DNA from: an uncultured Acidobacteriota bacterium
Lineage (GTDB): Bacteria; Acidobacteriota; Terriglobia; Bryobacterales; UBA6623
Assembly: GCA_963817465.1 (NCBI GenBank)
Contig: CAWFOP010000021.1
Coordinates: 91,429 to 155,428 of the forward strand
Direction: 5' to 3'
Length of the DNA stretch: 64,000 nt
The notes beneath the pieces are model-generated. The model did no database searches, was not told where the DNA came from, and saw only the letters and a program-made list of their open reading frames with translations. The translations under genes were made by a program, and so were the position numbers. Shown here piece by piece: positions 1 through 64,000 of this stretch (within the stretch, counting starts at the first letter, position 1; each line of letters opens with the position of its first letter).

Positions 1-335
1 AGATTGACGATCCATTCGCCCATCGCCGGCGGCCGGACGCCGAAAGCCATGTTCTGCGCGTAGTTCGCGCAGGTCGCGTGGTTGTCGCCGCAGATGCCGC
101 AGATCCGGCTCGTGATGAAGTGCGCATCACGAGGATCCTTGTTCTTCATGAAGATGCTGTAGCCGCGGAAAATCGACGACGTGCTATGACACTCCGCCAC
201 TTCCCGATTTTCAAAGTCGATCTTCGTGAAGATGCCGAGACTGCCGACGATCCGCGTGATCGGATCCCAGTTCATCTCAACCAAATTTCTTTTCTTGTCA
301 GATGTGTCCGAAGCGCTCAGCGTGGAGGTGGCCAT
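1..335 (-). CDS. [NiFe]-hydrogenase large subunit, N-terminal 111 codons (gene continues beyond window start)
   Basis: My own minus-strand translation from ATG at 335 gives MATSTLSASDTSDKKRNLVEMNWDPITRIVGSLGIFTKIDFENREVAECHSTSSIFRGYSIFMKNKDPRDAHFITSRICGICGDNHATCANYAQNMAFG. RICGICGDNH is the N-terminal Ni-binding CxxC (L1) motif, in the form I associate with group 1h/5 enzymes. The gene starts 20 nt after the small-subunit stop. It is absent from the ORF track because it has no stop inside the window. Confidence 0.85.
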   Translation of the reverse strand, partial: MATSTLSASDTSDKKRNLVEMNWDPITRIVGSLGIFTKIDFENREVAECHSTSSIFRGYSIFMKNKDPRDAHFITSRICGICGDNHATCANYAQNMAFGVRPPAMGEWIVN

Positions 336-355
336 GGCGGTTGTCTTTGCTCCTC

Positions 356-1417
356 TTAATATCCGCGGGGGTGGTAGCCGGTCGTCAGTTGTGTTCCCGG
401 ATGGCGCCACCTGGGTTCCTTATTGACCGTGGCATTGGTGAACGAACGCAAAGCTCGGATCGCTTTGCCGTACGTGCTGACCATGTTCGTCGACACGCGC
501 GCGCCGGGCGGCGCGTCCATGAAGGGCATGAACTTGTCGGGAAAGCCGGGCATGGTGCAGCCGATGCAGATTCCGCCTACGTTCGGACAGCCGCCGATGC
601 CGGCCATCCAGCCGCGCTTGGGCACGTTGCAGTTGACCACCGGCCCCCAGCAGCCGATCTTGACGATGCATTTCGGCGAGCCGTATTCCTCGGCGAAGTC
701 GCCCTGCTCGTAGTAGCCGGCCCGATCGCAGCCTTCGTGCACCGTGTCGCCGAACAGCCAGGTCGGCCGCAGTTGGTCGTCCAATGGAATCATGGGCGCC
801 AGACCCGCCACTTGGTAGAGCAGATACAGCAGCGTCTCCATGAAGTTGTCCGGCTGCACCGGGCAACCCGGCACGTTCACGATGGGCAATCCGGCCTTCG
901 ACCGCCAGCCCCAGCCCAGGTAGTCGGCCAACCCCATCGCGCCGGTGGGGTTGCCTTCCATGGCGTGGATGCCGCCGTAAGTCGCACAAGTGCCGCAGCC
1001 GACGACCGCCAGCGCGTTCGGCGACAACCGGTCGATCCACTCGTTGGTGGTGATCGGCTGGCCGGTGTTGGAATCGGTGCCCAGCGCCGCCCAATACCCT
1101 TCTTCCTTGATGCTCTCGTTCGGGATCGAGCCTTCGACGACGAGGACGAACGGGTCAAGCTTGCCCTCCGCCGCCATGTACCAATACTTCATGAAGTCGT
1201 CGCCGACCTCGTATGCGATCACGGGATTATGGACATGAACTTTAGGAAGCCCGGGGATCGCGCCCAGGACGATGTCTTCGATGCTTGGTTGCATCGCGGC
1301 CGTGATCGAAACCGAGTCTCCGTCGCAGCCCAGCCCCGAAGTCATCCATACCACGTGAATCTCCGGAACCGGCGAAGGTCGTTGCGTCTTCCGGCCGTAA
1401 GGAATGTTATCCGCCAT
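356..1417 (-). CDS. [NiFe]-hydrogenase small subunit (S1), no twin-arginine signal; probably a cytosolic group 1h-like enzyme
   Basis: 353-aa ORF with the FeS-cluster Cys motifs GLGCDGD, GCGTCATYGG, PGCP, HEGCDR, CIVKIGCWGP and GGCPNVGGICIGC. The N-terminus MADNIPYGRK lacks an RRxF Tat motif. It lies directly upstream of the large subunit. Confidence 0.9.
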   Translation of the reverse strand: MADNIPYGRKTQRPSPVPEIHVVWMTSGLGCDGDSVSITAAMQPSIEDIVLGAIPGLPKVHVHNPVIAYEVGDDFMKYWYMAAEGKLDPFVLVVEGSIPNESIKEEGYWAALGTDSNTGQPITTNEWIDRLSPNALAVVGCGTCATYGGIHAMEGNPTGAMGLADYLGWGWRSKAGLPIVNVPGCPVQPDNFMETLLYLLYQVAGLAPMIPLDDQLRPTWLFGDTVHEGCDRAGYYEQGDFAEEYGSPKCIVKIGCWGPVVNCNVPKRGWMAGIGGCPNVGGICIGCTMPGFPDKFMPFMDAPPGARVSTNMVSTYGKAIRALRSFTNATVNKEPRWRHPGTQLTTGYHPRGY

Positions 1418-1551
1418 ATCCGCCCTCCAGCGCCGTGATCGGTCCGCTTTACGTCGCGAATTGCGCCGTGCGACCCACAGTGCGCCTTATAACTAAGCCA
1501 TGAGGGGGATATGCCGCGAAAGCGGGTGCGCCCCGATCCTTTAGTCGGACA

Positions 1552-1580
1552 TTCCCCGTTAAATCGATCGGGGAATCCCC
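1552..1580 (-). other. Stem-loop / palindrome cluster immediately after the response-regulator stop codon
   Basis: TTCCCCG (1552-1558) pairs with CGGGGAA (1569-1575) around a 10-nt loop. This overlaps the palindrome GGGGAATCCCC (1570-1580). It sits 7 nt after the stop at 1587 and has no clear U-tract. Confidence 0.3.
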
Positions 1581-1586
1581 GGTGGA

Positions 1587-2234
1587 TCAGAGTTTATTCG
1601 TAACCGTCCACTCGACCGCGTAGCGCATCAGCTCGCGCACGCTGCCCAGCGCCAGCTTTTCCTTGAGGTGGGCTTCGTAGGTTTCGACCGTCTTCACGCT
1701 CAGGTGCAGCGCCTCGGCGATCTGTCGTGTGCCGGCGCCTTCGCCCATCAGCCGAAACACTTCGAGCTCGCGGTCCGACAGTCTCGAGATGGGCGAGCCC
1801 CCGGGATCGGCGCCTCGCGCCACTCGATGCAGCATGCGGCTCGAGATGTGATCGCTCACATAGATTTCGCCCGCCAGAATGCGCCGCACCGCAGTCAGCA
1901 CCTTCTCGGTCGCCTTCTGCTTCATGATGTAGCCGTTCGCTCCGGCTCGCAGCGCGCGCTCCGCGTAAGTGTCTTCATCGTGCATCGACAACATCAGCAC
2001 GGGCAGCGTCGCGTTGCGCGCGCGTATCATCTTGAGCAGTTCCAGCCCGTCCGGTCCGTTGAGCGAAATGTCCAAGATCACGAGGTGCGGATTCTGGGTG
2101 TCGACGGCCTTCAATGCGGCGTGCATCTCTTCCGCGTCGCCGCACACTTCGAGATCGGGCTCGCGGTTGATCAGCAGGCGCATGCCTTCGCGAATGATCG
2201 GATGATCGTCCACCACCAAGATCCTCCGCTTCAT
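1587..2234 (-). CDS. Response regulator, NarL/FixJ (LuxR-type HTH) family
   Basis: REC motifs MKRRILVVDDHP and LVILDISL. C-terminal LuxR HTH LSDRELEVFRLMGEGAGTRQIAEALHLSVKTVETY. I chose the ATG at 2234 (GAGGA 9 nt upstream); the longer ORF from the ATG at 2270 is also possible. Confidence 0.85.
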   Translation of the reverse strand: MKRRILVVDDHPIIREGMRLLINREPDLEVCGDAEEMHAALKAVDTQNPHLVILDISLNGPDGLELLKMIRARNATLPVLMLSMHDEDTYAERALRAGANGYIMKQKATEKVLTAVRRILAGEIYVSDHISSRMLHRVARGADPGGSPISRLSDRELEVFRLMGEGAGTRQIAEALHLSVKTVETYEAHLKEKLALGSVRELMRYAVEWTVTNKL

Positions 2235-2277
2235 CGTTTCCGGTCCTCGCTGAAGTTTGGCGGTTTGCATAATTTAC

Positions 2278-3765
2278 CTAATCCCCCGGAAAGTGACATG
2301 TCACGGTCGTGCCGCCGGCGGCCGACGCAATCTCGAGCGAGCCGCCGATCATCCTCGCGCGGTGCTCCATGATCTCGAGGCCCATTCCGCCGCCTTTCCG
2401 CGGCCGCGCCTGAATGCCGCATCCGGAGTCGTGAATGACCAGAGAGCTTTGTCCATTTCCGGCGGACAACAGGATTTCTATCCGCTGCGCGCCGCCATGC
2501 TTGATGCCGTTGTGAATAGCCTCCTGCGCGATGTGAAACAGATGGCTCGCCGCGCTGGGGTCTCGAATCAACACAGGCGGGCCCGGGTCGAAATGGCATT
2601 TTATGCCGAAAACATCCTCCACGTCTCGGGCGAGTTGTTCCAAACCTGTCATTAACCCGTCCGGTTTTGGCGAAATGGGCATCAAGCCCCGAGAAAGTTC
2701 GCGCGCTTTGCGAATCGCGTCATTCACATGCCGCACGATCGTCGCCGCGTCCGCCGCTTCGGGCAGCGATTTCTCGGCTAGCCTCTGCTCGTGGGCCTTG
2801 CTCACGAACGCAATCCCCGTCAGCAGTTGACCCAAGCCGTCATGCAGATCCTGTCCGATACGCCGCTGCTCGCGCCCGCTCGTCTCCAACAAGGCCGCCT
2901 CCAGCCGCTTGCGGTCCGTGATGTCGGTCCCGGTTGCGATGAAATATTGAACGGCGCCGGCTTCGTTGCACAGCATCGTGAGCGCCCACGAAACCAGCCG
3001 GGGAGCGCCGTCCGAACCGCCCCATTGGGTCTCGAAATCTTGGCTCGAGCCTTGCGTCTTCAACTGCTCCAGAGCTTCGCGAAAGCGGTGAGCTTGCTCG
3101 GGAAGCGGTATCAAGTCCCACAAATATCGGTTGTGAACGCGATCCGACGACAATCCCGTCGATTGCGTGCACACGCGGTTGAAGCGCACGATGCGCATCC
3201 GCGAGTCGAGCACGATCACCAACGTTCCCACCGAGTCCAAAATCGCCGACGCTACATTGCGCTCTTGCGCGAGCGCCGCTTCCGCGTTCTTCAGATCCGT
3301 GATGTCAAAGGCGATCCCGTGGATGAACCAAGGTTGACCGCTCGAGCGCCGCATCATGCGCGCCTCGCACTGGAACCAGACGGTCCGGCCCTCCTTGGAC
3401 AGCACCCGATAACCCGACCGCAGCGGCTTGCCCTGCAGCAGCATGTCCGCCGCCTCCACGCTCCAGCGCTCCTTGTCGTCCGGGTGGATCTGCTGATACC
3501 AGCGCACCGGGTCCTGCAGCCATTCGGTCTGCGAGAATCCCAGAGCCTCCTCGATTTGCGGGCTCACGTACGCCTGACCGGCGCCTTGCTCCAAGTCCGC
3601 CATGAACACGACCGCGGGGATCTGCTCCACCAGCGCCTGGTAGCGTGTCTCGACGCTGGGCGACGGCTCCTCGGGGCCAGCCTGGCCGAGCCCGTCCATC
3701 CGCAAGCCGAAGGACCCGGCCAAATCCCTGAGTAGGCTCTCCGCGGCGGCGTCGTAGCGCATCAT
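2278..3765 (-). CDS. Cytoplasmic sensor histidine kinase, two PAS domains + HisKA_3 + HATPase_c
   Basis: H-box RRIGQDLHDGLGQLL, N-box HNGIKHGGA, G-boxes HDSGCGI and GMGLEIMEHRA. PAS-like repeats precede them and there is no TM segment. The real start is MMRYDAAAE at 3765, where the ATG overlaps the upstream gene's TGA (ATGA, 3762-3765). The 216 extra N-terminal residues in the track ORF are an out-of-frame read through the upstream gene. Confidence 0.85.
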   Translation of the reverse strand: MMRYDAAAESLLRDLAGSFGLRMDGLGQAGPEEPSPSVETRYQALVEQIPAVVFMADLEQGAGQAYVSPQIEEALGFSQTEWLQDPVRWYQQIHPDDKERWSVEAADMLLQGKPLRSGYRVLSKEGRTVWFQCEARMMRRSSGQPWFIHGIAFDITDLKNAEAALAQERNVASAILDSVGTLVIVLDSRMRIVRFNRVCTQSTGLSSDRVHNRYLWDLIPLPEQAHRFREALEQLKTQGSSQDFETQWGGSDGAPRLVSWALTMLCNEAGAVQYFIATGTDITDRKRLEAALLETSGREQRRIGQDLHDGLGQLLTGIAFVSKAHEQRLAEKSLPEAADAATIVRHVNDAIRKARELSRGLMPISPKPDGLMTGLEQLARDVEDVFGIKCHFDPGPPVLIRDPSAASHLFHIAQEAIHNGIKHGGAQRIEILLSAGNGQSSLVIHDSGCGIQARPRKGGGMGLEIMEHRARMIGGSLEIASAAGGTTVTCHFPGD

Positions 3766-4964
3766 CGCTCGTTCTCCGCGTCGGTCTTGTCGCCTGTGCG
3801 GCGGTCTCTCCACGCCGGCGCCTTGTTCAGCGACGCTTGCGTAAATCGGCGCAGCGCATGAACCGCCCGGCCGTAGGTGGAAACCGCGCTCGACGACAGC
3901 AGCGATCCCGGCGGCTGGTTCATGAACGGCATGAACTTGTCCGGGAATCCCGGCATCGTGCAGCCGATGCAGATTCCTCCTACATTCGCGCAGCCGCCCA
4001 AGCCTCCCATCCAGCCGCGCTTGCCGACGTTGCACTGCACGACCGGACCCCAGCAGCCCAGCTTCACGATGCATTGCCGCGAGCCGTACTCGTCGGCGAA
4101 CTGGCCTTGCTCGTAGTAGCCGCCGCGGTCGCAGCCCTCGTGCACCGTCTCGCCGAAAAGCCAGGTCGGTCGCAGGGCGTCGTCCAGCGGAATCATCGGC
4201 GAACGACCCGCGGCCATGTACAGCAGATACAGCAACGTCTCGGTCATGTTGTCCGGCTGCACCGGACACCCCGGCACGCAGACGATCGGGACGCCGCCGC
4301 GCGACTTCCACTCCCAGCCCAAATAGTCCGGCAAACCCATGCACCCGGTCGGGTTGCCTTCCATAGCGTGCAGCCCGCCGTAAGCCGCGCACGTCCCGGT
4401 GGCCACCACCGCCCAAGCGTTCGGGGCCAAACGATCGATCCAGTCGCAGGTCCGCACCGGCGCCCCGGATTCGTCCGTCCCGAAGGTCGCCCAGTAGCCC
4501 TCGCCGGCCAGGCTCTCGTCCGGAATCGAGCCCTCCACTACCAAGATGTAAGCTCCTGCTTCATCTCGCGCCGCGCGGCGGAAGTGTTCAATGAACTCCT
4601 CGCCGTTGTCGTAGGACAAAAAAGCGTTGTGAAGTGTGACACGCGGCAGCCAAGGAAGTGAGCCGAGCAGCAGTTCTTCGATGCTCGGCTGGGTGGCGCC
4701 GGTCATGGCGATCGTGTCGCCGTCGCAGCTCAGGCCCGCGTTCAACCAGAGGATTTCGACTTCCTCAATAGGCTTCAATACGACCCCCGCGGTGGACTGG
4801 AGTATTCTAGCCCATCGCCCCTCCGCGCCAATCGGAATTCTGATGCGGCGCTGATTGGCCGGCTCTCCCCCGGGAAAATCCCCGGTACTGGGACCGCCGT
4901 ACTTGCGGTTTCCGCGTCTCACCCAGCCCGTCGGGGGGCCTTCCCACTCGTCCGTTAGTACCAA
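3762..4964 (-). CDS. Orphan [NiFe]-hydrogenase small-subunit paralogue (S2), no adjacent large subunit
   Basis: It aligns with S1 over ~330 aa (roughly two thirds identical by eye) and keeps all Cys motifs: GLSCDGD, GTCAAYGG, PGCP, HEGCDR, CIVKLGCWGP, GGCANVGGICIGC. The start is uncertain. The track uses TTG at 4964. An internal TTG at 4778, preceded by GGGGG, would give an N-terminus of similar length to S1. Confidence 0.8.
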   Translation of the reverse strand: MVLTDEWEGPPTGWVRRGNRKYGGPSTGDFPGGEPANQRRIRIPIGAEGRWARILQSTAGVVLKPIEEVEILWLNAGLSCDGDTIAMTGATQPSIEELLLGSLPWLPRVTLHNAFLSYDNGEEFIEHFRRAARDEAGAYILVVEGSIPDESLAGEGYWATFGTDESGAPVRTCDWIDRLAPNAWAVVATGTCAAYGGLHAMEGNPTGCMGLPDYLGWEWKSRGGVPIVCVPGCPVQPDNMTETLLYLLYMAAGRSPMIPLDDALRPTWLFGETVHEGCDRGGYYEQGQFADEYGSRQCIVKLGCWGPVVQCNVGKRGWMGGLGGCANVGGICIGCTMPGFPDKFMPFMNQPPGSLLSSSAVSTYGRAVHALRRFTQASLNKAPAWRDRRTGDKTDAENER

Positions 4965-5178
4965 TTCACATATGTGTCTTTACACTTAGGCCCCGCAATA
5001 CTTAAGTTGTATGCAGGTCGAGGGGAGCTGCTTAGGACCCTCGGCCGACCGCACTCCCCCTTGTCCGCGAGACGTTCTCGCCCGAAGCGACTCGACGGTT
5101 CCCCCCAGGTGCGACCTCTGATGGCATGCGGACGACGCACGAGCGGAGTTCGGATAGGAAGGGTGTGTAGAAAAATCG

Positions 5179-6216
5179 ATGCGGATTTTGATCACAGGCA
5201 ATGCGGGCTATTTGGGTCAGGCGGTTGCGCGGTTGCTCGCGGCGAACGGCCATGAAGTCGTCGGAGTTGACAACGACCTCTACAAGAGCTGTTTGCTCGA
5301 TGCGGAAACGCATCGCCCGACTCTTCAGATCAAGCGCGACATTCGCGACCTCGAGCCCGGCCACTTCAAGGGCGTCGGTGCGGTCATCCATCTGGCGGGG
5401 TTGTGCAATGAGTCGCTGGTCCGCCTGAACCCGCACCTGACTTTTGAAGTCAACATCGAAGGCGCCTTGGCCGTCGCACGCGCCGCCCGGGCCGCCGGGA
5501 CGCCGCGTTTCGTCTTCGCTTCCAGTTGCGACGTTTACGGCGCCGCCGCGGGACAACGCGTGGACGAAGACGCCCCCTTGCACCCGGACAGCGCCTACGG
5601 AGAATCCAAGGTCTTTGTGGAAGCCGAGCTGGCGAAGCTGGCGAGCGAGCATTTTTGCCCCGTTTCGCTGCGGCTGCCTGACGTCTACGGGTTCTCACCG
5701 CGCATGCGCTTCGACCTGACCGTAAACGGGCTCGCGGGCAGGGCCGCCGCGACCGGCCGCGTTCAGCTTCGGACGCCGCCCGCCGACTGGCTGCCGATCC
5801 TCCACGTCGACGACGCGGCGGAGGCGTTCCGGCTGGCCGCGACCGCACCTTCCTATCAAGTTTGGTCCGAAGCGTTGAACGTGGGCAGCGAGGAGGCGAT
5901 TCACCGCACGCACGACATCGCCGAGACGATCGCCCGCCATTTCGGCGGGGCGCCGGTGGAATTCGCGCTCGAACGGCGGCCGAGGGCCGCCGTCTGTCGC
6001 CCCTCCTTCCAAAAGATCCGCGAGCGGTTGTCCGGGTTCCAGCCCGCCTGGGACCTCGAGCGCGGCGTGATCCAAATGCGCGACGCGTTCTTCAAGAGAA
6101 ACGTGACGGCCGTGGACATCGAAGGTCCGCGCTTCGATCGCTTGGCGCACCTCCGCTGGCTGTTTGACGCCGGTTCTCTGACCGAAAATCTACGCTGGAC
6201 CGCCGCCGCGCCATGA
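5179..6216 (+). CDS. NAD-dependent epimerase/dehydratase (extended SDR) family protein
   Basis: MRILITGNAGYLG Rossmann motif and the SAYGESK (YxxxK) catalytic motif. Confidence 0.8.
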   Translation: MRILITGNAGYLGQAVARLLAANGHEVVGVDNDLYKSCLLDAETHRPTLQIKRDIRDLEPGHFKGVGAVIHLAGLCNESLVRLNPHLTFEVNIEGALAVARAARAAGTPRFVFASSCDVYGAAAGQRVDEDAPLHPDSAYGESKVFVEAELAKLASEHFCPVSLRLPDVYGFSPRMRFDLTVNGLAGRAAATGRVQLRTPPADWLPILHVDDAAEAFRLAATAPSYQVWSEALNVGSEEAIHRTHDIAETIARHFGGAPVEFALERRPRAAVCRPSFQKIRERLSGFQPAWDLERGVIQMRDAFFKRNVTAVDIEGPRFDRLAHLRWLFDAGSLTENLRWTAAAP

Positions 6217-6249
6217 CCGCCTGAGCGTGTGGGGACCTCCCACAACAAC

Positions 6250-6470
6250 AACCGCGCAGCGCGGCCCTCGTCCGGAGGACGAAGCAATTGATAGCCCCGG
6301 CTGGAGCGGAGCGGAACCCGGGGTCCTAAAACGCGATCCAAGATAATCTTTCCAATACTTTCCGTTCATTCGATCCCCGGATTCGGCTCCGCTGCATCCG
6401 GGGCTGTTCGTTGCTCCGCCCTTGCGGGCTCAAAGGCGAGCATCTCGTTTTCACACATGCTCGTAAGGGA
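6250..6470 (-). repeat. Family-1 dispersed intergenic repeat, copy 1 (inverted relative to copies 2 and 3)
   Basis: Its reverse complement aligns almost base-for-base with 35839-36055 (e.g. tgtgtgaaaacgagatgctcg...gcccgcaagggcggagcaacgaacagccccgg...ggaaagtattggaaagattatcttggatcgcgtttt...cttcgtcctccggacgagg). It lies between convergent genes (5179-6216 + and 6485-8578 -). Confidence 0.8.
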
Positions 6471-6484
6471 GCGGTCACCGCCGG

Positions 6485-8578
6485 CTATTTCTTCACCGGC
6501 ATCAACTGCGAAGCGAAGTAGGTGAACTCGAGCGCCGTCCGCATCGCGAGTTGGTCCTGATTCGACGTCCCCCCGTGGCCGCCCTCGATGTTCTCGTAGT
6601 AGTAGAAGGGGTAGCCGTACTCCGCCATCTTCGCCGCCATCTTCCGGGCGTGGCCCGGATGCACGCGGTCGTCCTTGGTCGAGGTGTAGAACAAGACCTT
6701 CGGGTATGACTTTCCGGGCTTCAGGTTCTGATACGGCGAATACTTCGAGATGTACGCCCACTGGTCGGGGATGTCAGGGTCGCCGTACTCGGCCATCCAA
6801 CTGGCGCCGGCCAGTAGGTGGCTGTAGCGTTTCATGTCGAGCAGCGGAGCCCCGCAGTCGATCGCCGCGTAGAGATCGGGGCGCTGCGTCAGCGCCACGC
6901 CCATCAGCAGGCCGCCGTTGGAGCGGCCGACGGCGCCGAGCTTCTTGGGGTCGGTGACGCCGCGGGCGATCAAGTCTTCCGAGACCGCGAAGAAGTCGTC
7001 GTACGCCCGCTGGCGGTTCTGCTTGAGCGCCGCGTCATGCCAGCGCGGTCCGTACTCGCCGCCGCCGCGAATGTTCGCCAGCACTATCACGCCGCCGCGC
7101 GACACCCACAACTTGCCCGCCAAGGCCCCGTGCTGCGGCCGCGACGGGTCTTCGTAATACACCGGGAGTATCGGGATCAAGAAGCCGCCGTAGCCGTATT
7201 GGATCGTGGGAGCATCGCCTTTCTCCAATACTTCCTTACGCCCCATGACGAAGTAAGGGACGCGCGTGCCGTCTTTGCTCTTGGCGAAATGCTGCTCGAC
7301 AACCACGTCGGACGCGTCGTAGAGCTCGGGCAGCGATTGCACCGTCGTCACGCGGTCGTCGGCTGCTACGTGATGCAGCGTCTGGGGCGTCGTCAAACTC
7401 TCGGTGAGCAGGAAGAAGTCGTCTCGCTCGCCGTCCGCGGCCGCGATGCTGACGACGCCGTTCGGAGGGACGGAAATCTCGTGGGCGGTCCAGCCGTTGT
7501 CGCCGCGCGTCAGACGCATGGCCTTGCCGACCACATCGTCGAGCAGCGTGATGAAAACCGCGGTCTTGCCCGCGGCGACGCCGTCGAGCGCCTGATTCCG
7601 CTTTGGCGTGAACACCGACTCCGCCGACATGTCGTCGAGACGCAGCACGATCAACGTCCCTTGGGGATACGTCTCGCCTCTGTGCTTCCATGACTCCAAC
7701 AACTCGGCCAAAATCCGCCCGCCGGTCGCTCCGGCGATGCGCACTCCCTTGGGCAACGGGAGTTCCGTCAGCTCGCCGTTGGTCCGCAGCCAAAAGTACT
7801 TCGACTCATAGAAGGTCAACGACTGCTCCACGATTGGATAAGCTTCGTCGCCGTGGCGCAACACGTACGCCCGGGTCGAGACGTCGTCGATATCGCCCGT
7901 GTAGACGACTTTGGCGTCGTTGAAGTCCTGCCCGCGAGTCCACTTCCGCACCGTACGCGGATAACCCGACTTGGTGCGCCCTTCGCCCCAATCCGAGCTC
8001 ACCAGCAGCGTGTCCTCGTCGATCCAGGCCGCTGAATTCTTGCCCGTCGGGACGACGAATCCCGACTCCACGAACGACTTGCCCGCGAGTGAAAACTCGC
8101 GCTCGATCGAGGCGTCCGAGCCGCCCGGCGAAAGCTCGATCATGCAGCGCTCATACGCCGGTCCCAGGCAGTCCGCGCCGTGCCAAACCCAGTTCTTGCC
8201 TTCCAAAGCCGCGAAAGCGTCGACGTCGAGCAGCGTCTCCCACTCCGGCTTCCCCGTGCGGTAGCTCGCGACTGTCGCGCGCCGCCACAGGCCGCGCACA
8301 TGCTCCTCGTCCTGCCAGAAGTTGTAGAGATAGTCGCCGTGAATATCACCGAGCGGGATGCGCTGCTTCGAAGTTAGAATCGCGAGCGCCTCCTGATGCA
8401 TCGGCTCGTAGCGCGGGTCGGCCTCGAGCTCCGTCAATGAGCGCGCATTTTGCTTGCGCACCCAATCGAGTTGGTCTTTGCCGTCGATGTTTTCGAGCCA
8501 AACAAAGGGATCGCCGGACTGCGCAGCCGCCGAACACGCCCAGGCCAACAACGCCAAGCTAGTGAGGAATCGTTTCAC
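6485..8578 (-). CDS. Prolyl oligopeptidase (S9) family serine peptidase, secreted
   Basis: GRSNGGLLMG nucleophile elbow, a C-terminal DDRVHPGHARK region and an N-terminal beta-propeller-type sequence. A GTG start at 8578 gives the signal peptide VKRFLTSLALLAWACSAAAQ. The track ORF extends to 8674. Confidence 0.8.
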   Translation of the reverse strand: MKRFLTSLALLAWACSAAAQSGDPFVWLENIDGKDQLDWVRKQNARSLTELEADPRYEPMHQEALAILTSKQRIPLGDIHGDYLYNFWQDEEHVRGLWRRATVASYRTGKPEWETLLDVDAFAALEGKNWVWHGADCLGPAYERCMIELSPGGSDASIEREFSLAGKSFVESGFVVPTGKNSAAWIDEDTLLVSSDWGEGRTKSGYPRTVRKWTRGQDFNDAKVVYTGDIDDVSTRAYVLRHGDEAYPIVEQSLTFYESKYFWLRTNGELTELPLPKGVRIAGATGGRILAELLESWKHRGETYPQGTLIVLRLDDMSAESVFTPKRNQALDGVAAGKTAVFITLLDDVVGKAMRLTRGDNGWTAHEISVPPNGVVSIAAADGERDDFFLLTESLTTPQTLHHVAADDRVTTVQSLPELYDASDVVVEQHFAKSKDGTRVPYFVMGRKEVLEKGDAPTIQYGYGGFLIPILPVYYEDPSRPQHGALAGKLWVSRGGVIVLANIRGGGEYGPRWHDAALKQNRQRAYDDFFAVSEDLIARGVTDPKKLGAVGRSNGGLLMGVALTQRPDLYAAIDCGAPLLDMKRYSHLLAGASWMAEYGDPDIPDQWAYISKYSPYQNLKPGKSYPKVLFYTSTKDDRVHPGHARKMAAKMAEYGYPFYYYENIEGGHGGTSNQDQLAMRTALEFTYFASQLMPVKK

Positions 8579-8692
8579 CGCCTCATATTGCCAGATGAAT
8601 CCGCCCGAGGAATCTGCGGCTCCGGAAACGGCATGGTTTCGGCACGTCCGCCGATTGTGCGCTGATGGCGGCATCGCCTAAGATGCTGCTTC

Positions 8693-10870
8693 ATGCGCTC
8701 AAATTGGGTCGCCGCCGTCTGGCTGCTGCTGTTCGCCGCTCATTTGCCGGGGCAGAGCATCACGGGCGAGCTCGAGCAGTGGCATGACGTCACGCTGACC
8801 TTCGACGGGCCGGCGGCGAGCGAGACCGGCGATCCGAACCCTTTTCTCGACTACCGCCTCGACGTCGTCTTCACCAAGGGCTCGAAATCGCTGCGGGTTC
8901 CCGGCTACTTCGCCGCCGACGGCAACGCCGCCGAGAGCAGCGCGACGGCCGGCGGCAAGTGGCGTGTTCACTTCGTCCCGGACGAGACCGGTGAATGGGC
9001 TTACACGGCCTCGTTTCGCGCGGGGCCGGGCGTCGCTGTGAGCTCTGATCCCGAGGCCGGCGCGGCGGCGCCGCCCGACGGAACATCCGGGCGCCTCGTC
9101 ATCGAACCAAGCGACAAGACAGGCCGCGACAATCGCCGCCGAGGCACGCTGCGCTATGTCGGCGAGCACTATGCGCGCTTCGCGGGTACGGGGGAATCCT
9201 TCATCCAGGCCGGCACGCAGAGCCCGGAAAACTTTCTGGCGTATTACCAGTTCGACGGCACGGCCGACCACGGCGGCGCGGCGAACAAGCTGGTCGACGG
9301 CCTGCACCGCTATGAGCCGCACGTCAAAGACTGGCGGCCCGGCGACCCGACCTGGCAAGGCGGCAAGGGAAAGGGGATCATCGGCGCCCTGAACTACCTG
9401 GCCGGCAAAGGCATGAACACGTTCTACTCGTTGACGATGAACGTGGGCGGCGACGGCCGCGAGATCTATCCGTGGACCGCTTACGACGAGCGCGTGCGCT
9501 ACGACGTCTCCAAGCTCGCGCAGTGGGAAATCGTCTTCTCCCATATGGACAAGCTGGGCATGCAGCTCATGGTCATCACCCAGGAGGAGGAGAACGAGCA
9601 ACTGCTGGGCAAGCTGACGCCGCAGCGCAAGCTCTACTACCGCGAGCTGATCGCGCGCTTCGCGCATCACCATGCCTTGCTGTGGGACCTGTCGGAGGAA
9701 GCCGACCGTTGGCGTTATTATTCGGGCGACGACCTCAAACAAATCGCGAGCTACATCAAGAGCCTCGATCCGTGGCGCCATCCCATCCAATACGTGCAGT
9801 GGAAAGGCGAGCTGATCCCCGACGCCAAAGGTTATGGTCGTCTCCTCGGCTTCAACGACTTCGACGGCGTCGCGCTGCAGCATGATCCCGAGCATACGCA
9901 CGCCCAGACATTGAAGTGGGTCGAGGCGTCGGAGCGCGCGGGCCACCCGTGGCTGACAGGCCTGATCGAGATCAACCCAACCAGCACCGGCGTCGTCCCC
10001 GATGAGAACGACTATTGGCACGACACCGTGCGCAAGCAGTCGATTTGGGGCAATTTGATGGCGGGCGGTTCGGGGTCGGTTTTCTTCTTCGGCTTTCGCT
10101 ATCCCAACAGCGACCTCGACACCGAAGACTGGCGCAGCCGCGACCACTTTTGGGACCTCGAGCGTTATGCCCACGACTTCTTCACCAAGTATTTGCCCTT
10201 CAACCGCATGCACAGCGCGGACGCGTTGACGCCGGCGGCGGACGACTTCGTCTTTGCCCAGCCCGGCGAGGTCTATGCGGTCTATTTGCCCGATGGCGGA
10301 ACGGCGCAGCTCGATCTGCGCGCGACCGCGGGGCGATTCGACGTGACCTGGTACGATCCGCGGCACGGCGGCGAGCTCCGGACCGGGAGCGTCCGCGAAG
10401 TCGAAGGCGGCGAAATCCGCTCGCTCGGCGAGCCGCCGAACGAGCCGTCGCAAGACTGGGCGGCGCTGGTGAAGCGGCGCGGCGAGCCGCCGCTGCTCAC
10501 GCTCTCCGAGCCGACGCGCTTTCTGGTCAAGCTGGGCCAAGACATCGGCTCGTCCGCGAGCCGTCCCGGCGACCTGGTGACCGCCGTCGTCATCTCGCCG
10601 GAGCGCTTCCTGGGCGGAAGCTTCGAGGGCGAAGTCGACCAAGCGTCTTCCTCCGGCCGGCCATCGCTAGGGTTTACATTCCACAGGCTGCGCTACAAGG
10701 CTTCGACCTACCGCGTCGCGTCCACGATCGCGGACTTCGTCAACTCCAAGGGTCACCACGCAGTCGACGAGCAAGAGCATGCAGTGCGGATCGTTGAAGG
10801 CGCGCTAACCGCCTCGTCGACGGAAATCTCAATCGCGGAGGGAGCGGAATTCCAACTCGACATAAAATGA
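8693..10870 (+). CDS. Secreted glycoside-hydrolase-like protein (DUF5060-type N-terminal domain + TIM-barrel GH5-like region)
   Basis: Signal peptide MRSNWVAAVWLLLFAAHLPGQS. The N-terminal WHDVTLTFDGP...LDYRLDVVF pattern recalls the DUF5060 family. This is assigned from memory of the family, not from a search. Confidence 0.5.
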   Translation: MRSNWVAAVWLLLFAAHLPGQSITGELEQWHDVTLTFDGPAASETGDPNPFLDYRLDVVFTKGSKSLRVPGYFAADGNAAESSATAGGKWRVHFVPDETGEWAYTASFRAGPGVAVSSDPEAGAAAPPDGTSGRLVIEPSDKTGRDNRRRGTLRYVGEHYARFAGTGESFIQAGTQSPENFLAYYQFDGTADHGGAANKLVDGLHRYEPHVKDWRPGDPTWQGGKGKGIIGALNYLAGKGMNTFYSLTMNVGGDGREIYPWTAYDERVRYDVSKLAQWEIVFSHMDKLGMQLMVITQEEENEQLLGKLTPQRKLYYRELIARFAHHHALLWDLSEEADRWRYYSGDDLKQIASYIKSLDPWRHPIQYVQWKGELIPDAKGYGRLLGFNDFDGVALQHDPEHTHAQTLKWVEASERAGHPWLTGLIEINPTSTGVVPDENDYWHDTVRKQSIWGNLMAGGSGSVFFFGFRYPNSDLDTEDWRSRDHFWDLERYAHDFFTKYLPFNRMHSADALTPAADDFVFAQPGEVYAVYLPDGGTAQLDLRATAGRFDVTWYDPRHGGELRTGSVREVEGGEIRSLGEPPNEPSQDWAALVKRRGEPPLLTLSEPTRFLVKLGQDIGSSASRPGDLVTAVVISPERFLGGSFEGEVDQASSSGRPSLGFTFHRLRYKASTYRVASTIADFVNSKGHHAVDEQEHAVRIVEGALTASSTEISIAEGAEFQLDIK

Positions 10871-10965
10871 TTGCCGCTTTAGCGGGCCGCGGTTGATCAA
10901 GTTCGCTCCCTTTTTGCAAAAAGCGTTGTCAAAATGTGACGAACGGGTGTTAGAATTCTCGCGCC

Positions 10966-12423
10966 ATGCCTGATCTTGAGATCCGCTTACTCGACGTCGG
11001 CGCGATTGAATACGGCGATTGCGTCCTCTGTACCGCCGGCGGGAAGAGCATTTTAATCGACGGCGGAAAGAAGAAAAGCAGCCAACAAACGGAAGACCGC
11101 GTCAACGGCCAAAACGTCACGCATCCGCCCATCCAGGAGCAGATCGAAAGCATCCTGGGTTCGACCGATGTGGATCTGCTCGTGGTCACCCACTGTCATT
11201 CCGATCACGTCGGCAATCTCCCCGCGTTGGTTACGGCGGGAGAGATCAATTGCGAGCACGCTCTGCTCGCCGACCCGCAGTTCGGCTTCGGTCTCGCCGG
11301 CGACGCCGCGGAACCCGGCTCCGCGTCAGACATGAGCCCGGCGGAAAAGCTCTGGATGGCGATGCGCGAGGAGCCGGTTCATTCGGCCGACGACGCGGAG
11401 GTCCTGCAGTTTATCGAGGATTCCGCGGCGGAATATGAGGAGTACCTGAGTCTCGTCACGACGCTGCAAGATCGCCTTGGGGACCGCTGTGTCCTTTACC
11501 GCGGCGCGAGCGAGGCGGAGTCGCCGGGGCTCGATGCGCTCTTGGAGGAGTTTCAAGACACGGGTCTGAAGATCTTCGGGCCAACGCAAGCCCAACTCGG
11601 CAACTGCGCTCTCTTTCTCGCCGGAAGAAGCGAGGACGTGGTCGAGATCCAAGACTCTCTCGACCGCGGCGGCGGAGTGGATTTGGTGGCCGCTTACCGC
11701 GAAGCCGTGCGCCTCGACGAAGCCCAGGACGCCGAGGACGCCGGCAGCAACGGCAACGCGGTCAACAACCAGAGCATCGTCTTGAGCGTCGGCGCCGGCC
11801 CGCAGCGGGCGCTGTTGACCGGCGACATGCAGTTCGTGAAACCGCAGCTCAGCAACGACGTCGTCAAGGCCGAGATGCTTGCCCTCAAAGACGCGATTTC
11901 CGCCGACGTGGACGCCAACGGCCCGTTCGGATTCGTCAAACTGTCGCACCACGGCGCGACGAACGGCCAGAACCAGACTCTCCTGAAGTCCTGGGGCGCC
12001 GAATTGTTCGGCATTTCGACCGGCAGCGGCAGCAACAAGCATCCGACCGCGGCGACCCTGACCGCTCTCAAGAAGCTCGTGATCCAGATGAGCGGCATGA
12101 AGTGGGCGCGTACCGACATGAACGGGATCGTCCGGTACACCGCCGACGGGAATCAACTTGGCCTGTTCAAGCAGCGCGGCAAGCTGAACGACGACACTCT
12201 TCCAGCCGGGCGCTCCGGCGACGCAGGCCCCGAGGAAGAGCCCATCGCCGCGCGCGCAGCGGTCTCGGCCGCGGCGGCTCCACAACCCGCGGTGCGGGTC
12301 GAGTCTTCATCAGGCGGCGAAGTCGAGGTCGTCGTGCGTTTGCCGTACGCCAAGACCCGCGTGACGATCACAGTCGATCTCGAACCGGGCGCCGCGTCAG
12401 GGGGACAAACCGGCCCTCTTTGA
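10966..12423 (+). CDS. MBL-fold metallo-hydrolase (ComEC/Rec2-related beta-lactamase-like domain)
   Basis: HxHxDH motif VVTHCHSDHVGN, then NNQSIVLSV...LLTGDM and KLSHHG motifs. It ends CTT TGA at 12418-12423, inside the open frame of the next gene. Confidence 0.7.
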   Translation: MPDLEIRLLDVGAIEYGDCVLCTAGGKSILIDGGKKKSSQQTEDRVNGQNVTHPPIQEQIESILGSTDVDLLVVTHCHSDHVGNLPALVTAGEINCEHALLADPQFGFGLAGDAAEPGSASDMSPAEKLWMAMREEPVHSADDAEVLQFIEDSAAEYEEYLSLVTTLQDRLGDRCVLYRGASEAESPGLDALLEEFQDTGLKIFGPTQAQLGNCALFLAGRSEDVVEIQDSLDRGGGVDLVAAYREAVRLDEAQDAEDAGSNGNAVNNQSIVLSVGAGPQRALLTGDMQFVKPQLSNDVVKAEMLALKDAISADVDANGPFGFVKLSHHGATNGQNQTLLKSWGAELFGISTGSGSNKHPTAATLTALKKLVIQMSGMKWARTDMNGIVRYTADGNQLGLFKQRGKLNDDTLPAGRSGDAGPEEEPIAARAAVSAAAAPQPAVRVESSSGGEVEVVVRLPYAKTRVTITVDLEPGAASGGQTGPL

Positions 12424-12538
12424 AACGCCCGCCGACCTCGGAGCTCTGGGGGGCGGCGGGCGCAAACTCCTTTTTGTAACCGACGAAGCGGCTCTCGCCG
12501 CCAACATCGGCTCCGCCGCCGCATCGCGCGCCCTCGAG

Positions 12539-13525
12539 TTGATTCGCGCGGCCGGCAAACCGCTCATCAACGCCCCAGGAGCGGAGTTGCTCGCGCGGAC
12601 CCAGGGTCGCATCCGCGAGGATCAGTCCATCGAGGGTGTCGTCCTTCTGGGCGGGACCGACGTCGTCCCCAGTCGCATCCTTTCGACGATTCCCAAGGAC
12701 TTGGAAGGATCACCCGCCGCCCGCTCGATCGAGTCGCGCGAGCGTGACCGGCTCCAGGTGTGGAGCGACGATTCCTACGGCGACCTCGACGGCGACGCCA
12801 TCCCGGAGCTTGCGGTGAGCCGCATCCCCGACGGCAAGGATCCCGCGCTGCTGCTGCTTGCCATGACGCGGCCGCCTGTTCGGACGCCGTTCGCCGCCGT
12901 GCGGGGCGTCCGAAATTCGCGGCGCCCGTTCGCCGACCTCGTCTTCGCGAAGCTGGACGGCGGCGCGCGCATGGACCAGTGCGTCAGCGATCGCCCGGGG
13001 CTCCCGCCCTATCCTCTGGACGGCGATTGTCTGTATGTGATGCTGCACGGATACTACGGGGAAGGGAACATCTTTCGCGGCGAGGACGACGACGGCTACC
13101 CCGAGGCGTTCAGCGCCGCGGACGTGCCCAATCCCGCCCCGAGCGTCGTGTTCAGCGGTTGTTGTTACGGGGCGTTGGCAGCGGTTAAGCCGGCTCGCGA
13201 CGCCCGACCGGACGAGCGCCACGAGGGACGCACGGCGCGCGATTCGATCGCCCTGACGTGCCTGCGCAACGGCGCGAACGCGTTCGTCGGCTGCACGGCG
13301 ATTCACTATTCGCCCGACAAGTCGCCGTTCACGTACTTGGGCGAGCCGATGCACCGCTACTTTTGGCGCGAAATCGCCGCCGGACAAGCGCCCGCTCGAG
13401 CCCTGCTGAACGCCAAGAAGCGATACGGACGAGAAATCCCCCATCTTCCCGGAGGAAAAACCGAGCTCCGTCTCATTGAGCACAAGATCCTGAGGGAGTT
13501 TACTTGTTTGGGGTTAGGCTGGTAG
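12539..13525 (+). CDS. Clan CD (gingipain C25 / CHAT-like) cysteine-peptidase-like protein
   Basis: WSDDSYGDLDGDAIPELAVSRIP resembles the C25 D-x-Y-x-D-x-D-x-x-P-E-L-x-V-x-R motif, with a candidate His (VMLHGYY) and Cys (FSGCCYG) dyad. The frame is open from 12365 and protein-like sequence (KLLFVTDEAALAAN) precedes the first canonical start (TTG 12539). The true N-terminus is unresolved. Confidence 0.5.
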   Translation: MIRAAGKPLINAPGAELLARTQGRIREDQSIEGVVLLGGTDVVPSRILSTIPKDLEGSPAARSIESRERDRLQVWSDDSYGDLDGDAIPELAVSRIPDGKDPALLLLAMTRPPVRTPFAAVRGVRNSRRPFADLVFAKLDGGARMDQCVSDRPGLPPYPLDGDCLYVMLHGYYGEGNIFRGEDDDGYPEAFSAADVPNPAPSVVFSGCCYGALAAVKPARDARPDERHEGRTARDSIALTCLRNGANAFVGCTAIHYSPDKSPFTYLGEPMHRYFWREIAAGQAPARALLNAKKRYGREIPHLPGGKTELRLIEHKILREFTCLGLGW

Positions 13526-13538
13526 TGAGGACCGCAAC

Positions 13539-14018
13539 GTGAAGCCCGACAAGGTGCGAGACATCCTGAAGAAGGAACGCCCCGACCTGATCGACGTCGA
13601 GCGCGAAGGCCGAAGCTCCGCGGCCGCCGCGGACGACGACTTCGTCGGCGCGGTGGACGAACGGGAAACAACCTCCGAGGCGTGGAAGAGCCGTCGTCGA
13701 GCCGACGCAAACGCCGACGAGACGAAGGCTGATGAGGTGAACGCAATGGCGGAGCGCAAGATCGACCCCACCCAAGGCATGTCCGCCGACGAGATCCGTG
13801 ACACTTTCGCGCCTCGCCGGTATGCCTCCAACTCCTCGGCGCAAGCCTCTTCCGATTCCGGTTCGGATGAGCCGTTCGATCCGAAGGCCGGCTTTGTTCG
13901 CGTCGTGAAGCGGAGGGATGTGGACACGGTAATCGCGGCGAATCTCGATGCCTCAGGCGCCGAGGCTAAAGATCTCTTCATTGACGAAGACGAAGGCATC
14001 CTCGGCTCGCAAGGCTAA
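13539..14018 (+). CDS. Hypothetical acidic, low-complexity protein
   Basis: 159-aa ORF (GTG start), 14 nt after the preceding gene. It is rich in D/E/S and has no recognisable domain. Confidence 0.4.
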   Translation: MKPDKVRDILKKERPDLIDVEREGRSSAAAADDDFVGAVDERETTSEAWKSRRRADANADETKADEVNAMAERKIDPTQGMSADEIRDTFAPRRYASNSSAQASSDSGSDEPFDPKAGFVRVVKRRDVDTVIAANLDASGAEAKDLFIDEDEGILGSQG

Positions 14019-14033
14019 GACCCCGGCGTTCCT

Positions 14034-14975
14034 TTACTGCGTGCGTTTGGCTAGGATTTCTTCAATCTGTTTTTCAGGTACCGGCAGGTGGCTCTTGTTT
14101 TCGCGGAGCCAACCGGTGAAGTCCTGCTCGATGGCGTCGCTCCAGCGCGTGTCGATTTGACCCGAGGTGTAGACGCCGGTCCTGAGCCGCTCATGGCCGA
14201 ACTCGTCGCGCAGGCGCGTGATCTCCGACATCGTTACGACCTTCTCGGCGAGGTGAGCCGGGATGAAGACCACTCCGCCGTCGCGCCCGAGCACGACGTC
14301 GCCCGGCATCACCATCACTTGTCCGATGCGGATGGGGCAGTTGATGCCCATCATCGTCGAGTTCAACCCCGGGCCGAGGGTCGAGAAGTGGTGCGACGGG
14401 TGGTAGCCGCGCACGAAGGAGGTGAAGTTTTCGAGGGCTTCGATGCCTTCGATGTCGCGGATGACCCCGTTGTACACAATGCCGTTGCCGCTCTTGGCGT
14501 AGATCGCGTTGGCTACGTTGTCGCCAATGGAGGCGCCGTTTTGGACGAGATCGAAATGGTCGCAGACGTAGACGTCTCCAGGCGCGAGCAGGTCGACCGG
14601 CCAAGCGTTTTGGCCGCCGATGCGTCCGTCTTTCTTGCCGACCTCGGCGACGACCTTGTGAACATCCGGACGTCCCGGCATCCAGACGGCTGTCAGGGCG
14701 CGTCCGACCAGCACTTTGTCCGGATGGATCTGCATCCAGTGGTCTTCGTACTGAAAGGTGAAGCCCTGGCTGCGCAGCAGGGCCCAGGCCTCTTCGAGCG
14801 TGACGGCCTTCATGCGATCGAGGATGTCGTCGGGAACCTTGGGGCGGCCGTCGGCGAAGCGCTCGCCGTGCCATTCGGGCGTGTATTGGATGAGATCTTC
14901 TTTGTTGAAGATATCCGGCTGAGCGAAGGCTTGAGCGGCGAAAAGGAGCGCGGCGGTCGCAGCGAGGTAACGCAT
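14034..14975 (-). CDS. RraA-family (aldolase / regulator of RNase E-like fold) protein with Sec signal peptide
   Basis: LLAPGDVYVCD...GASIGDNVANAIYAKSGNGIVYNGVIRD matches the RraA-family GDV-x-V-x-D...G-D-N...G-x-x-RD pattern. N-terminal signal MRYLAATAALLFAAQAFAQP. Confidence 0.6.
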   Translation of the reverse strand: MRYLAATAALLFAAQAFAQPDIFNKEDLIQYTPEWHGERFADGRPKVPDDILDRMKAVTLEEAWALLRSQGFTFQYEDHWMQIHPDKVLVGRALTAVWMPGRPDVHKVVAEVGKKDGRIGGQNAWPVDLLAPGDVYVCDHFDLVQNGASIGDNVANAIYAKSGNGIVYNGVIRDIEGIEALENFTSFVRGYHPSHHFSTLGPGLNSTMMGINCPIRIGQVMVMPGDVVLGRDGGVVFIPAHLAEKVVTMSEITRLRDEFGHERLRTGVYTSGQIDTRWSDAIEQDFTGWLRENKSHLPVPEKQIEEILAKRTQ

Positions 14976-15113
14976 ATCGGTCGGTAGGTTAGCAGACGAG
15001 GCCGGGGATCACGCGAGCCCGCACTTGCGCACTGCCGTGGCGCGCCGCCGGCGTGCCGCGGACCGATTCTTTGATTCGCAAGTCCCAGACCACCCGAGCG
15101 GCGCGCGCGGCTC

Positions 15114-16748
15114 TCAGATATTTTTCCGCGGCCGCGCGGGCGGCGTCGGGCGTCCGTAGGTGTAGCGTGTGGCCGTGAAAGGGGCCGTGAAGTATTCGCC
15201 CAGGTCGACTTGGCCCGCGATCTTGTCTCCGCTCACATCGCCGTCGAAGTCGAAACCGAAGGTCGCGCCTTCCCAATGATGGCGACTTTTGACGCGCAGC
15301 CGATTCCCGTCCATCCAGCCGCGGATGTCGCCGCCGGTGCGGTCGCCGCGATGGGCGCCGCTGAGCTCGGCGCCTTCCTGCTCGATGAAGAACGTATGTT
15401 GGGCGGGCGTGATGGGGTAGTCAATGGAGACCTCCCATTGACCGCCGACGTCGGGCACGTCGCCGCCGCGGGCGGGCTGGCCCAGCTTAGGCGGATTCGA
15501 AAGCATTCGATGCAGGACGTCCGCGATCACCTTCGCGTCGCCCGGCTGCATCATCCACGGCATGACCGAGACGCTGCTCCTGCCGCCGCCGCGGCGGTCG
15601 CCCGAGCCGCTCGCCAGGATAATGCGCGGATTCGTGGTCCACAGATGGCCTTCGAGCTCTTCGCCGTAGAGGCCGAGACGCTCGCTGTCCCAACTGATCT
15701 CGAGGCGCGGCGCGTAGTTCGACAGGCCTGAGGGTTGTTTGACCTCGGTCGAGACGCCGTCGACGCGCTGGACGCCGGCGGCGATCTCGTCCAGCCAGCC
15801 TTCCCAGGTCTTCCACTCGGCGTCGTGGTCGCGCTTGATCCACATCTCGACAGCCGCGAGCATGCCCATGATGTCTTCTTTGCCGGCCTTCATGGCGCGG
15901 CCGGGTGCGTGGTGCGGGGCGGAATTGGTCCAGGCGGCGCGGATGAGGTCTTTGCGGCCGATGAGCAGACCGGCGCTCTGGGGGCCGCGCAGCGCCTTGC
16001 CGCCGCTGTAGGCGACCAGATCGGCGCCGCGCTTCAAGTGAACGTTGGGGATCGTGAGCCCTTCGGCGGCGGCGTCGACCAGCACGGGAACGCCGAACTC
16101 GTGCGCCAGCTTCGCGATGGGCTCGAGGCCGAACTCGCCGGTATCGGGCGGCGAGGCCAAGACCATCACCATGGCGGTCTCGGGCCCCAGGGCGGCGCGC
16201 ATCTCGTCGAGGCTCGAGACCGTGACCATCTTCACGCCCACCATGCGGATGGCGTGGTCGTAGACGTTGCGCGAGTAGTCGGGCGCGACCACTTCGCCCT
16301 TGAGTCCGTCGAGGCGCGGCAGGCGCTGGATCATCTCCGGATTGCCGCCCGCGACGCAGCCGGCCGTGGCATGAGCGAGGGCCGCGGCGCAGCCGCAGGT
16401 GACGATCGCGGACTCCGCCCCGGTGATCTCCGCGATGCGCTTGCCGGCGGCGTCCATGACTTCGTCGATGTGAACGTAGTGCTTGGAGGCTTCGAGCATC
16501 GCCTCCTTCACCTCCGGCAGGCTCAGCGAGCCGCTCATGATGGTGAAGGTTCCTTTGGCGTTGATGACGGGCCTGACGCCGATTGACTCGTAGAGCTGCG
16601 GGCCGACTTGCAGCGGCGCCGCTTGGGACGGCCGCGGCGCGCCGGCCGCGCCGAGCAACGCGGCCAGACCGCCCGACTTGAACAGGCGGCGGCGAGTCAA
16701 TGCGCCGCGTTGGGCTTCGAGCCAACCAGTGAATCCTTCGTGTGCCAT
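15114..16748 (-). CDS. SelA-like PLP-dependent enzyme (aminotransferase class V fold) with Tat signal and extra C-terminal domain
   Basis: YSGGKALRGPQSAGLLIGRKDLI matches the SelA-type PLP-lysine motif. Tat motif TRRRLFKSGGLAALLGAAGA. Start is MAHEGF at 16748; the track's longer N-terminus is Pro/Arg-rich junk. Confidence 0.65.
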   Translation of the reverse strand: MAHEGFTGWLEAQRGALTRRRLFKSGGLAALLGAAGAPRPSQAAPLQVGPQLYESIGVRPVINAKGTFTIMSGSLSLPEVKEAMLEASKHYVHIDEVMDAAGKRIAEITGAESAIVTCGCAAALAHATAGCVAGGNPEMIQRLPRLDGLKGEVVAPDYSRNVYDHAIRMVGVKMVTVSSLDEMRAALGPETAMVMVLASPPDTGEFGLEPIAKLAHEFGVPVLVDAAAEGLTIPNVHLKRGADLVAYSGGKALRGPQSAGLLIGRKDLIRAAWTNSAPHHAPGRAMKAGKEDIMGMLAAVEMWIKRDHDAEWKTWEGWLDEIAAGVQRVDGVSTEVKQPSGLSNYAPRLEISWDSERLGLYGEELEGHLWTTNPRIILASGSGDRRGGGRSSVSVMPWMMQPGDAKVIADVLHRMLSNPPKLGQPARGGDVPDVGGQWEVSIDYPITPAQHTFFIEQEGAELSGAHRGDRTGGDIRGWMDGNRLRVKSRHHWEGATFGFDFDGDVSGDKIAGQVDLGEYFTAPFTATRYTYGRPTPPARPRKNI

Positions 16749-16855
16749 GGGAGAACCTCTGTGCGCCGCGGTCGCGCTGGGCGCCTTGCGTAGTATAGGC
16801 GCGAAAGGGCGGGGGATTCGGCTACACTTCAAGCAAGTTGCGCCCGCTGTAACCG

Positions 16856-17896
16856 ATGCCATCGCTCGCCTTGGGAATAATCGGTTGTGGCCGGGCCGCG
16901 ACCGCCCTGCATCTGCCCGCGCTTGCGAAGATTCCCCAAGTCCGCGCGGTTGCGGTTTGCGACACGAACGCCGCGGCGCTCGAGGACGCAAGGAGCAAGT
17001 TCGGGATCGAGAGCGCCTACGCAGACTATCGTGAGCTGATTGCGGATCCGCGGGTGGAGGCGGTGGCGATTTGCACGCCGGCCCCGCTGCACGCGGACGC
17101 GGCGGTCGCCGCGCTGGAGGCGGGCAAGCCGACATTCATCGAGAAGCCGCTGGCGTTGCGCCTGGAAGACTGCGACCGAATGCTCGCCGCGGCGGGCCGC
17201 GGCGGGGCGCTCGCGGCGGTGGGTCACAATCTGCGTTGCCATCGACTCGTCGAGCGGGCGCGAGAAGTGATTGCCGAGGGTGCGCTGGGTCGCGTCCAGA
17301 TGCTTCGCACGGTTTGGACGGCCGGCTTCAACCTGGGGCGTGAGATGCCGGCCTGGCGAGAGAAGCGCGACCTGGGCGGCGGGGCGCTGATCGAGCTCGG
17401 CGTGCATCACTTCGACCTGTGGCGGTTTCTGACCGGCCAGGAGGTTGCCGAGTGCAGCGCGGTCAGCTTGTCTGAAACCTCCGACGACCAGGCCGCGGCG
17501 GCCCAGGCGCAACTGACAGGCGGGGCGGTCTGCTCCACCGCGCTGAGCCAGCGCACCGCGGACTCGAATGAGATCGAGGTGTACGGCGATCGCGGGCGAC
17601 TGCGGTTTTCGATCTATCAGGCGGACAGTTTTGTGATGTATTCCACAGCGGACCTAGGAGGCGGCGTGGGGACGCGCCTGAAAGAGGCGCGCCAACGCGC
17701 GGCGCAGTTGCCCGGATTATTGCGGAGCATGCGAATCGGGGGCCCTTACATCGAAACCTACCAGCGAGAATGGTTGCGCTTCGCACAGGCTGTGGCGCAG
17801 GGCGCTGACCCGCCATGCAGTCTCGCGGACGGTCGCGAAGCGGTCCGCACGCTCGATCGGCTGCGGCGCTCGCTGACGGTTGGCGCCGCGAGCTGA
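16856..17896 (+). CDS. Gfo/Idh/MocA family oxidoreductase
   Basis: LGIIGCGRAA Rossmann start and EKPLAL motif. Confidence 0.8.
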   Translation: MPSLALGIIGCGRAATALHLPALAKIPQVRAVAVCDTNAAALEDARSKFGIESAYADYRELIADPRVEAVAICTPAPLHADAAVAALEAGKPTFIEKPLALRLEDCDRMLAAAGRGGALAAVGHNLRCHRLVERAREVIAEGALGRVQMLRTVWTAGFNLGREMPAWREKRDLGGGALIELGVHHFDLWRFLTGQEVAECSAVSLSETSDDQAAAAQAQLTGGAVCSTALSQRTADSNEIEVYGDRGRLRFSIYQADSFVMYSTADLGGGVGTRLKEARQRAAQLPGLLRSMRIGGPYIETYQREWLRFAQAVAQGADPPCSLADGREAVRTLDRLRRSLTVGAAS

Positions 17897-17921
17897 GGGG
17901 CCCGGAGAGAGGAGCGACACG

Positions 17922-18935
17922 GTGACAAACGACGCGCGGCCCAGCCTCTCTGTGGTCCTGAATACGGATCGCCCGATCGAGGCCCTTCGCAGGACGCTTG
18001 AGCATTTGAAGCGGCAGACGATCGCCCGGGAACTCGAGGTTGTGATCGTCTGCCCGCCGCAAACGCAACGGCGTTGGCTGTCCGAATTGACGAGCGCCTT
18101 CGATAGCGTGAGACTCGTGGAAACCGCGGGGCGCGTCTCGGTCGGGACCGCCAACGCCATGGGCGCCCGGACGGCCGCGGCGGAAGTGGTCGTCTTTGGC
18201 GAGGATCACTGTTTTCCGGAGCCGGAATGGGCGGCGGCTCTGGTCGCGGCGCATCGCGGCCCTTGGGCGGCGGTCGGTCCGGAGTTCGAGAACGCCAATC
18301 CCGACACCGCGGTCAGTTGGTGCGACTACTGGATCGGCTACGCGCCCTGGATGGCCCCGCAGCAGTCCGGCGAAGTCGAGCTGTTGCCGGGTCACAACAG
18401 CAGCTACAAAAAGACCGTGCTGCTGGATTGCGGCGAGGCCCTGCCCGAGTACTTGCAGGCCGAGACGGTGCTGTTTTACGACCTGGTCGCCAAGGGCCTC
18501 AAGCTGTACGTCGAGTCGCGTGCGCGCACCGCACATGTGAACTTCTCCTTGTTTAAGCCGTGGTCGAGGGCGCAGTTTTTGCATGGACGCATGTTCGGGG
18601 CGGAGAGATCGAAGCCCTGGGGATTGTTCCGGCGGGCGATCTACGGCGGCGGCGGCTTGTTGATTCCCTTGGTGCGGCTGGCGCGTATCTCGGCGCGATA
18701 TTTTTCCGCGCCGCGCCCGACCGGAAGATATTTGCGTTACTTGCCTTGCCTGCTTTACGGCCTCTACCTGGACGCTTTCGGACAGATGACCGGCTACTTG
18801 TTCGGCGCGGGCCGGACGGCTGAGCGCCTGGCGGGCATCGAGCGAAATCGCGCCGACAATGTGACGGAGAACGATCGTCGCATGCTGTTTCCGTCCGAGA
18901 CGGCCGCGGCGGCCGTTTCGGGAGGGAGCGATTGA
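17922..18935 (+). CDS. Glycosyltransferase family 2-like protein
   Basis: PSLSVVLNT...LEHLKRQT...VVVFGEDHCFPEPEW resembles a GT-A fold. GTG at 17922 lies behind GGAGAGAGGAG. Confidence 0.55.
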   Translation: MTNDARPSLSVVLNTDRPIEALRRTLEHLKRQTIARELEVVIVCPPQTQRRWLSELTSAFDSVRLVETAGRVSVGTANAMGARTAAAEVVVFGEDHCFPEPEWAAALVAAHRGPWAAVGPEFENANPDTAVSWCDYWIGYAPWMAPQQSGEVELLPGHNSSYKKTVLLDCGEALPEYLQAETVLFYDLVAKGLKLYVESRARTAHVNFSLFKPWSRAQFLHGRMFGAERSKPWGLFRRAIYGGGGLLIPLVRLARISARYFSAPRPTGRYLRYLPCLLYGLYLDAFGQMTGYLFGAGRTAERLAGIERNRADNVTENDRRMLFPSETAAAAVSGGSD

Positions 18936-19843
18936 CGGCGGCGCCCGAGTACGAGTTCTCCGTCATCATCCCGACCCACGGTCGGCCGCTGCAGTTGAGC
19001 CAGGCTCTCGCGGCAGTGACGCGCACGACATTGGCGCCCGACAGTTATGAGGTCGTCGTCGTCGCCGACGGCTGCGGGCAAGCTTTGGACGAGGCTCTCG
19101 CCGTCGTGCCGCCCGAGGTTCAGGTTGCATTGGTGGAGCAGGACCGCGACGGTCCGGGCGGCGCCCGCAACACCGGCGCGGCGCGGGCTCGAGGCCGCTA
19201 TCTGGCCTTCACCGACGACGATTGCCTGCCTAGTCCCGAGTGGTTGGAGACGCTGAGGCGGGCCCTGGCGGCGGCGCCCGGCGCGCTGGTCGGCGGTCTG
19301 ACGGTGAACGCTCTTAATGACAACGCCTATTCGGCGGCGAGCCAGTTGATCCATCAGATCGTCTACGACCACTACAACCGCGACCACGAACGCGCGACGT
19401 TCTTGGCGTCGAACAATCTGGCCGTTTGCGCCGAGCGATTCCGGGAGATCGGCGGCTTCGATCGCTCGTTTCGCATTGCGTCGGAGGATCGGGATTTTTG
19501 CGACCGTTGGCGGCTGCGGGGCTGGCCCATGCGATATGAGCCGCGAGCGCTGGTGCGGCATGCGCACGAGCTATCGCTGGCGCGATTCTGCCGTCAGCAT
19601 TTCCGCTATGGCCGCGGGGCCGCCGCCTATCACGAGGCCAGAGCCGCGCGCGGCAGCGGCCGCATTTCGGACGAGTTCTCGTTCCACGCGAACTTTCGGA
19701 ATTGGGCGCTGCGCCCTCTGAGCGAAGGCGGCCTCGCGCGTCGCCTCGAGGTGGCCGCGTTGCTGCTGGCCTGGCAAGGCTGCAACGCTTCGGGATATCT
19801 GTTTGAGCGCCTCAGGCGGACGGTCGGACGCCCAGCGTCTTGA
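18932..19843 (+). CDS. Glycosyltransferase family 2
   Basis: FSVIIPTHGRP, GPGGARNTG and LAFTDDDCLPSPEWL (DxD) motifs. The TTG start overlaps the upstream TGA (TTGA). Confidence 0.8.
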   Translation: MTAAPEYEFSVIIPTHGRPLQLSQALAAVTRTTLAPDSYEVVVVADGCGQALDEALAVVPPEVQVALVEQDRDGPGGARNTGAARARGRYLAFTDDDCLPSPEWLETLRRALAAAPGALVGGLTVNALNDNAYSAASQLIHQIVYDHYNRDHERATFLASNNLAVCAERFREIGGFDRSFRIASEDRDFCDRWRLRGWPMRYEPRALVRHAHELSLARFCRQHFRYGRGAAAYHEARAARGSGRISDEFSFHANFRNWALRPLSEGGLARRLEVAALLLAWQGCNASGYLFERLRRTVGRPAS

Positions 19844-19975
19844 GCCGGCCCGCCTGGGACGTTCTCGTCGTTGTCCACCCGGGATTCGCCCTCGCGGCTC
19901 GCTCATGGAACGCCAAAAAAGGAAGCGCATCGACGCAGCGGCCGGTAGAATGACTGCAACTGTTGGGAGGTGTTG

Positions 19976-20986
19976 ATGTCCGATAGCAATTCTCGCCGCG
20001 ACTTCTTCCACTGGATGTTCGGCGGCGCGGCGGCCGCCGCCCTGGCGCAGCAGGCGATCGCGCAACAAGCGAGCTCCGGCGGTTTGCCGACGCGTAAGCT
20101 CGGCAGAACCAACGAGCAGGTTTCCATCCTTGCTCTCGGCGGCTGGCACATCGGAGCCGTCGAGAACAAGGCTGAGGCGGTGCGCATCATGCACGCCGCC
20201 ATCGACCAAGGGCTTACATTCTTCGACAACGCCTGGGACTATCACGACGGCGGGTCCGAGGAAATCATGGGACGCGCCCTTGCGCAAGACGGCAAGCGCG
20301 ACAAAGTCTTCTTGATGTCCAAGAACTGCGAGCGCGATTACGCCGGCTCGATGAAATGCCTCGACCAAAGCCTCAAGCGCCTCAAGACGGACCACCTCGA
20401 CCTGTGGCAATTCCACGAGATGGTCTATGACAACGATCCCGATTGGGTGTTCGACAAGGGCGGCATCAAGGCCGCGCTCGAGGCGCAAAAGGCGGGCAAG
20501 GTGCGCTACATCGGATTCACGGGACACAAGGATCCGCGCATCCACAAAAAGATGCTCGACAAGCCCTATGACTGGGCGACGGCGCAGATGCCGATCAACA
20601 TCATGGACGCGCACTACCGCAGCTTCCAGAAGGAAGTCGTGCCGGTCTGCCTGAGCAAGAACGTCGGCGTCATCGGCATGAAATCCCTGGGCGGCGGCAG
20701 CCCCAAGGGCAAGATCCCGACCGACACGCCGATCACCCACGAGCAGTGCCGCCGCTTCGCCTTGAGCTTGCCCGTCTCGACGCTGTGCGTCGGCGTCATG
20801 ACGATGGACGAGCTGAAGGCCGAGATCGCGATCGCGCGCAACTTCAGGCCGATGCCGGACTCAGACAAGGAGAAGCTGCTTTCGATGGCCGCTCCCATGG
20901 CCGGAGACGGCCGCCACGAGCTGTTCAAATCGACGCAGGTTTTCGACGGACCCCACCACCGCCAACAACATGACTTCAGCATCTGA
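19976..20986 (+). CDS. Aldo/keto reductase with Tat-type signal
   Basis: SRRDFFHWMFGGAAAAALA signal, DNAWDYHDGGSEEIMGRAL and GFTGH motifs. ATG at 19976 is 5 nt after GGAGG. Confidence 0.8.
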   Translation: MSDSNSRRDFFHWMFGGAAAAALAQQAIAQQASSGGLPTRKLGRTNEQVSILALGGWHIGAVENKAEAVRIMHAAIDQGLTFFDNAWDYHDGGSEEIMGRALAQDGKRDKVFLMSKNCERDYAGSMKCLDQSLKRLKTDHLDLWQFHEMVYDNDPDWVFDKGGIKAALEAQKAGKVRYIGFTGHKDPRIHKKMLDKPYDWATAQMPINIMDAHYRSFQKEVVPVCLSKNVGVIGMKSLGGGSPKGKIPTDTPITHEQCRRFALSLPVSTLCVGVMTMDELKAEIAIARNFRPMPDSDKEKLLSMAAPMAGDGRHELFKSTQVFDGPHHRQQHDFSI

Positions 20987-21467
20987 CCGCTCGGCGTCGC
21001 TCGAGCAAGTCCGCGACGCCTTGGTCGCCTGGGAGTCGATCTTGGATCACGCCGCGGTCGCTTTACCGGCTCTGAACGACGAGGCGGCGTCCGCTCCGCT
21101 CAAGGGCAGCGGCTGGACGTCCAAGCAGGCCCTCGGACACTTGATCGACTCGGCGATGGTGAATGCCCAGCGATTCGTTCGCTCGCAGACCGGGCGCGGC
21201 TGCGGGCTCGACTACGATCCGGATCGGTGGGTCGAGTTGCAGGGCTATCAGAGCCGCGGTTGGGCGGCGCTGGTCGAGTTGTGGCTCGCGCTCAATCGCC
21301 ATGCTCTGGCGACGGCGCGGGCGATCCCCGCAGCCGAGCTCGAAAAGCCTTGCCAGGACGGTGCGACTCTGGGTTGGGTCGTCGCCGACTACTCGCGCCA
21401 CCTGGCGCATCACCTCAACCAAATCGACCAAGGCGAGATGACCGGTCGCAAATACGAGCCTTTCTAG
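20970..21467 (+). CDS. DinB-family protein
   Basis: 165-aa four-helix-bundle-type sequence with His-rich motifs (GHLIDSA, HLAHHLNQI). Confidence 0.6.
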   Translation: MTSASDRSASLEQVRDALVAWESILDHAAVALPALNDEAASAPLKGSGWTSKQALGHLIDSAMVNAQRFVRSQTGRGCGLDYDPDRWVELQGYQSRGWAALVELWLALNRHALATARAIPAAELEKPCQDGATLGWVVADYSRHLAHHLNQIDQGEMTGRKYEPF

Positions 21468-22468
21468 TCGAACGCACAGCGAAACGCATTCATCCGGATC
21501 GTCTCTAGATCATTCTCGCTAAGTCCTTGTCTCGCAGCGAGTTCAAATTCATTGTTCAACGATGTCTTGAAGAAGGCCGGGTCGTCCGTATTCAGCGTGA
21601 CCACGACGCCCGCGCGCTGCAGCCGGGCGAGCGGATGGTCCTCCTCGCTCGCGTAGACGCCCGTTCGGATGTTGCCCGTCGGGCAAACCTCGAGCGGAAT
21701 GCGATGCTCGGCCAGGTACTCGACCAGCGCCGGGTCTTCGACGGCGCGAACGCCGTGGCCGATGCGCTCGGCGCCGAGCAGCTTCACGGCGTCCCAAACG
21801 CTTTCAGGCCCCAGGGCCTCTCCCGCGTGGACGCTCAGCCGCAGGCCGGCGTCCTTGGCGCGGCGGTAGACGCCGGCGAAAGGCGCGGGCGGAAACTGGT
21901 GCTCCGCCCCGCCGAGCGTGATGCCGACCCAGCTTTTCGGCCGAATCGCCAAGAGCTTGTCGAGCAGATCGGCGGCGGCTTGGGGGCCGAGGTTGCGGAC
22001 CAGGTCGACGATCCAGCGGATGCGCGGTCCGGGCGCGGCCGCCGCCTCGTCCATCAGCTCGCACAGCGCCTCGTGCGTCATAGCGGCGTGCGGCAGGTGC
22101 TCGGCGGGTGAGAGAGTGATCTCGGCGTACTCGATGTTCTGCTCCGCGAGCCGCGCGCGGACGGCCGCGGCCAGCCGGCGCAGGTCATCGGGATCACGCA
22201 GGAAAAACGTCGACAGAAAGTAGGAGGCCAGGAAGCCCTCGAAGGTGCGAAAGCGGTACAGGTCGGCGGCCCGGCCCCGGCCGGCGAGCACGTCAGCGAG
22301 GTGCGCGTGTTTCGCGAAAAATTCGCGGTGCCGCGGCAGCGCGTCGCTCAACGCCGTCTCGATGCCGTACTTGTCGATGAGACCGTCGAGAAACTCGGGC
22401 TGCATCGCCCCGACCAGGTGGACGTGCAGCTCGGCTTTGGGCGCCTCGAGATACCGCTCGGCCACCAA
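21464..22468 (-). CDS. add: Adenosine deaminase family protein
   Basis: ELHVHLVG, SVHAGE and TLNTDDPAFF metal and catalytic motifs. Confidence 0.8.
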   Translation of the reverse strand: MVAERYLEAPKAELHVHLVGAMQPEFLDGLIDKYGIETALSDALPRHREFFAKHAHLADVLAGRGRAADLYRFRTFEGFLASYFLSTFFLRDPDDLRRLAAAVRARLAEQNIEYAEITLSPAEHLPHAAMTHEALCELMDEAAAAPGPRIRWIVDLVRNLGPQAAADLLDKLLAIRPKSWVGITLGGAEHQFPPAPFAGVYRRAKDAGLRLSVHAGEALGPESVWDAVKLLGAERIGHGVRAVEDPALVEYLAEHRIPLEVCPTGNIRTGVYASEEDHPLARLQRAGVVVTLNTDDPAFFKTSLNNEFELAARQGLSENDLETIRMNAFRCAFD

Positions 22469-22496
22469 TCGAGCCTAGCACCCGAAGCCGAGCCGC

Positions 22497-23813
22497 TTGC
22501 CAGCTAAACTGACGAAGGTGCGCCGGTTTTCAGCGTTTCGCGAGCTGAAGCTTCGCTGCTCGATCATTTTGCTTGTTTGCGCGCTGCCGCTCGCCGCGCA
22601 GGCGCCCCTGGACGGCGTGTGGGCCAACGGCGAGTTGACTCTGCGGCTCGCGGGCGACGGTGCGCAATACTCCGGCACGATCGAGTTCCAGCAGCAGACG
22701 TTCCCGACCAAGGCCGTCTTTGACGGCCTGTCTCTCGACGGTTCGTTCGTGAGCCAGGGCGACGAGTTCTTCTATCAAGGGCGCCTCGAAGACGGCGTCA
22801 TGGTATTCGAGACCGGCGGAACCGCATATCGCCTGGCGCGAGAGTCGGATAAACCGAAGTCCGCCAATCCGCTGGCGAAGAAAGACCCGGCGCCCAATGC
22901 GCCGGAGCCGGCGGCCGATACGCCCCTGCAAACCGGCGCCGGGCCGTACAAGGTGGACTTGCCCGAAGGCTGGACGGCGCAGCCGGACCCCGAGGCCGGC
23001 GTAGCCCTGATTCCGCCCGACGCGGCGCCGGACAACCAGGAGGTCTACGCCATCACGCACCTGCCTGGCATGACGGGGCCGGAAGATCCTCGCGCCGCGG
23101 CGATGTTGCAGAACATGCTGGGGGCGGCGGCCATGGCGGCGACCTACCGCATCGAGGAGCTGAAGGCGGCCGGCCGCACCGTGATTCTGCACGCCTTCGA
23201 TTTGCCCGCCGCCGATCGCCGTCTGTATGCGTATCTGAGCTCATCGAACGGACAGACGCTGGCGGTGATGGCGAGCGGGGTGAACAAGCTCGTCAAGAAA
23301 AGGGAGGAAGAGATTCTACAGATCGCCGGGACCGCGGAGTTCGTCGGACAGGCGGCGCCGCCGGCCGCGGCGCGGCAGCCGGTCGCGCAACCCGGAAACA
23401 TTCAGATCCACCCCGACGCGCCGCCCATCGTGCCGGGTGAGTTGGCCGACGGCAAGCCGCAGTCGTTGCAGTGGCTCGCCCGCCTGAACGGTAAGCTGCT
23501 GACCAAGATGGAGAGCTACTCGAGCGGCGCCTCAGGCGGCTATTCATCCAGGGATCAAACGGTGCTGTTCCCCAACGGCCGGTTTCAAAACTACACGTCG
23601 TCCAACGTATCGGCCGACGTGCCTGGCGCCAACGCGAACAGCGGAGGACAAGCGACGCTGACCGGCACGTGGCGCATCGTCACGGCCAACGGACTCACCT
23701 TCCTGGCCGTCGTTCCGGACGGCGCGCGCCAGGAGTCTTACTTGCAGCTCAGTGTGCGGAACAATCAAACGTTCATCGACGGCAAGCGCGTGCTGGTGAC
23801 CGTGCCGCAATAG
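22497..23813 (+). CDS. Hypothetical secreted protein
   Basis: Hydrophobic signal CSIILLVCALPLAAQAP. No recognisable domain. Start uncertain (TTG 22497 or GTG 22518). Confidence 0.45.
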   Translation: MPAKLTKVRRFSAFRELKLRCSIILLVCALPLAAQAPLDGVWANGELTLRLAGDGAQYSGTIEFQQQTFPTKAVFDGLSLDGSFVSQGDEFFYQGRLEDGVMVFETGGTAYRLARESDKPKSANPLAKKDPAPNAPEPAADTPLQTGAGPYKVDLPEGWTAQPDPEAGVALIPPDAAPDNQEVYAITHLPGMTGPEDPRAAAMLQNMLGAAAMAATYRIEELKAAGRTVILHAFDLPAADRRLYAYLSSSNGQTLAVMASGVNKLVKKREEEILQIAGTAEFVGQAAPPAAARQPVAQPGNIQIHPDAPPIVPGELADGKPQSLQWLARLNGKLLTKMESYSSGASGGYSSRDQTVLFPNGRFQNYTSSNVSADVPGANANSGGQATLTGTWRIVTANGLTFLAVVPDGARQESYLQLSVRNNQTFIDGKRVLVTVPQ

Positions 23814-23819
23814 CGGCGC

Positions 23820-24347
23820 TCAGCTCGGCAACACTTCAAACTCGAAGGTCATCACCTTGCCGCGGATGACGAAGCACAAGTAGTGCTCCCAAAACTTGCG
23901 AAAGCCCCGCGAATGATTCACGAGAAACTCGAAGCCGAGCAGCCGCCACAGCCGCAATAGCTTCACGTAGAGAGAGCGCTCGCGCAGACGCCTCCGGCTG
24001 TAGTAGCTGAAGCCGCCGTCTTGGGTGAAGTAGCGGAACGAGTAGGTGTTCAAATGCCAGCGGTGCGTGGGGTCGCAGAACGAGCTGAAGTCGGTGTAAT
24101 GCGGCGTCTCGATGCGGATGAGGGCGCCCGGGCGGCAGACGCGGTGAGCTTCTTCGACGGTCGTGATGACGTTGTCGACGTGCTCGATCACGTGGATCAG
24201 AGAAACTTCATCGAACACCCGGTCGCGGAACGGCAGCGCGCCTTTGTTGATGTCGGCCAGCACGTCGGCGGCGGAGTCGGCGTTGAAGTCGACGCCGATC
24301 GCGCCGGGGCGCTTGTTGATGCCGCATCCGAGATCGAGGATTCGCAA
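23820..24347 (-). CDS. Class I SAM-dependent methyltransferase
   Basis: MRILDLGCGINKRPG (motif I) and FDEVSLIHVIEHV. Confidence 0.75.
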   Translation of the reverse strand: MRILDLGCGINKRPGAIGVDFNADSAADVLADINKGALPFRDRVFDEVSLIHVIEHVDNVITTVEEAHRVCRPGALIRIETPHYTDFSSFCDPTHRWHLNTYSFRYFTQDGGFSYYSRRRLRERSLYVKLLRLWRLLGFEFLVNHSRGFRKFWEHYLCFVIRGKVMTFEFEVLPS

Positions 24348-24570
24348 ACCAGAAAGCGTAGCACCTGAAGCCGCCGGCGCTCCGTGTCAGGCGCCAGGAG
24401 TCGGATCAGACCCAAGCGCCGGGAACAGCTTGCCGCACGCAAGCCCTTGATACGCCGGGGCTTGGTGCGGCGGAACCTGTCGGCATCGCTGCCATGAATC
24501 GCCGATTCGGCCGCACGATCGCCAACAACCCGCCAAAAACCCGCCAAAAAGCTGACGTGAAATAGCCGGG

Positions 24571-24628
24571 AAATGGTGAAAAGGGGTGAAAAGGGTGAAA
24601 AGGGGACAATGAAAAGGTGGTGAAAAGG
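24571..24628. repeat. Short tandem purine-rich repeats (GGTGAAAAGG-like, about 5 units) abutting repeat A
   Basis: aatggtgaaaaggggtgaaaagggtgaaaaggggacaatgaaaaggtggtgaaaagggg. The 12-mer AAAAGGGGACAA occurs twice (24598-24609 and 24623-24634). Confidence 0.7.
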
Positions 24629-24821
24629 GGACAACGCCCATTTTGGAGTTCGACTAGCTGGCCCAACGCGCCGGAAGTCTTGTCGCGTACCAGGTCGAGG
24701 TACGTTCGGCTCGGATCGTTCGACGAAGCGGCGGGGCGCTCCTGAGGCGTGTTCCGTCTATGAAGCCTCATGGAATCAGTTGGTTAGCCGAGTTCCTCGC
24801 CCGGAAATAGGCGTTGTCCCC
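24627..24821. repeat. Family-2 element, copy A (~195 bp, 17-bp perfect terminal inverted repeat)
   Basis: GAAAAGGGGACAACGCC (24622-24638) is the exact reverse complement of GGCGTTGTCCCCTTTTC (24810-24826). The core is near-identical to copy B. Confidence 0.8.
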
Positions 24822-24978
24822 TTTTCCCCCTCTCTCCCCCTCGCAAGTGAGCGCCAGCCTAAAATCGTTGCGTCGCCGAAGTGGGATCGGCTAATCTGCC
24901 AAGACGGAAATCCCGATTACGGTTGCGTTTCGCCTTGCGTCGTAATGGCCAAACTATTCGCTGTTGTGGAGAGAAGGG

Positions 24979-25836
24979 ATGGAGGAACGAAACACGCCTC
25001 GAGAGATGATTTCAGAAATCGCGAAACATGTGAGGACGACTCATCTCGCGATGTTGCTTGTATGCGCAGCCACGTATCTCACGCTCGCCACTCGATCGTC
25101 GTCAGACTTAACGATTGAAATCGAGACCGCATACCAGATTTCACAGGAATGGCGAGAGTTGATTGACCAATGGCGTCGCCATTCCCAAAAGTGGCTTCTT
25201 GATCACGACGAAAAGTATCCAGAGAATCTGCCCAGCGGCTCATTGTTCATCTCTCCTGACGACGCGGCGGACATAAATCGAGGCTCGTGGCTGCAGTTGC
25301 TGTATCCGGTCGTCACGACATGTGGACCTGCAAAGTACTTCGGGCAGGCAAGACTCCGGTTTCCGGACACCGAAAAACAACCTACCACCCTAGATGATAT
25401 GGCGCGGGCATGGGACAGCGTCAGCTCATGTTCATCACTAAGGATCACGGCGAAGATTCAGGACCTTAATATAGAAGATGTCGAAGGGCGAAGAGTCAGC
25501 GTCAGTTTGAGAACTTCTCCGGGAAAGGAACACGCACGCAATTTAGATTGGATGGAAACGGAAAAATGCTCAGACGAGCTACGCCAGTCCGCTTCTTACC
25601 GCGATTTCGCTAGTGGCCTCAACCGGCGTCCAGTCTGCGCCTTGGTTAACGGCTATATGATTTCCCTGACCGTTGACTCAGTGTCCCTAATAGCACCCGA
25701 TGATTTCGTGCACTGGTTGGCCGATCGGAAGAATCTAATGCTCCCCGCCACCGGAGATAAGACTTTCGATAACGTGTTTCCAAGACTGTCAGCATCGACC
25801 GTGCACAAACGAACTTCGCCTTGTCAGAATTGGTGA
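24979..25836 (+). CDS. Hypothetical membrane-anchored protein (low-GC orphan)
   Basis: N-terminal TM helix HLAMLLVCAATYLTLA. No recognisable motif and visibly lower GC than the surrounding genome. It is the only sizeable ORF inside the islet. Confidence 0.4.
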   Translation: MEERNTPREMISEIAKHVRTTHLAMLLVCAATYLTLATRSSSDLTIEIETAYQISQEWRELIDQWRRHSQKWLLDHDEKYPENLPSGSLFISPDDAADINRGSWLQLLYPVVTTCGPAKYFGQARLRFPDTEKQPTTLDDMARAWDSVSSCSSLRITAKIQDLNIEDVEGRRVSVSLRTSPGKEHARNLDWMETEKCSDELRQSASYRDFASGLNRRPVCALVNGYMISLTVDSVSLIAPDDFVHWLADRKNLMLPATGDKTFDNVFPRLSASTVHKRTSPCQNW

Positions 25837-26416
25837 ACCCGAAAATCGCGATCAGTTAAGTTCTTCCGACACACAATTTCTATAGCAAAGATGTGTTAGG
25901 GCTCGCGATAAACAAGACTACTCTGAATTTTGCCTTTACAGTTATCGTTTTGATCCAATAAGATTTACCTTTTGGTTCATCTGAGGGAAACTTGCGAGAT
26001 TTAGGTCTCAGATTCCGCAACAAGTAGATATTGCTTGGATGGGGCTATACCGTGACAAATGGGCTAGACGTTTAGCGGCACTCGGCTTATGGGTGCCAAC
26101 TCTGAGGAGCACGCCTGATTGATGGAGTCTTCTTACTTAGGAGTTCAGCCCCTGGCACCTCTTATTGGGCTTCTACGTGTTCTTTTCACTGGATGTTGAA
26201 AACGTGGCAGACGCTCAAGGCCGTCAATGGCGTGCAGCACTGACGAATGCACGATGGTCAGATGACGGCACCAAGAGCATGCGTTAACCGCAGAGGACGA
26301 GGCCGACTGACGATTAGACGTCACCAGCGATAACCAATCTTCAATTCTTCAAACCGATCAGACAACTGCTGCCCCGTCTATTCGGAATTCTGTAGAAAGG
26401 GTGAAACCCTTTCCTT

Positions 26417-26672
26417 GGTGGACAACGCCCATTTGCGTGGAGTTCGACTGGCTGCCGCCCAACGCAATGCCGGTGCAAGTACTTGTAACGTTGGGTACCA
26501 GGACTTTTTCGAGATAACGTTCGGACTGGCGAACAATGAATCTCGTTTCTGCAAGCCGTGAAGGGTCGGGGCGCCTGCCCTGAGGTCGTCTGGGTGGTAG
26601 GCCGCTTTGTGACGGCTCAAATTGGGTATTCAGTTGCAGTGTAGCCGATCTCACGACGCGCAAACCGGAAAG
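26417..26672. repeat. Family-2 element, diverged copy C (same orientation as A and B)
   Basis: Shares ordered blocks with A: gacaacgcccattt, ggagttcgact, cccaacgc, gtaccagg, acgttcgg, cggggcgc, cctgagg, tcagttg, tagccga, ccggaaa. Variable-length segments lie between the blocks. Confidence 0.6.
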
Positions 26673-26825
26673 GAAATGAGGGAAAGGTGACAAGGAAGGG
26701 AATTCAATTGTCTTGTTGGAAGTAGGCGCGCAGGCATCCGGAGCACATGCCGCCGCTGCGGTCCTCGTCGCGGCACAATTCCTGGCATTGATCGCAGGTG
26801 ACATATTCGCGGGGGAAAGGGGGAA

Positions 26826-27018
26826 GGACAACGCCCATTTTGGAGTTCGACTAGCTGGCCCAACGCGCCGGAAGTCTTGTCTCGTACCAGGTCGAGGTAC
26901 GTTCGGCTCGGATCGTTCGACGAAGCGGCGGGGCGCTCCTGAGGCGTGTTCCGTCTATGAAGCCTCACGGAATCAGTTGGTTAGCCAATCTCATCGCCCG
27001 GAAATAGGCGTTGTCCCC
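26826..27018. repeat. Family-2 element, copy B (direct repeat of copy A)
   Basis: By eye only 2 substitutions versus A from ggacaacgccc to cagttggttagcc, then a diverged ~12-nt patch, then the shared aaataggcgttgtcccc. The subterminal 15-mer TGTCCCCTTTTTCCC is duplicated (27012-27026 and 27042-27056). Confidence 0.8.
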
Positions 27019-27544
27019 TTTTTCCCTTACCGAATTGAGTCTGTCCCCTTTTTCCCAGATTCATCACCGTCGTAGTGCGGCGGAGGTCAATCGCACCTTC
27101 AAGCGGGCCTTCGTCGAAGCCGACAATCTGGAGCCGACGCAGGAACCCAGCCAATCCCCGCTCTCGCGCTTCCCGTCGAAGGGGTCTCGACAAAACGGGT
27201 CGTACATCGAGCGGCAAAGGTCGCATTGCACGCCGTCGTAATCGGACCCGGTCATGTGGCTGCCATTGGTCGCGTCCTAGCGCCCGGCCAACCAGCCTCG
27301 CGGGAAGCGACAGCGGAGACAAATCTCGGTCGAGTTGGCGGAGTTCAACGCACCTCCGTCCCAATACTGTCGTACTGAGGGAATTCGCACGAGCATCTCC
27401 ATCAGCGAGGCTGTCCACCTGCTGTGAACCCACAATCCCAACTGGAAGCAGGGCGGCGACCGGTCATCTCCGAACTCAGCTAAGATAGCGACCGTGAACC
27501 AGACTTTTCGTGTCTTGGTTGAAGAGACAAGAAGGAGTTAAGCG

Positions 27545-28987
27545 ATGTCAATACACAGTAGGGCGCTTGGGCGACGATCATTTCTGAAACGGGGAGCCGC
27601 GGCTGCGGGCCTTGGCCTGTTTGCTGACCTTGAGGCCTATCCCCAAAACGTCAACCGGAATTCGAAGCCGTCGGATTTGAGAATCACCGACATGCGCATC
27701 GCCGTTTGCAGAACGCCGCCAGGTCAGGCGGGCGGGGGCGCGGCGGGGCGGGCGGAGGCTCGGCAACGCCGCCCCCTGTGTTTCCCCACACGGGAGGCGC
27801 CTCAGGAGGCACGATCCTTGTCCGAATAGATACCAATCAGGGAATTTCGGGCTACGGCCAGACGATTAATGACGGCCCCCGGCCTAGCTACGTGCTTACG
27901 CATAAGTCCCGGGTGGTCGGCGAGAATCCTTGCAACGTCGACAAGATCTTCCGCAAGATGAAAATGCATGGCGGGTATAACCGTCAGGGGAGCGGCGTCA
28001 ACGCGATTGAGAACGCGTTGTGGGATCTGGCCGGCAAAGCTTATGACGTGCCGATCTATCAAATGCTTGGCGGGAAATTCCGCGAAAGGATCCGCATGTA
28101 CACCGAGGGTGCGGTGCGCTCGAATGACCCGAAAGAAATCGGCGCCGCATATAAGGCGCGAGTCGAAGCCGGGTTTACGATGGTCAAGTATGATCTGAAC
28201 GTAGCTGAGAATTCTCGGAGACACGCCGGGCACGATATATGCCCCGGCAGGATATCAGGGGGAACCGGGGGAGGACCCTGAGAACTACTATCAGGGAATC
28301 GAGATCAGCAATAAAGGGTGCGAACTCGTAACGGACCATGTCGCTGCGATTAAGGAGGCCATGGGCGACGCCGCCGACGTTCCCATGGGGCACGACCATT
28401 TCGGGCACCTTACCGTGGACAGTATCATCAAGCTCGCTCGCGCGTTGGAGAGGGTCACTCCTTCGTATTTGGAAGACTGTGTCCCGTGGTTCCGCGTGAA
28501 GGAGTGGAAGAACATCACCGAGTCGATCCAGATACCCACCCTGACCGGCGAAGACGCCTACCTGGTGGAATCGCTCGAGCCGCTTTGCGAGGAGCGCGCG
28601 GTCGATTATATCCACCCGGATCACAATGTTATCGGCGGCTGTCTCGAATTGAAGAAGGTGGGCGACATGGCGGCCAAATACGCGGTAGGGATGCTGGTCC
28701 ACAGCAACGCTACTCCAATCGGTTACGCTGCCGGCGTACACGCGATAGCCGCCACCCAAAATTTCCTAGCCATGGAATGGCACCAGCCGCAGCCGGCCTG
28801 GCACAAAGACATATGCGACAAAGGGGACCTCGTGGTAAACGGTTACATTCCCGTTCCGACGGGGCCCGGCTTGGGCATCAATGTCAATGAAGAGGCGATT
28901 CGCGCGGTTTGCAGGGAGGGTGAGTTCTTCACCGATCCTACGGAGTATTGGGATACGCAAAAAGGCGGGGAGAAGGGATATACGTAA
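27545..28987 (+). pseudogene. Enolase-superfamily (mandelate racemase / D-galactonate dehydratase-like) gene with Tat signal, split over three frames
   Basis: Frame 2: MSIHSRALGRRSFLKRGAAAAGLG...LRITDMRIAV. Frame 1: GGTILVRIDTNQGISGYG...NAIENALWDLAGKAYDVPIYQMLGG...MVKYDLNVAE. Frame 2 again: ILGDTPGTIYAP...MGHDHFGHL...LTGED...PTGPGLGINV. The shifts lie within the G-rich tract ~27715-27745 and at ~28205-28212. Confidence 0.75.
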
Positions 28988-29278
28988 GCAGAACCCGTTT
29001 ACACCGTTCAAGGGACGGCGTTAAATGGGACGGAGCCCAAAGAGGAGCGCACTTCGCGCCCCGGTCCGTCCCTCCGTCACTTCCTGGGCGATCTGCCGTC
29101 GCGCGCCGCAACTGCTACGGTCGTACCGCGAGGAAAGAAAGCCCCTGCGGTGTGAGCATCTGCGCCTGCAATCGGTTCAGGTGACGGAGAAGCGGACGCG
29201 ATCGAGGGTCATATAACCGCTGACGGATTGCGGTCGAGCCGCAGCCAGGGCCATCCTCATCCTGGAGGCCTCTCCGCC

Positions 29279-29767
29279 ATGACCGACGCCCAACTCGCCG
29301 ACCTGCGCTCTCGCCCCGAAGTCCGCCGCGACATCATCCTGGGTTTCGCCGCCCTCGTCGCCGGCCTCTTGCTCAACACGGCCATCGACGAGCTTCTGAT
29401 TCCGGCGCTCGCTCAATCGTTGCCGCCGCACTTGGCGTTCTATATCGGCGGGACATTGGCCGCCTTCATCGTCGCCGCCGTCGGCGTCTACATAGGCTGG
29501 AATGGAGCGGGCCTCATCCTCATGAGAAAGGCGATAGAAGCTCAGCGCAGCCGACGCAACCGCCGCCCGCTGCGGACGCCCTACCTGTTCTGCGCCGTCG
29601 CCGCCGTGCTGTTCTCCGCCGGACTCGCCTTAGGCGTCTGGCAGGCGCTCGGCGGGCTGCTCATGATCGGCGCGATCGCCCTCGGCTGTCTGCTGCGAAG
29701 CGCCGCCGGCCGCGGAGGATTTTGCGACCCGAATATACGGAGCGCTTCAGAGCAGCAGGCCTTCTAG
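29279..29767 (+). CDS. Hypothetical integral membrane protein
   Basis: Four predicted hydrophobic helices (e.g. IILGFAALVAGLLLNTAI, LFCAVAAVLFSAGLALGVW). ATG at 29279 follows GGAGG. Confidence 0.5.
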   Translation: MTDAQLADLRSRPEVRRDIILGFAALVAGLLLNTAIDELLIPALAQSLPPHLAFYIGGTLAAFIVAAVGVYIGWNGAGLILMRKAIEAQRSRRNRRPLRTPYLFCAVAAVLFSAGLALGVWQALGGLLMIGAIALGCLLRSAAGRGGFCDPNIRSASEQQAF

Positions 29768-29926
29768 CAGGGTTGGCCCGGGGGCATCCTCTCGGCGCGC
29801 GCCGCGGCGCTTGTTTGACACGAGCTGGGACGCCCTCGTCCGAGAGGCCGGTCTCGTTGCCTTTCGGCGCAACCTCGCTATAGTGGTGGTATCCCTAGGC
29901 TGCGTTCGCCGCGGCCTTTTCTATTT

Positions 29927-30982
29927 ATGCTCCTGCTACTACCCTTCCTCCTTCTGGCCACCGGTCTTGCTCAACAGCCGCAGGCCTCTCCGGTGCGCTA
30001 CACGCCCGCCGTTTCGCACGCCTTTCAGGCTGAGGTCGAGTTGCCGGGGACGGTCGAGGCGCCCGTCGTCAGCACCGTCGCCGGCGAGGTCGAGGGGCTG
30101 GTCGAGCAGTTCAGCATCCGCGAGGGCGACCACATCAAGAAAGGCGATCTGCTCGCGAAGCTGCGCACCAAGCAGCTCGAGTTGCAGAAGGCCGACCTCG
30201 CGGCGCAGCTCGACGAATCCCTCGCGCGCCGCCAGCTCGCCGAGCGCGACTTCAAGCGCGCCCAAGAGCTCTTCGACGCGCAAGTGATTCCGCAAGACCA
30301 GCTCGACTCCAAGAAGTACGAGCTCGACGCCTGGGAAAGCCGCGATGCGCAGCTCAAGGCGCAGATCGACCGCATCGACGACAGCATCGCGAGCGCCAGC
30401 ATCTACGCGCCGTTCGACGGCGTCGTCATCTCCAAAGGAACCGAGGTCGGCGAATGGCTCGGCAAGGGCGATCCGGTCGTCGATCTGATGTCGGTCACCG
30501 ATCTCGAAGTCAGCGTCGACGTGCCCGAGCGCTACTACGATCGCTTCCGCGTCGGCGCCAAGGTGCCGATCGTGCTGCAAGCGCTCGACGGCCGCCGCAC
30601 TATCGGCGTCGTGCGGGCGGTCATCCCGCAAGCCGACGCTACGTCGCGCTCGTTTCCGGTCAAGGTCAGCATCAACGCCAAGGGCCTCAACGTCGCCCCC
30701 GGCATGATCGCCTCCGCGGTCTTCCCCGGCGGCGAGCGCGCCACGCGCACCATCGTTCCCAAAGACGCGCTTGTGCTCCAGGGAGCGCAGCAGAGCGTCT
30801 TCGTGGTTACCGAAGAAGGCACCGTCCGCCCCGTCACCGTGCGCGCCGACCAAGGCGTCGGACAATGGATCGCGGTTGACGGCGCAGTCAAATCGGGCGA
30901 CAAGGTCGTCACCCGCGGCAACGAGCGGCTGCAGCCGGGGCAACCGGTCTCAGCCCAACTGCTGGAGTACAAGCTGCCATGA
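29927..30982 (+). CDS. Efflux RND transporter periplasmic adaptor (MFP/HlyD family)
   Basis: Lipoyl, coiled-coil and beta-barrel pattern (GDHIKKGDLLAKL, long Q/L/E coiled coil, IYAPFDGVV). It overlaps the downstream RND pump by 4 nt. Confidence 0.85.
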   Translation: MLLLLPFLLLATGLAQQPQASPVRYTPAVSHAFQAEVELPGTVEAPVVSTVAGEVEGLVEQFSIREGDHIKKGDLLAKLRTKQLELQKADLAAQLDESLARRQLAERDFKRAQELFDAQVIPQDQLDSKKYELDAWESRDAQLKAQIDRIDDSIASASIYAPFDGVVISKGTEVGEWLGKGDPVVDLMSVTDLEVSVDVPERYYDRFRVGAKVPIVLQALDGRRTIGVVRAVIPQADATSRSFPVKVSINAKGLNVAPGMIASAVFPGGERATRTIVPKDALVLQGAQQSVFVVTEEGTVRPVTVRADQGVGQWIAVDGAVKSGDKVVTRGNERLQPGQPVSAQLLEYKLP

Positions 30983-33900
30983 AGGTCGTCAAGAGCGCCA
31001 TCGAGCTGCCGGTCACCACCGCCGTCGGCGTGATCCTGCTCGTGATGTTCGGGGCCATCGCCCTTTACCGCATCCCGATTCAGCTCACGCCCACAGTCGA
31101 TGAGCCGCAGATCACCGTCTCGACGCTCTGGCCCGGCGCCACGCCCTACGAGGTCGAGCGCGAGATCGTCGAGCAACAAGAAGAGCAGCTCAAGAACGTC
31201 CAGGGCGTGGTCAAGATGGAGTCGCAGTCGGCCGAGAACACGGGCACGATTACGCTCACGTTCCAGACCGGCACCGACCTGGACACTTCTCTGATTCGCG
31301 TCTCGAACAGTCTCGACCAAGTCCCGCGGTATCCCGACGACGCGGACAAGCCGGTCATCCGCACCGACGATTTGCGCGAGAACGCCATCGCCTGGTTAAT
31401 GCTGCTGCCGACCGAGAACGATCCGAACGCGTTCTCGGGCGACATCTTCAACCTCTACGACTTTCTCGACAACTATGTGAAGCCGGAATTCGAGCGCGTG
31501 CCGGGCGTGGGCTCCTCGTTCGTGTTCGGCGGACGCGAGACGGAGCTGCACGTGATCGTCGAGCCGGAGAAGCTGGCCGCGCACGGCATCACCTTCAACC
31601 AGCTCGGCGCGGCGCTCGACCGCGAGAATCGCAACTACTCGGGCGGCACGTTCGATGAAGGCAAGCGGCGCTACCGCGTCCGCACGATGGGCGAATACGG
31701 GGCGCCCGAGCAGATCGACGACGTCGTGGTCGCCGTCAAGAACGGCGTGCCGGTTTACGTGCGCGATCTGGGCCACGCCGAGATCGGCTACCGCAAGGCG
31801 ACGGGGCGGCCTTACTACTTCGGCCAGCCGGCGCTGGCGATGAACGTGACGAAAGAGCCCGGCGCCAACGTGCTGCAAGTGATGGATCAGGTCAAGGCGC
31901 GCCTCGCCGAGCTCAACGACGGGTTGCTCAAGTCGCGCGGCCTGCGCTTGCTGCAGGCCTACGACCAGACCGATTACATCTACAGCGCGATCGACCTGGT
32001 CGTGCAAAACCTGTACGTCGGCGGCGCGCTCGCCGTGCTCATCCTGTTGCTGTTCTTGCGCAACTTTTCGAGCACGTTGATCGTGGCCATCGCGATCCCG
32101 ATCAGCATTATCGGCACGTTCCTGATGATGCAGGCCTTTGACCGCACGATCAACGTCATCAGCTTGGCGGGCATGGCTTTCGCCGTCGGCATGGTCGTCG
32201 ACAACTCGATCGTGTCGCTCGAGAACATCTACCGCCACAGGCAGATGGGCAAATCGCGCGCGCAAGCGGCGTACGACGGCGCCCGCGAAGTTTGGGGCGC
32301 GGTGCTGGCCAGCACCTTGACGACGATCGCCGTCTTCCTGCCGATCATCTTCATCCAAGAGGAAGCCGGGCAGTTGTTCAAGGACATCGCGATCGCGCTG
32401 AGCTGCTCGGTCGGCCTCAGCCTGATCGTCGCCGTCACAGTGATCCCGAGCCTGGCGGCGAAGATTCTGGTCAAGCCCAAGGAAGTCGGCAAGTACAACA
32501 TTCGCAATCTGTTCGGACTGGCGTCGGCGATGTCGAGCTTGACCGACGGCATCGCGAACTTCGTCTATTGGCTCTGCGGCGGCGTGTTTCGCAGGCTGCT
32601 GGTTGTGGTCGGGCTGACGGGCATCTCGATCTATCTAAGCTGGCAGCTCATGCCCAAGACCGAGTACCTGCCGCAGGGCAACCGCAACCTGCTGTTCGGC
32701 ATGCTGCAGCCGCCGCCCGGCTACAACATCGACGAAGTCTCGAACATGCGCAACGTCTTCATCAAGGAGCTTGGTCAGCTCTGGCAAGGGACCCCCGAAC
32801 AGCTCCACGCAGAACCCGGCGGAGGCGTCGACCGCTGGTTCTTCATCGCGCTCAGCAACCAAGCCTTCTACGGCATTCGCGCGAAGGAGCCGACTCGCGT
32901 GCGGGAGCTGCTGCCGGAGTTCACGCGCGTGAGCCGCATGTTCCCGGGGACGATCGGCTTTATCCAGCAGTCGAGCCTGTTCCAGAGCGGCCGCGCCCCG
33001 GGACGCTCGATTGACATCGAGCTGAGCGGCCCGACGCTCGAAGGCCTGGTCGAGCGCGGCGGCCAAGTGTTCGGCACGGTCCGGAGTCTGATGCCCGACG
33101 CCCAAGTGCAGCCGATCCCGAGCCTGGATCTCGGCGACCCCGAGATGCGCGTGATTACCGATCGCCGCCGCGCCGCGGAAGTCGGCGTCAGCAATCGCGA
33201 GCTGGGCTTTACCGTGAGCGCGCTCATCGACGGCGCCAAGGCCAGCGACTACCCGTATGAGAGCCGCGAGATCGACCTGAAGGTCATGTCGCCGCGATCC
33301 TACGCCGACCGGACGCACTTGATCGAACAGATGCCGGTCGCCACGCCCGGCGGCAAGCTCGTCACGGTCGGATCACTGGCCAAGGTCGAGATGACGACCG
33401 GGCCCGCGCAGATCAACCACGTCGAGCGCCGGCGTTCGATCGTCGTGCGCGTGCTGCCGCCCGACAACATGCCGCTCGAGCAGGCGATGGACACCATTAC
33501 GAACGACGTGCTGGGTCCCATGCGAGCCGACGGCCGTCTCGGCGGCGAATTTCAGGCGCGTCTTGCCGGCACGGCCGACAAGCTGGCGCTGATGCTGCAA
33601 ACGCTGAAGTGGAACTTCCTGCTCGCGCTCGCGATCACCTACTTGCTGATGGCGGCGCTGTTTGAAAGCTTTCTCTACCCGTTCGTCATCATGTTCAGCG
33701 TGCCGCTGGCGGCGCTGGGCGGCTTCTTGGGATTGGCGCTGCTCAACCAGTTCACCTTCCAGGCGCTGGACATTCTGACGATGCTCGGCTTCATCATCCT
33801 GATCGGCACGGTGGTGAACAACGCGATTCTAGTGGTTCACCAAGCGCTCAATCACATCCGCGACGAAGGCCTGGCCGAACGCGAGGCGATCCGCGAATCG

Positions 33901-34161
33901 ACCCGCACGCGCATTCGTCCGATCTTCATGAGCGTGACGACGAGCGTGTTCGGCATGTTGCCGCTGGTGCTGTTCCCCGGCGCCGGCTCGGAGCTCTACC
34001 GCGGGCTGGGCAGCGTGGTGGTCGGCGGCTTGGTCGTCTCGACGGTGTTCACGCTGTTCCTAGTGCCGGCGCTGTTCAGCCTGGTGATGGACGCGCGCAA
34101 CGCCATCGTCGGCGTGTTTACCTCGCGCGGCGGCGGTCAGCAGCCGGCCGAGGGCGACTAG
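30979..34161 (+). CDS. Efflux RND transporter permease (AcrB/CzcA family)
   Basis: 1060 aa, 12-TM RND layout, motifs INVISLAGMAFAVGMVVDNSIV and ILIGTVVNNAILVV. Confidence 0.9.
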   Translation: MKVVKSAIELPVTTAVGVILLVMFGAIALYRIPIQLTPTVDEPQITVSTLWPGATPYEVEREIVEQQEEQLKNVQGVVKMESQSAENTGTITLTFQTGTDLDTSLIRVSNSLDQVPRYPDDADKPVIRTDDLRENAIAWLMLLPTENDPNAFSGDIFNLYDFLDNYVKPEFERVPGVGSSFVFGGRETELHVIVEPEKLAAHGITFNQLGAALDRENRNYSGGTFDEGKRRYRVRTMGEYGAPEQIDDVVVAVKNGVPVYVRDLGHAEIGYRKATGRPYYFGQPALAMNVTKEPGANVLQVMDQVKARLAELNDGLLKSRGLRLLQAYDQTDYIYSAIDLVVQNLYVGGALAVLILLLFLRNFSSTLIVAIAIPISIIGTFLMMQAFDRTINVISLAGMAFAVGMVVDNSIVSLENIYRHRQMGKSRAQAAYDGAREVWGAVLASTLTTIAVFLPIIFIQEEAGQLFKDIAIALSCSVGLSLIVAVTVIPSLAAKILVKPKEVGKYNIRNLFGLASAMSSLTDGIANFVYWLCGGVFRRLLVVVGLTGISIYLSWQLMPKTEYLPQGNRNLLFGMLQPPPGYNIDEVSNMRNVFIKELGQLWQGTPEQLHAEPGGGVDRWFFIALSNQAFYGIRAKEPTRVRELLPEFTRVSRMFPGTIGFIQQSSLFQSGRAPGRSIDIELSGPTLEGLVERGGQVFGTVRSLMPDAQVQPIPSLDLGDPEMRVITDRRRAAEVGVSNRELGFTVSALIDGAKASDYPYESREIDLKVMSPRSYADRTHLIEQMPVATPGGKLVTVGSLAKVEMTTGPAQINHVERRRSIVVRVLPPDNMPLEQAMDTITNDVLGPMRADGRLGGEFQARLAGTADKLALMLQTLKWNFLLALAITYLLMAALFESFLYPFVIMFSVPLAALGGFLGLALLNQFTFQALDILTMLGFIILIGTVVNNAILVVHQALNHIRDEGLAEREAIRESTRTRIRPIFMSVTTSVFGMLPLVLFPGAGSELYRGLGSVVVGGLVVSTVFTLFLVPALFSLVMDARNAIVGVFTSRGGGQQPAEGD

Positions 34162-34249
34162 CGGACGAGTTCAGCGAAACCTGCGAACCACGGAATGGGT
34201 TCGCGGCACAACTGGAGTTGCGCGCGACAGTTGCGCGCGACAAGGCCGG

Positions 34250-34630
34250 TTAACCAGTCACGACGTGCTCGCGAAGGGCCTTGGCTTCCTCCACGCGGAT
34301 CTGCGCGAGCTTGATGGCTTGCTGGACCACCGCCCTTGCCGCCTGAGCTCTGGTCTGCGGCGAGGCGTCGGAATCAACCATGATTTCGCGCAGGATGCGG
34401 ACGGCGTAAGGCGTCGTGCCTTCGAGCTGCTTGAGGCCCGTGCTGTAGGCGTCCTGCCACAGGAAGCTGAGCTCGCGGCGAAAATCTTGGTTTTCGCGAA
34501 CCCAGCGGTAGAGCGTACTCAACGGCACACCGGAAATTGCAGCGGCCTTGCGCATGTTCGGCTGCTCGACGATCGCATATAAAGCCTTGAAATGCTTGGA
34601 CTTGAGTCCGAATTTCAAACTAGCGGACAT
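34250..34630 (-). CDS. Small helix-turn-helix protein (phage terminase-small-subunit-like HTH)
   Basis: MSASLKF start at 34630 with GGTGGGGAGAG just upstream. HTH is AAAISGVPLSTLYRWVRENQDF. The longer track ORF upstream has no coding look. Confidence 0.55.
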   Translation of the reverse strand: MSASLKFGLKSKHFKALYAIVEQPNMRKAAAISGVPLSTLYRWVRENQDFRRELSFLWQDAYSTGLKQLEGTTPYAVRILREIMVDSDASPQTRAQAARAVVQQAIKLAQIRVEEAKALREHVVTG

Positions 34631-34653
34631 GGTTCTCTCCCCACCTTTCTGTT

Positions 34654-34696
34654 CCATTCCGTGCCATTTGGCGCCATTCCGTGCCACTGTGTGCCA
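34654..34696. promoter_or_regulatory. Direct-repeat operator candidate upstream of the HTH gene
   Basis: CCATTCCGTGCCA occurs at 34654-34666 and 34674-34686 (20-bp period), with a third GTGCCA at 34691-34696. The first repeat lies 24 nt upstream of the start at 34630. Confidence 0.3.
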
Positions 34697-34929
34697 CGGT
34701 GCGCCGTTTCGGGCCGGCTGTTGCCGGCGACTGCCGCGCTGAGCCGATTCGCACCAGAGCATGCCGCGGCCCGAGCCTTCCGGGCGCACGGCCGTTCGGC
34801 CGCGCGTTCGGCAGGAAATGCGATACCGGGCTGTTCCGGGAGCGAAGCCGGCGAAAGCGGCCTCTGATATCTAGGATAAACCGCCGCACCAAATCTTCCT
34901 GGGGTCGAAGGCGCTTGACACGTGACTAT

Positions 34930-35733
34930 ATGGTCACATATCATCGACTTGTGACCGACGATCGCGTCTTCAAGGCTCTGGCCGACGCTACGCGGCGCGC
35001 GCTGCTGGATCTGCTGTTCGAGCGGGACGGCCGCACGCTCACCGAGCTGGAAGCTCAGGCCGACATGACCCGGTTCGGCGTCATGAAGCACCTGCGCGTA
35101 CTCGAAGAAGCCGGTCTGGTCATTACGCGGCGGTCAGGGCGCAAGAAGCTGCACTTCCTCAATCCCATGCCGATCCGGCTCATCCACGACCGCTGGATCG
35201 ACAAGTACACCGAGCCCTGGGCGGCCGCTCTCAGCGAACTCAAGAAGGATCTGGAAAAAACCATGGAAAAAGTGTTTGAGATCTATATCAAGACCACTCC
35301 CGAACGCCTGTGGCAGGCGATCACGGACCCCGCAATGCGACGCAAGTACACCTTCGGCGTCACGGTGACCTCGGACTGGACGCCCGGCTCGGCGTACAAG
35401 GGCGAGGCCGGCGACCCGCTGATGCCGATCTTGGAAGGCGAAAACCTCGAAGTGGATCCGCCGCGGCGGTTGGTGCAAAGCTTTCGCGCGCTGTGGAGCG
35501 ACGAAGTGAAGGCGGAAGGAACGTCGCGCGTCACGTGGGAGATCACGCCGGTCGGCGACTCTTGCCGGCTTGTTGTGACCGCGGATCAACTGCGCGAAGG
35601 CGCGAATCCCGAGCTTTACGGCGGCTGGATGATGGTGCTGTCGGGGCTGAAGACGCTGCTCGAGACCGGCGAGTTTTTGACGACGCCGGGGTCGCAGCGG
35701 TTTTTGGGTCCGCAGCCGGTCGAGTCGGCGTGA
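34930..35733 (+). CDS. ArsR-family transcriptional regulator fused to an SRPBCC (AHSA1-like) domain
   Basis: VFKALADATRRALLDLL...MKHLRVLEEAGLV wHTH, followed by IYIKTTPERLWQAITDP...SRVTWEITP SRPBCC. Start is ATG 34930 or GTG 34951. The palindrome GTGAC-N6-GTCAC (34922-34937) overlaps the ATG. Confidence 0.75.
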   Translation: MVTYHRLVTDDRVFKALADATRRALLDLLFERDGRTLTELEAQADMTRFGVMKHLRVLEEAGLVITRRSGRKKLHFLNPMPIRLIHDRWIDKYTEPWAAALSELKKDLEKTMEKVFEIYIKTTPERLWQAITDPAMRRKYTFGVTVTSDWTPGSAYKGEAGDPLMPILEGENLEVDPPRRLVQSFRALWSDEVKAEGTSRVTWEITPVGDSCRLVVTADQLREGANPELYGGWMMVLSGLKTLLETGEFLTTPGSQRFLGPQPVESA

Positions 35734-35838
35734 AGAAGGTGGAATTGCGGCGTTGTGGGCGGGATGATGTTGTGTCGTCCCGTCCCGAGCTTACGCTCTC
35801 GCTTGGCGAATCGCGATTGTTGGACGCGGCCTTACGGG

Positions 35839-36055
35839 TCTGTGTGAAAACGAGATGCTCGTGTTGAGCCCGCAAGGGCGGAGCAACGAACAGCCCCGGA
35901 TTGAGCGGAGCGGAATCCGGGGATCGACTGGAGACGGAAAGTATTGGAAAGATTATCTTGGATCGCGTTTTGGGACCCCGGGCGCCGCTACGCTCCACCC
36001 GGGGCTATCCATTGCTTCGTCCTCCGGACGAGGTCGCGCCGGCGTTTTCACACAG
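35839..36055 (+). repeat. Family-1 dispersed intergenic repeat, copy 2 (full length, with terminal inverted repeats)
   Basis: Ends ctgtgtgaaaac (35839-) and gttttcacacag (-36055) are inverted repeats. Internal hairpins include GCCC-GCAA-GGGC, GGAGCG..TCCGGGG / CCCCGGG..CGCTCC and CTTCGTCC-TCC-GGACGAGG. It is flanked by 40-bp direct repeats at 35798-35837 and 36074-36113 with 1 mismatch. Confidence 0.8.
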
Positions 36056-36134
36056 GCTCTTGCGGTCAGGGCACTCGCTTCGCGAATCGCGATTGTTGGA
36101 CGCGGCCTTACGGCCGCGGCTCTGTTGCGGCTGT

Positions 36135-36995
36135 TCAGGGTCTAGCGTCTAGGCCGAAATCGCGCTCGACGGAGGCGTACCAGTCTTCGTCGTTTTGCGC
36201 TCCCCACGCGACCCAATCTTCGTCGGACATGGAGGCGCGCCACGCTAGGAACGGCTCGGCGTCGGGGCCGACCGGGTGTCGCAACACCGCCCCGTCATCC
36301 TGTGCGACTTCGAGAATCTTGTCGGCGACAAGCGACGGTTCGACCGGGTTTTGCAGGGAGGCGGCGAAGAGGCGCGAAAAACGGTAGACCTGCGGATAGG
36401 CGGCTTTCGGCGGCGGTTCGCCGATGCGTCGGGCCATCGCGGTGTCGATGATGCCGGGCTCGACCAGCGCGACTCGAACGTTGTAGGTCTTCATCTCCTG
36501 AGCCAACCCCTCGGTCAACGCTTCCAAGGCCCACTTCGACGCCGCATACGGCGTTAGCGGGGAGTTTGAGATTTTGCCGGCAACCGAGCTGATGTTGATG
36601 ATGCAGCCGCCGCGCCTTTCGCGCATTTCGCCGACCACGGCCTGAATGCAGCGGATCGCGCCGAAATAGTTCGTCTCCATGATGCGGCGGAACACATCCA
36701 ACGGCAGCTCTTCGATCGAGCCCGAGGCTTCGATGCCGGCGTTGTTGACGAGCACATCGACGCCGCCGGCCTGCTCGCGGATCTTCGCGACGGAGGCGGC
36801 GACCGACTCGTCGGAGTCGACGTCCATCACCGAGACATGAATCGGCAGACCTTCGGCGGCGGCGGTCTGAGCCAGTTGCGGCGAGCGCTGAGGGTCGCGC
36901 ATGGCGGCGAAGACCTGGTGGCCGGCGCGCGCGAAGGCCAGCGCCGCCGCGTAACCGATGCCTTTGCTGGTTCCGGTGATCAAGACTCTCGACAT
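36135..36995 (-). CDS. SDR-family oxidoreductase
   Basis: MSRVLITGTSKGIGYA (TGxxxGIG), NNAG and YAASKWAL (YxxxK). ATG at 36995 follows GAGGAG. Confidence 0.85.
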   Translation of the reverse strand: MSRVLITGTSKGIGYAAALAFARAGHQVFAAMRDPQRSPQLAQTAAAEGLPIHVSVMDVDSDESVAASVAKIREQAGGVDVLVNNAGIEASGSIEELPLDVFRRIMETNYFGAIRCIQAVVGEMRERRGGCIINISSVAGKISNSPLTPYAASKWALEALTEGLAQEMKTYNVRVALVEPGIIDTAMARRIGEPPPKAAYPQVYRFSRLFAASLQNPVEPSLVADKILEVAQDDGAVLRHPVGPDAEPFLAWRASMSDEDWVAWGAQNDEDWYASVERDFGLDARP

Positions 36996-37139
36996 TTTTT
37001 GCAGCTCCTCGGTTTCGATCGCCCGAATATAGCGCAGTTCGACGCGCGTCCGCCCCAAAGCTCTTGCCGAAATCCCGGCCGGCTTCCACTAGACTACGAA
37101 ACGGGACGCGGCATTCCGCGCAGCTTGCGCGAAACCCCA

Positions 37140-37851
37140 ATGGACACGACAAAAGCTCACGGCAAGCCGCCTCGCGCGTGTCAGATTTGCGGCTCCGAAC
37201 ACTCGAACCAATTGCGGCGGGCGGCGCTGGTGCGGCCCGCTGTCGCGAACATCATCGAGAAGGAAACCGGCCACTGGGATCCGGACGGCTGGATCTGTCA
37301 GGACGACCTGCAGAAGTACCGCGATCTCTACGTGCAGTCCTTGCTCAAGGACGAGCGCACCGAGATCACCGACCTCGAGCGCGAAGTCATCGAGAGTCTG
37401 CGCGAGAACGAGACGCTGTCTCGCAATCCGGACGAGGAGTTTGAAGCCGATCTAACGGTCGGGCCAACGGCTCGCTGACCACATCGCAAGCTTCGGCGGC
37501 AGTTGGACGTTCATCGTCTCGTTCGCCCTGGTGCTGTTCGTTTGGATGTTTCTGAACTCGGCGCTGTTGGTCGCGCGGCCTTTCGATCCGTTCCCGTATA
37601 TCTTCTTGAACTTGATCTTGTCGTGCCTGGCGGCGGTGCAGGCGCCGCTGATCCTGATGAGTCAAAAGAGGCAGGAATCTCGCGACCGCGCGCGAGCGAT
37701 GCACGATTACCAGGTCAACCTCAAGGCCGAGCTCGAGATTCGCCACTTGCACCAAAAAGTCGACCACTTGCTGTCGAACCAGTGGGAACGCCTGGTCGAG
37801 ATCCAAGAGATTCAGATGGAGCTGGTGAATGAGCTGCGCAGCCGCCGCTAG
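37140..37851 (+). pseudogene. DUF1003-family membrane protein gene with one frameshift
   Basis: Frame A runs MDTTKAHG...EEFEADLTVG to a stop at 37476-37478. Frame B continues QRLADHIASFGGSWTFIVSFALVLFVWMFLN...MSQKRQESRDR (family signature). The frames join if one G of the GGG run at 37461-37463 is removed. Confidence 0.75.
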
Positions 37852-37860
37852 GGGCGACGG

Positions 37861-39228
37861 CTACCAGCTCAATAGGCGCGGCGAGATCTTGACGCCCTTC
37901 AGGTCGCCCAGCATGGCCAGCGACAGGTTGTAGGGCGTGATCCACGTGGTCGCGATCTGGTGCAGCTTCTCGGGAGTCACCTCCTGGAGGGCCGCGATCT
38001 CGTCGGTGAGCGGCGCGATTCTTCCAAAATAGCGCTCGCTGCGCGCCAGGCTCGTTGCTCGCGTGCGCAGCGAGTCGAGGTCTTTCATCAGATCGGTCTT
38101 GCGGCGTGCGCGAATCCGTGACATGGCGTCATCCTCGAGCGGCGTCACGGTGAGCGCGCGCAGCTCGGCGACGGTCTTCTCGAGGGCTTCGACGGCTTGC
38201 TTGCGCGCGGTGCGGGCGCGAATCCAGATGCAGCCCGTGTCGGCGTACATCTCGAGCACGGACTCGATGTCGAGCGCCGGCAAGTCGCCTTCGCTGACCT
38301 CGCGTTTGAGCTTCGATCCCGGGCCGGCGGCGATGGCGCAGTTGAGCAGGGCGGCGACGTGTCTGAGGTCGTCGGCGGCGGGGCAGGTCGGAAAGCCGAG
38401 CTGGAAGCGAACTTTCGAAAACTGCGGTCGATTTCGAAACGCCAGGAACTTGTGGGACGGCGGGCTGGTTGTCGAGACGGTCTTCTTCGGCGTTTCGAGC
38501 TCGCCGAAGTACTTCTCCGCGAGAGCGGTGATTTCGGCGTGCTCGATATCGCCGGAGGCCACGATTGTCATGCCTTCGGGGCGATGGCTGCGCGTGTGGA
38601 AGCTTTGCAGACGCTTGGGCTTGAAGTCCTCGATCCGCGTGTGGCCGCGGACGGTGAGCAGGCGTCCGCGAGGCGGCCGGCACAAGCCGTGTCCCTTCCA
38701 GAGGCTGCGCAGGAACATGCGCTCGAGGTTGAAGTCGGCGTCCTTCTCGGCTTCGCGCAGCTCTTCGAGCAGGATCGTTGCCTCGGCCGACAGCGCCGTC
38801 TTCGTCAAAGTGGGTCGCAGCACGAGATCGGCGAGCAGATTGACGCAGTCTTCCAGGCTTTCCGGCTCGACCTGCGCCTGATAGTTGGCGTAGTCGCGGT
38901 CGGTCTCGATCCAGACGTCGCCGCCCAGCGCGTCGACCGCCTTGGCGATCTGCGCCGCGGAGCGCTGCTCGGTCCCGTGGAAAGACAGCCGCTGAATCAC
39001 GTGAGTGGCGCCGCTCTCGTTGAGATCCTCATAGCGCGACCCGGCGTCGAGCCAGACGCCGAACACGACGGCGGGCGCGTCTTTGACCTGTTCGCTGATG
39101 ACTCGGACGCCGTTTTGCAGAACGATGCGTTCGACGTCACGCTCCGGGGACTTGGATTTGCTCGGGCGCCGTGTGGTCTTTTTCGTAGTCGCCTTCTTTG
39201 TCTTCTTTTTTGTTGTTTTCTTCGCCAA
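37861..39228 (-). CDS. M16 (pitrilysin) family peptidase-like protein with degenerate zinc motif and Lys-rich N-terminus
   Basis: M16 fold pattern (GVWLDAGSRYE, SGATHVIQRLSFHGT). The HxxEH zinc site reads HVIQR and lacks the Glu. N-terminus is MAKKTTKKKTKKATTKKTTRRPSKSKS. Confidence 0.65.
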   Translation of the reverse strand: MAKKTTKKKTKKATTKKTTRRPSKSKSPERDVERIVLQNGVRVISEQVKDAPAVVFGVWLDAGSRYEDLNESGATHVIQRLSFHGTEQRSAAQIAKAVDALGGDVWIETDRDYANYQAQVEPESLEDCVNLLADLVLRPTLTKTALSAEATILLEELREAEKDADFNLERMFLRSLWKGHGLCRPPRGRLLTVRGHTRIEDFKPKRLQSFHTRSHRPEGMTIVASGDIEHAEITALAEKYFGELETPKKTVSTTSPPSHKFLAFRNRPQFSKVRFQLGFPTCPAADDLRHVAALLNCAIAAGPGSKLKREVSEGDLPALDIESVLEMYADTGCIWIRARTARKQAVEALEKTVAELRALTVTPLEDDAMSRIRARRKTDLMKDLDSLRTRATSLARSERYFGRIAPLTDEIAALQEVTPEKLHQIATTWITPYNLSLAMLGDLKGVKISPRLLSW

Positions 39229-39277
39229 ATCAATAGTTTAGCGAAGCAGGCGGCTGAGCACCACGCAGGGGCCGTGC

Positions 39278-40762
39278 TTAGGGCTCGATGTGCGTCAGCT
39301 TGAAGGTCCAGGCGTAGCGGCACGGCAGCTTGTCGGCCGTGAGCTGCGGGACCTCGATGATCACGTCGTCGCGCTTGCTGGTCCAGGCCAGAGGCTCGTC
39401 GATTCCGAGCATGGTGACCTGGGTCGAGCGCTTGTCGGCCTGAACGTCTTTGAGGATGAGCTGCTCGCCGGGCCAGCCGGGCGTGATGGCGTAGAGCGTG
39501 TCGCCTTTGGAGGTGAAGAAGACCTGCTTGACGGCCTTGCCGTCGCGCGGCTGCTGGCCGGCCGCTTCGAGCACGTCGTACTGGACGCGGAACTCGCCGA
39601 AGCTCTGCTCGGGAGGCGTCCCCTCGGTGTATTGGGCGGAGCGCTTCCAGGCGCGCGTGCCGTAGATCGCCTCGCCGTTGACGGCCAGCCAGTCGCCGAG
39701 CTCGAACAGGCGCTGCTGCATGATCTCGGGGATGCGGCCGTCGGCGTAGGGGCCGACGTTGAGCAGCAGGTTGCCGCCGCGGGCGACCAGGTCGGCGAGC
39801 ATCCAGACCAGCTCCTTGCCGGTGCGATAGTTCTCGAGCGGCTCGGCGCGGTTGTAGCCGTAGGAGAAGCCCATGCCGCGGTTCTCTTCCCACGGATGGG
39901 TGGCGTCGGGCATGCCGGCGCCGTACTCGGTGGTGTAATAGCCGCCGTGATGGTGGCGGGCGCCCTCGCCCCAGCGATCGTTGACGATCACGTGATCCTT
40001 GACGGGCGACTCGTTGTAGAGCCAGGCGAGCAGCTCGGCGCTCTTCCAGTCGGCGGGAGGCATGTCCCACTCGCCGTCGGAGAAGATGATCGACGGCTTG
40101 TAGCGCGTGACTGCGTCTTTGAACTGCGGAATCATGTGCTTGTCGACGTAGAGGTTACGGTCGGTGAGCCAGAGCGGGTTGTACCACTCGTAGAGCGAAT
40201 AGTAGAAGCCCATCTCGAGTCCGGCGGCGCGTACGGCATTGCTCAGGTCGCCGAGCAAGTCACGATGCGGTCCCGCGTCGACGGCGTTCCACGGGCGGCC
40301 CCAGTCGCGGTTGGCCTCTTCGCTCTTGAACAGCGCGAAGCCGTCATGGTGTTTCGAGGTGAGCACGACGTACTTGGCGCCGGCGCGCTTGAAGATCTCC
40401 GCCCACTTCGCCGGGTCGAACAGCTCGGCCTTGAACATGGGGGCGAACTGCGAGTACGAAAAGTCAGCGCCGAAGACGCGGTTGTGGAACTCCTGGGTCA
40501 TGCGCCGGTTGCGGCTGTCGCGTTCGTTGCCGCCGTCGGCGGGTTCGCGCAAGTTGCGCCAGTACCACTCGGCGTAGCTGTCGGGCGCGGCGTAAGAGGG
40601 CACCGAGTAGAGGCCCCAGTGGATGAAGATGCCGAACTTGGCGTCGAGGTACCACTCCGGGGCGGGGCGGGAGTCCAGGGATTCCCAGTTGGGCTGATAG
40701 GGAGCGGCGAAGGCGCCGGCGGCGAGCAGGAGGAAGGCGGCGAGGATGGGGAGACGTTTCAT
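39278..40762 (-). CDS. Alpha-L-fucosidase (GH29), secreted
   Basis: AKFGIFIHWGLYSVP, KYVVLTSKHHDGF and YYSLYEW motifs. Signal peptide MKRLPILAAFLLLAAGAFA from ATG 40762. Confidence 0.85.
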   Translation of the reverse strand: MKRLPILAAFLLLAAGAFAAPYQPNWESLDSRPAPEWYLDAKFGIFIHWGLYSVPSYAAPDSYAEWYWRNLREPADGGNERDSRNRRMTQEFHNRVFGADFSYSQFAPMFKAELFDPAKWAEIFKRAGAKYVVLTSKHHDGFALFKSEEANRDWGRPWNAVDAGPHRDLLGDLSNAVRAAGLEMGFYYSLYEWYNPLWLTDRNLYVDKHMIPQFKDAVTRYKPSIIFSDGEWDMPPADWKSAELLAWLYNESPVKDHVIVNDRWGEGARHHHGGYYTTEYGAGMPDATHPWEENRGMGFSYGYNRAEPLENYRTGKELVWMLADLVARGGNLLLNVGPYADGRIPEIMQQRLFELGDWLAVNGEAIYGTRAWKRSAQYTEGTPPEQSFGEFRVQYDVLEAAGQQPRDGKAVKQVFFTSKGDTLYAITPGWPGEQLILKDVQADKRSTQVTMLGIDEPLAWTSKRDDVIIEVPQLTADKLPCRYAWTFKLTHIEP

Positions 40763-40857
40763 CGCGTCCCTCAGCTTACTGTAGTTTTGACGCCGAGCAT
40801 GGACTTGCGCCCTCGGGACAGCGACAGGGCGGCGGAACAGCCGGAACGGCATTTCGC

Positions 40858-43135
40858 ATGCTTCACTCGTTCTTAGTGAGACGTGTCTCGATCGTTTGCG
40901 CGGCGATGACGGCGCTGCTGTGGGGCGGCCTCGGTTTGGCTCAGGAGCCGCCGGCCGAAACGCCCACCGTGGAGCTCGCCTCGTTCGCGCCGGGCGGCAA
41001 TTCGCTGTTCGTCGACTACAGGACGGGAAGCCCGGGATGGCCGCGGGCCGCGGTGGGCGCGGACGGATCGTTGTATGTCGCGAGCACGGGCGACAGCTAC
41101 GTTCCGGTCCCTCACGGCGGCGGATACATCAGCTCCATCGCGTTGCTCAGCCGGCTGCGGGAAGGCGGCGAGGAACTCGACAACTGGGTGATGCTCGACG
41201 ATGCCAAGCCGACGGCTGTCGCGACGGGCCCGGACGGAGCGGTCTATTTCGCCGGGGAGCTGAGGCAAAGCGACGCGCTGGAGGCGACGGAAGGGGCGCT
41301 CGATGAGCCCGGCGCGAAGGGCTTTGTGATGAAGCTGTCGGCTGACGGGGAAATCTTGTTTGCGGCGAAACTGCACGGCCGGCCGCAGACCGTCGCGGCC
41401 GATGCGCAGGGCCGGATCTATCTAGCCGGGGCCGCCGCGTCGGACTTCGAGGCGACCGCGGGCGCCTACCAAACGGCGACCGGAGCCGCCGTCTGTGTTC
41501 CATACCCGGATGCGGAACCGGAGGCGTGCGACAGCGGCTTCGCCGCGCGGCTGAGCGCTGACGGCTCGCGCCTCGAGTGGGCGACGTTTCTTGGGGGCGG
41601 GGGAGACGATTGGATCGCGCGGATCGCGGTCGATGCGACGGCGATCCATTTGGCGGGGCAGACGGTTTCGGCGGACTTCCCGGTGACTGCCGGGGCGTTT
41701 CAGTCGGCGTATCGGGGAGGCAAGCAAGTTGGGTTCGCCGAGTTGGGCGATGCGTTCGTCGCGAAGATGTCGCTCGACGGACGCGAGTTGCTCTACTCGA
41801 CTTACCTGGGCGGCTCGTCCGGCGAGCAGGTGGGCGGACTGGCGGTCGACGGTTCCGGGGCCGCCTTGGTGACTGGGACGACCTACTCCGCCGACTTTCC
41901 GGCGACCGGGGGCGCTCCGCAGACCGCCTATGGAGACGGCGACGTGGGCGAGGGCGGCGCGGGCGAGGGCGGCGACGCTTTTTACTTGCTGCTCGATGCG
42001 GGAAACGAGGCTCTCGTGTCGAGCTACCGGGGCGGCGCGGCGGCGGAGTCCGGACGCGGGGCGGTTGCGCTGGACGATGCCGAAGGCGGCGGCTTCGCGG
42101 TCGATGTCGGCCGCGGGCCTGCGTTCAATCCCTGCTCGCGCAACGAATCTATTCTCCGGCTCGACAGGCGGGGGCGGCCGATCGAGCAATTCGAGATGGC
42201 GGCGGGCCTTGTCAGCGGGGACCTGATCGCGGCGAGCGGGAGCTTGGTGTTGGCGGGTCAATCCGTGACCGGATATCGACCCAATGATTTCGCGGTGACG
42301 CCGGGCGCGCCGCAACGGCAAGGCGATGTCTGGATCGCGCGGTTCCGGCTCGAGGCGGACGAGCGGCCTCTGGCGGACTGCGTCGTGAGCGCCGCCTCGT
42401 TTCTCGCGGGGCGGCAGTACGGCTACTTGTCGATCGCGGCCGTGTCGCCGGGGGAGATCGTGTCGATTTTCGGGCGCAATCTTGGGCCGGCGGAAGGGGC
42501 GGTCTTCCAGGTCGGCGATGACGGGCTGGTTCCCACGGAATTGGCGGGCACGACGCTCAGCATCGGAGGGACGGCCGCGCCGCTGCTGTATGTGGGCGAC
42601 GGGCAAGTGAACGCGGTCGTTCCCTTTGGGGTCGGGGCCGGGGAGCGAAAGCGTGCGGCTTACGACGCCGGACGGCGCGACGCGGGAGTACGGCGTCGAG
42701 GTGTTCGATAGCGTGCCGGGCGTCTTCTCGCTCGACGCGAGCGGTTCGGGGCAGGCCGCGGCGCTCAATCAGGACGGCACGTTGAACTCGCCGAGCAACC
42801 CGGCGCACAAGGGCGAAGTGATGACGTTCTACGTCACGGGATTGGGAGCCTTCGATGCGCCGGTCGAGGACGGGTCGGTGATCGGCGCGGCGCCGCCGTT
42901 CCCGCGGACGGTCGAGCCTTTTCAGATTTACGTGCAAGCGCCGTTCGGGTCGGGAGCGGCGGGGATGCCGGTCGAATACGCGGGCGCCGCGCCGGGGTTC
43001 GTCGCGGGGCTGGTGCAGATCAACGCTCGAGTTCCGGAGGCGGCGTCGACCGGAGACGCGGTGCTGGTGCGTATCGTGATGGACGCGCCGAACTTCGAAC
43101 GTTCGCAGGACGGGTTGACGATTGCGGTGGAGTGA
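40858..43135 (+). pseudogene. Secreted beta-propeller-repeat protein with TIGR03437-type (Solibacter) C-terminal domain, one frameshift
   Basis: ORF 40858-42711 ends ...LLYVGDGQVNAVVPFGVGAG and then runs out of frame. ORF 42626-43135 continues SESVRLTTPDGATREYGVEVFDSVPGVFS...YAGAAPGFVAGLVQINARVP...TIAVE. The shift lies in the G-runs at 42628-42643 (e.g. GGGG at 42640-42643). Confidence 0.7.
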
Positions 43136-43344
43136 TTCGCTGGGTTCGGGCTGCGTCCGCGATTCAGCAAGTCCGCGATTAGCCCGGCGGTTGTCGCCTC
43201 CCCGGAGTGAGGTGATGCGCAACGCCCTCCGCGACCATGCGGGCTCGCCGTGGACATTGCCGATTCGACGCCGGCATGCCACGCGGCCGGCCTCATTCCG
43301 CGCCTTTCACCTATCTTTCACCGATCTCTCCAGGACCAGCGATC

Positions 43345-44415
43345 TCAAGCGCGCCGCCTGGGAAGGTACACTCCTTCAAAAAAGGCACGTCGACCTTGAT
43401 GGCGACCCGCGTCCATTGGTATTAAGTTCGCCTGGATCAGAACCGAGTGGACAGTCTCATCAAGCTCCCGACGTCCCTCCGGCTGGATTTGCCGCTCCAC
43501 CCTCACCGATCGAAGGCCTTTCGTATAGACGACCCGTCCAACCATGCCGGCAATCATGATCAACAGGACCACGACGTGCCACCAACCGAACGGGAGCACA
43601 CCGATTAGCTCGAGCGCGATCACGGCTGCGGTCAGCAGCACGGCGGTCAGCTGCGGTTCTGAGAACGCATATACGAAATACCGTCCTGGATCTCCCCTCA
43701 GGAATTCAAACGAGAAACGCCCGGCGCCATAGCCCACAATGTATAAGGCAACGTTCTCACCCGGCGCATGATGTAGGATGTGCGTGGCGATTGCGAGCCC
43801 GGCTAGCATAAATAGCCACGTAGCCTCCACCAGCTGAACCGGAAAGAGCCGTACTCCTCTGACAAAATAGAAGTATCCGGTTGCGGCGTGCCTGCTTCCA
43901 TAGCGGACGCCCCATCCGCTGGGTCGACCGTGACAGCATCCCGCCATAAAACACCCCACTCTGCCAAAAGCCTGATACACGAGCAGGGCAACGACTAGAA
44001 TGTCCAAATATGCGAAGACAGGTTCTCTCAGCAGTAGAAGGAGCGCTACGGTGAAGATCAGCGCCACAATCTGAAAATGATAGACGCCCTTCTTCGCCCA
44101 GTTCAGCAGGGAGTAAGAGCGCCGTAGCAGTTTAGTGCTCTTGAACAGGGCGAACGACAACATAGCCACCAATCCCACGATTGTCGCTAGCACCGAGATG
44201 GAAACCGGGGCCGTAGAGGCGAGTGCGAAAAGAACGCCGGTACCCACGACCACCCCGGAGTAGATCCATACGAAGTAGCTATTCCAGGTTCGTCCAAAAC
44301 AGGTAATCTCGCGCTTCGCGGCCGCGTCCATGAGAAGATTAAAGAGCCGTTGAATTTGAGCTTTCATGAACGTTCTTTTGCTCCTTATCGCTATTCCTAA
44401 TCCTTCACCGATCAT
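43345..44415 (-). CDS. Lgt-family (prolipoprotein diacylglyceryl transferase-like) polytopic membrane protein
   Basis: Seven or so hydrophobic helices plus FGRVGCFMAGCCHGRP, the G-R-x-G-C-x-x-x-G-C-C-x-G variant of the Lgt signature as I recall it. It is the last gene of the RiPP island. An alternative start is ATG 44367. Confidence 0.55.
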   Translation of the reverse strand: MIGEGLGIAIRSKRTFMKAQIQRLFNLLMDAAAKREITCFGRTWNSYFVWIYSGVVVGTGVLFALASTAPVSISVLATIVGLVAMLSFALFKSTKLLRRSYSLLNWAKKGVYHFQIVALIFTVALLLLLREPVFAYLDILVVALLVYQAFGRVGCFMAGCCHGRPSGWGVRYGSRHAATGYFYFVRGVRLFPVQLVEATWLFMLAGLAIATHILHHAPGENVALYIVGYGAGRFSFEFLRGDPGRYFVYAFSEPQLTAVLLTAAVIALELIGVLPFGWWHVVVLLIMIAGMVGRVVYTKGLRSVRVERQIQPEGRRELDETVHSVLIQANLIPMDAGRHQGRRAFFEGVYLPRRRA

Positions 44416-44422
44416 GATTTAC

Positions 44423-46759
44423 TTATATCTCAAGCGCATCACGCTCCAGTAAGAGAACGGAAGGCGCTTTCCGATCGTACAGCCGGAGATAGAAGTAGCC
44501 GACGCCGCTAAGCCCAAGCATGAGCCCCGGCGCTCTCGACCCTAGAGAGCCGAAGGGCCATTGATGTCGTCGTGCTCCATGCTTGCGAATCCCCTCAGCA
44601 GCCACTTTCATGGCCACTTCGCGGCCATCGGGGAAGGCGTCCCCGAGGATCTCAGAACCAATGGTGAGAATGTCGGCATTGCCGGCAAGACCGTGGCAGA
44701 GCGAGAAATTGAATACTCCAGAGTCGAGGGTGCGCAAAGTCCATCGCAGCGTCGTCGTCAAGGCCGTGAGGGCTTCGGATCTACAGCGCTCATCGTCCAA
44801 GACACGGAAGGCATGGAGGCGCGAAAGGGCGATGCCGGCGGCTCCATGGCACCAGAAGGCCGGGAAGTCGACAGGACAGTCGATCCTTGTCGCACGCGCA
44901 GGCACGCCGCGGAAGTCCGGCCAATTACCCAACTCTTCGTTGAACCAGAGCCGCTCATACTTGAAGGCGTCTTGGGCGAGGTCGCGGTACTCGGTATTTT
45001 GAGTGGCCCGATACAATTCGATCAGGCCGTGGGCGACGCCCGCCGTACCATGTGAGAGTCCGAGCAACCCGCGTTGTTTTGGAAAGTCCGGAGACTTCCA
45101 GGAACAACATTCGCCTTTTCTTTGTGCGGCTCGAACGAGTTGGCTCCCTAGTTGAACTGCGAAGTCCGAACGGTCAAAGCCGCCCAGGATATGGCCCAAT
45201 ATCAGGAGTGCAACGATAGCGCCGCCGCTCCCGGATACCAGGTCGGCGCTAGAAACAACCGGATTCCGCCGCAGGGCATCCTCCACTAGGTGCACGGCGC
45301 GGCGGACAAGGTCCTCCTCGCCGAGCCGCCTGCCGACGTAGGCGGCCGCGACCGCTACGCCCAGGACGCCTTCATATAAGCCCAGCCCTTTGCACAACGA
45401 CGGCGAACAGGAGGCGGATATCGCCTGCCGAATTGCACCGAGAGCAGTCCGCCGCACGGCAATCTCGCCAGTGGCCGCATGCAGTTCCGCCAGAAACAAG
45501 GCAATGCCACTCGTCCCGGCATAAAAATCGGGTCCAAGCGTCTGATACGCCAACCCAGAGTCATACTGCCGCGGAAGGCTATTTTGCGGAAACCCGACAC
45601 CCATCCAGTTGCATCGCTCGTCGTGCCAAATCGCGGCCTCACAAAGAAGGCTCCCGATGTCAAATGCTGTCTCCAATAGCGTCTCTCGGCGGATCGCGGG
45701 CTGTTTGGGAATTCGACGGCCTCTCGCGGTTCCGGGGAGCCGGGAACGGGGTGCAAGGTGGAAAATGTCTTCAGAACCAGGATTGAGAAACGGCTGATCG
45801 AGCGAGACTCCCTGTTCGTCAAAATAGTCCTGCACGGCCGCTACACGCCCGCTGACCGCTGTTTCGCGCAACTCCGCAACGCGCACTAGACCTTCGGCCA
45901 GTATTTGACAGCGGTGCATGCCGAAACTAACCCCCCGGTTTGGCTGCTCCGCTATCCCGAGGCCCAGGCGGAGCCGCTTGGTAAATGCCGGCGTCTCGTT
46001 CTTTAGGTACGGCGCCACTTTGGGCTGAATCAACTCCAGCAGCGGCCGGATACGCGAGTAATCCTCTTTGGCCGTGTAGAGGACCGCAGAATCAGCCCGT
46101 ATGAATAAGTTGGGGTCGTCCACGACCTTCAGCCTGTACGGAATGCGGTCCCGGTTGAATGTTGAAGTTAGAGCCCGCATCAGGACGGTCGCCCCTTCCG
46201 CATGAAGATTCCAATACAGCCTGACGACGGGCGTGTTGCCGCCCGTTGGCAAAACCTCATCTCCCATCGCCTGGTAGAATCCCGGCGACATGAAGGGCAG
46301 CTCTTTCGGCATCGATGTCGAGACTTTATCGCCCTTGATCGGTTCAACTCGAAGAAAGGAGGTCTCACCGTCATTGACATAGAGGCGAAGTCCATTCTGT
46401 TGTATGGCGATCAAATCGCCTTTTTGGTCAATCACCTCCCAACCATGCTGCACAAATCCTTTGCCGTGGTTGGCTGCGGAAAGTGCATTGACAAACGCGC
46501 TCTTTGATGAAACCGGCGAGGGTTGCGCCTCGAAGGATTGCACCGGCACAGCAGCGCCTTTGCAGTAGAAGTGGCTATAGAGCCTCTGTTGCAGTCCGTG
46601 AATGAGGCAGGTCCGCGCGGTTTCCGGAGGTAGCGACCGTCTCAGGCGCAGCGGAAGGGTAGTCTCATGTTCCCAAAACCAAAACCAGGAGAAGGGAGGT
46701 TGAACCTGCGTGGCCTGCACGGCTGACCGCAATCGCTCAACGTGTTCACACGTGCTCAT
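44423..46759 (-). CDS. Fusion protein: N-terminal HopA1-like (putative phospho-Ser/Thr lyase) domain + C-terminal LanC-like lanthionine cyclase
   Basis: C-terminal LanC motifs: AGTSGIALFLAELH, LSHGTAGVAHGLIEL, FWCHGAAGIALSRL and SLCHGLAGNADIL (Zn ligands Cys, Cys-His). The N-terminal ~340 aa (RLYWNLHAEG...RLKVVDDPNLFIRADSAVLY...PAFTKRLRLGLGIAEQPNRGVSFGMHRCQILAEGL) matches my memory of the HopA1 effector-family pattern. No search was run. Confidence 0.7.
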   Translation of the reverse strand: MSTCEHVERLRSAVQATQVQPPFSWFWFWEHETTLPLRLRRSLPPETARTCLIHGLQQRLYSHFYCKGAAVPVQSFEAQPSPVSSKSAFVNALSAANHGKGFVQHGWEVIDQKGDLIAIQQNGLRLYVNDGETSFLRVEPIKGDKVSTSMPKELPFMSPGFYQAMGDEVLPTGGNTPVVRLYWNLHAEGATVLMRALTSTFNRDRIPYRLKVVDDPNLFIRADSAVLYTAKEDYSRIRPLLELIQPKVAPYLKNETPAFTKRLRLGLGIAEQPNRGVSFGMHRCQILAEGLVRVAELRETAVSGRVAAVQDYFDEQGVSLDQPFLNPGSEDIFHLAPRSRLPGTARGRRIPKQPAIRRETLLETAFDIGSLLCEAAIWHDERCNWMGVGFPQNSLPRQYDSGLAYQTLGPDFYAGTSGIALFLAELHAATGEIAVRRTALGAIRQAISASCSPSLCKGLGLYEGVLGVAVAAAYVGRRLGEEDLVRRAVHLVEDALRRNPVVSSADLVSGSGGAIVALLILGHILGGFDRSDFAVQLGSQLVRAAQRKGECCSWKSPDFPKQRGLLGLSHGTAGVAHGLIELYRATQNTEYRDLAQDAFKYERLWFNEELGNWPDFRGVPARATRIDCPVDFPAFWCHGAAGIALSRLHAFRVLDDERCRSEALTALTTTLRWTLRTLDSGVFNFSLCHGLAGNADILTIGSEILGDAFPDGREVAMKVAAEGIRKHGARRHQWPFGSLGSRAPGLMLGLSGVGYFYLRLYDRKAPSVLLLERDALEI

Positions 46760-47894
46760 GACGCCGTCCCGGCAACGGAAGCCCCAATAGCTGCACAGCG
46801 GCTTCCATCGGCCGGGCTAAGATGTTGGAACATAGTTGCAGTAGAGAAACGGCACGAGCGCCAACGCTAGCTTCAACCTGCGATTGCTCGTATGCGGTTT
46901 GGACGAGCCTGACGCCAGCGAAGCTGACGGCGCGCAAGAGCCAAGCCTCTTCTTCGGCAGCGGAAATTCTCATTCGACGGCGGTAGACGCTCCAGAAGGC
47001 TCGTAAAGCAGGCTGCATCCGATGCAGTGGAAACAGGGCAAGACTCAGGAATTGGTCGGGCGGGTGATCGTTGGAGATCGGGATCGATGACAGCCAAAGC
47101 GTCAAGTATTCACTGAAGACCGTGCCGACGTCCCAGCAGGGGTCGCCCAATCGCGCCAACTCCCAGTCGACGATCTTCAACTCAGCCTCCGGGCGAGGCG
47201 CCTCGGCGCATATCAGGCAGTTGTCCCACTTGAGGTCGCCATGGATGAACGTCTCATTCGTCCACTGACCTCTGCAAGCTTCGAATGACTTGCAGAGCTG
47301 ATCCGATTCCTGAATGATCTTAATCAGATCCAGACTCGCCAGGCTGGAATGTAGATAGACCCATTGATCAGGAACGGGAAGAAAAAACACCCATGGCGGC
47401 TTTTCGGGCGCGCGAAGGCTCTTGGTTACGTGGGTTCTTTCCAGCGGCGACGTGTTGTGACACTCGGCAAGCGCCGCAGCCAGCAACCGGGCGATTGTGG
47501 ACGGGAAACGGCCTCGACGCAAGCAATGATCCCGAAGAGTCGTCGATTCCAAGAAAGCTTCGATGATCAGGACTTGCTCGGCGCTATCGAACGCGTAGTA
47601 GCGAGGAAGCGCATGAAAGCCGGCTCGACCGGAATAGACAGTCGCCAGCAATTCATAGACGGCAGCCTCGTACGCAACCGTGGCGAACTTCCGGCGCCGT
47701 GGCGGACTCCCCCTGGTTTCCTGCTTGAGGAAATAATGCGGCCCTTTGCCGTTGATCACTTTAAGGTTGCCGTTGCGCCGAGACGCATTCACAACAGAGA
47801 CGCCGTCGCCAACGACCGCCGCACTCGACACCCACCCCTCGTTCAGCAGGTAGCGTACGACATCTCCGTATCCGGTCAGCACTGACCTAGGCAC
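46746..47894 (-). CDS. Stand-alone phosphotransferase (APH / protein-kinase-like fold)
   Basis: Brenner motif FIHGDLKWDNCLI and IVDWELARLGDPCWDVG. Its stop overlaps the next gene's ATG by 14 nt. Confidence 0.75.
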   Translation of the reverse strand: MPRSVLTGYGDVVRYLLNEGWVSSAAVVGDGVSVVNASRRNGNLKVINGKGPHYFLKQETRGSPPRRRKFATVAYEAAVYELLATVYSGRAGFHALPRYYAFDSAEQVLIIEAFLESTTLRDHCLRRGRFPSTIARLLAAALAECHNTSPLERTHVTKSLRAPEKPPWVFFLPVPDQWVYLHSSLASLDLIKIIQESDQLCKSFEACRGQWTNETFIHGDLKWDNCLICAEAPRPEAELKIVDWELARLGDPCWDVGTVFSEYLTLWLSSIPISNDHPPDQFLSLALFPLHRMQPALRAFWSVYRRRMRISAAEEEAWLLRAVSFAGVRLVQTAYEQSQVEASVGARAVSLLQLCSNILARPMEAAVQLLGLPLPGRRHEHV

Positions 47895-47947
47895 CCATCG
47901 AGGAAGTTAGGGCTTAGTTTGCGCGAGCGTGCAGAGCACCGCTGAAA

Positions 47948-48448
47948 TCAACACCCGCAGCCAGTGGGAGGGTTCGGCCCGCAGAGCGGAGGCGATGAAG
48001 TTGTCGGTATGGGACAATTCGGGTCTCCGGGGAGGTCTGTCGGACAGCCGCCCCAAGACGTGCCTCCGCCAGTCCCTACCAAGGCCGAGATCAGACCGCT
48101 GACGCCAGTCGCTCTTCGCCCATGCGCGGCTTGGATGCTTCCCTTCAGGAAGTCGCCCGACACGACACCTGTGGAGATCAACTGCACCCTCAAGTCTCCA
48201 GGTATCCATACGGCAATTTGCCCGGCGGGAAAACGCTTGACACCGAGGATCCGGTCGACCGGCACCTGAAAGTACTGATTCAGATGGAGCGACGTGTACA
48301 CGCGCAGCGTTTTAGCGTCCGGCCCCCTTCCAATGAGTGTGCCAACCAGTACGTTCACATCCGGATTGTTCGGATCAGGAATTAACCGGTTGATCAGATC
48401 GTCCTCGGTCAACTCCTTCCATCCTTCAGTTGGTCCTTTTTCCGCCAC
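47948..48448 (-). CDS. Putative RiPP (lanthipeptide-type) precursor: ~129-aa Cys-free leader + 37-aa Cys/Ser/Thr/Pro-rich core
   Basis: GTG start at 48448 is 5 nt after GGAGG. The C-terminus TSWGGCPTDLPGDPNCPIPTTSSPPLCGPNPPTGCGC has 5 Cys, 8 Ser/Thr and 10 Pro. There is no Cys anywhere upstream of it. It is the first gene of the island operon. Confidence 0.7.
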   Translation of the reverse strand: MAEKGPTEGWKELTEDDLINRLIPDPNNPDVNVLVGTLIGRGPDAKTLRVYTSLHLNQYFQVPVDRILGVKRFPAGQIAVWIPGDLRVQLISTGVVSGDFLKGSIQAAHGRRATGVSGLISALVGTGGGTSWGGCPTDLPGDPNCPIPTTSSPPLCGPNPPTGCGC

Positions 48449-48747
48449 TTCGACCTCCGATCCGACTGTGAATTTAAGAGACTAAGGTACTCTAATCCGC
48501 GTCCGGCGGGTTGTCAACAGATTTTATGGCGCCCTCTAAAAAGGTCGGTGAGACGCAAGGAAGCTGGAGGAATTTGGCAGGGAATTTGGTTTTCTCAGTT
48601 GGGACTCACCGAGGGGCAAGGGTCGCCCGCCTGGCGGCGGCGGCGGGAGGGGACGTCCACTGCGCGGGTTCCCGCGTTGTATCGGGTTCGGGCGGCATGG
48701 GACAGGGCCCGTGGCGGGCGCTTTCTTGAGTGCTGCAGATTTGGGAC

Positions 48748-48778
48748 GAACAGATCGGCGACGGAACAGATCGGCGAC
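48748..48778. repeat. Tandem 15-bp direct repeat (GAACAGATCGGCGAC x2)
   Basis: Copies at 48748-48762 and 48764-48778 are identical and 1 nt apart. They lie ~300 bp upstream of the precursor gene and just downstream of the transglutaminase-like gene. Confidence 0.6.
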
Positions 48779-48785
48779 AGGCGCG

Positions 48786-49663
48786 CTAGGCGGCGGTGAT
48801 GCGTTCGACTCTTACTTTGGCTTCGACGTCGTGCTCGCCGCCGCCCAGGATGACGCCTGTTACCGGGCTGACGTCGCTGTAGTCGCGGCCCCAGGCGACC
48901 GAGAAGTGGCCGTCGCTGGGCATGACGTTGTTGGTGGGGTCGAAGTCGACCCAGCCGAACTGCGAGCACCAGGCCGAGACCCAGGCGTGTGAAGCTTGGT
49001 CGCCGACGACCCTGGGGCCGGGCTTGAGGTAGCCGCTGACGTAGCGCGCGGGCAGGCCGATCGAGCGCATGCAGCCGATCATCAATTGGGCGAAGTCTTG
49101 GCAGACGCCGCGCTTGTTCTTGACGACCTCTTCGAGCGGCGTGGCCACGGTGGTCGCCTCGGGGTCGTACTCGAATTCGCTGATGGATGCGCTCGCCTGA
49201 GCTCGCGGGCGGCCTCGAGCAGCGGGCGGCCGGGCGTGAAGCTTTTTCGGCGTAGGCGGCCAACTGGGGCCGCAGGCGGACGTTCGGGCGACTCGAAGCA
49301 GAATTCAAAGGCGTCGAGCGCGTCGAGCGTTTCATGGGCGCGGACGACGGCTTTGACGTCTTCCCACGGCGGACTCATGGCCGCGGCCGGGGGCTCGCCG
49401 CCGGTCAGCTCGATAAGGGAGACGCCGCTGACGCTCATCTTCGAATGCGGCTCGCCGATCGTGAAGTAGTTGACGTAGTTGCCGAAGTAGTCTTGGCGCA
49501 GCGCGGTGTCGTAGGGCGCGGGTTCGACGATCAGGCGGTGGCGCACGACCTTCTGGCGATCGCCGGCGCGCGGGCGCAGGCGCACCTCGTTGTAGCAGAG
49601 GGAAACGCGCTCGGTGTAGCCGTAGATCGTCGTGTGGGTGACGCGAAACAACATGGCGATCAA
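48786..49663 (-). pseudogene. Transglutaminase-family protein gene (Bact_transglu_N + Cys-His-Asp core) broken by about 4 frameshifts within ~110 bp
   Basis: The N-terminal part MIAMLFRVTHTTIYGYTERV...DALDAFEFCFES is in one frame and the core ATPLEEVVKNKRGVCQDFAQL...SHAWVSAW...DFDPTN is in another. The joining segments SPNVRLRPQLAAYAEK / SFTPGRPLLEAAREL / SERIHQ / EFEYDPEATTV alternate between frames. Candidate indels are at GGG 49286-49288, TTTTT 49244-49248, ~49196-49201 and ~49179-49181. Confidence 0.75.
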
Positions 49664-52122
49664 TTCCGCGACAGTTGGCGCGACGCGACGGCGTGAATGA
49701 GGTAGCGCCGCGTGAGAGCCTCGGAAACAGCGGGCAATTCCTCGGCGAGCTTCGCGAGCAGCTCTTCGAGGTGAACGCGGGAGCCGTCGGGCCCGAGCGA
49801 AGCCAGGCGCTCGAGGTCGGCCAGTCGCACCGCCGTCAAGGCGCCGAGAACGATGCGAGCGGCGGGCGAGCGGCGCACGGTGGGCGGCCCTTGCGGCAGC
49901 TCGTCGATGTGCTCGCTCATGCGCGCGAGCTGAAACGCCACCGAGCGCGGGTTGGCCTCGTCGATGAGCAGCAAGTCGATGGTCAAGTCGTCTTGCAGCG
50001 ACGTGAGGTAGCGCGAGCGGTAGGTGATGGAGCTGTCGGCGATCTCGAGCAGCATCTCGAGGCGCGCGCGGCTGTTTTCGGCGGGCGTGGCCAAGCCGCG
50101 GCGCAGCAGTTGGACCAGTTGGATGGCGCGCTCGAGGCGGCGGCCGACTTCGAGCAGGCGCCAGCCGTGGCCCCGCGTCATGCTCTCCATCACCAGGCCC
50201 GAGAAGGCTGAAAGCGAGATGATCGCGCGGTCGAGCAGATCGAGCGCCGAGCTGACGCGCGTGGGCTCGACCGGGTGCGATTCGGTGAAGTCCTGATGCA
50301 GCCGGTTGAGGATGCGCCAGGCGTCGGCGGAGATGCGGTCGCGCAGCAGCCAGGCGAGCCGGCGCAAGTTCTGAACTCCCCAGCCGAAGCCGCCGCGGCG
50401 CTTGGCGTCGTAGATCATCGCCGTCAGCTCGCGTTCGAGCAGACGCGCGGGGTTGCGCCGGGCGTCTACGCCCTCGGCGATGGTCAGGTAACCCATGTCG
50501 CGCAGCAGCGAGACGGCGGCGTGAAGCGCCGAGGCGGCGCCGCGGACCGACTCCTCGGCGAGCAGCGGCAGCACGCTGCGCACGATGCGTACCGAGGCGT
50601 CGACGCGTTCGGCGTAACGGCCGAGCCAGAAGAGATTCTCGGCGACGCGGCTGGGCAGGTCGAACGTCGCGCGGCTGACGTCGATGGGCTGCGCGCGGGG
50701 TCGCAGCAGCGTGAGGTCGGGCGATTCGGTGTCGCCCAGCACCCAGGTGTCTTTGCTGCCGCCGCCCTCTTGCATCGAGACGTCGAGCGTGTCGATGGAG
50801 GGGGTAAAGCGCGACAGACCGCCGGGCATCACGGCGTAGTTGTCGCCATCGGAGACGGCGTAGACGCGGACGACCAGGTAGCGCGGCTGCATCTTGCCGT
50901 CGACCCAGGTGGGCGTGGTCGACAGGGACACGCGCTCTTGCGCGATATAGCGGTGCGGCGAGGCGCGCATCTTCGCGAGCAGCGATTCGCGCTCGTTGGC
51001 GCTGAGCTTCGAAGCAAAGATCGGCTCGCGGCGGCGGCGGACGGTCGCGCCCTTGACGACTAATTCGTCGAGGTGGTCGATGACATAGGAGCGCGGCTTA
51101 TCTTGCCCGCACCACCAGGTCGCGACCGACGGGACGCGCAGCTCTTCGCCAAGCAGCGTACGGCAAAGCGCCGGCAGGAAAGCCGCCATGGCCGGCGCCT
51201 CGACCAGGCCCGAGCCGAGCGAGTTGGCGACGGTGACGCCCCCGGCGCGGACGGCTTGAACGAGCCCGGGCACTCCGAGCATGGAGTCGCCGCGCAGCTC
51301 GAGCGGGTCGCAAAAACTGTCGTCCTGGCGGCGCAGGACGAGGTCGATCGGCAGCAGGCCGCCGAGGGTCTTGAGGTAGACGCGGTTGTCGCGGCAGGTC
51401 AGATCGCCGCCCTCGACGAGCGTATAGCCGAGGTAGCGGGCCAGGTAGGCGTGCTCGAAGTAGGTCTCGTTATAGGGCCCGGGCGTGAGGACCGCGATGC
51501 GCGGATTCTCTTGCACGCTGTGGGCCTGCGCGATGAGCGCGTCGCGCAGCTTTTGGAAGTAGTGCGCCAGCCGGCGCACGTTCGCCTTCTCGAAAAGGTC
51601 GGGGAAAGAGCGCCGCATGACGATGCGGTTTTCCAGAGCGTAGCCCGAGCCGGACGGCGCTTGCGTGCGATCGGCGACGACCCACCACTGGCCGTCGGGC
51701 GCGCGCACCAGGTCGGCGGCGTAGATCGTGAGGAATGAGCCGTTGTTGGGCTCGATGCCGTGACAGGGGCGCAGATAGCCGGGATGGCTGAAGATCAGGT
51801 CGGGCGGCAGGCGGTTCTCGGCGAGCAGGCGGCGGGGACCGTAAAGGTCCTTGAGGATCAGGTTGAACAGGCGCGCGCGCTGCTGGATGGCCGCCTCGAG
51901 GCGCGCCCACTCGTCGCCCGCCATGATCTGCGGCATCATGTCGAGCGGCCACGGACGTTCTAGGTTGTCCTGGCTTTCGCTGTAGACGTTGTAGGTGATG
52001 CCGTTGTCGTGGATCAGGCGCAGGGCCTGTTCCCAGCGATTGCGGATTTCGGCGGGTCCGAGACCGTCGAGGCCGCTGAGCAGCTTTTGCCAGTGCGGAC
52101 GGCGGGCGCCGTCGGCCATCAT
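49660..52122 (-). CDS. Fused circularly permuted type-2 ATP-grasp protein + alpha-E domain protein
   Basis: 820 aa. The N-terminal half matches the COG2308-type pattern (WPLDMMPQI, GYLRPCHG, YAADLVRAPDGQWWV) and the C-terminal half is an alpha-E-like helical domain (NLFWLGRYAERVDA). It directly precedes the transglutaminase-like gene, which is the classical operon order. Confidence 0.75.
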   Translation of the reverse strand: MMADGARRPHWQKLLSGLDGLGPAEIRNRWEQALRLIHDNGITYNVYSESQDNLERPWPLDMMPQIMAGDEWARLEAAIQQRARLFNLILKDLYGPRRLLAENRLPPDLIFSHPGYLRPCHGIEPNNGSFLTIYAADLVRAPDGQWWVVADRTQAPSGSGYALENRIVMRRSFPDLFEKANVRRLAHYFQKLRDALIAQAHSVQENPRIAVLTPGPYNETYFEHAYLARYLGYTLVEGGDLTCRDNRVYLKTLGGLLPIDLVLRRQDDSFCDPLELRGDSMLGVPGLVQAVRAGGVTVANSLGSGLVEAPAMAAFLPALCRTLLGEELRVPSVATWWCGQDKPRSYVIDHLDELVVKGATVRRRREPIFASKLSANERESLLAKMRASPHRYIAQERVSLSTTPTWVDGKMQPRYLVVRVYAVSDGDNYAVMPGGLSRFTPSIDTLDVSMQEGGGSKDTWVLGDTESPDLTLLRPRAQPIDVSRATFDLPSRVAENLFWLGRYAERVDASVRIVRSVLPLLAEESVRGAASALHAAVSLLRDMGYLTIAEGVDARRNPARLLERELTAMIYDAKRRGGFGWGVQNLRRLAWLLRDRISADAWRILNRLHQDFTESHPVEPTRVSSALDLLDRAIISLSAFSGLVMESMTRGHGWRLLEVGRRLERAIQLVQLLRRGLATPAENSRARLEMLLEIADSSITYRSRYLTSLQDDLTIDLLLIDEANPRSVAFQLARMSEHIDELPQGPPTVRRSPAARIVLGALTAVRLADLERLASLGPDGSRVHLEELLAKLAEELPAVSEALTRRYLIHAVASRQLSRN

Positions 52123-52270
52123 CTCGTCAAAATGCCCGGAAATCGGGTTATATCCGCGGTCGCTCCGCCAGGGCGCCGCGGCCGGAGTCTCGACTGACGT
52201 TTCGGTCGCGATGATCCGATTCTTACACAGGATTCAGCGACCGCGGGACGAGGCTAGGGTCCGCTAAGCG

Positions 52271-53242
<972 letters not shown>

Positions 53243-53245
53243 AAA

Positions 53246-54559
53246 CTACTCGGCTAGGCGCACGCCGCTGAACTGCCAGCGCGCCTCGGGCGGAAAGAAA
53301 TTGCGATACGTCGAGCGCATATGGTCTTGAGACGTTACGCACGAGCCGCCGCGCAGCACGAACTGATTGCACATGAACTTGCCGTTGTACTCGCCGACGG
53401 CGCCCGGCGCGGCGCGGAAGCCCGGGTAGGGCGAGTAGGGGCTCGCCGTCCACTCCCAGACGTCGCCGAACATTTGAACCAAGCCGGGTCCGGGCGGCGC
53501 GGGGGCGGGGTGATGGCGGCCGGCGTCGCGGAAGTTGCCGACGATCTCGATTCCGTCGGCCGCGATCTCCCACTCGGCCTCGGTCGGCAGACGCTTGCCG
53601 GCCCAGTTGGCGTAGGCGTCGGCCTCGAAGTAGCTGAGGTGGGTGACCGGCTCGTTCTCATCGAGCGGCACGACGCCGCCCAGGGTGAACGCGCTCCAGC
53701 GGCCGTTACCGCAGTTGCGCCAGTAGAGCGGGGCTTCCCAGCGGTTTTCGAGGACGGCCGCCCAGCCCAGCGACAGCCAATGCTCGGGCTTGCGATAGCC
53801 GCCGTCTTCGATGAACTCGAGGTACTCGCCGTTGGTGAGCAAGCGCGAGGCTAAGCGGAAGGGCTCGAGATAGACCTTGTGGCGCGGCGATTCATTGTCG
53901 TAGGCGAAGGCTTCTCCGTGGTAGCCGATCTCGCGGACGCCGCCTGGGAACTCGACCCACTCGCACGGCGCCGGCTCAATCGTGAACTCGGCGATCTCGG
54001 GGAACGCTTGATAGACGGGGTCGAGCGGGTTAGTCGCCAAAATGTGCTTGAAGTCGGTGAACAGCAGCTCTTGGTGTTGCTGTTCGTGGTTGAAGCCCAG
54101 CTCGAGCAACCCGCCGATTTTCAGCCAGTCGTCGTCGGAGGCATTGGCGAGCAGCGCGGCCATGCCGCGGTCAACATGGCCGCGGTAGGCGTAGGTGTCG
54201 CTTACCGTCGGGCGGCTCAGCAGGCCGCGCTCGGGGCGGGGATGGCGCTCGCCGACCGCCTCGTAATACGAATTGAACAGGTAGTTATAGCGCGGATGGA
54301 ACTTGCGGTATTCCTGGTCGAAGGCCTCGAGCAGGAACGTCTCGAAGAACCAGGACGTGTGCGCCAGATGCCATTTGGGCGGGCTGACGTCGGGCATCGT
54401 CTGCACGACGTAGTCCTCCACGGCGAGCGGACGGCAGATCTGTTCGGACACCGCCCGGATGCGCTTGTAGCGCTCGAGCGCGGCGTCACGATCGGTTGCG
54501 GCCGCTGCGGGAGCGGAGTCGGGGGACTGCAGGGAGGCCATACGCGAGGAGGTCCTCAT
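53246..54559 (-). CDS. egtB: Ergothioneine biosynthesis sulfoxide synthase EgtB (DinB_2 + FGE-sulfatase domains)
   Basis: PPKWHLAHTSWFFE, GFNHEQQHQELL and the C-terminal GDVWEWTASPY...RGGS motifs. Start is ATG 54559 or 54541. The track's 754-aa ORF adds about 317 residues, most of them antisense to hemB. Confidence 0.85.
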   Translation of the reverse strand: MRTSSRMASLQSPDSAPAAAATDRDAALERYKRIRAVSEQICRPLAVEDYVVQTMPDVSPPKWHLAHTSWFFETFLLEAFDQEYRKFHPRYNYLFNSYYEAVGERHPRPERGLLSRPTVSDTYAYRGHVDRGMAALLANASDDDWLKIGGLLELGFNHEQQHQELLFTDFKHILATNPLDPVYQAFPEIAEFTIEPAPCEWVEFPGGVREIGYHGEAFAYDNESPRHKVYLEPFRLASRLLTNGEYLEFIEDGGYRKPEHWLSLGWAAVLENRWEAPLYWRNCGNGRWSAFTLGGVVPLDENEPVTHLSYFEADAYANWAGKRLPTEAEWEIAADGIEIVGNFRDAGRHHPAPAPPGPGLVQMFGDVWEWTASPYSPYPGFRAAPGAVGEYNGKFMCNQFVLRGGSCVTSQDHMRSTYRNFFPPEARWQFSGVRLAE

Positions 54560-54658
54560 GTTAGCGTGCGAACTTCGCTCCATCTTGTAAACACCGCCGG
54601 CTGAAACAGAGTTACAACAGAGGCGTGCGGACTCGTACGCCGCGTTAAGATTGGGACG

Positions 54659-55627
54659 ATGTTCCAACGTCCTCGCCGCAACCGGATCAACGCCGCGATG
54701 CGCGGCCTCGTGCGCGAGACGCGGCTCGACGCCTCGAACCTGGTTTTGCCTGTCTTTGTCGAGGAAGGCAAGCAGGTGCGGCGGCCGATTCCGTCGATGC
54801 CGGGCGTGGTGCGCTACTCGATCGACGAATTGGTCAAGGACGCGGCCGAAGCGTTCGCGCTGGGCGTGCCGGGCGTGGCGCTGTTCCCGGCGCTCGCCGA
54901 CAATCTCAAGGATTCCAAGGGCTCGGAGAGCGTGAACCCCGACGGCTTGCTGCAACGCGCCGTCCGCGCGCTCAAGAAAGACGTGCCGGGTCTGCTGGTG
55001 ATCACCGATGTGGCGCTCGACCCCTATTCGAGCGACGGGCACGACGGCGTGTTGCGCGACGGCAAGATCTTGAACGACGAGACTCTGCCGCTGCTCGCGA
55101 AGATGGCCGTGGCGCAAGCGGCCGCCGGAGCGGACGTCGTGGCGCCGTCGGACATGATGGACGGCCGCGTCGGCGCGATTCGCGAGGCGCTCGACGACGC
55201 CGGGTATACGAACGTTGCGATCTGCAGCTACTGCGCCAAGTACGCTTCGTCGTTCTACGGGCCGTTCCGCGACGCGCTCGATTCCGCGCCGAAGAGCGGC
55301 GACAAGAAGACCTACCAAATGGACCCGGCGAACGCACGCGAGGCGTTGCGCGAGATCGAGCTCGACGAGGCCGAGGGCGCGGATTGGATTCTGATCAAGC
55401 CGGGGCTGCCTTACCTCGACATCGTGCGGCTGGCGCGCGAGTCGACCGCGCTGCCCGTCGCGGCGTACCACGTCTCGGGCGAGTACGCCATGCTCAAAGC
55501 CGCCGCGCAAAACGGCTGGCTCGACTACGACAAGTGCCTGATCGAGGCGCTGACCTGCTTGCGGCGGGCCGGGGCCGACATCATCTTCACCTACGGCGCG
55601 GTCGAAGCGGCGAAGCTGCTGGGCTAG
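54659..55627 (+). CDS. hemB: Porphobilinogen synthase (delta-aminolevulinate dehydratase)
   Basis: RPRRNR...LVLPVFV, VAPSDMMDGRV, YASSFYGPFRDA and KPGLPYLDI motifs. Confidence 0.9.
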   Translation: MFQRPRRNRINAAMRGLVRETRLDASNLVLPVFVEEGKQVRRPIPSMPGVVRYSIDELVKDAAEAFALGVPGVALFPALADNLKDSKGSESVNPDGLLQRAVRALKKDVPGLLVITDVALDPYSSDGHDGVLRDGKILNDETLPLLAKMAVAQAAAGADVVAPSDMMDGRVGAIREALDDAGYTNVAICSYCAKYASSFYGPFRDALDSAPKSGDKKTYQMDPANAREALREIELDEAEGADWILIKPGLPYLDIVRLARESTALPVAAYHVSGEYAMLKAAAQNGWLDYDKCLIEALTCLRRAGADIIFTYGAVEAAKLLG

Positions 55628-55663
55628 CCGCGCCGCCGTTCTTCCTCGTACAATGCCGCAAGC

Positions 55664-56911
55664 ATGTCGAGGATCGCTGTTCTCTTACTTCTCTTGTCGA
55701 TTCGCGCTGTCGCCGCGGACTGGCCGCAGTGGCGCGGGCCCGAGCGTACCGGCATCTCGAGCGAGACGGAGCTGCTCGACCAGTGGCCGGAAGGCGGCCC
55801 GCGGCTGCTGTGGAAGGTCGAAGGCATCGGCGACGGATATGCGACGCCGTCGGTGGTGGGCGACCGCATCTACGCTCTGGGCAACCATGGCATGGACAAC
55901 GAGTTCGTGCAGGCGCTGGCGGTCGAGGACGGCCGCCAAATCTGGTCGGTGAAGCTCGGCGGAGTCGGGAACCCGGATCAGGAGCCGTCGTACCCGATGG
56001 CGCGCTCAACGCCGACGATCGACGGCGATGTGCTGTACGCATTGAGCTCGGACGGCGACTTGGTCGCGGTCCAGACGTCGACGGGTGAAGAGCTGTGGCG
56101 CAAGAGCCTGCGGCGCGATTTCGCCGGGCTGCCGGGCAAGTGGGCGTACGCCGAGTCGCCGCTGATCGACGGCGACACGCTGGTCGTCTCGCCGGGCGGG
56201 GAAGAGGCGACCGTCGTGGCGCTGAACAAGACGAACGGCGAGGCGATCTGGAAGTCGCGGGTGCCGGACGGCGATGCGGCGGCCTACTCGTCGCCGATCG
56301 TCATCGACGCGGCGGGACGCAGGCAATACGTCGTCTTCCTCGACAAGGGCGTCGTCGGCGTCGACGCCGAGACGGGCGAGTATCTGTGGCGCTACAACCG
56401 CACCGCCAACGGCCCGGCGAACATCCCGACGCCGGTGCACCAAGACGGCTACGTTTACAGCGCCAACGCACGGCGCTTCGGCGGCGGTCTGGTGCGGCTC
56501 GCGGCGAACGGCGGCGGCGTGACGGCCGAGGAAGTCTACTTCGCACGCACAGTGCCGAACACACTGGGAGGCCAGGTGTTGCTCGACGGCCGCCTCTACG
56601 GCACGAACCCGGAAGGGCCGGTGTCGGTGGACTTTTTGACCGGCGAGGTCAACTGGCAAGCGCCGGGCGGGCCGGGGGCCGTGCTCTACGCTGACGGTGA
56701 CTTCTACATTCACTTTGAGAGCGGCGAGGTGGCGCTGGCCGAGGCGACGCCCGAGGCGTATCGCGAAAAGGGGCGCTTCAGGCCGCCGGGTCCGCCGGCG
56801 CACGCGCTCGGACCGAGCGAGATGGCATGGGCGCATCCGGTGGTGGCGAACGGGCGGCTGTATATCCGCGACCTGGGCACGCTGTGGTGCTACGACGTCA
56901 AGGCGCGCTGA
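55664..56911 (+). CDS. PQQ-like beta-propeller repeat protein (BamB-like), secreted
   Basis: Signal peptide, then ADWPQWRGPERTG and repeated PQQ-type blades (ATPSVVGDRIYALG, STPTIDGDVLYAL, SPLIDGDTLVV). Confidence 0.75.
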   Translation: MSRIAVLLLLLSIRAVAADWPQWRGPERTGISSETELLDQWPEGGPRLLWKVEGIGDGYATPSVVGDRIYALGNHGMDNEFVQALAVEDGRQIWSVKLGGVGNPDQEPSYPMARSTPTIDGDVLYALSSDGDLVAVQTSTGEELWRKSLRRDFAGLPGKWAYAESPLIDGDTLVVSPGGEEATVVALNKTNGEAIWKSRVPDGDAAAYSSPIVIDAAGRRQYVVFLDKGVVGVDAETGEYLWRYNRTANGPANIPTPVHQDGYVYSANARRFGGGLVRLAANGGGVTAEEVYFARTVPNTLGGQVLLDGRLYGTNPEGPVSVDFLTGEVNWQAPGGPGAVLYADGDFYIHFESGEVALAEATPEAYREKGRFRPPGPPAHALGPSEMAWAHPVVANGRLYIRDLGTLWCYDVKAR

Positions 56912-56984
56912 GGCGCGTCCCGCTCGCCCATGGCAACGACCGCGAAGCTCGAGATCGCGCACGTTACGCGCCTGCGCGAGGGCG

Positions 56985-57150
56985 AGAGCACGTGTAGCAG
57001 CCTGCAGGATGCAGCGGAGCGGAATCCGGGGATCGACTGGACGGGAAGTCTTGGAAAGATTATCTTGGATCGCGTTTTAGGGCCCCGGGTGTCCGCTACG
57101 CTCGACCCGGGGCTATCCATTGCTTCGTCCTCCGGACGAGGTCGCGCCGG
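56985..57150 (+). repeat. Family-1 dispersed intergenic repeat, copy 3 (left arm internally deleted)
   Basis: gcagcggagcggaatccggggatcgactgg...cttggaaagattatcttggatcgcgtttt...ggggctatccattgcttcgtcctccggacgaggtcgcgccgg aligns with copy 2. It lies between convergent genes (55664-56911 + and 57156-57944 -). Confidence 0.75.
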
Positions 57151-57155
57151 GAGGT

Positions 57156-57944
57156 CTAGCGGGCCGCTGCGAGTCCGTCGGTGAGCTCGATGTAGGTGCC
57201 CCAGGGATCGGTGAGAAACGCGATCGATGTGTGGATGGCGTCGACGTGGCGGTAGGGCATGTCGAACTTCACGCCCTTGGCTTCGAGCTGCTTGCAGAAG
57301 GCTTCGAGGCCTTTGATCTCAAAGCCGATGTGGTCGACGGCGCGGCCTTTTGTCCCCACGGGCTTTTCTTCGGCTTGTCCGATCGACAGCCGCACGCCGG
57401 GGAACCACACTTCCTCCCAGCGTCCACGCTGGCCGGCCTTGCCGCCGAACATGTCGACGTACCACTGCTGCATGGCGGCGACATCGGTCGTGTAGAGGTG
57501 AATGTGATGATGCGCGACGGGCACGGTCAGCGTCGGGTCTTCGCTCAGCTCCACTTTGATGTCGCCGGGGAGGCGCAAGAAAGCCTGCGTCGGGCTGGGC
57601 CGCGTGGGATAGACCTCGAAGCCCAAGCTTTCCCAGTGCGCGACTTGTTTTTCGAGGTCGCGGACGTAGAAGCCCAGGTGGTTGACGGTCGAGCCCTCGG
57701 AGCCTCCGGTCGGCTCGCCCTTCTTGAGGATGATCATCGCGCCCGGCAACAGCAAGGCGTTCAGCGAGCCGATGGTCGCCGGTCGTGCGCCGAGGCCCTC
57801 GACCCAGGCCCTTTGCTGCGCCGCGAAGTTGGCTTCGCTGACCAGCAAGTGCAAATGGCCCATGCCGACTTCGCCGGGTCCGAGCTGCGGGATCTGCGCC
57901 GACAGGCAGCCGGCGACAAGGAGAAGGGAAGCGAGTACTTTCAT
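57156..57944 (-). CDS. VOC (glyoxalase/bleomycin-resistance/dioxygenase) family protein, two domains, signal peptide
   Basis: MKVLASLLLVAGCLSA signal. Two VOC modules are recognisable (VNHLGFYVRDLEK and VDHIGFEIKGLEA). Confidence 0.7.
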   Translation of the reverse strand: MKVLASLLLVAGCLSAQIPQLGPGEVGMGHLHLLVSEANFAAQQRAWVEGLGARPATIGSLNALLLPGAMIILKKGEPTGGSEGSTVNHLGFYVRDLEKQVAHWESLGFEVYPTRPSPTQAFLRLPGDIKVELSEDPTLTVPVAHHHIHLYTTDVAAMQQWYVDMFGGKAGQRGRWEEVWFPGVRLSIGQAEEKPVGTKGRAVDHIGFEIKGLEAFCKQLEAKGVKFDMPYRHVDAIHTSIAFLTDPWGTYIELTDGLAAAR

Positions 57945-58009
57945 TTTGTGTGAGCGACGTCGCGATGCGACTGTCGGGGGGAATTATACCCGCATTGAGC
58001 GGGACGCCG

Positions 58010-59152
58010 TCACCTGACGGCTTGCTCGCCGCCGGCGGGCGGCCCGTGAGCGGCGGCGGCGCGCTGCGCAAGCACCTGGTCCACGTCGGAGGAGGAGCCG
58101 AGCAGAACGGCGATCCAGCGCGTCTGGTCGGATGCGTCCATGGCGATCTTGACCGCCATGGTCAGCGGAATCGACAGCAGCATGCCCACCGGTCCGAGGA
58201 TCCAGCCCCAAAAGATCAAGGAGACGATGACGGCGAAGGTCGACAAGCCGAGGCCCTCGCCCATGAACTTGGGTTCAACGATGTTGCCGATCACGTTGTT
58301 GATCAAGACGTAGCCGACCAGGATGATGCCGGCCCGCCCCGGGCCGAGCTGCACGGCGGCCAGCAAGACGGGCGGAACCGCGGCGACGATCGATCCGATA
58401 TTGGGCACGTAGTTGAACAGGAATGCGAGCAGGCCCCAGAGCAGCGGGAAGTCGACGCCGACGATCGCGCACAGCAAGCCGGCGATGAGTCCGGTCAGCA
58501 GGCTGACCCAGGTCTTGATGAGCAGGTACTGGTTGATGCTCGAGCCCAGCGTGCGGAAGCGCAGGATCGAGGTTCCGTCGCCGCCGAACGCCGCTCGCAG
58601 CTTGTCCGGGAAGCCTTCCATCTCGAGCAGCAGGAAGATCACCATGATGACGATCAGGAAGCCGTTAGCCAGTATGCTGCCCAGGCCGCTGAACAGGTTG
58701 GCGGCGAGATCGAGAACCTGATTGGGGTTGACGAGGTCGCCGGCGAGGCGTTCGATTTCGAGCGATACTCCGTAGTCGCCGAGATAGTCGCTGACTTCGT
58801 TGAAGCTTTCGCGCGCTCGCGCTTCGTACACGGGCAACTGGCGGCGGAAGTCGCTGACCGAGGAGCCGACGATGCCGGCCATGAAGGCGAAGACACCGAG
58901 CACCGCGGTCACCACCAAGGCCAGGCTGACCGCGAAAGGCGCACCCTTGCCGTAAAGGAAATAGACCGCCGGCGCGACCGCTACGGCCACGAATACAGCC
59001 GCAAGCACGATCAGGACGAGGTCTTGGGCGGCTTTGAGGCCCGCCACGACGACGACGAAGGCGGCCAACGTGAACAGAAAGCTGCTGCGTTGCGGTCGCA
59101 AGATCGAATCGATCTTCTCGGGCGCGACCGGATCTGGGGCCGAGGCGGTCAA
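58010..59152 (-). CDS. AI-2E family transporter (PerM-like)
   Basis: Eight hydrophobic helices and the motifs FNYVPNIGSIVAAVPP and NVIGNIVEPKFMG. Confidence 0.8.
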   Translation of the reverse strand: MTASAPDPVAPEKIDSILRPQRSSFLFTLAAFVVVVAGLKAAQDLVLIVLAAVFVAVAVAPAVYFLYGKGAPFAVSLALVVTAVLGVFAFMAGIVGSSVSDFRRQLPVYEARARESFNEVSDYLGDYGVSLEIERLAGDLVNPNQVLDLAANLFSGLGSILANGFLIVIMVIFLLLEMEGFPDKLRAAFGGDGTSILRFRTLGSSINQYLLIKTWVSLLTGLIAGLLCAIVGVDFPLLWGLLAFLFNYVPNIGSIVAAVPPVLLAAVQLGPGRAGIILVGYVLINNVIGNIVEPKFMGEGLGLSTFAVIVSLIFWGWILGPVGMLLSIPLTMAVKIAMDASDQTRWIAVLLGSSSDVDQVLAQRAAAAHGPPAGGEQAVR

Positions 59153-59438
59153 GTAGTCAATAGGGTAACCGGTTGCGGGAATGAAGATGGTCCGTTTTGG
59201 TCAAAGCGGGGGAGGTCAGTATCGGACAGGGTCATCCGACCGTCGGCAAGGCGCCGACTCTCGCGATCCTCATGCGGAGGTCGGTGACGGAAGGCAACCC
59301 TTTTGACCAGGGTAGGCGCGGTCCCACCAAACAGCCTAGATCGGGTAGGTTCCGCGAAATTCCAATAGTCAGGAAGTTACTCTCAGCCCCGCCCTGGCAG
59401 CCCTTTCAGCCCTCGCAGAGAGCTACAATTCCCCTGTC

Positions 59439-60056
59439 TTGCACATCGGGTCCGGCATCAGCCACTACAAGATCGTCGAGAAGCTCGGCGAGGGCGGCAT
59501 GGGTGTCGTCTATAAGGCTGAGGACACCAAGCTCGAACGCACGGTCGCGCTCAAGTTCTTGGCTGACCACCTGTTGAGCGACGCGGAGGCCAAGGAGCGC
59601 TTTTTGCGTGAGGCGAAGGCGGCGGCCGCGTTGGATCATCCTAACGTCTGCCCGGTTCACGAGATCGACGAGGTCGACGGCAAGACTTTCCTGGCTATGG
59701 CGTTTCTCAAGGGTGTACGTCCATTCCCGAACGGCGCTGGCCACTGGCAAGCGTCGGTGGACGGCGGATCACAACCGCGTTGGAGCCGAGACGGCAAGGA
59801 GTTGTTCTACGTAAAGGATCTGACTCTTCTGAGCGTTTCGGCCGCGACGGGAGATCGGGTTACGCTGGGCCAGCCGCAGGAGCTGTTTCAATCCGACGAC
59901 CTGCGGTCCGGTATCCCGGTGCCGCAGTACGACGTTTCCGCCGACGGCCAGCGGTTCTTGACGGTGGGTCCCGCTGAACAGGGCGCCGAAGCCGCCCCGC
60001 CCAAGATCCGCGTCGTCCAGAACTGGTACGAAGAGTTCCGTAATAGGGAGCAGTAG
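59439..60056 (+). CDS. Remnant Ser/Thr protein kinase: N-lobe (~92 aa) fused in frame to a terminal TolB/PD40-like blade (internal deletion)
   Basis: YKIVEKLGEGGMGVVYKAED...VALKFL...HPNVCPVHEI...KTFLAMAFLKG covers kinase subdomains I-V. It is followed directly by PFPNGAGHWQASVDGGSQPRWSRDGKELFYV...YDVSADGQRFL...IRVVQNWYEEF. The catalytic loop (HRDLK) and the DFG and APE motifs are absent. Confidence 0.6.
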   Translation: MHIGSGISHYKIVEKLGEGGMGVVYKAEDTKLERTVALKFLADHLLSDAEAKERFLREAKAAAALDHPNVCPVHEIDEVDGKTFLAMAFLKGVRPFPNGAGHWQASVDGGSQPRWSRDGKELFYVKDLTLLSVSAATGDRVTLGQPQELFQSDDLRSGIPVPQYDVSADGQRFLTVGPAEQGAEAAPPKIRVVQNWYEEFRNREQ

Positions 60057-60135
60057 AAGGCCCAGAACCACAGCCTCGAATCGGCCTTTGCCGAGTAGCT
60101 TCCGACAAGTCCGGCGGTCTCGCATAATAAACCCC

Positions 60136-61083
60136 ATGTCTTCCCGTGCTGAATGGCCCAAGCTTCCCTATCAAGTCTGGACAGAGACCCTCTCCACGCT
60201 ACACCGCCATTTTCAGATCGTCGGCAAACTTCGCGTACAACTTAACCCCTGGTTCAACCATTCGTGGGGAACCTCTCTCTACCTCACTGCTCGGGGTCTC
60301 ACGACCTCACCCATGCCGTTCGACCGGCGCGACATCGAAGCCCAATTCGACTTTATTGACCATGCCCTAATCATCTCCACCAGCGATGGTCAGGTAGAAC
60401 GCATCGAGTTGGTACCCAAGACCGTTGCAAAGTTCTACTCCGAAGTCATGGGCGCCGTCGAGAGGTTGGGTTGCGATGTTGCTATCCACAACGCCCCGAA
60501 CGAAGTCCCCAACCCGATTCCGTTCGCGGAAGACGAGGAACACGCCGCTTACAACCCAGAGCACGCAGCCCAATTGTGGAACGCCTTGCGTCACACCGCT
60601 CGCGTCATGGCTGAATTCCGCGCACAATTCATCGGCAAGGTCAGCCCAATCCATTTCTTCTGGGGTGCGCCCGACCTTGCTGTCACTCGGTTCTCAGGGC
60701 GCCTGGCGCCGGAGCACGCGGGCGGCGTCCCTAACCTGCCCGACTCGATTGCCCGCGAAGCCTATTCGCATGAAGTTTCAAGCTGCGGTTTCTGGCCCGG
60801 CGGCGAGGGCTACCCCGACCCGGTTTTTTACGCGTACGCCTATCCGACGCCGGATGGGTTTTCTGAAGCTGAGGTCAAGCCCGATGCGGCATTTTGGCAC
60901 AAGGGTCTTGGCGAGTTCGTGCTGCCTTACGAAGTTGTGCAGCTCTCCGCCGACCCCGACGAGATGCTGCACGAGTTCTTCCAGAGCACCTACGAAGCGG
61001 CCGCCGACCTGGCATCCTGGGATCGGGCCAACCTTGAACGTCCTCGTGGCTTCCATCCCTCTGCCGTGAGTCGGCAAGCGTAG
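60136..61083 (+). CDS. DUF5996-family protein
   Basis: WPKLPY..W..T..TLH...QIVGK pattern as I recall it for DUF5996. Start chosen at MSSRAEW (60136). Confidence 0.55.
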   Translation: MSSRAEWPKLPYQVWTETLSTLHRHFQIVGKLRVQLNPWFNHSWGTSLYLTARGLTTSPMPFDRRDIEAQFDFIDHALIISTSDGQVERIELVPKTVAKFYSEVMGAVERLGCDVAIHNAPNEVPNPIPFAEDEEHAAYNPEHAAQLWNALRHTARVMAEFRAQFIGKVSPIHFFWGAPDLAVTRFSGRLAPEHAGGVPNLPDSIAREAYSHEVSSCGFWPGGEGYPDPVFYAYAYPTPDGFSEAEVKPDAAFWHKGLGEFVLPYEVVQLSADPDEMLHEFFQSTYEAAADLASWDRANLERPRGFHPSAVSRQA

Positions 61084-61198
61084 ATTCCTACAAGTCCGCG
61101 TGTAGGAAATGACCCGGTGGTCCAGGTAGGCGAAAGGGAACCTTTTCGCCCATTCCGAGGGCGGCGCCGGTTGCCGCAGAGTGCAGGCTTCGATTCGT

Positions 61199-61230
61199 GA
61201 TATCGTTTCAAGATATCGACTTCGGATATC
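61199..61230. repeat. Three GATATC palindromes at 13-bp spacing
   Basis: GATATC at 61199-61204, 61212-61217 and 61225-61230, in the 320-bp lower-GC spacer upstream of the PadR-TolC-RND genes. Confidence 0.6.
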
Positions 61231-61405
61231 ATCGTCCCACTGCAATTTTCGCGACCACGCGGCGAGATTCGCGTGACGACCGAGCCGTGCGGGGCGCTGT
61301 TAATTGGTCGGCACAAGGTCGCGATGCGCGCCGCCGGTTTTGAAGAGCAGATCCGTCCGCCCCAACCGTCGGGGCGGGCAAGGTTGGGAGGTTAGCATCC
61401 GAGAA

Positions 61406-61771
61406 ATGCCTGGACACAAACCGCAGTTCGATTTCGTGGAGCTTCACATCTTGCACCATGCCTCCGAAGCGCCGCTGTATGGCCTCTGGATGATCGAGGA
61501 GTTGGCCGAACACGGCTACAAGCTCAACGCCAGTCAGCTTTACCCGCGCTTCCACCGTCTGGAGCGCGGCGGTTACTTGGATCGCGATGACCGGGTGGTG
61601 GACGGGAAGCTTCGCAAGTACTACCGCCTCACGCCCGCCGGACAAGGCTATCTCGATGAGCAGAAACGGCGCTTGCTCGAGCTCATCAGTGAAGCGCTCA
61701 CCGTGACTGAGCTTTCCCAGGCGCTGGACCGACGCCGCCGTCGCGAGGAGGCGAAACGGCCCCCTGCCTGA
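61406..61771 (+). CDS. PadR-family transcriptional regulator
   Basis: ELHILHHASEAPLYGLWMIEELAEHGYKLNASQLYPRFHRLERGGYL...KYYRLTPAG is a typical PadR wHTH. Confidence 0.8.
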   Translation: MPGHKPQFDFVELHILHHASEAPLYGLWMIEELAEHGYKLNASQLYPRFHRLERGGYLDRDDRVVDGKLRKYYRLTPAGQGYLDEQKRRLLELISEALTVTELSQALDRRRRREEAKRPPA

Positions 61772-61797
61772 ACCGGTGGATTCGTTTCTCAAACCCC

Positions 61798-63195
61798 ATG
61801 GACAGATCGATGCAGCGACTTCTTTGTCTGGCGGCCATGGCCGCCGCCTCGCTGGCCGCGCAAGCTGTGCCGGCCGAGCCCCCGCAGACGCCGCTCACCA
61901 TTGAGCAAGCGGCGCGCCTCTCGGCGCGCAACTACCCGGCGATCCGTTCCTCTCTGGCGGAGATCGCCGCAGCGGGAGGAGGAGTCGACTTGGCCAAGAC
62001 GGCGTATTTGCCGCATGCCGACTTGCGGCTAGCGGTCAACCGCGCCACTCGCAACAACGTCTTTGGACTGACCTTTCCCAATAGCGTGATTCCGGCAATC
62101 TCCGGGCCTGTCCAGGATGAGTCGACGATCAACAGCACATTCGGCAGCGCGGCGGGCGTGTTGTTTTCCTACGAGCCCTTCGACTTTGGGTTGCGGCGCG
62201 CCAACGTCGCCGTCGCCGAGGCCGTCAGGGCTCGCGCCGAGGCCGGCAAGTCGGTCACCGAGTACGAGGTTTCGTTGGCTGCGACGGACGCCTACTTGGA
62301 GGCGGTCGTCCACCGCAAGGCGGTAGAGGCCGCGCAAGCGACCGTAGACCGCATGCAGGTCTTCTTGGATTCGGTTGACGTGCTGGTCCGCAACGAGCTG
62401 CGTCCGGGCGCGGACGCATCGCGGGCCCGCGCTGAGCTGGCGCGCGCTCGCACCGAGATGATTCGCGCCGAACAGGAAGCGCAAACGGCTTTGGCCACGC
62501 TCGCCGAGTGGTTAGGCTTCGCCGGCCAACCCGTCGAGATCGCGCCGGCGTCCTTGCTGGGCGATCCTCCGTCGGGGCTCGCTGAGAGCGGGGCCCTCGA
62601 TGCGCACCCGCTGGCGGCCGCGCAGCAAGCGGATATCGCCGTCAGTGAAGCGCGCCAAGCGGCGCTCGAGAAGGAGTGGCGGCCGACATTTGAGCTGCAA
62701 TCGGCTCTTTATGGACGCGGAACAGGGGCGCGTGTCGACGGCACCTTTCAGGGCGGCGCGAACGGCCTTGCACCGTCCGCCGGAAACTGGGCCGTTGGCT
62801 TCAACATGGAATTCGAGCTGTTCGACTACAAGAAGAATCGCGTCGAGCGCCGTATCGCGGGCCATCAAATCGAGCGCGAACAAGCTCGCAAGGACGTTGT
62901 GCTGCAACAGATCCGGGGCGAAGTCGCCCGCGCCAGGATCGCCGTCGGAGCCGCTCGTCAAGTAGCGGCGAATACGCCTGTCGAACTGGAAGCCGCGCGC
63001 ACCTTGGAAATTCAGGCTCAAGCGCGCTACAAAGCCGAGCTTGGCACGGTGATCGAAGTCGCCGAAGCGCAACGTCTTCTGCGTCAGGCCGAGGTAGACG
63101 ACGCACTAGCCCGCCTCGGAGTGTGGCGCGCCCTTTTCGCGCTCGCCGCAGCCGAGGGAGAGACGGACGAACTGCTGACGGCGGCTAGCCGCTAG
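61798..63195 (+). CDS. TolC-family outer-membrane efflux protein
   Basis: Signal peptide, then two OEP repeats ([18 protein letters not shown]..., coiled-coil-rich sequence). Confidence 0.8.
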
Positions 63196-63214
63196 CCCGA
63201 GGAGAAACAAGACA

Positions 63215-64000
63215 GTGTGGCTCATTCATGCCGCCATGCGGCGGCCTATCACGATTCTGATGGTCATCCTCGGCGTGGCCTTGACCTCCATCCTGGCGTT
63301 CAACCGGATGAAGGCCGATATCTTCCCCGATCTGGGGACGCCGGTCATCTACGTCGCGCAGCCCTACGGCGGCATGGACCCCGCCCAAATGGAAGGCTAT
63401 CTCGTGAACTACTACGAGTATCACTTCCTCTACATCCGCGGAATCGACCATGTCGAGTCGCGCTCGATCCAGGGCGCGGCCCTGATGAAGCTCAACTTCC
63501 ACGAGGGCACGGATATGGCGACGGCGATGTCGGAGACCGTCGCGCAGGTCAACCGTGCGCGATCGTTCATGCCGCCCGGCACCGTGCCGCCTTTCATCAT
63601 GCGCTTCGACGCCGGCAGCGTTCCGGTCGGTTATCTGGTCTTTTCGAGCGAGACACGATCCGTTGATGAGATTTCGGACTTGGCGCTGTTTCGCATCCGG
63701 CCGATGTTTTCGCGCCTCGAAGGCGTCTCCGCGCCGCCTCCGTTCGGCGGCAGCGCCCGCAGCTTGGTCGTGCGCGTGCAGCCGGAAAAGCTTCGCGCCT
63801 ACGGAATGTCACCCGACGACGTGGTGCAGGCCATCGCGAAAACCAATACGATCTCGCCCTCGGGCAGTGTTCGCATCGACGACAAGAACTATCTCTCGCC
63901 GGTGAACTCGACGGTCGTTCAAGCCGTCGATCTCAACGACGTCCCGATCCGCGGCGGACCCGGCCCAACGGTCTACCTGCGCGATGTGGGCTATGCCGAG
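63215..64000 (+). CDS. Efflux RND transporter permease, N-terminal 262 codons (continues beyond window end)
   Basis: My own translation from GTG 63215 (GGAGAAA 8 nt upstream) gives [71 protein letters not shown]...[26 protein letters not shown]. It is absent from the track because there is no stop in the window. The listed ORF 63217-63666 is the wrong frame. Confidence 0.8.

Follow-up and report, generated by a model that had tools for sequence, protein, structure and literature searches.

An Lgt-like gene downstream of a LanC-fusion gene

In the 64,000-nt stretch of Acidobacteriota DNA analysed here (referred to as the window), a gene for a polytopic membrane protein resembling Lgt, the prolipoprotein diacylglyceryl transferase, directly follows a gene for a LanC-fusion protein, which raises the question of what an Lgt relative contributes to the making of a ribosomal peptide. 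A previous interpretation of this locus (referred to as the sequence-only reading) had suggested that the protein could S-lipidate the peptide.

The genes concerned all lie on the minus strand and form a cassette in the order precursor, APH kinase, HopA1-LanC and Lgt-like. The precursor gene (47948..48448) encodes 166 amino acids, comprising a conserved leader domain of ~110 amino acids, a Gly-rich linker and the core GGCPTDLPGDPNCPIPTTSSPPLCGPNPPTGCGC. It is followed by a gene for an APH/LxmK-like kinase of 382 amino acids (46746..47894; Pfam APH, 42.6 bits), the 3′ end of which overlaps by 14 nt with the start of the lyase-cyclase gene (44423..46759). The latter encodes a 778-amino acid fusion of a HopA1-type phospho-Ser/Thr lyase (Pfam HopA1, 145 bits) to a zinc-type LanC cyclase (Pfam LANC_like, 181.8 bits), and its stop codon is separated by 7 nt from the ATG of the Lgt-like gene at 44415. 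GC content amounts to 0.56–0.61 over 43–49 kb versus 0.65–0.70 on both flanks, so that both the 7-nt spacing and the lowered GC content described in the sequence-only reading were confirmed. A sigma-70-like promoter match (48489..48517, minus strand; TTGACA-17-TAGAGT, 10/12) is located ~40 nt upstream of the precursor gene, although this is a consensus match only and two such sites were found versus 1.6 expected by chance.

The cassette appears equipped for lanthipeptide synthesis. Specifically, the predicted activities of the kinase and the phospho-Ser/Thr lyase would provide for dehydration, while the SHG (H570), WCHG (C637) and CHG (C688-H689) motifs of the LanC part are invariant in five orthologues. 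We take these motifs to be the zinc ligands and catalytic His of NisC, and the cassette is thus predicted to possess a LanC cyclase with both elements in place. Dehydration by a kinase and a phospholyase is shared with class IV (LanL) and class V (LxmK/X/Y) lanthipeptide systems, and the cassette further shares the Zn-type LanC with the former and the APH-type kinase and HopA1-type lyase with the latter. It differs, however, from class IV, in which a single lyase-kinase-cyclase polypeptide has a Ser/Thr-kinase fold, and from class V, which has no LanC. Scores also remained below the NCBIfam cut-offs for LxmK (NF038156, 96.6 versus 315), LanL (NF038150, 115.8 versus 650) and LanM (TIGR03897, 243 versus 304, matching the cyclase part only), and judging from these sequences the cassette would belong to neither of the defined classes IV and V. 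The label "class VI lanthipeptide" was considered and rejected, as that term denotes a different, truncated LanKC type in the literature. In the cassettes that were compared, no transporter, protease or further accessory gene was present besides the Lgt-like gene.

The precursor and its cysteines

The precursor, for which no match was obtained in Pfam and NCBIfam, starts with MAEKGPTEGWKELTEDDL, an acidic stretch without a hydrophobic h-region, and ends with ...SSPPLCGPNPPTGCGC. Its last 35 residues hold five Cys and many Ser/Thr, a composition conserved in 32 homologues, so that a peptide with Ser/Thr and Cys in its core is encoded next to the modifying enzymes. Across the 32 precursors, the invariant Cys are C135, C156 (the Cys of PPLC) and the C-terminal C166. 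Cassettes carrying an Lgt-like gene (referred to as Lgt-positive) display a distinctive short core with three invariant Cys.

An N-terminal signal peptide with a lipobox, as found in lipoprotein substrates, does not appear to be part of the precursor. Judged by eye, type-A cores (SWGG-C / SFGG-C) match a PROSITE-style lipobox at their first Cys, whereas type-B cores (SPF-C, GPF-C) do not, which rules out the lipobox as a family feature of the precursors. The PPLCG motif, which the sequence-only reading had counted among the free thiols of the precursor tail, proved not to be lipobox-like, and its Cys corresponds to the invariant C156. That these thiols are free was an assumption of that reading, since LanC can be expected to draw on Cys when it forms rings. 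That all Cys may go into lanthionine rings counts against lipidation.

Fold of the Lgt-like protein

From M1, the Lgt-like ORF (43345..44415, minus strand) encodes a polytopic membrane protein of 356 amino acids, the identification of which was based on Pfam LGT, AlphaFold2 (AF2), Foldseek and K+R bias. With HMMER, it matched Pfam LGT (PF01790) at 70.5 bits (E=1.7e-19; gathering cut-off of 24.9 bits) and covered profile positions 55–237 of 240, and 160 homologues were found with E-values down to 1e-103, which puts the assignment to this family well beyond chance. The start codon is uncertain, and could be either M1 or M17 (44367, minus strand), the latter with AAGGAG ahead. The public gene call of 328 amino acids starts from M29 and loses the conserved N-terminal motif.

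A single-sequence phmmer search against the PDB returned nothing relevant for the Lgt-like protein, so that its relation to E. coli Lgt (5AZB) had to be established by alignment and fold search. Using the AF2 model (mean pLDDT of 88.5), Foldseek returned 5AZB as the sole significant PDB fold match (E≤0.001), with E=6.1e-5, a probability of 1.00 and a TM-score normalised to the target of 0.51, and 5AZB was likewise the sole significant PDB match for the model of a relative (P0017). The helices of the model span residues 46–68, 73–97, 111–128, 133–158, 193–213, 220–236, 253–270 and 278–309. Ahead of TM1 lies a beta-hairpin, as in arm-1 of Lgt, and one TM helix more is present. The model thus displays the Lgt fold, with its 7-TM body and its arm and head elements, and both the profile match and the fold bear out the earlier assignment to the Lgt family.

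Active-site residues and a Cys-variant signature

A variant Lgt signature motif, FGRVGCFMAGCCHGRP, was recognised at residues 150–165 (43921..43968, minus strand) by aligning the protein to the verified sequence of E. coli Lgt, and both the position of the ORF and this motif were present as the sequence-only reading had stated. The motif aligns to E. coli G142-R143-x-G145-N146-F-x-N-G150-E151-x-W153-G154-R155, with N146 swapped for C155, E151 for C160 and W153 for H162, yielding GCxxxGCCHG. In all 70 family members (70/70), C155, C160, C161, H162 and G163 are invariant. The canonical signature GRxGNFxNGExxG, with the N146 and E151 involved in PG head-group recognition, is therefore absent from the Lgt-like protein.

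Equivalents were nevertheless present for Y26, H103, D129, R143, G145, G154, Q199, E202, Y235, R239, E243 and R246 of E. coli Lgt (5AZB/5AZC). More precisely, Y26, H103, R143, G154, Y235, R239, E243 and R246 correspond to Y47, H113, R152, G163, Y229, R233, E237 and R240 of the window protein, respectively, and the catalytic Arg (R143, R239), His (H103) and Tyr (Y235, Y26), to which the sequence-only reading had drawn attention, are thus kept. The essential positions are conserved in 61–70 of the 70 relatives (R233, Y229 and R240 in 70/70; R152, E197 and E237 in 69/70; D138 in 67/70; H113 in 61/70), with either Y or F at the Y26 position. Near-invariance of these Lgt residues in 70 relatives points to an enzyme rather than a scaffold.

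In E. coli Lgt, E151 binds the PG head group, and E151A/Q variants are inactive (PMC4728403). Because N146 and E151 are not conserved in the Lgt-like protein, while E151 is needed in E. coli, its donor or chemistry may differ. We speculate that the Cys155/Cys160/Cys161/His162 cluster that replaces N146 and E151 alters donor head-group selection or binds a thiol-activating metal. A relative with the same Cys-variant motif (P0120) yet passes the TIGR00544 lgt cut-off (132.3 versus 118.9) and has a canonical charge bias, indicating that the Cys variant is compatible with being called Lgt.

Predicted membrane topology

Eight TM helices were predicted for the Lgt-like protein, with the N- and C-termini both cytoplasmic. 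The extra C-terminal helix, TM8 (~residues 280–296; 43528..43578, minus strand), emerged from the alignment, in which E. coli Lgt ends at the TM7 position and has no TM8, from the family-averaged hydrophobicity profile, in which this segment is hydrophobic, and from AF2 helix 278–309. In the window protein, the N-terminus and loops 2–3, 4–5 and 6–7, which are homologous to periplasmic segments of E. coli Lgt, contain 20 K+R, versus none in loops 1–2, 3–4, 5–6 and 7–8. The same direction was observed in 70/70 relatives, with family means of 9.0 versus 1.0 K+R for the internal loops, to which the N-terminus adds 5.3 and the C-terminal tail ~15. For E. coli Lgt, which has a periplasm-open cavity (PMC4728403), counting by hand on the sequence gave 13 K+R on the cytoplasmic and 5 on the periplasmic side. 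The extra TM8 and the reversed positive-inside bias lead us to predict that the Lgt-like protein is inverted in the membrane, with its active site and central cavity facing the cytoplasm, and would hence not adopt the N-out/C-in 7-TM topology with a periplasm-open active site.

The C-terminal end consists of an Arg/Lys-rich tail (43348..43527, minus strand; 12 K+R in 60 amino acids) that is placed in the cytoplasm by the alignment and K+R bias. This tail is the shortened remnant of a C-terminal alpha/beta domain of ~120 amino acids in longer relatives, which has the order a-b-b-b-a-b-b in the P0017 model and most of which has been lost in the subclade of the window. Loss of the domain does not track core type, as one locus (L170) combines a long-tail Lgt with a type-A core. 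The cytoplasmic domain of the longer relatives shows weak similarity to polypeptide-binding T3SS chaperones.

Distribution of the cassette

The same four-gene cassette was encountered in 13 independent relatives with unrelated flanks (one of them reached from the precursor side), with Lgt-like proteins that are 36–56% identical. The Lgt-like gene occurred in just 1/80 related kinase/HopA1-LanC loci, ~48 of which had enough downstream sequence to judge, and no conserved accessory gene was found downstream of LanC in these ~48 Lgt-negative cassettes. The Lgt-positive status of three loci (L086, L167 and L168), which carry a wrong label in the trees owing to a crude ORF call, was taken from precomputed gene calls. 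The adjacency to LanC is therefore conserved in 13 independent cassettes but is not general among related loci, and the Lgt-like gene is an accessory gene of one cassette clade. Moreover, the NJ trees of Lgt and of LanC each group the Lgt-positive cassettes as a single clade and agree in their branching, showing that the Lgt-like gene has co-evolved with the mobile cassette of which it is the fixed fourth gene.

The clade of the window is nested inside a much larger paralogue family (referred to as the parent family) that sits in contractile-injection-system (eCIS) loci, among eCIS effector genes. No shared Cys motif was found in the eCIS_core proteins beside parent-family genes. Neither was a Cys-containing substrate identified in the eCIS loci of this family, an observation that counts against lipidation.

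A putative cytoplasm-facing S-lipid transferase

We propose that the Lgt-like protein is a putative dedicated, cytoplasm-facing S-lipid transferase, a reading that we tentatively prefer and whose likelihood we place slightly short of even. Lacking a signal peptide, the precursor would be phosphorylated, dehydrated and cyclised in the cytoplasm, where the inverted cavity is predicted to open. A diacylglyceryl group (or related lipid) would be taken from an inner-leaflet phospholipid and placed on the thiol of a Cys in the modified precursor, and this would involve the equivalents of R143/R239, H103, Y235, Y26, D129, E202, E243 and R246, residues responsible in E. coli Lgt for binding and activating the donor lipid and for acting on the thiol. 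Any of the three invariant Cys could be the acceptor, and we favour the C-terminal one of the ...TGC-x-C end; the product would be a membrane-anchored lipo-lanthipeptide. Canonical Lgt meets its signal-peptide/lipobox substrates at the periplasmic face of the membrane (PMC4728403). For a precursor with neither of these features, S-lipidation stays plausible only because the active site of the Lgt-like protein is predicted to be cytoplasmic. Further points that count against lipidation are the loss of N146 and E151, the loss of most of the C-terminal domain in the subclade of the window, and the fact that a product anchored in the cytoplasmic leaflet would have no obvious export route. In a wider version that we find rather doubtful, a flipped branch of the Lgt superfamily would S-diacylglycerylate (or lipid-alkylate) cytoplasmic polypeptides, being the lanthipeptide (probably at its C-terminal Cys) in this case and eCIS proteins in the parent family.

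Alternatively, the Lgt-like protein might be an immunity enzyme that remodels membrane lipid (e.g. by consuming or modifying inner-leaflet phosphatidylglycerol) or shields the membrane against its own lanthipeptide, which we consider unlikely. A precedent exists in the cinnamycin cluster, with its lipid-modifying immunity enzyme acting by PE methylation. Confinement of the gene to one cassette clade with one specific core, together with co-evolution, is what one would look for in an immunity gene, and since such a gene should co-evolve with a particular core just as well, this also counts against lipidation. The protein moreover is a conserved catalytic membrane enzyme, and the cassette has no other immunity gene. 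However, ~48 related cassettes do without a conserved accessory gene, and the parent family resides among eCIS effector genes and not beside membrane-active peptides. In addition, the (weakly) T3SS-chaperone-like domain of longer relatives is easier to reconcile with a protein as substrate than with chemistry on lipid alone.

A membrane docking, release or export factor, which would recruit the synthetase-precursor complex or help the product, eCIS cargo or particles to exit with little or no lipid transfer, seems decidedly improbable. Such a role would accord with the absence of a transporter or protease from the cassette, with the predicted cytoplasmic location of the tail or domain, and with the RiPP and eCIS contexts both having no obvious export route. 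The near-invariant donor-binding and catalytic residues in 70 relatives instead favour chemistry, no transport function is known for this fold, which is that of Lgt, and Lgt-negative cassettes contain no substitute gene. Finally, a housekeeping prolipoprotein diacylglyceryl transferase that lies beside the lanthipeptide genes by chance could be rejected as very unlikely, because the Pfam LGT match and the finding of no second lgt within the 64-kb window are set against scores far below the NCBI equivalog models (NF000778, 80.1 versus 334; TIGR00544, 36.2 versus 118.9), the inverted predicted topology, the mobility of the four-gene cassette (13 unrelated genomic contexts, GC below the flanks) and a phylogeny that nests the clade in the eCIS-associated paralogue family. 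The relatives P0017 and P0050 and the protein of locus L022 were also below the Lgt equivalog cut-offs.

Relation to known systems

A literature search yielded no paper on an Lgt homologue in a lanthipeptide cluster, in agreement with the statement in the sequence-only reading that no characterised cluster of this kind was known. Compared with E. coli Lgt (5AZB/5AZC; PMC4728403), the Lgt-like protein shares the fold and Pfam family, but has Cys at N146 and E151 and His at W153, adds TM8 and a cytoplasmic tail, and shows a reversed charge bias with a cavity predicted to be cytoplasmic. Its putative substrate moreover has no signal peptide or canonical lipobox, its gene resides in a mobile RiPP cassette, and it scores below equivalog cut-offs.

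The product type proposed for the cassette is that of the DAG-RiPPs, which are ribosomal, enzymatically macrocyclised peptides carrying S-diacylglyceryl-Cys (PNAS 2026, PMC13056109). Precursors of DAG-RiPPs have a lipoprotein signal peptide and lipobox, and become lipidated after export by the housekeeping Lgt/LspA/Lnt of the host (PMC13056109). DAG-RiPP clusters have no Lgt gene and use an MNIO as modifying enzyme, whereas the cassette brings along a divergent Lgt-like enzyme of its own next to a kinase, lyase and LanC, and the reaction of this enzyme would be cytoplasmic. As far as its sequences tell, the cassette would thus fall outside the DAG-RiPP definition of signal peptide, lipobox and host Lgt/LspA/Lnt.

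Clusters with HopA1-LanC and a phosphotransferase, and hence with the same core machinery as the cassette, have come up in genome mining (Eyles et al. 2021, PMC8153245), and the passages of that paper that deal with "LanC" or "fused" proteins describe no Lgt-like gene. This group includes, as a subset, the Lgt-positive clade with its short core ending in Cys, and no characterised member of the group was apparent in the searchable literature. The kinase/HopA1-LanC system is widespread in soil metagenomes, with at least 467 relatives, and appears uncharacterised in that literature.

Lipidated RiPPs further include the lipolanthines. Together with prenylated lanthipeptides (PMC12715784) and N-acylated RiPPs (PMC13647313), they share with the cassette the concept of a lipid-tailored ribosomal peptide and a cluster-encoded lipid transferase, but they rely on soluble prenyltransferases, GNAT-type N-acyltransferases or PKS/fatty-acid machinery and not on a membrane-embedded enzyme of the Lgt family that draws on phospholipid. 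If the proposed role holds true, the lanthipeptide would be the first RiPP to receive its lipid from a membrane transferase that is encoded with it and depends on phospholipid, and would extend the DAG-RiPP concept from a hijacked housekeeping pathway to a dedicated enzyme. In the wider version, with eCIS proteins as further substrates, the flipped branch would represent a bacterial counterpart of cytoplasmic-face protein lipidation. The cassette would then offer a compact four-gene route to ribosomal lipopeptides, attractive for engineering, with the lipid drawn from membrane phospholipid. The predicted inversion of a member of this essential, drug-targeted enzyme family would be a clear example of topology evolution opening a new substrate compartment, and the association of the parent family with eCIS effector modules hints at a novel step in the biology of contractile injection systems that depends on lipid.

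The Lgt-like gene closes a lanthipeptide cassette of lowered GC content

The minus-strand ORF at 43345..44415 encodes 356 aa and, as the sequence-only reading had described, is polytopic and lies 7 nt downstream of a LanC-fusion gene. It matches the Pfam LGT profile at 70.5 bits (cut-off 24.9), and its ATG follows the stop codon of a gene for a 778-aa protein in which a HopA1-type phospho-Ser/Thr lyase is fused to a LanC cyclase (44423..46759, minus strand; Pfam 145 and 181.8 bits). The start of this lyase-cyclase gene overlaps by 14 nt with the 3' end of the gene for an APH/LxmK-like kinase (46746..47894, minus strand), and the cassette is completed by the gene of a 166-aa precursor (47948..48448, minus strand; C-terminal end ...GGCPTDLPGDPNCPIPTTSSPPLCGPNPPTGCGC), with a sigma-70-like site, a consensus match only, ~40 nt upstream. 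The lowered GC that had been attributed to both the ORF and the LanC-fusion gene was confirmed, amounting to 0.56–0.61 over 43–49 kb against 0.65–0.70 in the flanks on either side.

Both cassette-flanking genes are broken into overlapping ORFs (40858-43135, plus strand, and 48786-49663, minus strand). Specifically, a Soli_cterm (TIGR03437) protein is split over 40858-42711 (profile 11-76) and 42626-43135 (profile 72-213), and a transglutaminase over 49082-49663 (Bact_transglu_N) and 48786-49148 (Transglut_core). These splits are frameshifts or assembly errors, one at each edge of the low-GC island. The Soli_cterm protein suggests a host of Acidobacteriota type. The public gene call of the window protein (P0001, 328 aa) begins at M29 (region 44329-44415, minus strand), and this start cuts into both a conserved N-terminal NxxLD motif and the AlphaFold2 helix at residues 3-32. 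An AAGGAG sequence stands 13 nt ahead of M17, and translation probably begins at M1 or M17.

The window protein retains the Lgt fold and catalytic residues

A confident AlphaFold2 model of the window protein, built from 70 homologues (pLDDT 88.5, pTM 0.85), had E. coli Lgt (5AZB) as its sole significant PDB neighbour (E=6.1e-5, probability 1.00), and a fold search with a longer relative (P0017) again yielded 5AZB. The E. coli Lgt sequence used for alignment was checked beforehand to be identical to 5AZB over 291 residues. Counted across the 70 relatives (E. coli residue first, window protein second), Y235/Y229, R239/R233 and R246/R240 are each conserved in 70/70, R143/R152 and E243/E237 in 69/70, D129/D138 in 67/70 and H103/H113 in 61/70, while Y26/Y47 is Y or F across the family. 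In E. coli numbering, Q199 is kept in 70/70 and E202 in 69/70, and G145 and G154 are invariant. The catalytic Arg, His and Tyr of E. coli Lgt are thus present, and the window protein is an Lgt-fold enzyme whose donor-binding and catalytic residues are intact.

The positions of N146 and E151 are Cys in 70/70 relatives and that of W153 is His, within a GCxxxGCCHG motif that is invariant in the family and appears in the window protein as FGRVGCFMAGCCHGRP (residues 150-165; 43921-43968, minus strand). In E. coli Lgt, phosphatidylglycerol is hydrogen-bonded by E151 at its glycerol head group, and the E151A/Q substitutions abolish activity (PMC4728403); because this residue is replaced by Cys, donor recognition in the Lgt-like family may differ from that of E. 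coli Lgt. The Cys variant alone is nevertheless compatible with an Lgt assignment, since the Cys-variant protein P0120 (262 aa, Cyclobacteriaceae, GRVGCFMAGCCYG) passes the TIGR00544 lgt cut-off (132.3 vs 118.9). The invariant Cys155, Cys160, Cys161 and His162 occupy the positions of head-group-binding residues, and they could possibly form a Cys3His metal site for thiolate activation, in the manner of zinc-dependent thiol alkyltransferases.

Charge distribution predicts an inverted topology

In the seven-TM-helix protein E. coli Lgt, the head domain, H103 and the central-cavity opening lie on the periplasmic side, and the cytoplasmic side is positively charged (PMC4728403); by hand count on the sequence, its K+R number 13 cytoplasmic versus 5 periplasmic. 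The window protein, in contrast, has an eighth hydrophobic helix beyond the end point of E. coli Lgt and a reversed charge bias. Its segments homologous to periplasmic parts of E. coli Lgt carry 20 K+R (N-terminus 8, loop 2-3 with H113 5, 'head' loop 4-5 5, loop 6-7 2), its C-terminal tail carries a further 12, and the homologues of the E. coli cytoplasmic loops together with the new loop 7-8 carry none. The bias runs in the same direction in 70/70 relatives (family mean 9.0 vs 1.0 for internal loops, 5.3 for the N-terminus and ~15 for the C-terminal region), and the canonical Lgt P0120, also a Cys variant, has a normal bias by hand count. Because of this reversed and extreme signal, the window protein is predicted from sequence to be inverted relative to E. 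coli Lgt, with its active-site cavity towards the cytoplasm.

The cassette is mobile and its Lgt-like gene marks a single clade

All close homologues with readable context lie in the same precursor/APH/HopA1-LanC/Lgt-like cassette, with precursors of 160-170 aa. These comprise the Lgt-like proteins P0002, P0006, P0007 (locus L001), P0003 (L169), P0004 (L167), P0015 (L085), P0026 (L086), P0019 (L170), P0020 (L171) and P0017 (L083-84, contig cut), as well as loci L003 (an Anaerolineae MAG), L090 and L174, the latter found independently via its precursor. The flanks are unrelated between cases (Tc toxins, LytB/polyprenyl synthases, COX/DsbB/MFS, Fic and others), and the cassette is a mobile four-gene unit.

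A scan for HopA1-LanC relatives confirmed at least 467 among at least 600 pattern matches, and only L090 carried an Lgt-like gene among the 80 loci kept from the matches listed. Conservation of LanC/Lgt-like adjacency in related islands holds within one clade, but not across the wider system. No substitute conserved accessory family occupied the Lgt-like position across the ~48 of these 80 loci with >1.2 kb of downstream sequence. In NJ trees of both the LanC domains and the Lgt-like proteins, Lgt-positive cassettes form one clade with matching internal branching, from which it follows that the Lgt-like gene was gained once and has since co-evolved with the cassette, down to ~36% identity. The labels of L086, L167 and L168 in these trees are wrong owing to crude ORF calls; precomputed gene calls show all three to be Lgt-positive.

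In the Lgt-positive clade, HopA1-LanC is a single fusion of ~740-860 aa. In many Lgt-negative cassettes, crude ORF calls place the HopA1 lyase (~320-350 aa) and LanC (~410-440 aa) in separate adjacent ORFs (L096, L104, L107, L108, L110, L116, L123, L130, L137, L143, L144, L147 and L150).

Lgt-positive precursors share a short, Cys-ended core

All precursors of the system have a ~110-aa leader domain (LxxLxPDPxxP...RxY...) and no signal peptide. The Lgt-negative cores are highly diverse and often enormous Cys/Pro/Thr-rich repeats. Such repeat cores (CPT, CPP, TxxC) follow the leader for 200 to >1000 aa in L123 (5083-9150 approx.), L122, L129, L130, L135 and L150, far exceeding the usual lanthipeptide core size. 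The kinase/HopA1-LanC system is plentiful in soil metagenomes.

Specific to the Lgt-positive clade is a short core that comes in two forms, type A (...GGGTS(W/F)GGCPTDLPxDPxCPIPxTxSPPLCGPxPPTGC(R/G/S/H/N)C) and type B (...PFCxTDxPDPxNPxCGLTxxGCPxxPxC). Among 32 precursor homologues, C135, C156 and C166 are invariant, C164 is nearly so, and 30 of the 32 end at C166. The L-C-G triplet (PPLCG), which had been put forward as a clue to lipidation, does hold an invariant Cys, but is not lipobox-like. By eye, the first Cys of type A (SWGG-C) fits a loose lipobox and that of type B does not. Precursors of this clade almost always end in Cys, as TGC-x-C or P-x-C (47948-47960, minus strand; precursor alignment A8). 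The C-x-C end resembles the eukaryotic Rab-type C-terminal prenylation motif, by analogy only.

A predicted cytoplasm-facing enzyme may lipidate the precursor

The Lgt-like gene is a constant part of a mobile lanthipeptide cassette and co-evolves with a specific Cys-ended core, a finding that is real and of more interest than the sequence-only reading could show. We infer, tentatively and somewhat short of an even chance, that the enzyme, predicted to face the cytoplasm, lipidates a precursor Cys and so anchors the product in the membrane. The kinase, lyase and cyclase would act first on the precursor, after which the Lgt-like enzyme would use an inner-leaflet phospholipid as donor of a diacylglyceryl (or related) group and attach this to a free precursor Cys, tethering the product.

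Co-evolution with the core would be expected just as much if the Lgt-like protein conferred immunity through lipid remodelling, which we consider unlikely; a role as docking or release factor appears more doubtful still. That it is the housekeeping Lgt is highly improbable given its scores on TIGR00544 (36.2 vs 118.9) and NF000778 (80.1 vs 334), its predicted inverted topology and the recurrence of the same cassette in unrelated flanks, even though no second lgt was found within the 64-kb window. Equivalog score, signature motif, predicted topology and substrate type all set the protein apart from housekeeping Lgt, yet it may plausibly still work like one.

A 2021 genome-mining study flagged the APH plus HopA1-LanC type as potentially representing a new lanthionine synthetase (PMC8153245), and no later characterisation was found in the literature searched. 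In DAG-RiPPs (2026), S-diacylglyceryl-Cys is made via a signal peptide, lipobox and housekeeping Lgt/LspA/Lnt (PMC13056109), whereas the window cassette has its own Lgt-like gene and a precursor devoid of signal peptide. Relative to these systems, the novelty lies in an Lgt that is divergent, apparently inverted and encoded within the cluster; in line with the earlier suggestion, a literature search whose coverage excluded most subscription journals found no lanthipeptide cluster reported to carry an Lgt homologue.

The parent family resides in contractile-injection-system loci

A genome scan with the Lgt-like family alignment retrieved 566 relatives. By NJ analysis, the proteins associated with lanthipeptide cassettes form one clade, which is nested in a large radiation of ~400-aa proteins. 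The latter have the same 8-TM, reversed-charge architecture plus a ~120-aa C-terminal domain. eCIS_core (PF13699) proteins occur in 65/79 parent-family loci, lying a median 1.9 kb away from the Lgt-like gene, and 73/79 contain either eCIS_core or components of contractile injection systems verified by Pfam (sheath, gp19 tube, Pvc16_N, AAA ATPase, CIS_tube, Phage_base_V), as exemplified among L004-L082 by L022:978-20960, L010:3290-12717 and L065:619-11095. A HEAT-repeat gene (~200 aa) often lies directly upstream of the Lgt-like gene. A literature search joining contractile injection with diacylglyceryl found no paper.

The C-terminal domain of P0017 (residues 301-404, model m3ea6620531b2) is arranged as a-b-b-b-a-b-b, and Foldseek relates it weakly to two T3SS chaperones, ExsC and SycH (E=0.07-0.85; ExsC E=0.07, probability 0.66), which hints, as a lead only, that this cytoplasmic domain might be a polypeptide-binding module. 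In the window subclade it is shortened to a 60-aa basic tail (43348-43527). Two family members co-occur in single MAGs, namely L079:9953-10849 with L029:10031-11167 (DASQZT01) and L006 with L035 (JALYSR01); the N-terminal half is missing from the L079 copy, which is remnant-like.

Follow-up and report, generated by a model that had tools for sequence, protein, structure and literature searches.

A four-gene module of an uncultured Acidobacteriota bacterium encodes a candidate class V-type lanthipeptide precursor with a long, Cys-free N-terminal domain

The stretch of DNA analysed here (hereafter the window; 64,000 nt of the 222-kb contig CAWFOP010000021.1, assembly GCA_963817465.1, from an uncultured Acidobacteriota bacterium) carries a tightly packed module of four genes, all on the same strand; all coordinates below are window positions. 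From first to last, the module encodes a candidate precursor, an APH-type kinase, a HopA1-LanC fusion and an Lgt-like protein. The precursor gene (47948..48448, minus strand) starts with GTG and encodes 166 aa followed by a stop codon. Its Shine-Dalgarno sequence, GGAGG (48454..48458, minus strand), is read directly on the DNA and is separated by a 5-nt spacer, TCGAA, from the GTG codon at 48448-48446. Both the open reading frame and its ribosome-binding site had been described in a first-pass annotation of this DNA and were verified on the sequence; the strand, which is minus, had been left unstated there. About 40 nt upstream lies a sigma-70-like promoter candidate, TTGACA-17-TAGAGT (48489..48517, minus strand; 10 of 12 matches). 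It is the sole minus-strand site found in 43000-49000, about two being expected by chance over the scanned 6 kb, and is suggestive by its position alone. In the precursor-kinase intergenic region, no attenuator hairpin is supported (z-score of 0.26), and no Rfam family matches across 43000-49500.

The precursor is composed of three segments. A Cys-free N-terminal domain (N-domain; aa 1-105, 48134..48448, minus strand), which we propose as a leader or recognition domain, is followed by a variable, Gly/Ala-rich linker ending in ...ALVGTGG (aa 106-129, 48062..48133, minus strand) and by a core tail ending in TGCGC (aa 130-166, 47951..48061, minus strand). The tail, TSWGGCPTDLPGDPNCPIPTTSSPPLCGPNPPTGCGC, contains 8 Ser/Thr, 10 Pro and all five Cys of the protein, at residues 135, 145, 156, 164 and 166. 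A recount thus agrees with the earlier description of five Cys confined to the last 32 residues, of a Cys-free stretch over residues 1-129 and of an LVGTGGG sequence ahead of the tail. By chance, all five Cys would fall within the final 32 of 166 positions with p = 2e-4, although the pattern seen in homologues is stronger evidence than this p value. The N-terminus is acidic, with neither a hydrophobic stretch nor a signal peptide. In the AlphaFold2 model of the precursor, residues 30-100 are predicted with a pLDDT of 85-91 (means of 10-residue blocks), mostly as beta strands, and the chain is disordered from residue 104 on.

In 32 close homologues, the Met start falls at the identical column and the Cys pattern is kept. 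When the 31 clade members are counted, C135, C156 and C166 are found in 31/31, C164 in 28/31 and C145 in 25/31, and T/S130, S131, T/S137, T150, S152 and T/S162 are conserved as well. Among the segments, conservation in the clade is lowest in the linker (mean column identity of 0.58). The tails of the clade end in [TS]-G-C-x-C, the C-terminal Cys being invariant; those of another set of relatives, group 7, end in [YF][TS]CxC. No consistent lipobox is found ahead of the tail Cys, as the first Cys is preceded by WGG, PF or PG, depending on the member.

The invariant terminal Cys raises the question of a class Va-type precursor, in which the C-terminal T-G-C-x-C would be converted to an aminovinyl-(methyl)cysteine ring once the last Cys has undergone oxidative decarboxylation. 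Known class Va peptides do bear a C-terminal AviMeCys (PMC11186320), and the [TS]-G-C-x-C ending of the family would fit this precedent. Against it, none of the six complete clade loci, which encode a zinc LanC domain instead, has a LanD-type flavoprotein or a second APH-like LanX within the module or next to it. We consider this alternative very improbable.

The second gene encodes a LanK-like kinase of the APH family (382 aa; 46746..47894, minus strand; Pfam APH, E 8e-11). Of the solved structures, it is closest to the kinase chain of 9dk1, a kinase/lyase entry, and its motifs HGDLKWDN (HxDxxxxN) and IVDWE are kept in all 19 complete orthologues tabulated. Its score of 96.6 bits against the NCBIfam LxmK model (NF038156) does not reach the equivalog cut-off of 315, and it is a distant relative of LxmK rather than an orthologue. 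The start of the third gene overlaps the stop of the kinase gene by 14 nt. It encodes a LanY-LanC fusion of 778 aa (44423..46759, minus strand), composed of a HopA1-type phospho-Ser/Thr lyase domain (aa 156-325, 45785-46294, minus strand; Pfam HopA1, E 2.7e-42, profile positions 5-170 of 170) and a LanC cyclase domain (aa 408-768, 44456-45538, minus strand; Pfam LANC_like, E 1.8e-53). The fusion matches in the PDB the lyase 9dk1_B (E 7e-13) and the cyclase domain of LicM2 (E 2e-18). The aligned LanC motifs GLSHGTAG, WCHGAAG and CHGLAG contain the His that acts as acid/base as well as intact Zn ligands, and no complete LanC orthologue tabulated lacks SHG, WCHG or CHG.

The association of the precursor with these enzymes is not restricted to the window. 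Among the tabulated loci with enough downstream DNA, 23/24 have the precursor followed by the kinase in the order precursor-kinase-lyase/cyclase, and this order was seen again in L036, L037 and L039. The complete four-gene order recurs amid unrelated flanks in L001, L003, L004, L005 and an Anaerolineae MAG (L009), in Acidobacteria-like, Chloroflexota and other contigs. The precursor also lies next to modifying enzymes in L036-L040, and about 30 loci from several phyla have it beside lanthipeptide enzymes. The module of the window is also a low-GC island, with a GC content of 0.54-0.62 vs 0.65-0.70 and a GC3 of 0.62-0.66 vs 0.79-0.91. Two other sets of neighbours were considered and rejected: none of the related loci shows synteny for the upstream ATP-grasp, alpha-E and transglutaminase genes, and the 230-aa neighbours found in L001, L005 and L010 are mutually non-homologous and do not constitute a recurrent family.

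The adjoining kinase and lyase/cyclase, together with the synteny, support the initial proposal that the gene encodes a precursor of the lanthipeptide type whose leader is unusually long. What had been named as contrary evidence, namely a tail conserved in a structural protein devoid of modification enzymes, is not what we observe. The protein could alternatively be an ordinary small one, unrelated to its neighbours, whose Cys-rich tail binds metals or forms disulfides, as Cys/Pro-rich tails can bind metals. This appears extremely improbable for a gene fixed beside lanthipeptide enzymes in about 30 loci of several phyla amid unrelated flanks, located in a compositional island and encoding no signal peptide toward an oxidising compartment.

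All these features are best explained if the 166-aa protein is the substrate of a class V-type lanthipeptide pathway and if the four-gene module encoding this pathway was horizontally acquired; we regard this explanation, including the horizontal acquisition that it comprises, as likely. The tail modification, the ring pattern, any cleavage of the leader and the lipid transfer are inferred. The pathway could proceed as follows: (i) the Cys-free N-domain of about 105 aa would act as the recognition or leader element, (ii) the APH-type kinase would phosphorylate Ser/Thr of the 37-residue tail, (iii) the HopA1-type domain would eliminate the phosphate to yield dehydroalanine or dehydrobutyrine, (iv) the fused zinc LanC would add Cys thiols to form (methyl)lanthionine rings and finally (v), in the window clade only, the Lgt-fold enzyme would act on the product at the membrane, most likely by S-lipidating a remaining free Cys, the best candidate being the invariant C-terminal Cys.

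To get insights into the first of these elements, the N-domain can be considered across its superfamily, which comprises 757 clusters at 50% identity (E <= 1e-3). The members are 150-830 aa long overall, and their hypervariable tails, of 45 to 728 aa, are rich in Cys, Ser, Thr and Pro, the longest containing up to 59 Cys. In 149 representatives, the N-domain contains 0.23 Cys on average, and the tails are composed of 9.4% Cys, 16% Ser+Thr and 13% Pro. D24, G35, G39, R48, Y50, W80, F99, L100 and G102 are conserved across the superfamily. A run of small residues lies just ahead of the first Cys in other clades too. Only one relative was found in the GTDB genome scan, and a tblastn search with the window precursor returned no match in the plasmid collection.

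The N-domain of the window has no match in Pfam (E <= 0.01) or NCBIfam (E <= 0.1), and a fold search with its model gave no significant structural match. The first-pass annotation had not recognised the leader as of NHLP or Nif11 type; in agreement with this, neither these nor other precursor models match the window protein at these thresholds or any of the 149 superfamily members at E <= 1. The N-domain family is widespread and absent from Pfam and NCBIfam annotation. The idea of a conserved leader preceding a hypervariable core holds only in part. It stands across the superfamily, where identity reaches 37.6% in the N-domain vs 23.9% in the tail (18.3% in the shuffled control), and fails within the window clade, where both parts are conserved (63% in the N-domain vs 58% in the tail). 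This conservation of the core in the window clade counts against our main reading.

The relatives sit directly upstream of their maturase genes, which are of three types: (i) LanK/LanY/LanC, fused or split, in L013-L025, L033-L037 and L039, LanY and LanC being separate genes in L036, (ii) class I LanC and LanB, in Streptomyces sp. NBC_01320 and Nonomuraea gerenzanensis, and (iii) an ATP-grasp ribosomal-peptide maturase, in L029 only, where the tail is Cys-free. Since it precedes unrelated tails and three types of maturases, the N-domain appears to behave as a portable RiPP leader. Tandem precursors, two each, are found in L034 and L035. A relative is also carried by the Bacillus thuringiensis assembly GCA_014932845.1.

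Some of these observations could point in another direction. To our knowledge, no leader described so far is as large, as folded or as conserved as the N-domain. With such a large folded domain, and with tails of 300-728 aa in some relatives, what is made may be a modified protein and not a free peptide. In this case, the enzymes would modify the protein and no cleavage would follow: the folded N-domain would be functional, for example in assembly or targeting, and the cross-linked, possibly lipidated tail would be permanent. The window module lacks any protease or transporter gene, which also counts against the main reading, and protease and exporter genes are missing from most relatives. The confident fold predicted for the N-domain, its strong conservation and tails of up to 728 aa with 59 Cys all favour an uncleaved protein, and RiPP-type enzymes are able to modify the C-termini of proteins of more than 30 kDa (PMC13056109). 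However, the N-domain is combined with unrelated tails and with three unrelated types of maturases, as a leader would be, and the small-residue run just ahead of the first Cys is reminiscent of double-glycine leader sites. An S8 subtilase gene (NZ_CP097150, 433777-435195), moreover, comes after the core genes of the Deinococcus sp. QL22 cassette, and can be counted as part of it. We therefore view a permanent, uncleaved protein as a serious but rather unlikely alternative to a substrate with a removable leader.

The last gene of the module encodes an Lgt-like integral membrane protein (356-aa ORF; 43345..44415, minus strand), shortened to 328 aa in the public gene call P0033, where M29 is taken as the start. 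Neither this gene nor the breadth of the leader family had been mentioned in the first-pass annotation. The protein scores 70.5 bits against Pfam LGT (PF01790), above the cut-off of 24.9, and 36.2 bits against TIGR00544, below the equivalog cut-off of 118.9. The only significant PDB match of its AlphaFold2 model (pLDDT of 89.7) is E. coli Lgt, 5azb (E 1e-5, probability 1.00, TM 0.57). The residues aligned with E. coli R143, Y235, R239 and E243 are conserved. The motif of the window protein, GRVGCFMAGCCHGRP, follows the family pattern GRxGCxxxGCC[HY]GxP. Across 47-54 diverse members, this pattern never varies at R, at the first G, at any of the three Cys, at the G that follows [HY] or at the final P, and at least 90% of members have His at [HY]. 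In the signature of E. coli Lgt, Asn146, Glu151 and Gly154 are essential residues. The Arg and Gly positions of this signature are kept in the Lgt-like protein, and those aligned with N146 and E151 are both Cys. Eight transmembrane segments are predicted, with the N-terminus inside and, by a charge heuristic, the Lys/Arg-rich motif loop in the cytoplasm, which suggests a topology inverted relative to that of E. coli Lgt.

The Lgt-like gene is present in 6/6 loci of the window clade vs 0/4 of the distant loci tabulated, and L037 and L039 lack it too; among precursor loci, it is confined to the window clade. Distant relatives of the protein are encoded in contractile-injection-system (eCIS) loci devoid of such a precursor, and its role thus need not be peptide-specific. 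A link between the precursor and these systems through the Lgt-like gene was considered and rejected, as an N-domain protein is missing from the eCIS loci L010-L012; the small ORFs beside their Lgt-like genes have no Cys-rich tails.

It is conceivable, with somewhat less than an even chance, that the peptide is not lipidated by the Lgt-like protein, which would simply travel with the module and have instead a role in immunity, an export-associated or other membrane role, or a lipid-modifying activity on another substrate. The replacement by Cys of the essential N146 and E151 would fit such a role, as would the eCIS relatives without precursor and the absence of the gene from most of the superfamily. 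The lack of residues aligned with N146/E151, of a signal peptide and of a consistent lipobox likewise counts against the lipid step. On the other hand, the gene is found in all six clade loci, from at least two phyla, where it adjoins the cyclase gene or is translationally coupled to it; the protein keeps the Lgt fold, along with the R, Y-R-E and His positions; and the Lys/Arg-rich loop suggests, by the same heuristic, that the motif faces the cytoplasm, where a substrate without signal would reside.

If the Lgt-like protein does lipidate the product, a broader scheme can be drawn, which we put forward tentatively and consider doubtful as a joint reading. It would combine: (i) a lipidated, thioether-cross-linked peptide or protein made by a hitherto undescribed route, without Sec export, signal peptide or lipobox, (ii) an Lgt paralogue with a cytoplasm-facing active site, in which Cys/Cys-Cys-His, possibly with zinc, would replace Asn/Glu, (iii) an Lgt-like subfamily that would also serve contractile injection system loci, and (iv) an N-domain that would join NHLP and Nif11 as the third of the general long RiPP leader families.

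If our interpretation is true, the 757 clusters would represent a large RiPP precursor family that genome-mining tools appear to overlook, possibly due to the 150-830-aa length of its members. The precursor gene is indeed unannotated in at least two RefSeq/PLSDB records, those of Deinococcus sp. QL22 and Nonomuraea gerenzanensis. A leader common to class I, class V-type and ATP-grasp maturases could provide an engineering handle comparable to NHLP and Nif11, and HopA1-LanC fusions would gain a concrete candidate substrate family; such fusions were flagged bioinformatically in 2021 as an uncharacterised lanthionine synthetase (PMC8153245). The Lgt-like partner would be a case of cluster-encoded lanthipeptide lipidation and an entry point to the Lgt subfamily of contractile injection system loci.

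The system can finally be compared with known ones. Like NHLP and Nif11 leaders, the N-domain would be a long conserved leader, followed by a hypervariable core and common to several maturase classes (Haft et al. 2010, as presented in PMC7268733), often with small-residue (GG/GA) junctions and sometimes with several precursors per locus. It differs from them in having no sequence relationship to either, in being predicted as mostly beta and absent from Pfam and NCBIfam, and in its greater length (about 105 aa, to which the linker adds about 25 aa).

The Lgt-like protein shares with E. coli Lgt (5azb) the fold and the conserved R143, Y235, R239 and E243 positions. Unlike Lgt, it is a dedicated, cluster-encoded paralogue; the Lgt signature GRLGNFINGELWG is replaced by GRxGCxxxGCCHGxP, the presumed substrate has neither signal peptide nor lipobox, and the motif loop is predicted on the opposite side. 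DAG-RiPPs, for their part, are S-diacylglycerylated on Cys via the housekeeping Lgt/LspA/Lnt pathway (PMC13056109).

With class IV LanL enzymes of the venezuelin type, the module shares the kinase, phospho-lyase and Zn-dependent LanC steps. However, LanL is a single chain that includes an OspF-like lyase and a domain resembling Ser/Thr protein kinases, whereas the kinase of the window is a separate APH-family protein and its lyase is of the HopA1 type; the NCBIfam LanL model (NF038150) matches the LanC part only (residues 411-763), with 115.8 bits vs a cut-off of 650.

The closest resemblance is to class V, where LanK and LanY dehydrate the precursors, as exemplified by CaoK/CaoY (PMC9486802), and where 'class Vb' is the variant with a dedicated LanC (mSmoA; described in PMC11186320 after Pei et al. 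2022). The module encodes, like class Vb, a separate APH-family kinase (PF01636), a HopA1-type lyase (PF17914) and a zinc LanC, so that the combination of a zinc LanC with LanK and LanY is present, and neither LanD nor LanX. It departs from these systems in the fusion of LanC to LanY, in a kinase scoring far under the LxmK equivalog level, in its leader of about 105 aa plus linker vs a short leader, in the inclusion of an Lgt-like gene and in hosts that are not Actinobacteria. On these comparisons, the system is very probably a variant of the class V type of lanthipeptides.

The 166-aa ORF reported by the first-pass annotation is present on the minus strand (47948..48448), with a GTG start preceded, 5 bases upstream, by a GGAGG Shine-Dalgarno sequence (48458-48454, minus strand). 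In support of this start codon, 32 close homologues begin with Met at the matching alignment column. A candidate promoter-type, sigma-70-like site, TTGACA-17-TAGAGT, lies further upstream (48517..48489, minus strand) and, as chance alone would yield about 2 such sites over the 6 kb scanned, it is suggestive by its position only. The peculiar Cys distribution noticed at first reading is also readily found in the sequence: residues 1-129 are devoid of Cys, LVGTGGG stands directly before the tail, and the tail, TSWGGCPTDLPGDPNCPIPTTSSPPLCGPNPPTGCGC, contains all 5 Cys, confined to the last 32 residues, together with 8 Ser/Thr and 10 Pro. All 5 Cys would fall within the last 32 of 166 positions by chance with p = 2e-4.

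The Cys-free front part of the precursor (N-domain) is, judging from profile searches, a widespread, unannotated leader-type domain. An exhaustive search with its profile retrieved 757 representative clusters at E <= 1e-3, of which 86 also pass E <= 1e-10. In 149 superfamily representatives, the domain spans about 105-110 aa with a mean of 0.23 Cys, and the tail that follows (median length 64 aa, maximum 728 aa) is composed of 9.4% Cys, 16% Ser+Thr and 13% Pro, long Cys-Pro-Thr repeats making up some of these tails. No match to NHLP, Nif11 or any other precursor model is obtained with the window protein or with the 149 members tested, which is consistent with the initial impression that the leader belongs to neither of the two former types, and Pfam gives nothing for ten diverse superfamily members. 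The AlphaFold2 model is confident and mostly beta over residues 30-100 (pLDDT 85-91) and disordered from residue 104 onward; a Foldseek search of the N-domain model against PDB and BFVD gave no significant relative.

Pairwise identity is 37.6% for N-domains, against 23.9% for tails and 18.3% for shuffled tails. A conserved leader with a hypervariable core is thus found at the superfamily level, but not inside the window's clade (7 of the 149 representatives), where the core itself is conserved (T130, S131, C135, T/S137, C145, T150, S152, C156, T/S162, C164 and C166). In the various clades, a Gly/Ala-rich run closes the linker immediately before the first Cys; this run might be likened, purely by analogy, to double-glycine junctions. 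Five superfamily proteins, P0193 (614 aa), P0284 (832 aa), P0242, P0267 and P0186, carry tails of 190-730 aa with Cys-Pro-Thr/Ser-rich repeats and 23-59 Cys; if fully cross-linked, such long-tail relatives would be very large thioether-bridged proteins.

Three genes follow the precursor on the same strand. The first encodes an APH-family kinase of 382 aa (46746-47894, minus strand; Pfam APH, E 8e-11), which scores 96.6 bits against the NCBIfam class V LxmK model, well under its cut-off of 315. The second, whose start overlaps the kinase stop by 14 nt, encodes a 778-aa HopA1/LanC fusion (44423-46759, minus strand) in which Pfam places a HopA1-type lyase domain at aa 156-325 (E 2.7e-42) and a LanC cyclase domain at aa 408-768 (E 1.8e-53). 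The third, starting 7 nt past the stop of the fusion gene, encodes an LGT-family membrane protein of 356 aa (43345-44415, minus strand; LGT 70.5 bits). The LanC domain aligns with the cyclase domain of LicM2 and keeps GLSHGTAG, WCHGAAG and CHGLAG, the motifs in which the zinc ligands and the acid/base His are located. Among solved structures, the kinase and the lyase are closest to the two chains of a single kinase/lyase entry, 9dk1. These LanK-like, HopA1 and LanC neighbours support the lanthipeptide-type reading of the precursor that was first proposed from the ORF.

The four-gene module is a compositional island, with a GC content of 0.54-0.62 over positions 43000-48500 against 0.65-0.70 in the flanks, and a GC3 of 0.62-0.66 against 0.79-0.91; these lower values suggest that the module was acquired horizontally. 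On one side, its neighbours are a fucosidase and a Solibacter-type protein; on the other, a set of permuted ATP-grasp, alpha-E and transglutaminase genes is followed by ergothioneine genes. At other loci, these neighbours are not conserved next to the module. On the first side, two overlapping ORFs (40858-42711 and 42626-43135, plus strand) match TIGR03437, the Solibacter C-terminal domain, in succession (profile positions 11-76, then 72-213) and are probably one gene broken by a frameshift. The presence of this domain suggests that the host belongs to the Acidobacteriota. On the other side (49082-52122, minus strand), a circularly permuted ATP-grasp and alpha-E protein of 820 aa is followed by a transglutaminase-like ORF comprising the N-terminal region only, the core domain of which appears to have been lost or frameshifted; this set shows no synteny with the module at other loci. 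Beyond it, side-by-side EgtD-like (histidine methyltransferase type; Methyltransf_33, E 1e-118) and EgtB-like (DinB_2 and FGE-sulfatase) genes (52271-55510, minus strand) suggest ergothioneine synthesis, the 754-aa ORF called in this region running past its likely true start to overlap hemB on the opposite strand. Efflux genes elsewhere in the window include an RND pair (HlyD-type adaptor and AcrB-type pump; 29927-34161, plus strand) and, apart from it, an outer-membrane efflux protein (61798-63195, plus strand); no C39-peptidase transporter was seen among the scanned window ORFs.

Profiles built from the module proteins were used to scan the six-frame ORFs of every locus fetched for comparison. 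The full order precursor, APH kinase, HopA1/LanC and LGT is found, with unrelated flanks, in L001, L003, L004 and L005, and also in L009, from an Anaerolineae MAG, the sole match among GTDB species genomes. More generally, the kinase follows the precursor in 23 of the 24 loci with enough downstream DNA, and lyase and cyclase come next in all loci whose DNA reaches far enough, the precursor-kinase-lyase/cyclase order being found also in L036, L037 and L039. HxDxxxxN and DWE are kept in all complete kinases tabulated, as are the three LanC motifs in all complete LanC domains tabulated.

Distant members of the superfamily have the precursor, LanK, then either a LanY-LanC fusion or separate LanY and LanC genes. 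Such loci include L013-L025 and L033-L037, among which L033 comes from a Bacillus thuringiensis assembly (37% GC), and L034 (8394-9522) and L035 (8377-9543) carry two tandem, non-identical precursor genes before a single kinase and lyase-cyclase set. In Streptomyces sp. NBC_01320 (plasmid NZ_CP108391; L038, 6920-12098) and Nonomuraea gerenzanensis (NZ_LT559118; L040, 7926-12903), the N-domain protein is followed by a class I LanC and a full LanB dehydratase, and its long tail consists of Cys/Thr/Gln repeats; the former precursor (WP_327250125.1) is annotated as 'hypothetical protein' and the latter is unannotated in the PLSDB record. In L029, finally, the gene for an N-domain protein (3239-3901), whose charged tail is rich in Lys/Asp/Glu and devoid of Cys, extends over the start of the gene for an ATP-grasp ribosomal-peptide maturase (3898-4872; TIGR04187, 249 bits; MvdC/MvdD-like), a pair which is possibly a graspetide system using the same leader family. 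That one domain serves three maturase types is the strongest argument for the N-domain being a recognition or leader element. On the Deinococcus sp. QL22 plasmid NZ_CP097150 (L039), a precursor ORF (6842-7447) unannotated in RefSeq lies downstream of a SARP regulator and is followed by a phosphotransferase gene, a gene for a HopA1-LanC fusion and genes for an S8 subtilase and an LLM flavin oxidoreductase; the subtilase could plausibly act as the leader peptidase. Related cassettes adjoin mobile-element genes: an integrase and Tn3 (L037), IS240 (L033) and several transposases (L038 and L039).

All 6 complete loci of the window's clade carry the Lgt-like gene, which is absent from every distant locus with enough DNA. 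The AlphaFold2 model of the Lgt-like protein (pLDDT 89.7) has E. coli Lgt (5azb) as its sole significant PDB match (E 1e-5, probability 1.00, TM 0.57), and profile alignment to 5azb shows that the Tyr, Arg and Glu aligning with Y235, R239 and E243 are kept. GRxGCxxxGCC[HY]GxP stands in place of the GRLGNFINGELWG of E. coli Lgt; residues 205-279 of the E. coli Lgt sequence used for this comparison agree with the 5azb sequence. Across 47-54 diverse members, no exception is found to the opening GR, the three Cys, the G that follows [HY] or the closing P of the GRxGCxxxGCC[HY]GxP motif, and the H is shared by at least 90%. By analogy with LanC or prenyltransferases, the Cys/Cys-Cys-His set may be a thiol-activating metal site. 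A hydropathy and charge heuristic points to eight transmembrane segments with the N-terminus inside; the motif loop, with 6 Lys/Arg and no Asp/Glu, is thereby suggested to be cytoplasmic, opposite to that of E. coli Lgt, which would fit a substrate without a signal peptide. From the distribution of the gene, the Lgt fold, the retained residues, the altered motif and this heuristic topology, we infer that the protein would lipidate a free Cys in the tail. Clade precursors show no consistent lipobox, and a C-terminal Cys is also common among superfamily relatives without the Lgt-like gene. Distant homologues (33-37% identity) occur inside extracellular contractile injection system (eCIS) loci without precursor, L010 (8001-9215), L011 and L012 (both 8001-9137), where they keep the invariant GRxGCxxxGCCHGxP and are flanked by an AAA ATPase on one side and an eCIS_core (DUF4157) protein on the other, with genes for sheath, tube and baseplate also present.

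In the literature searched, we found no description of the N-domain leader, of a RiPP cluster that encodes its own Lgt paralogue, or of an Lgt-family protein linked to eCIS loci; papers beyond that literature may exist. A 2026 paper (PMC13056109) described RiPPs that are lipidated by the housekeeping Lgt pathway by means of an N-terminal lipoprotein signal. Eyles et al. (2021) reported that 20% of HopA1 proteins are near or fused to LanC, and regarded HopA1-LanC fusions as a possible new, uncharacterised synthetase (PMC8153245); that study searched for short peptides only. In class V lanthipeptides, dehydration is carried out by separate LanK (PF01636) and LanY (PF17914) proteins (PMC9486802, PMC10604976), and "class Vb", which adds a dedicated LanC, had one characterised member as of 2024 (PMC11186320, citing Pei et al. 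2022). The window system resembles class Vb in combining LanK, LanY and a dedicated LanC, but differs from it in that LanY is fused to LanC. The precursor is best filed as a putative class V-type lanthipeptide precursor (Vb-like, with LanY and LanC fused) with a new, long, portable leader domain, to which the window's clade adds a dedicated, divergent Lgt-like enzyme, putatively for tailoring or anchoring.
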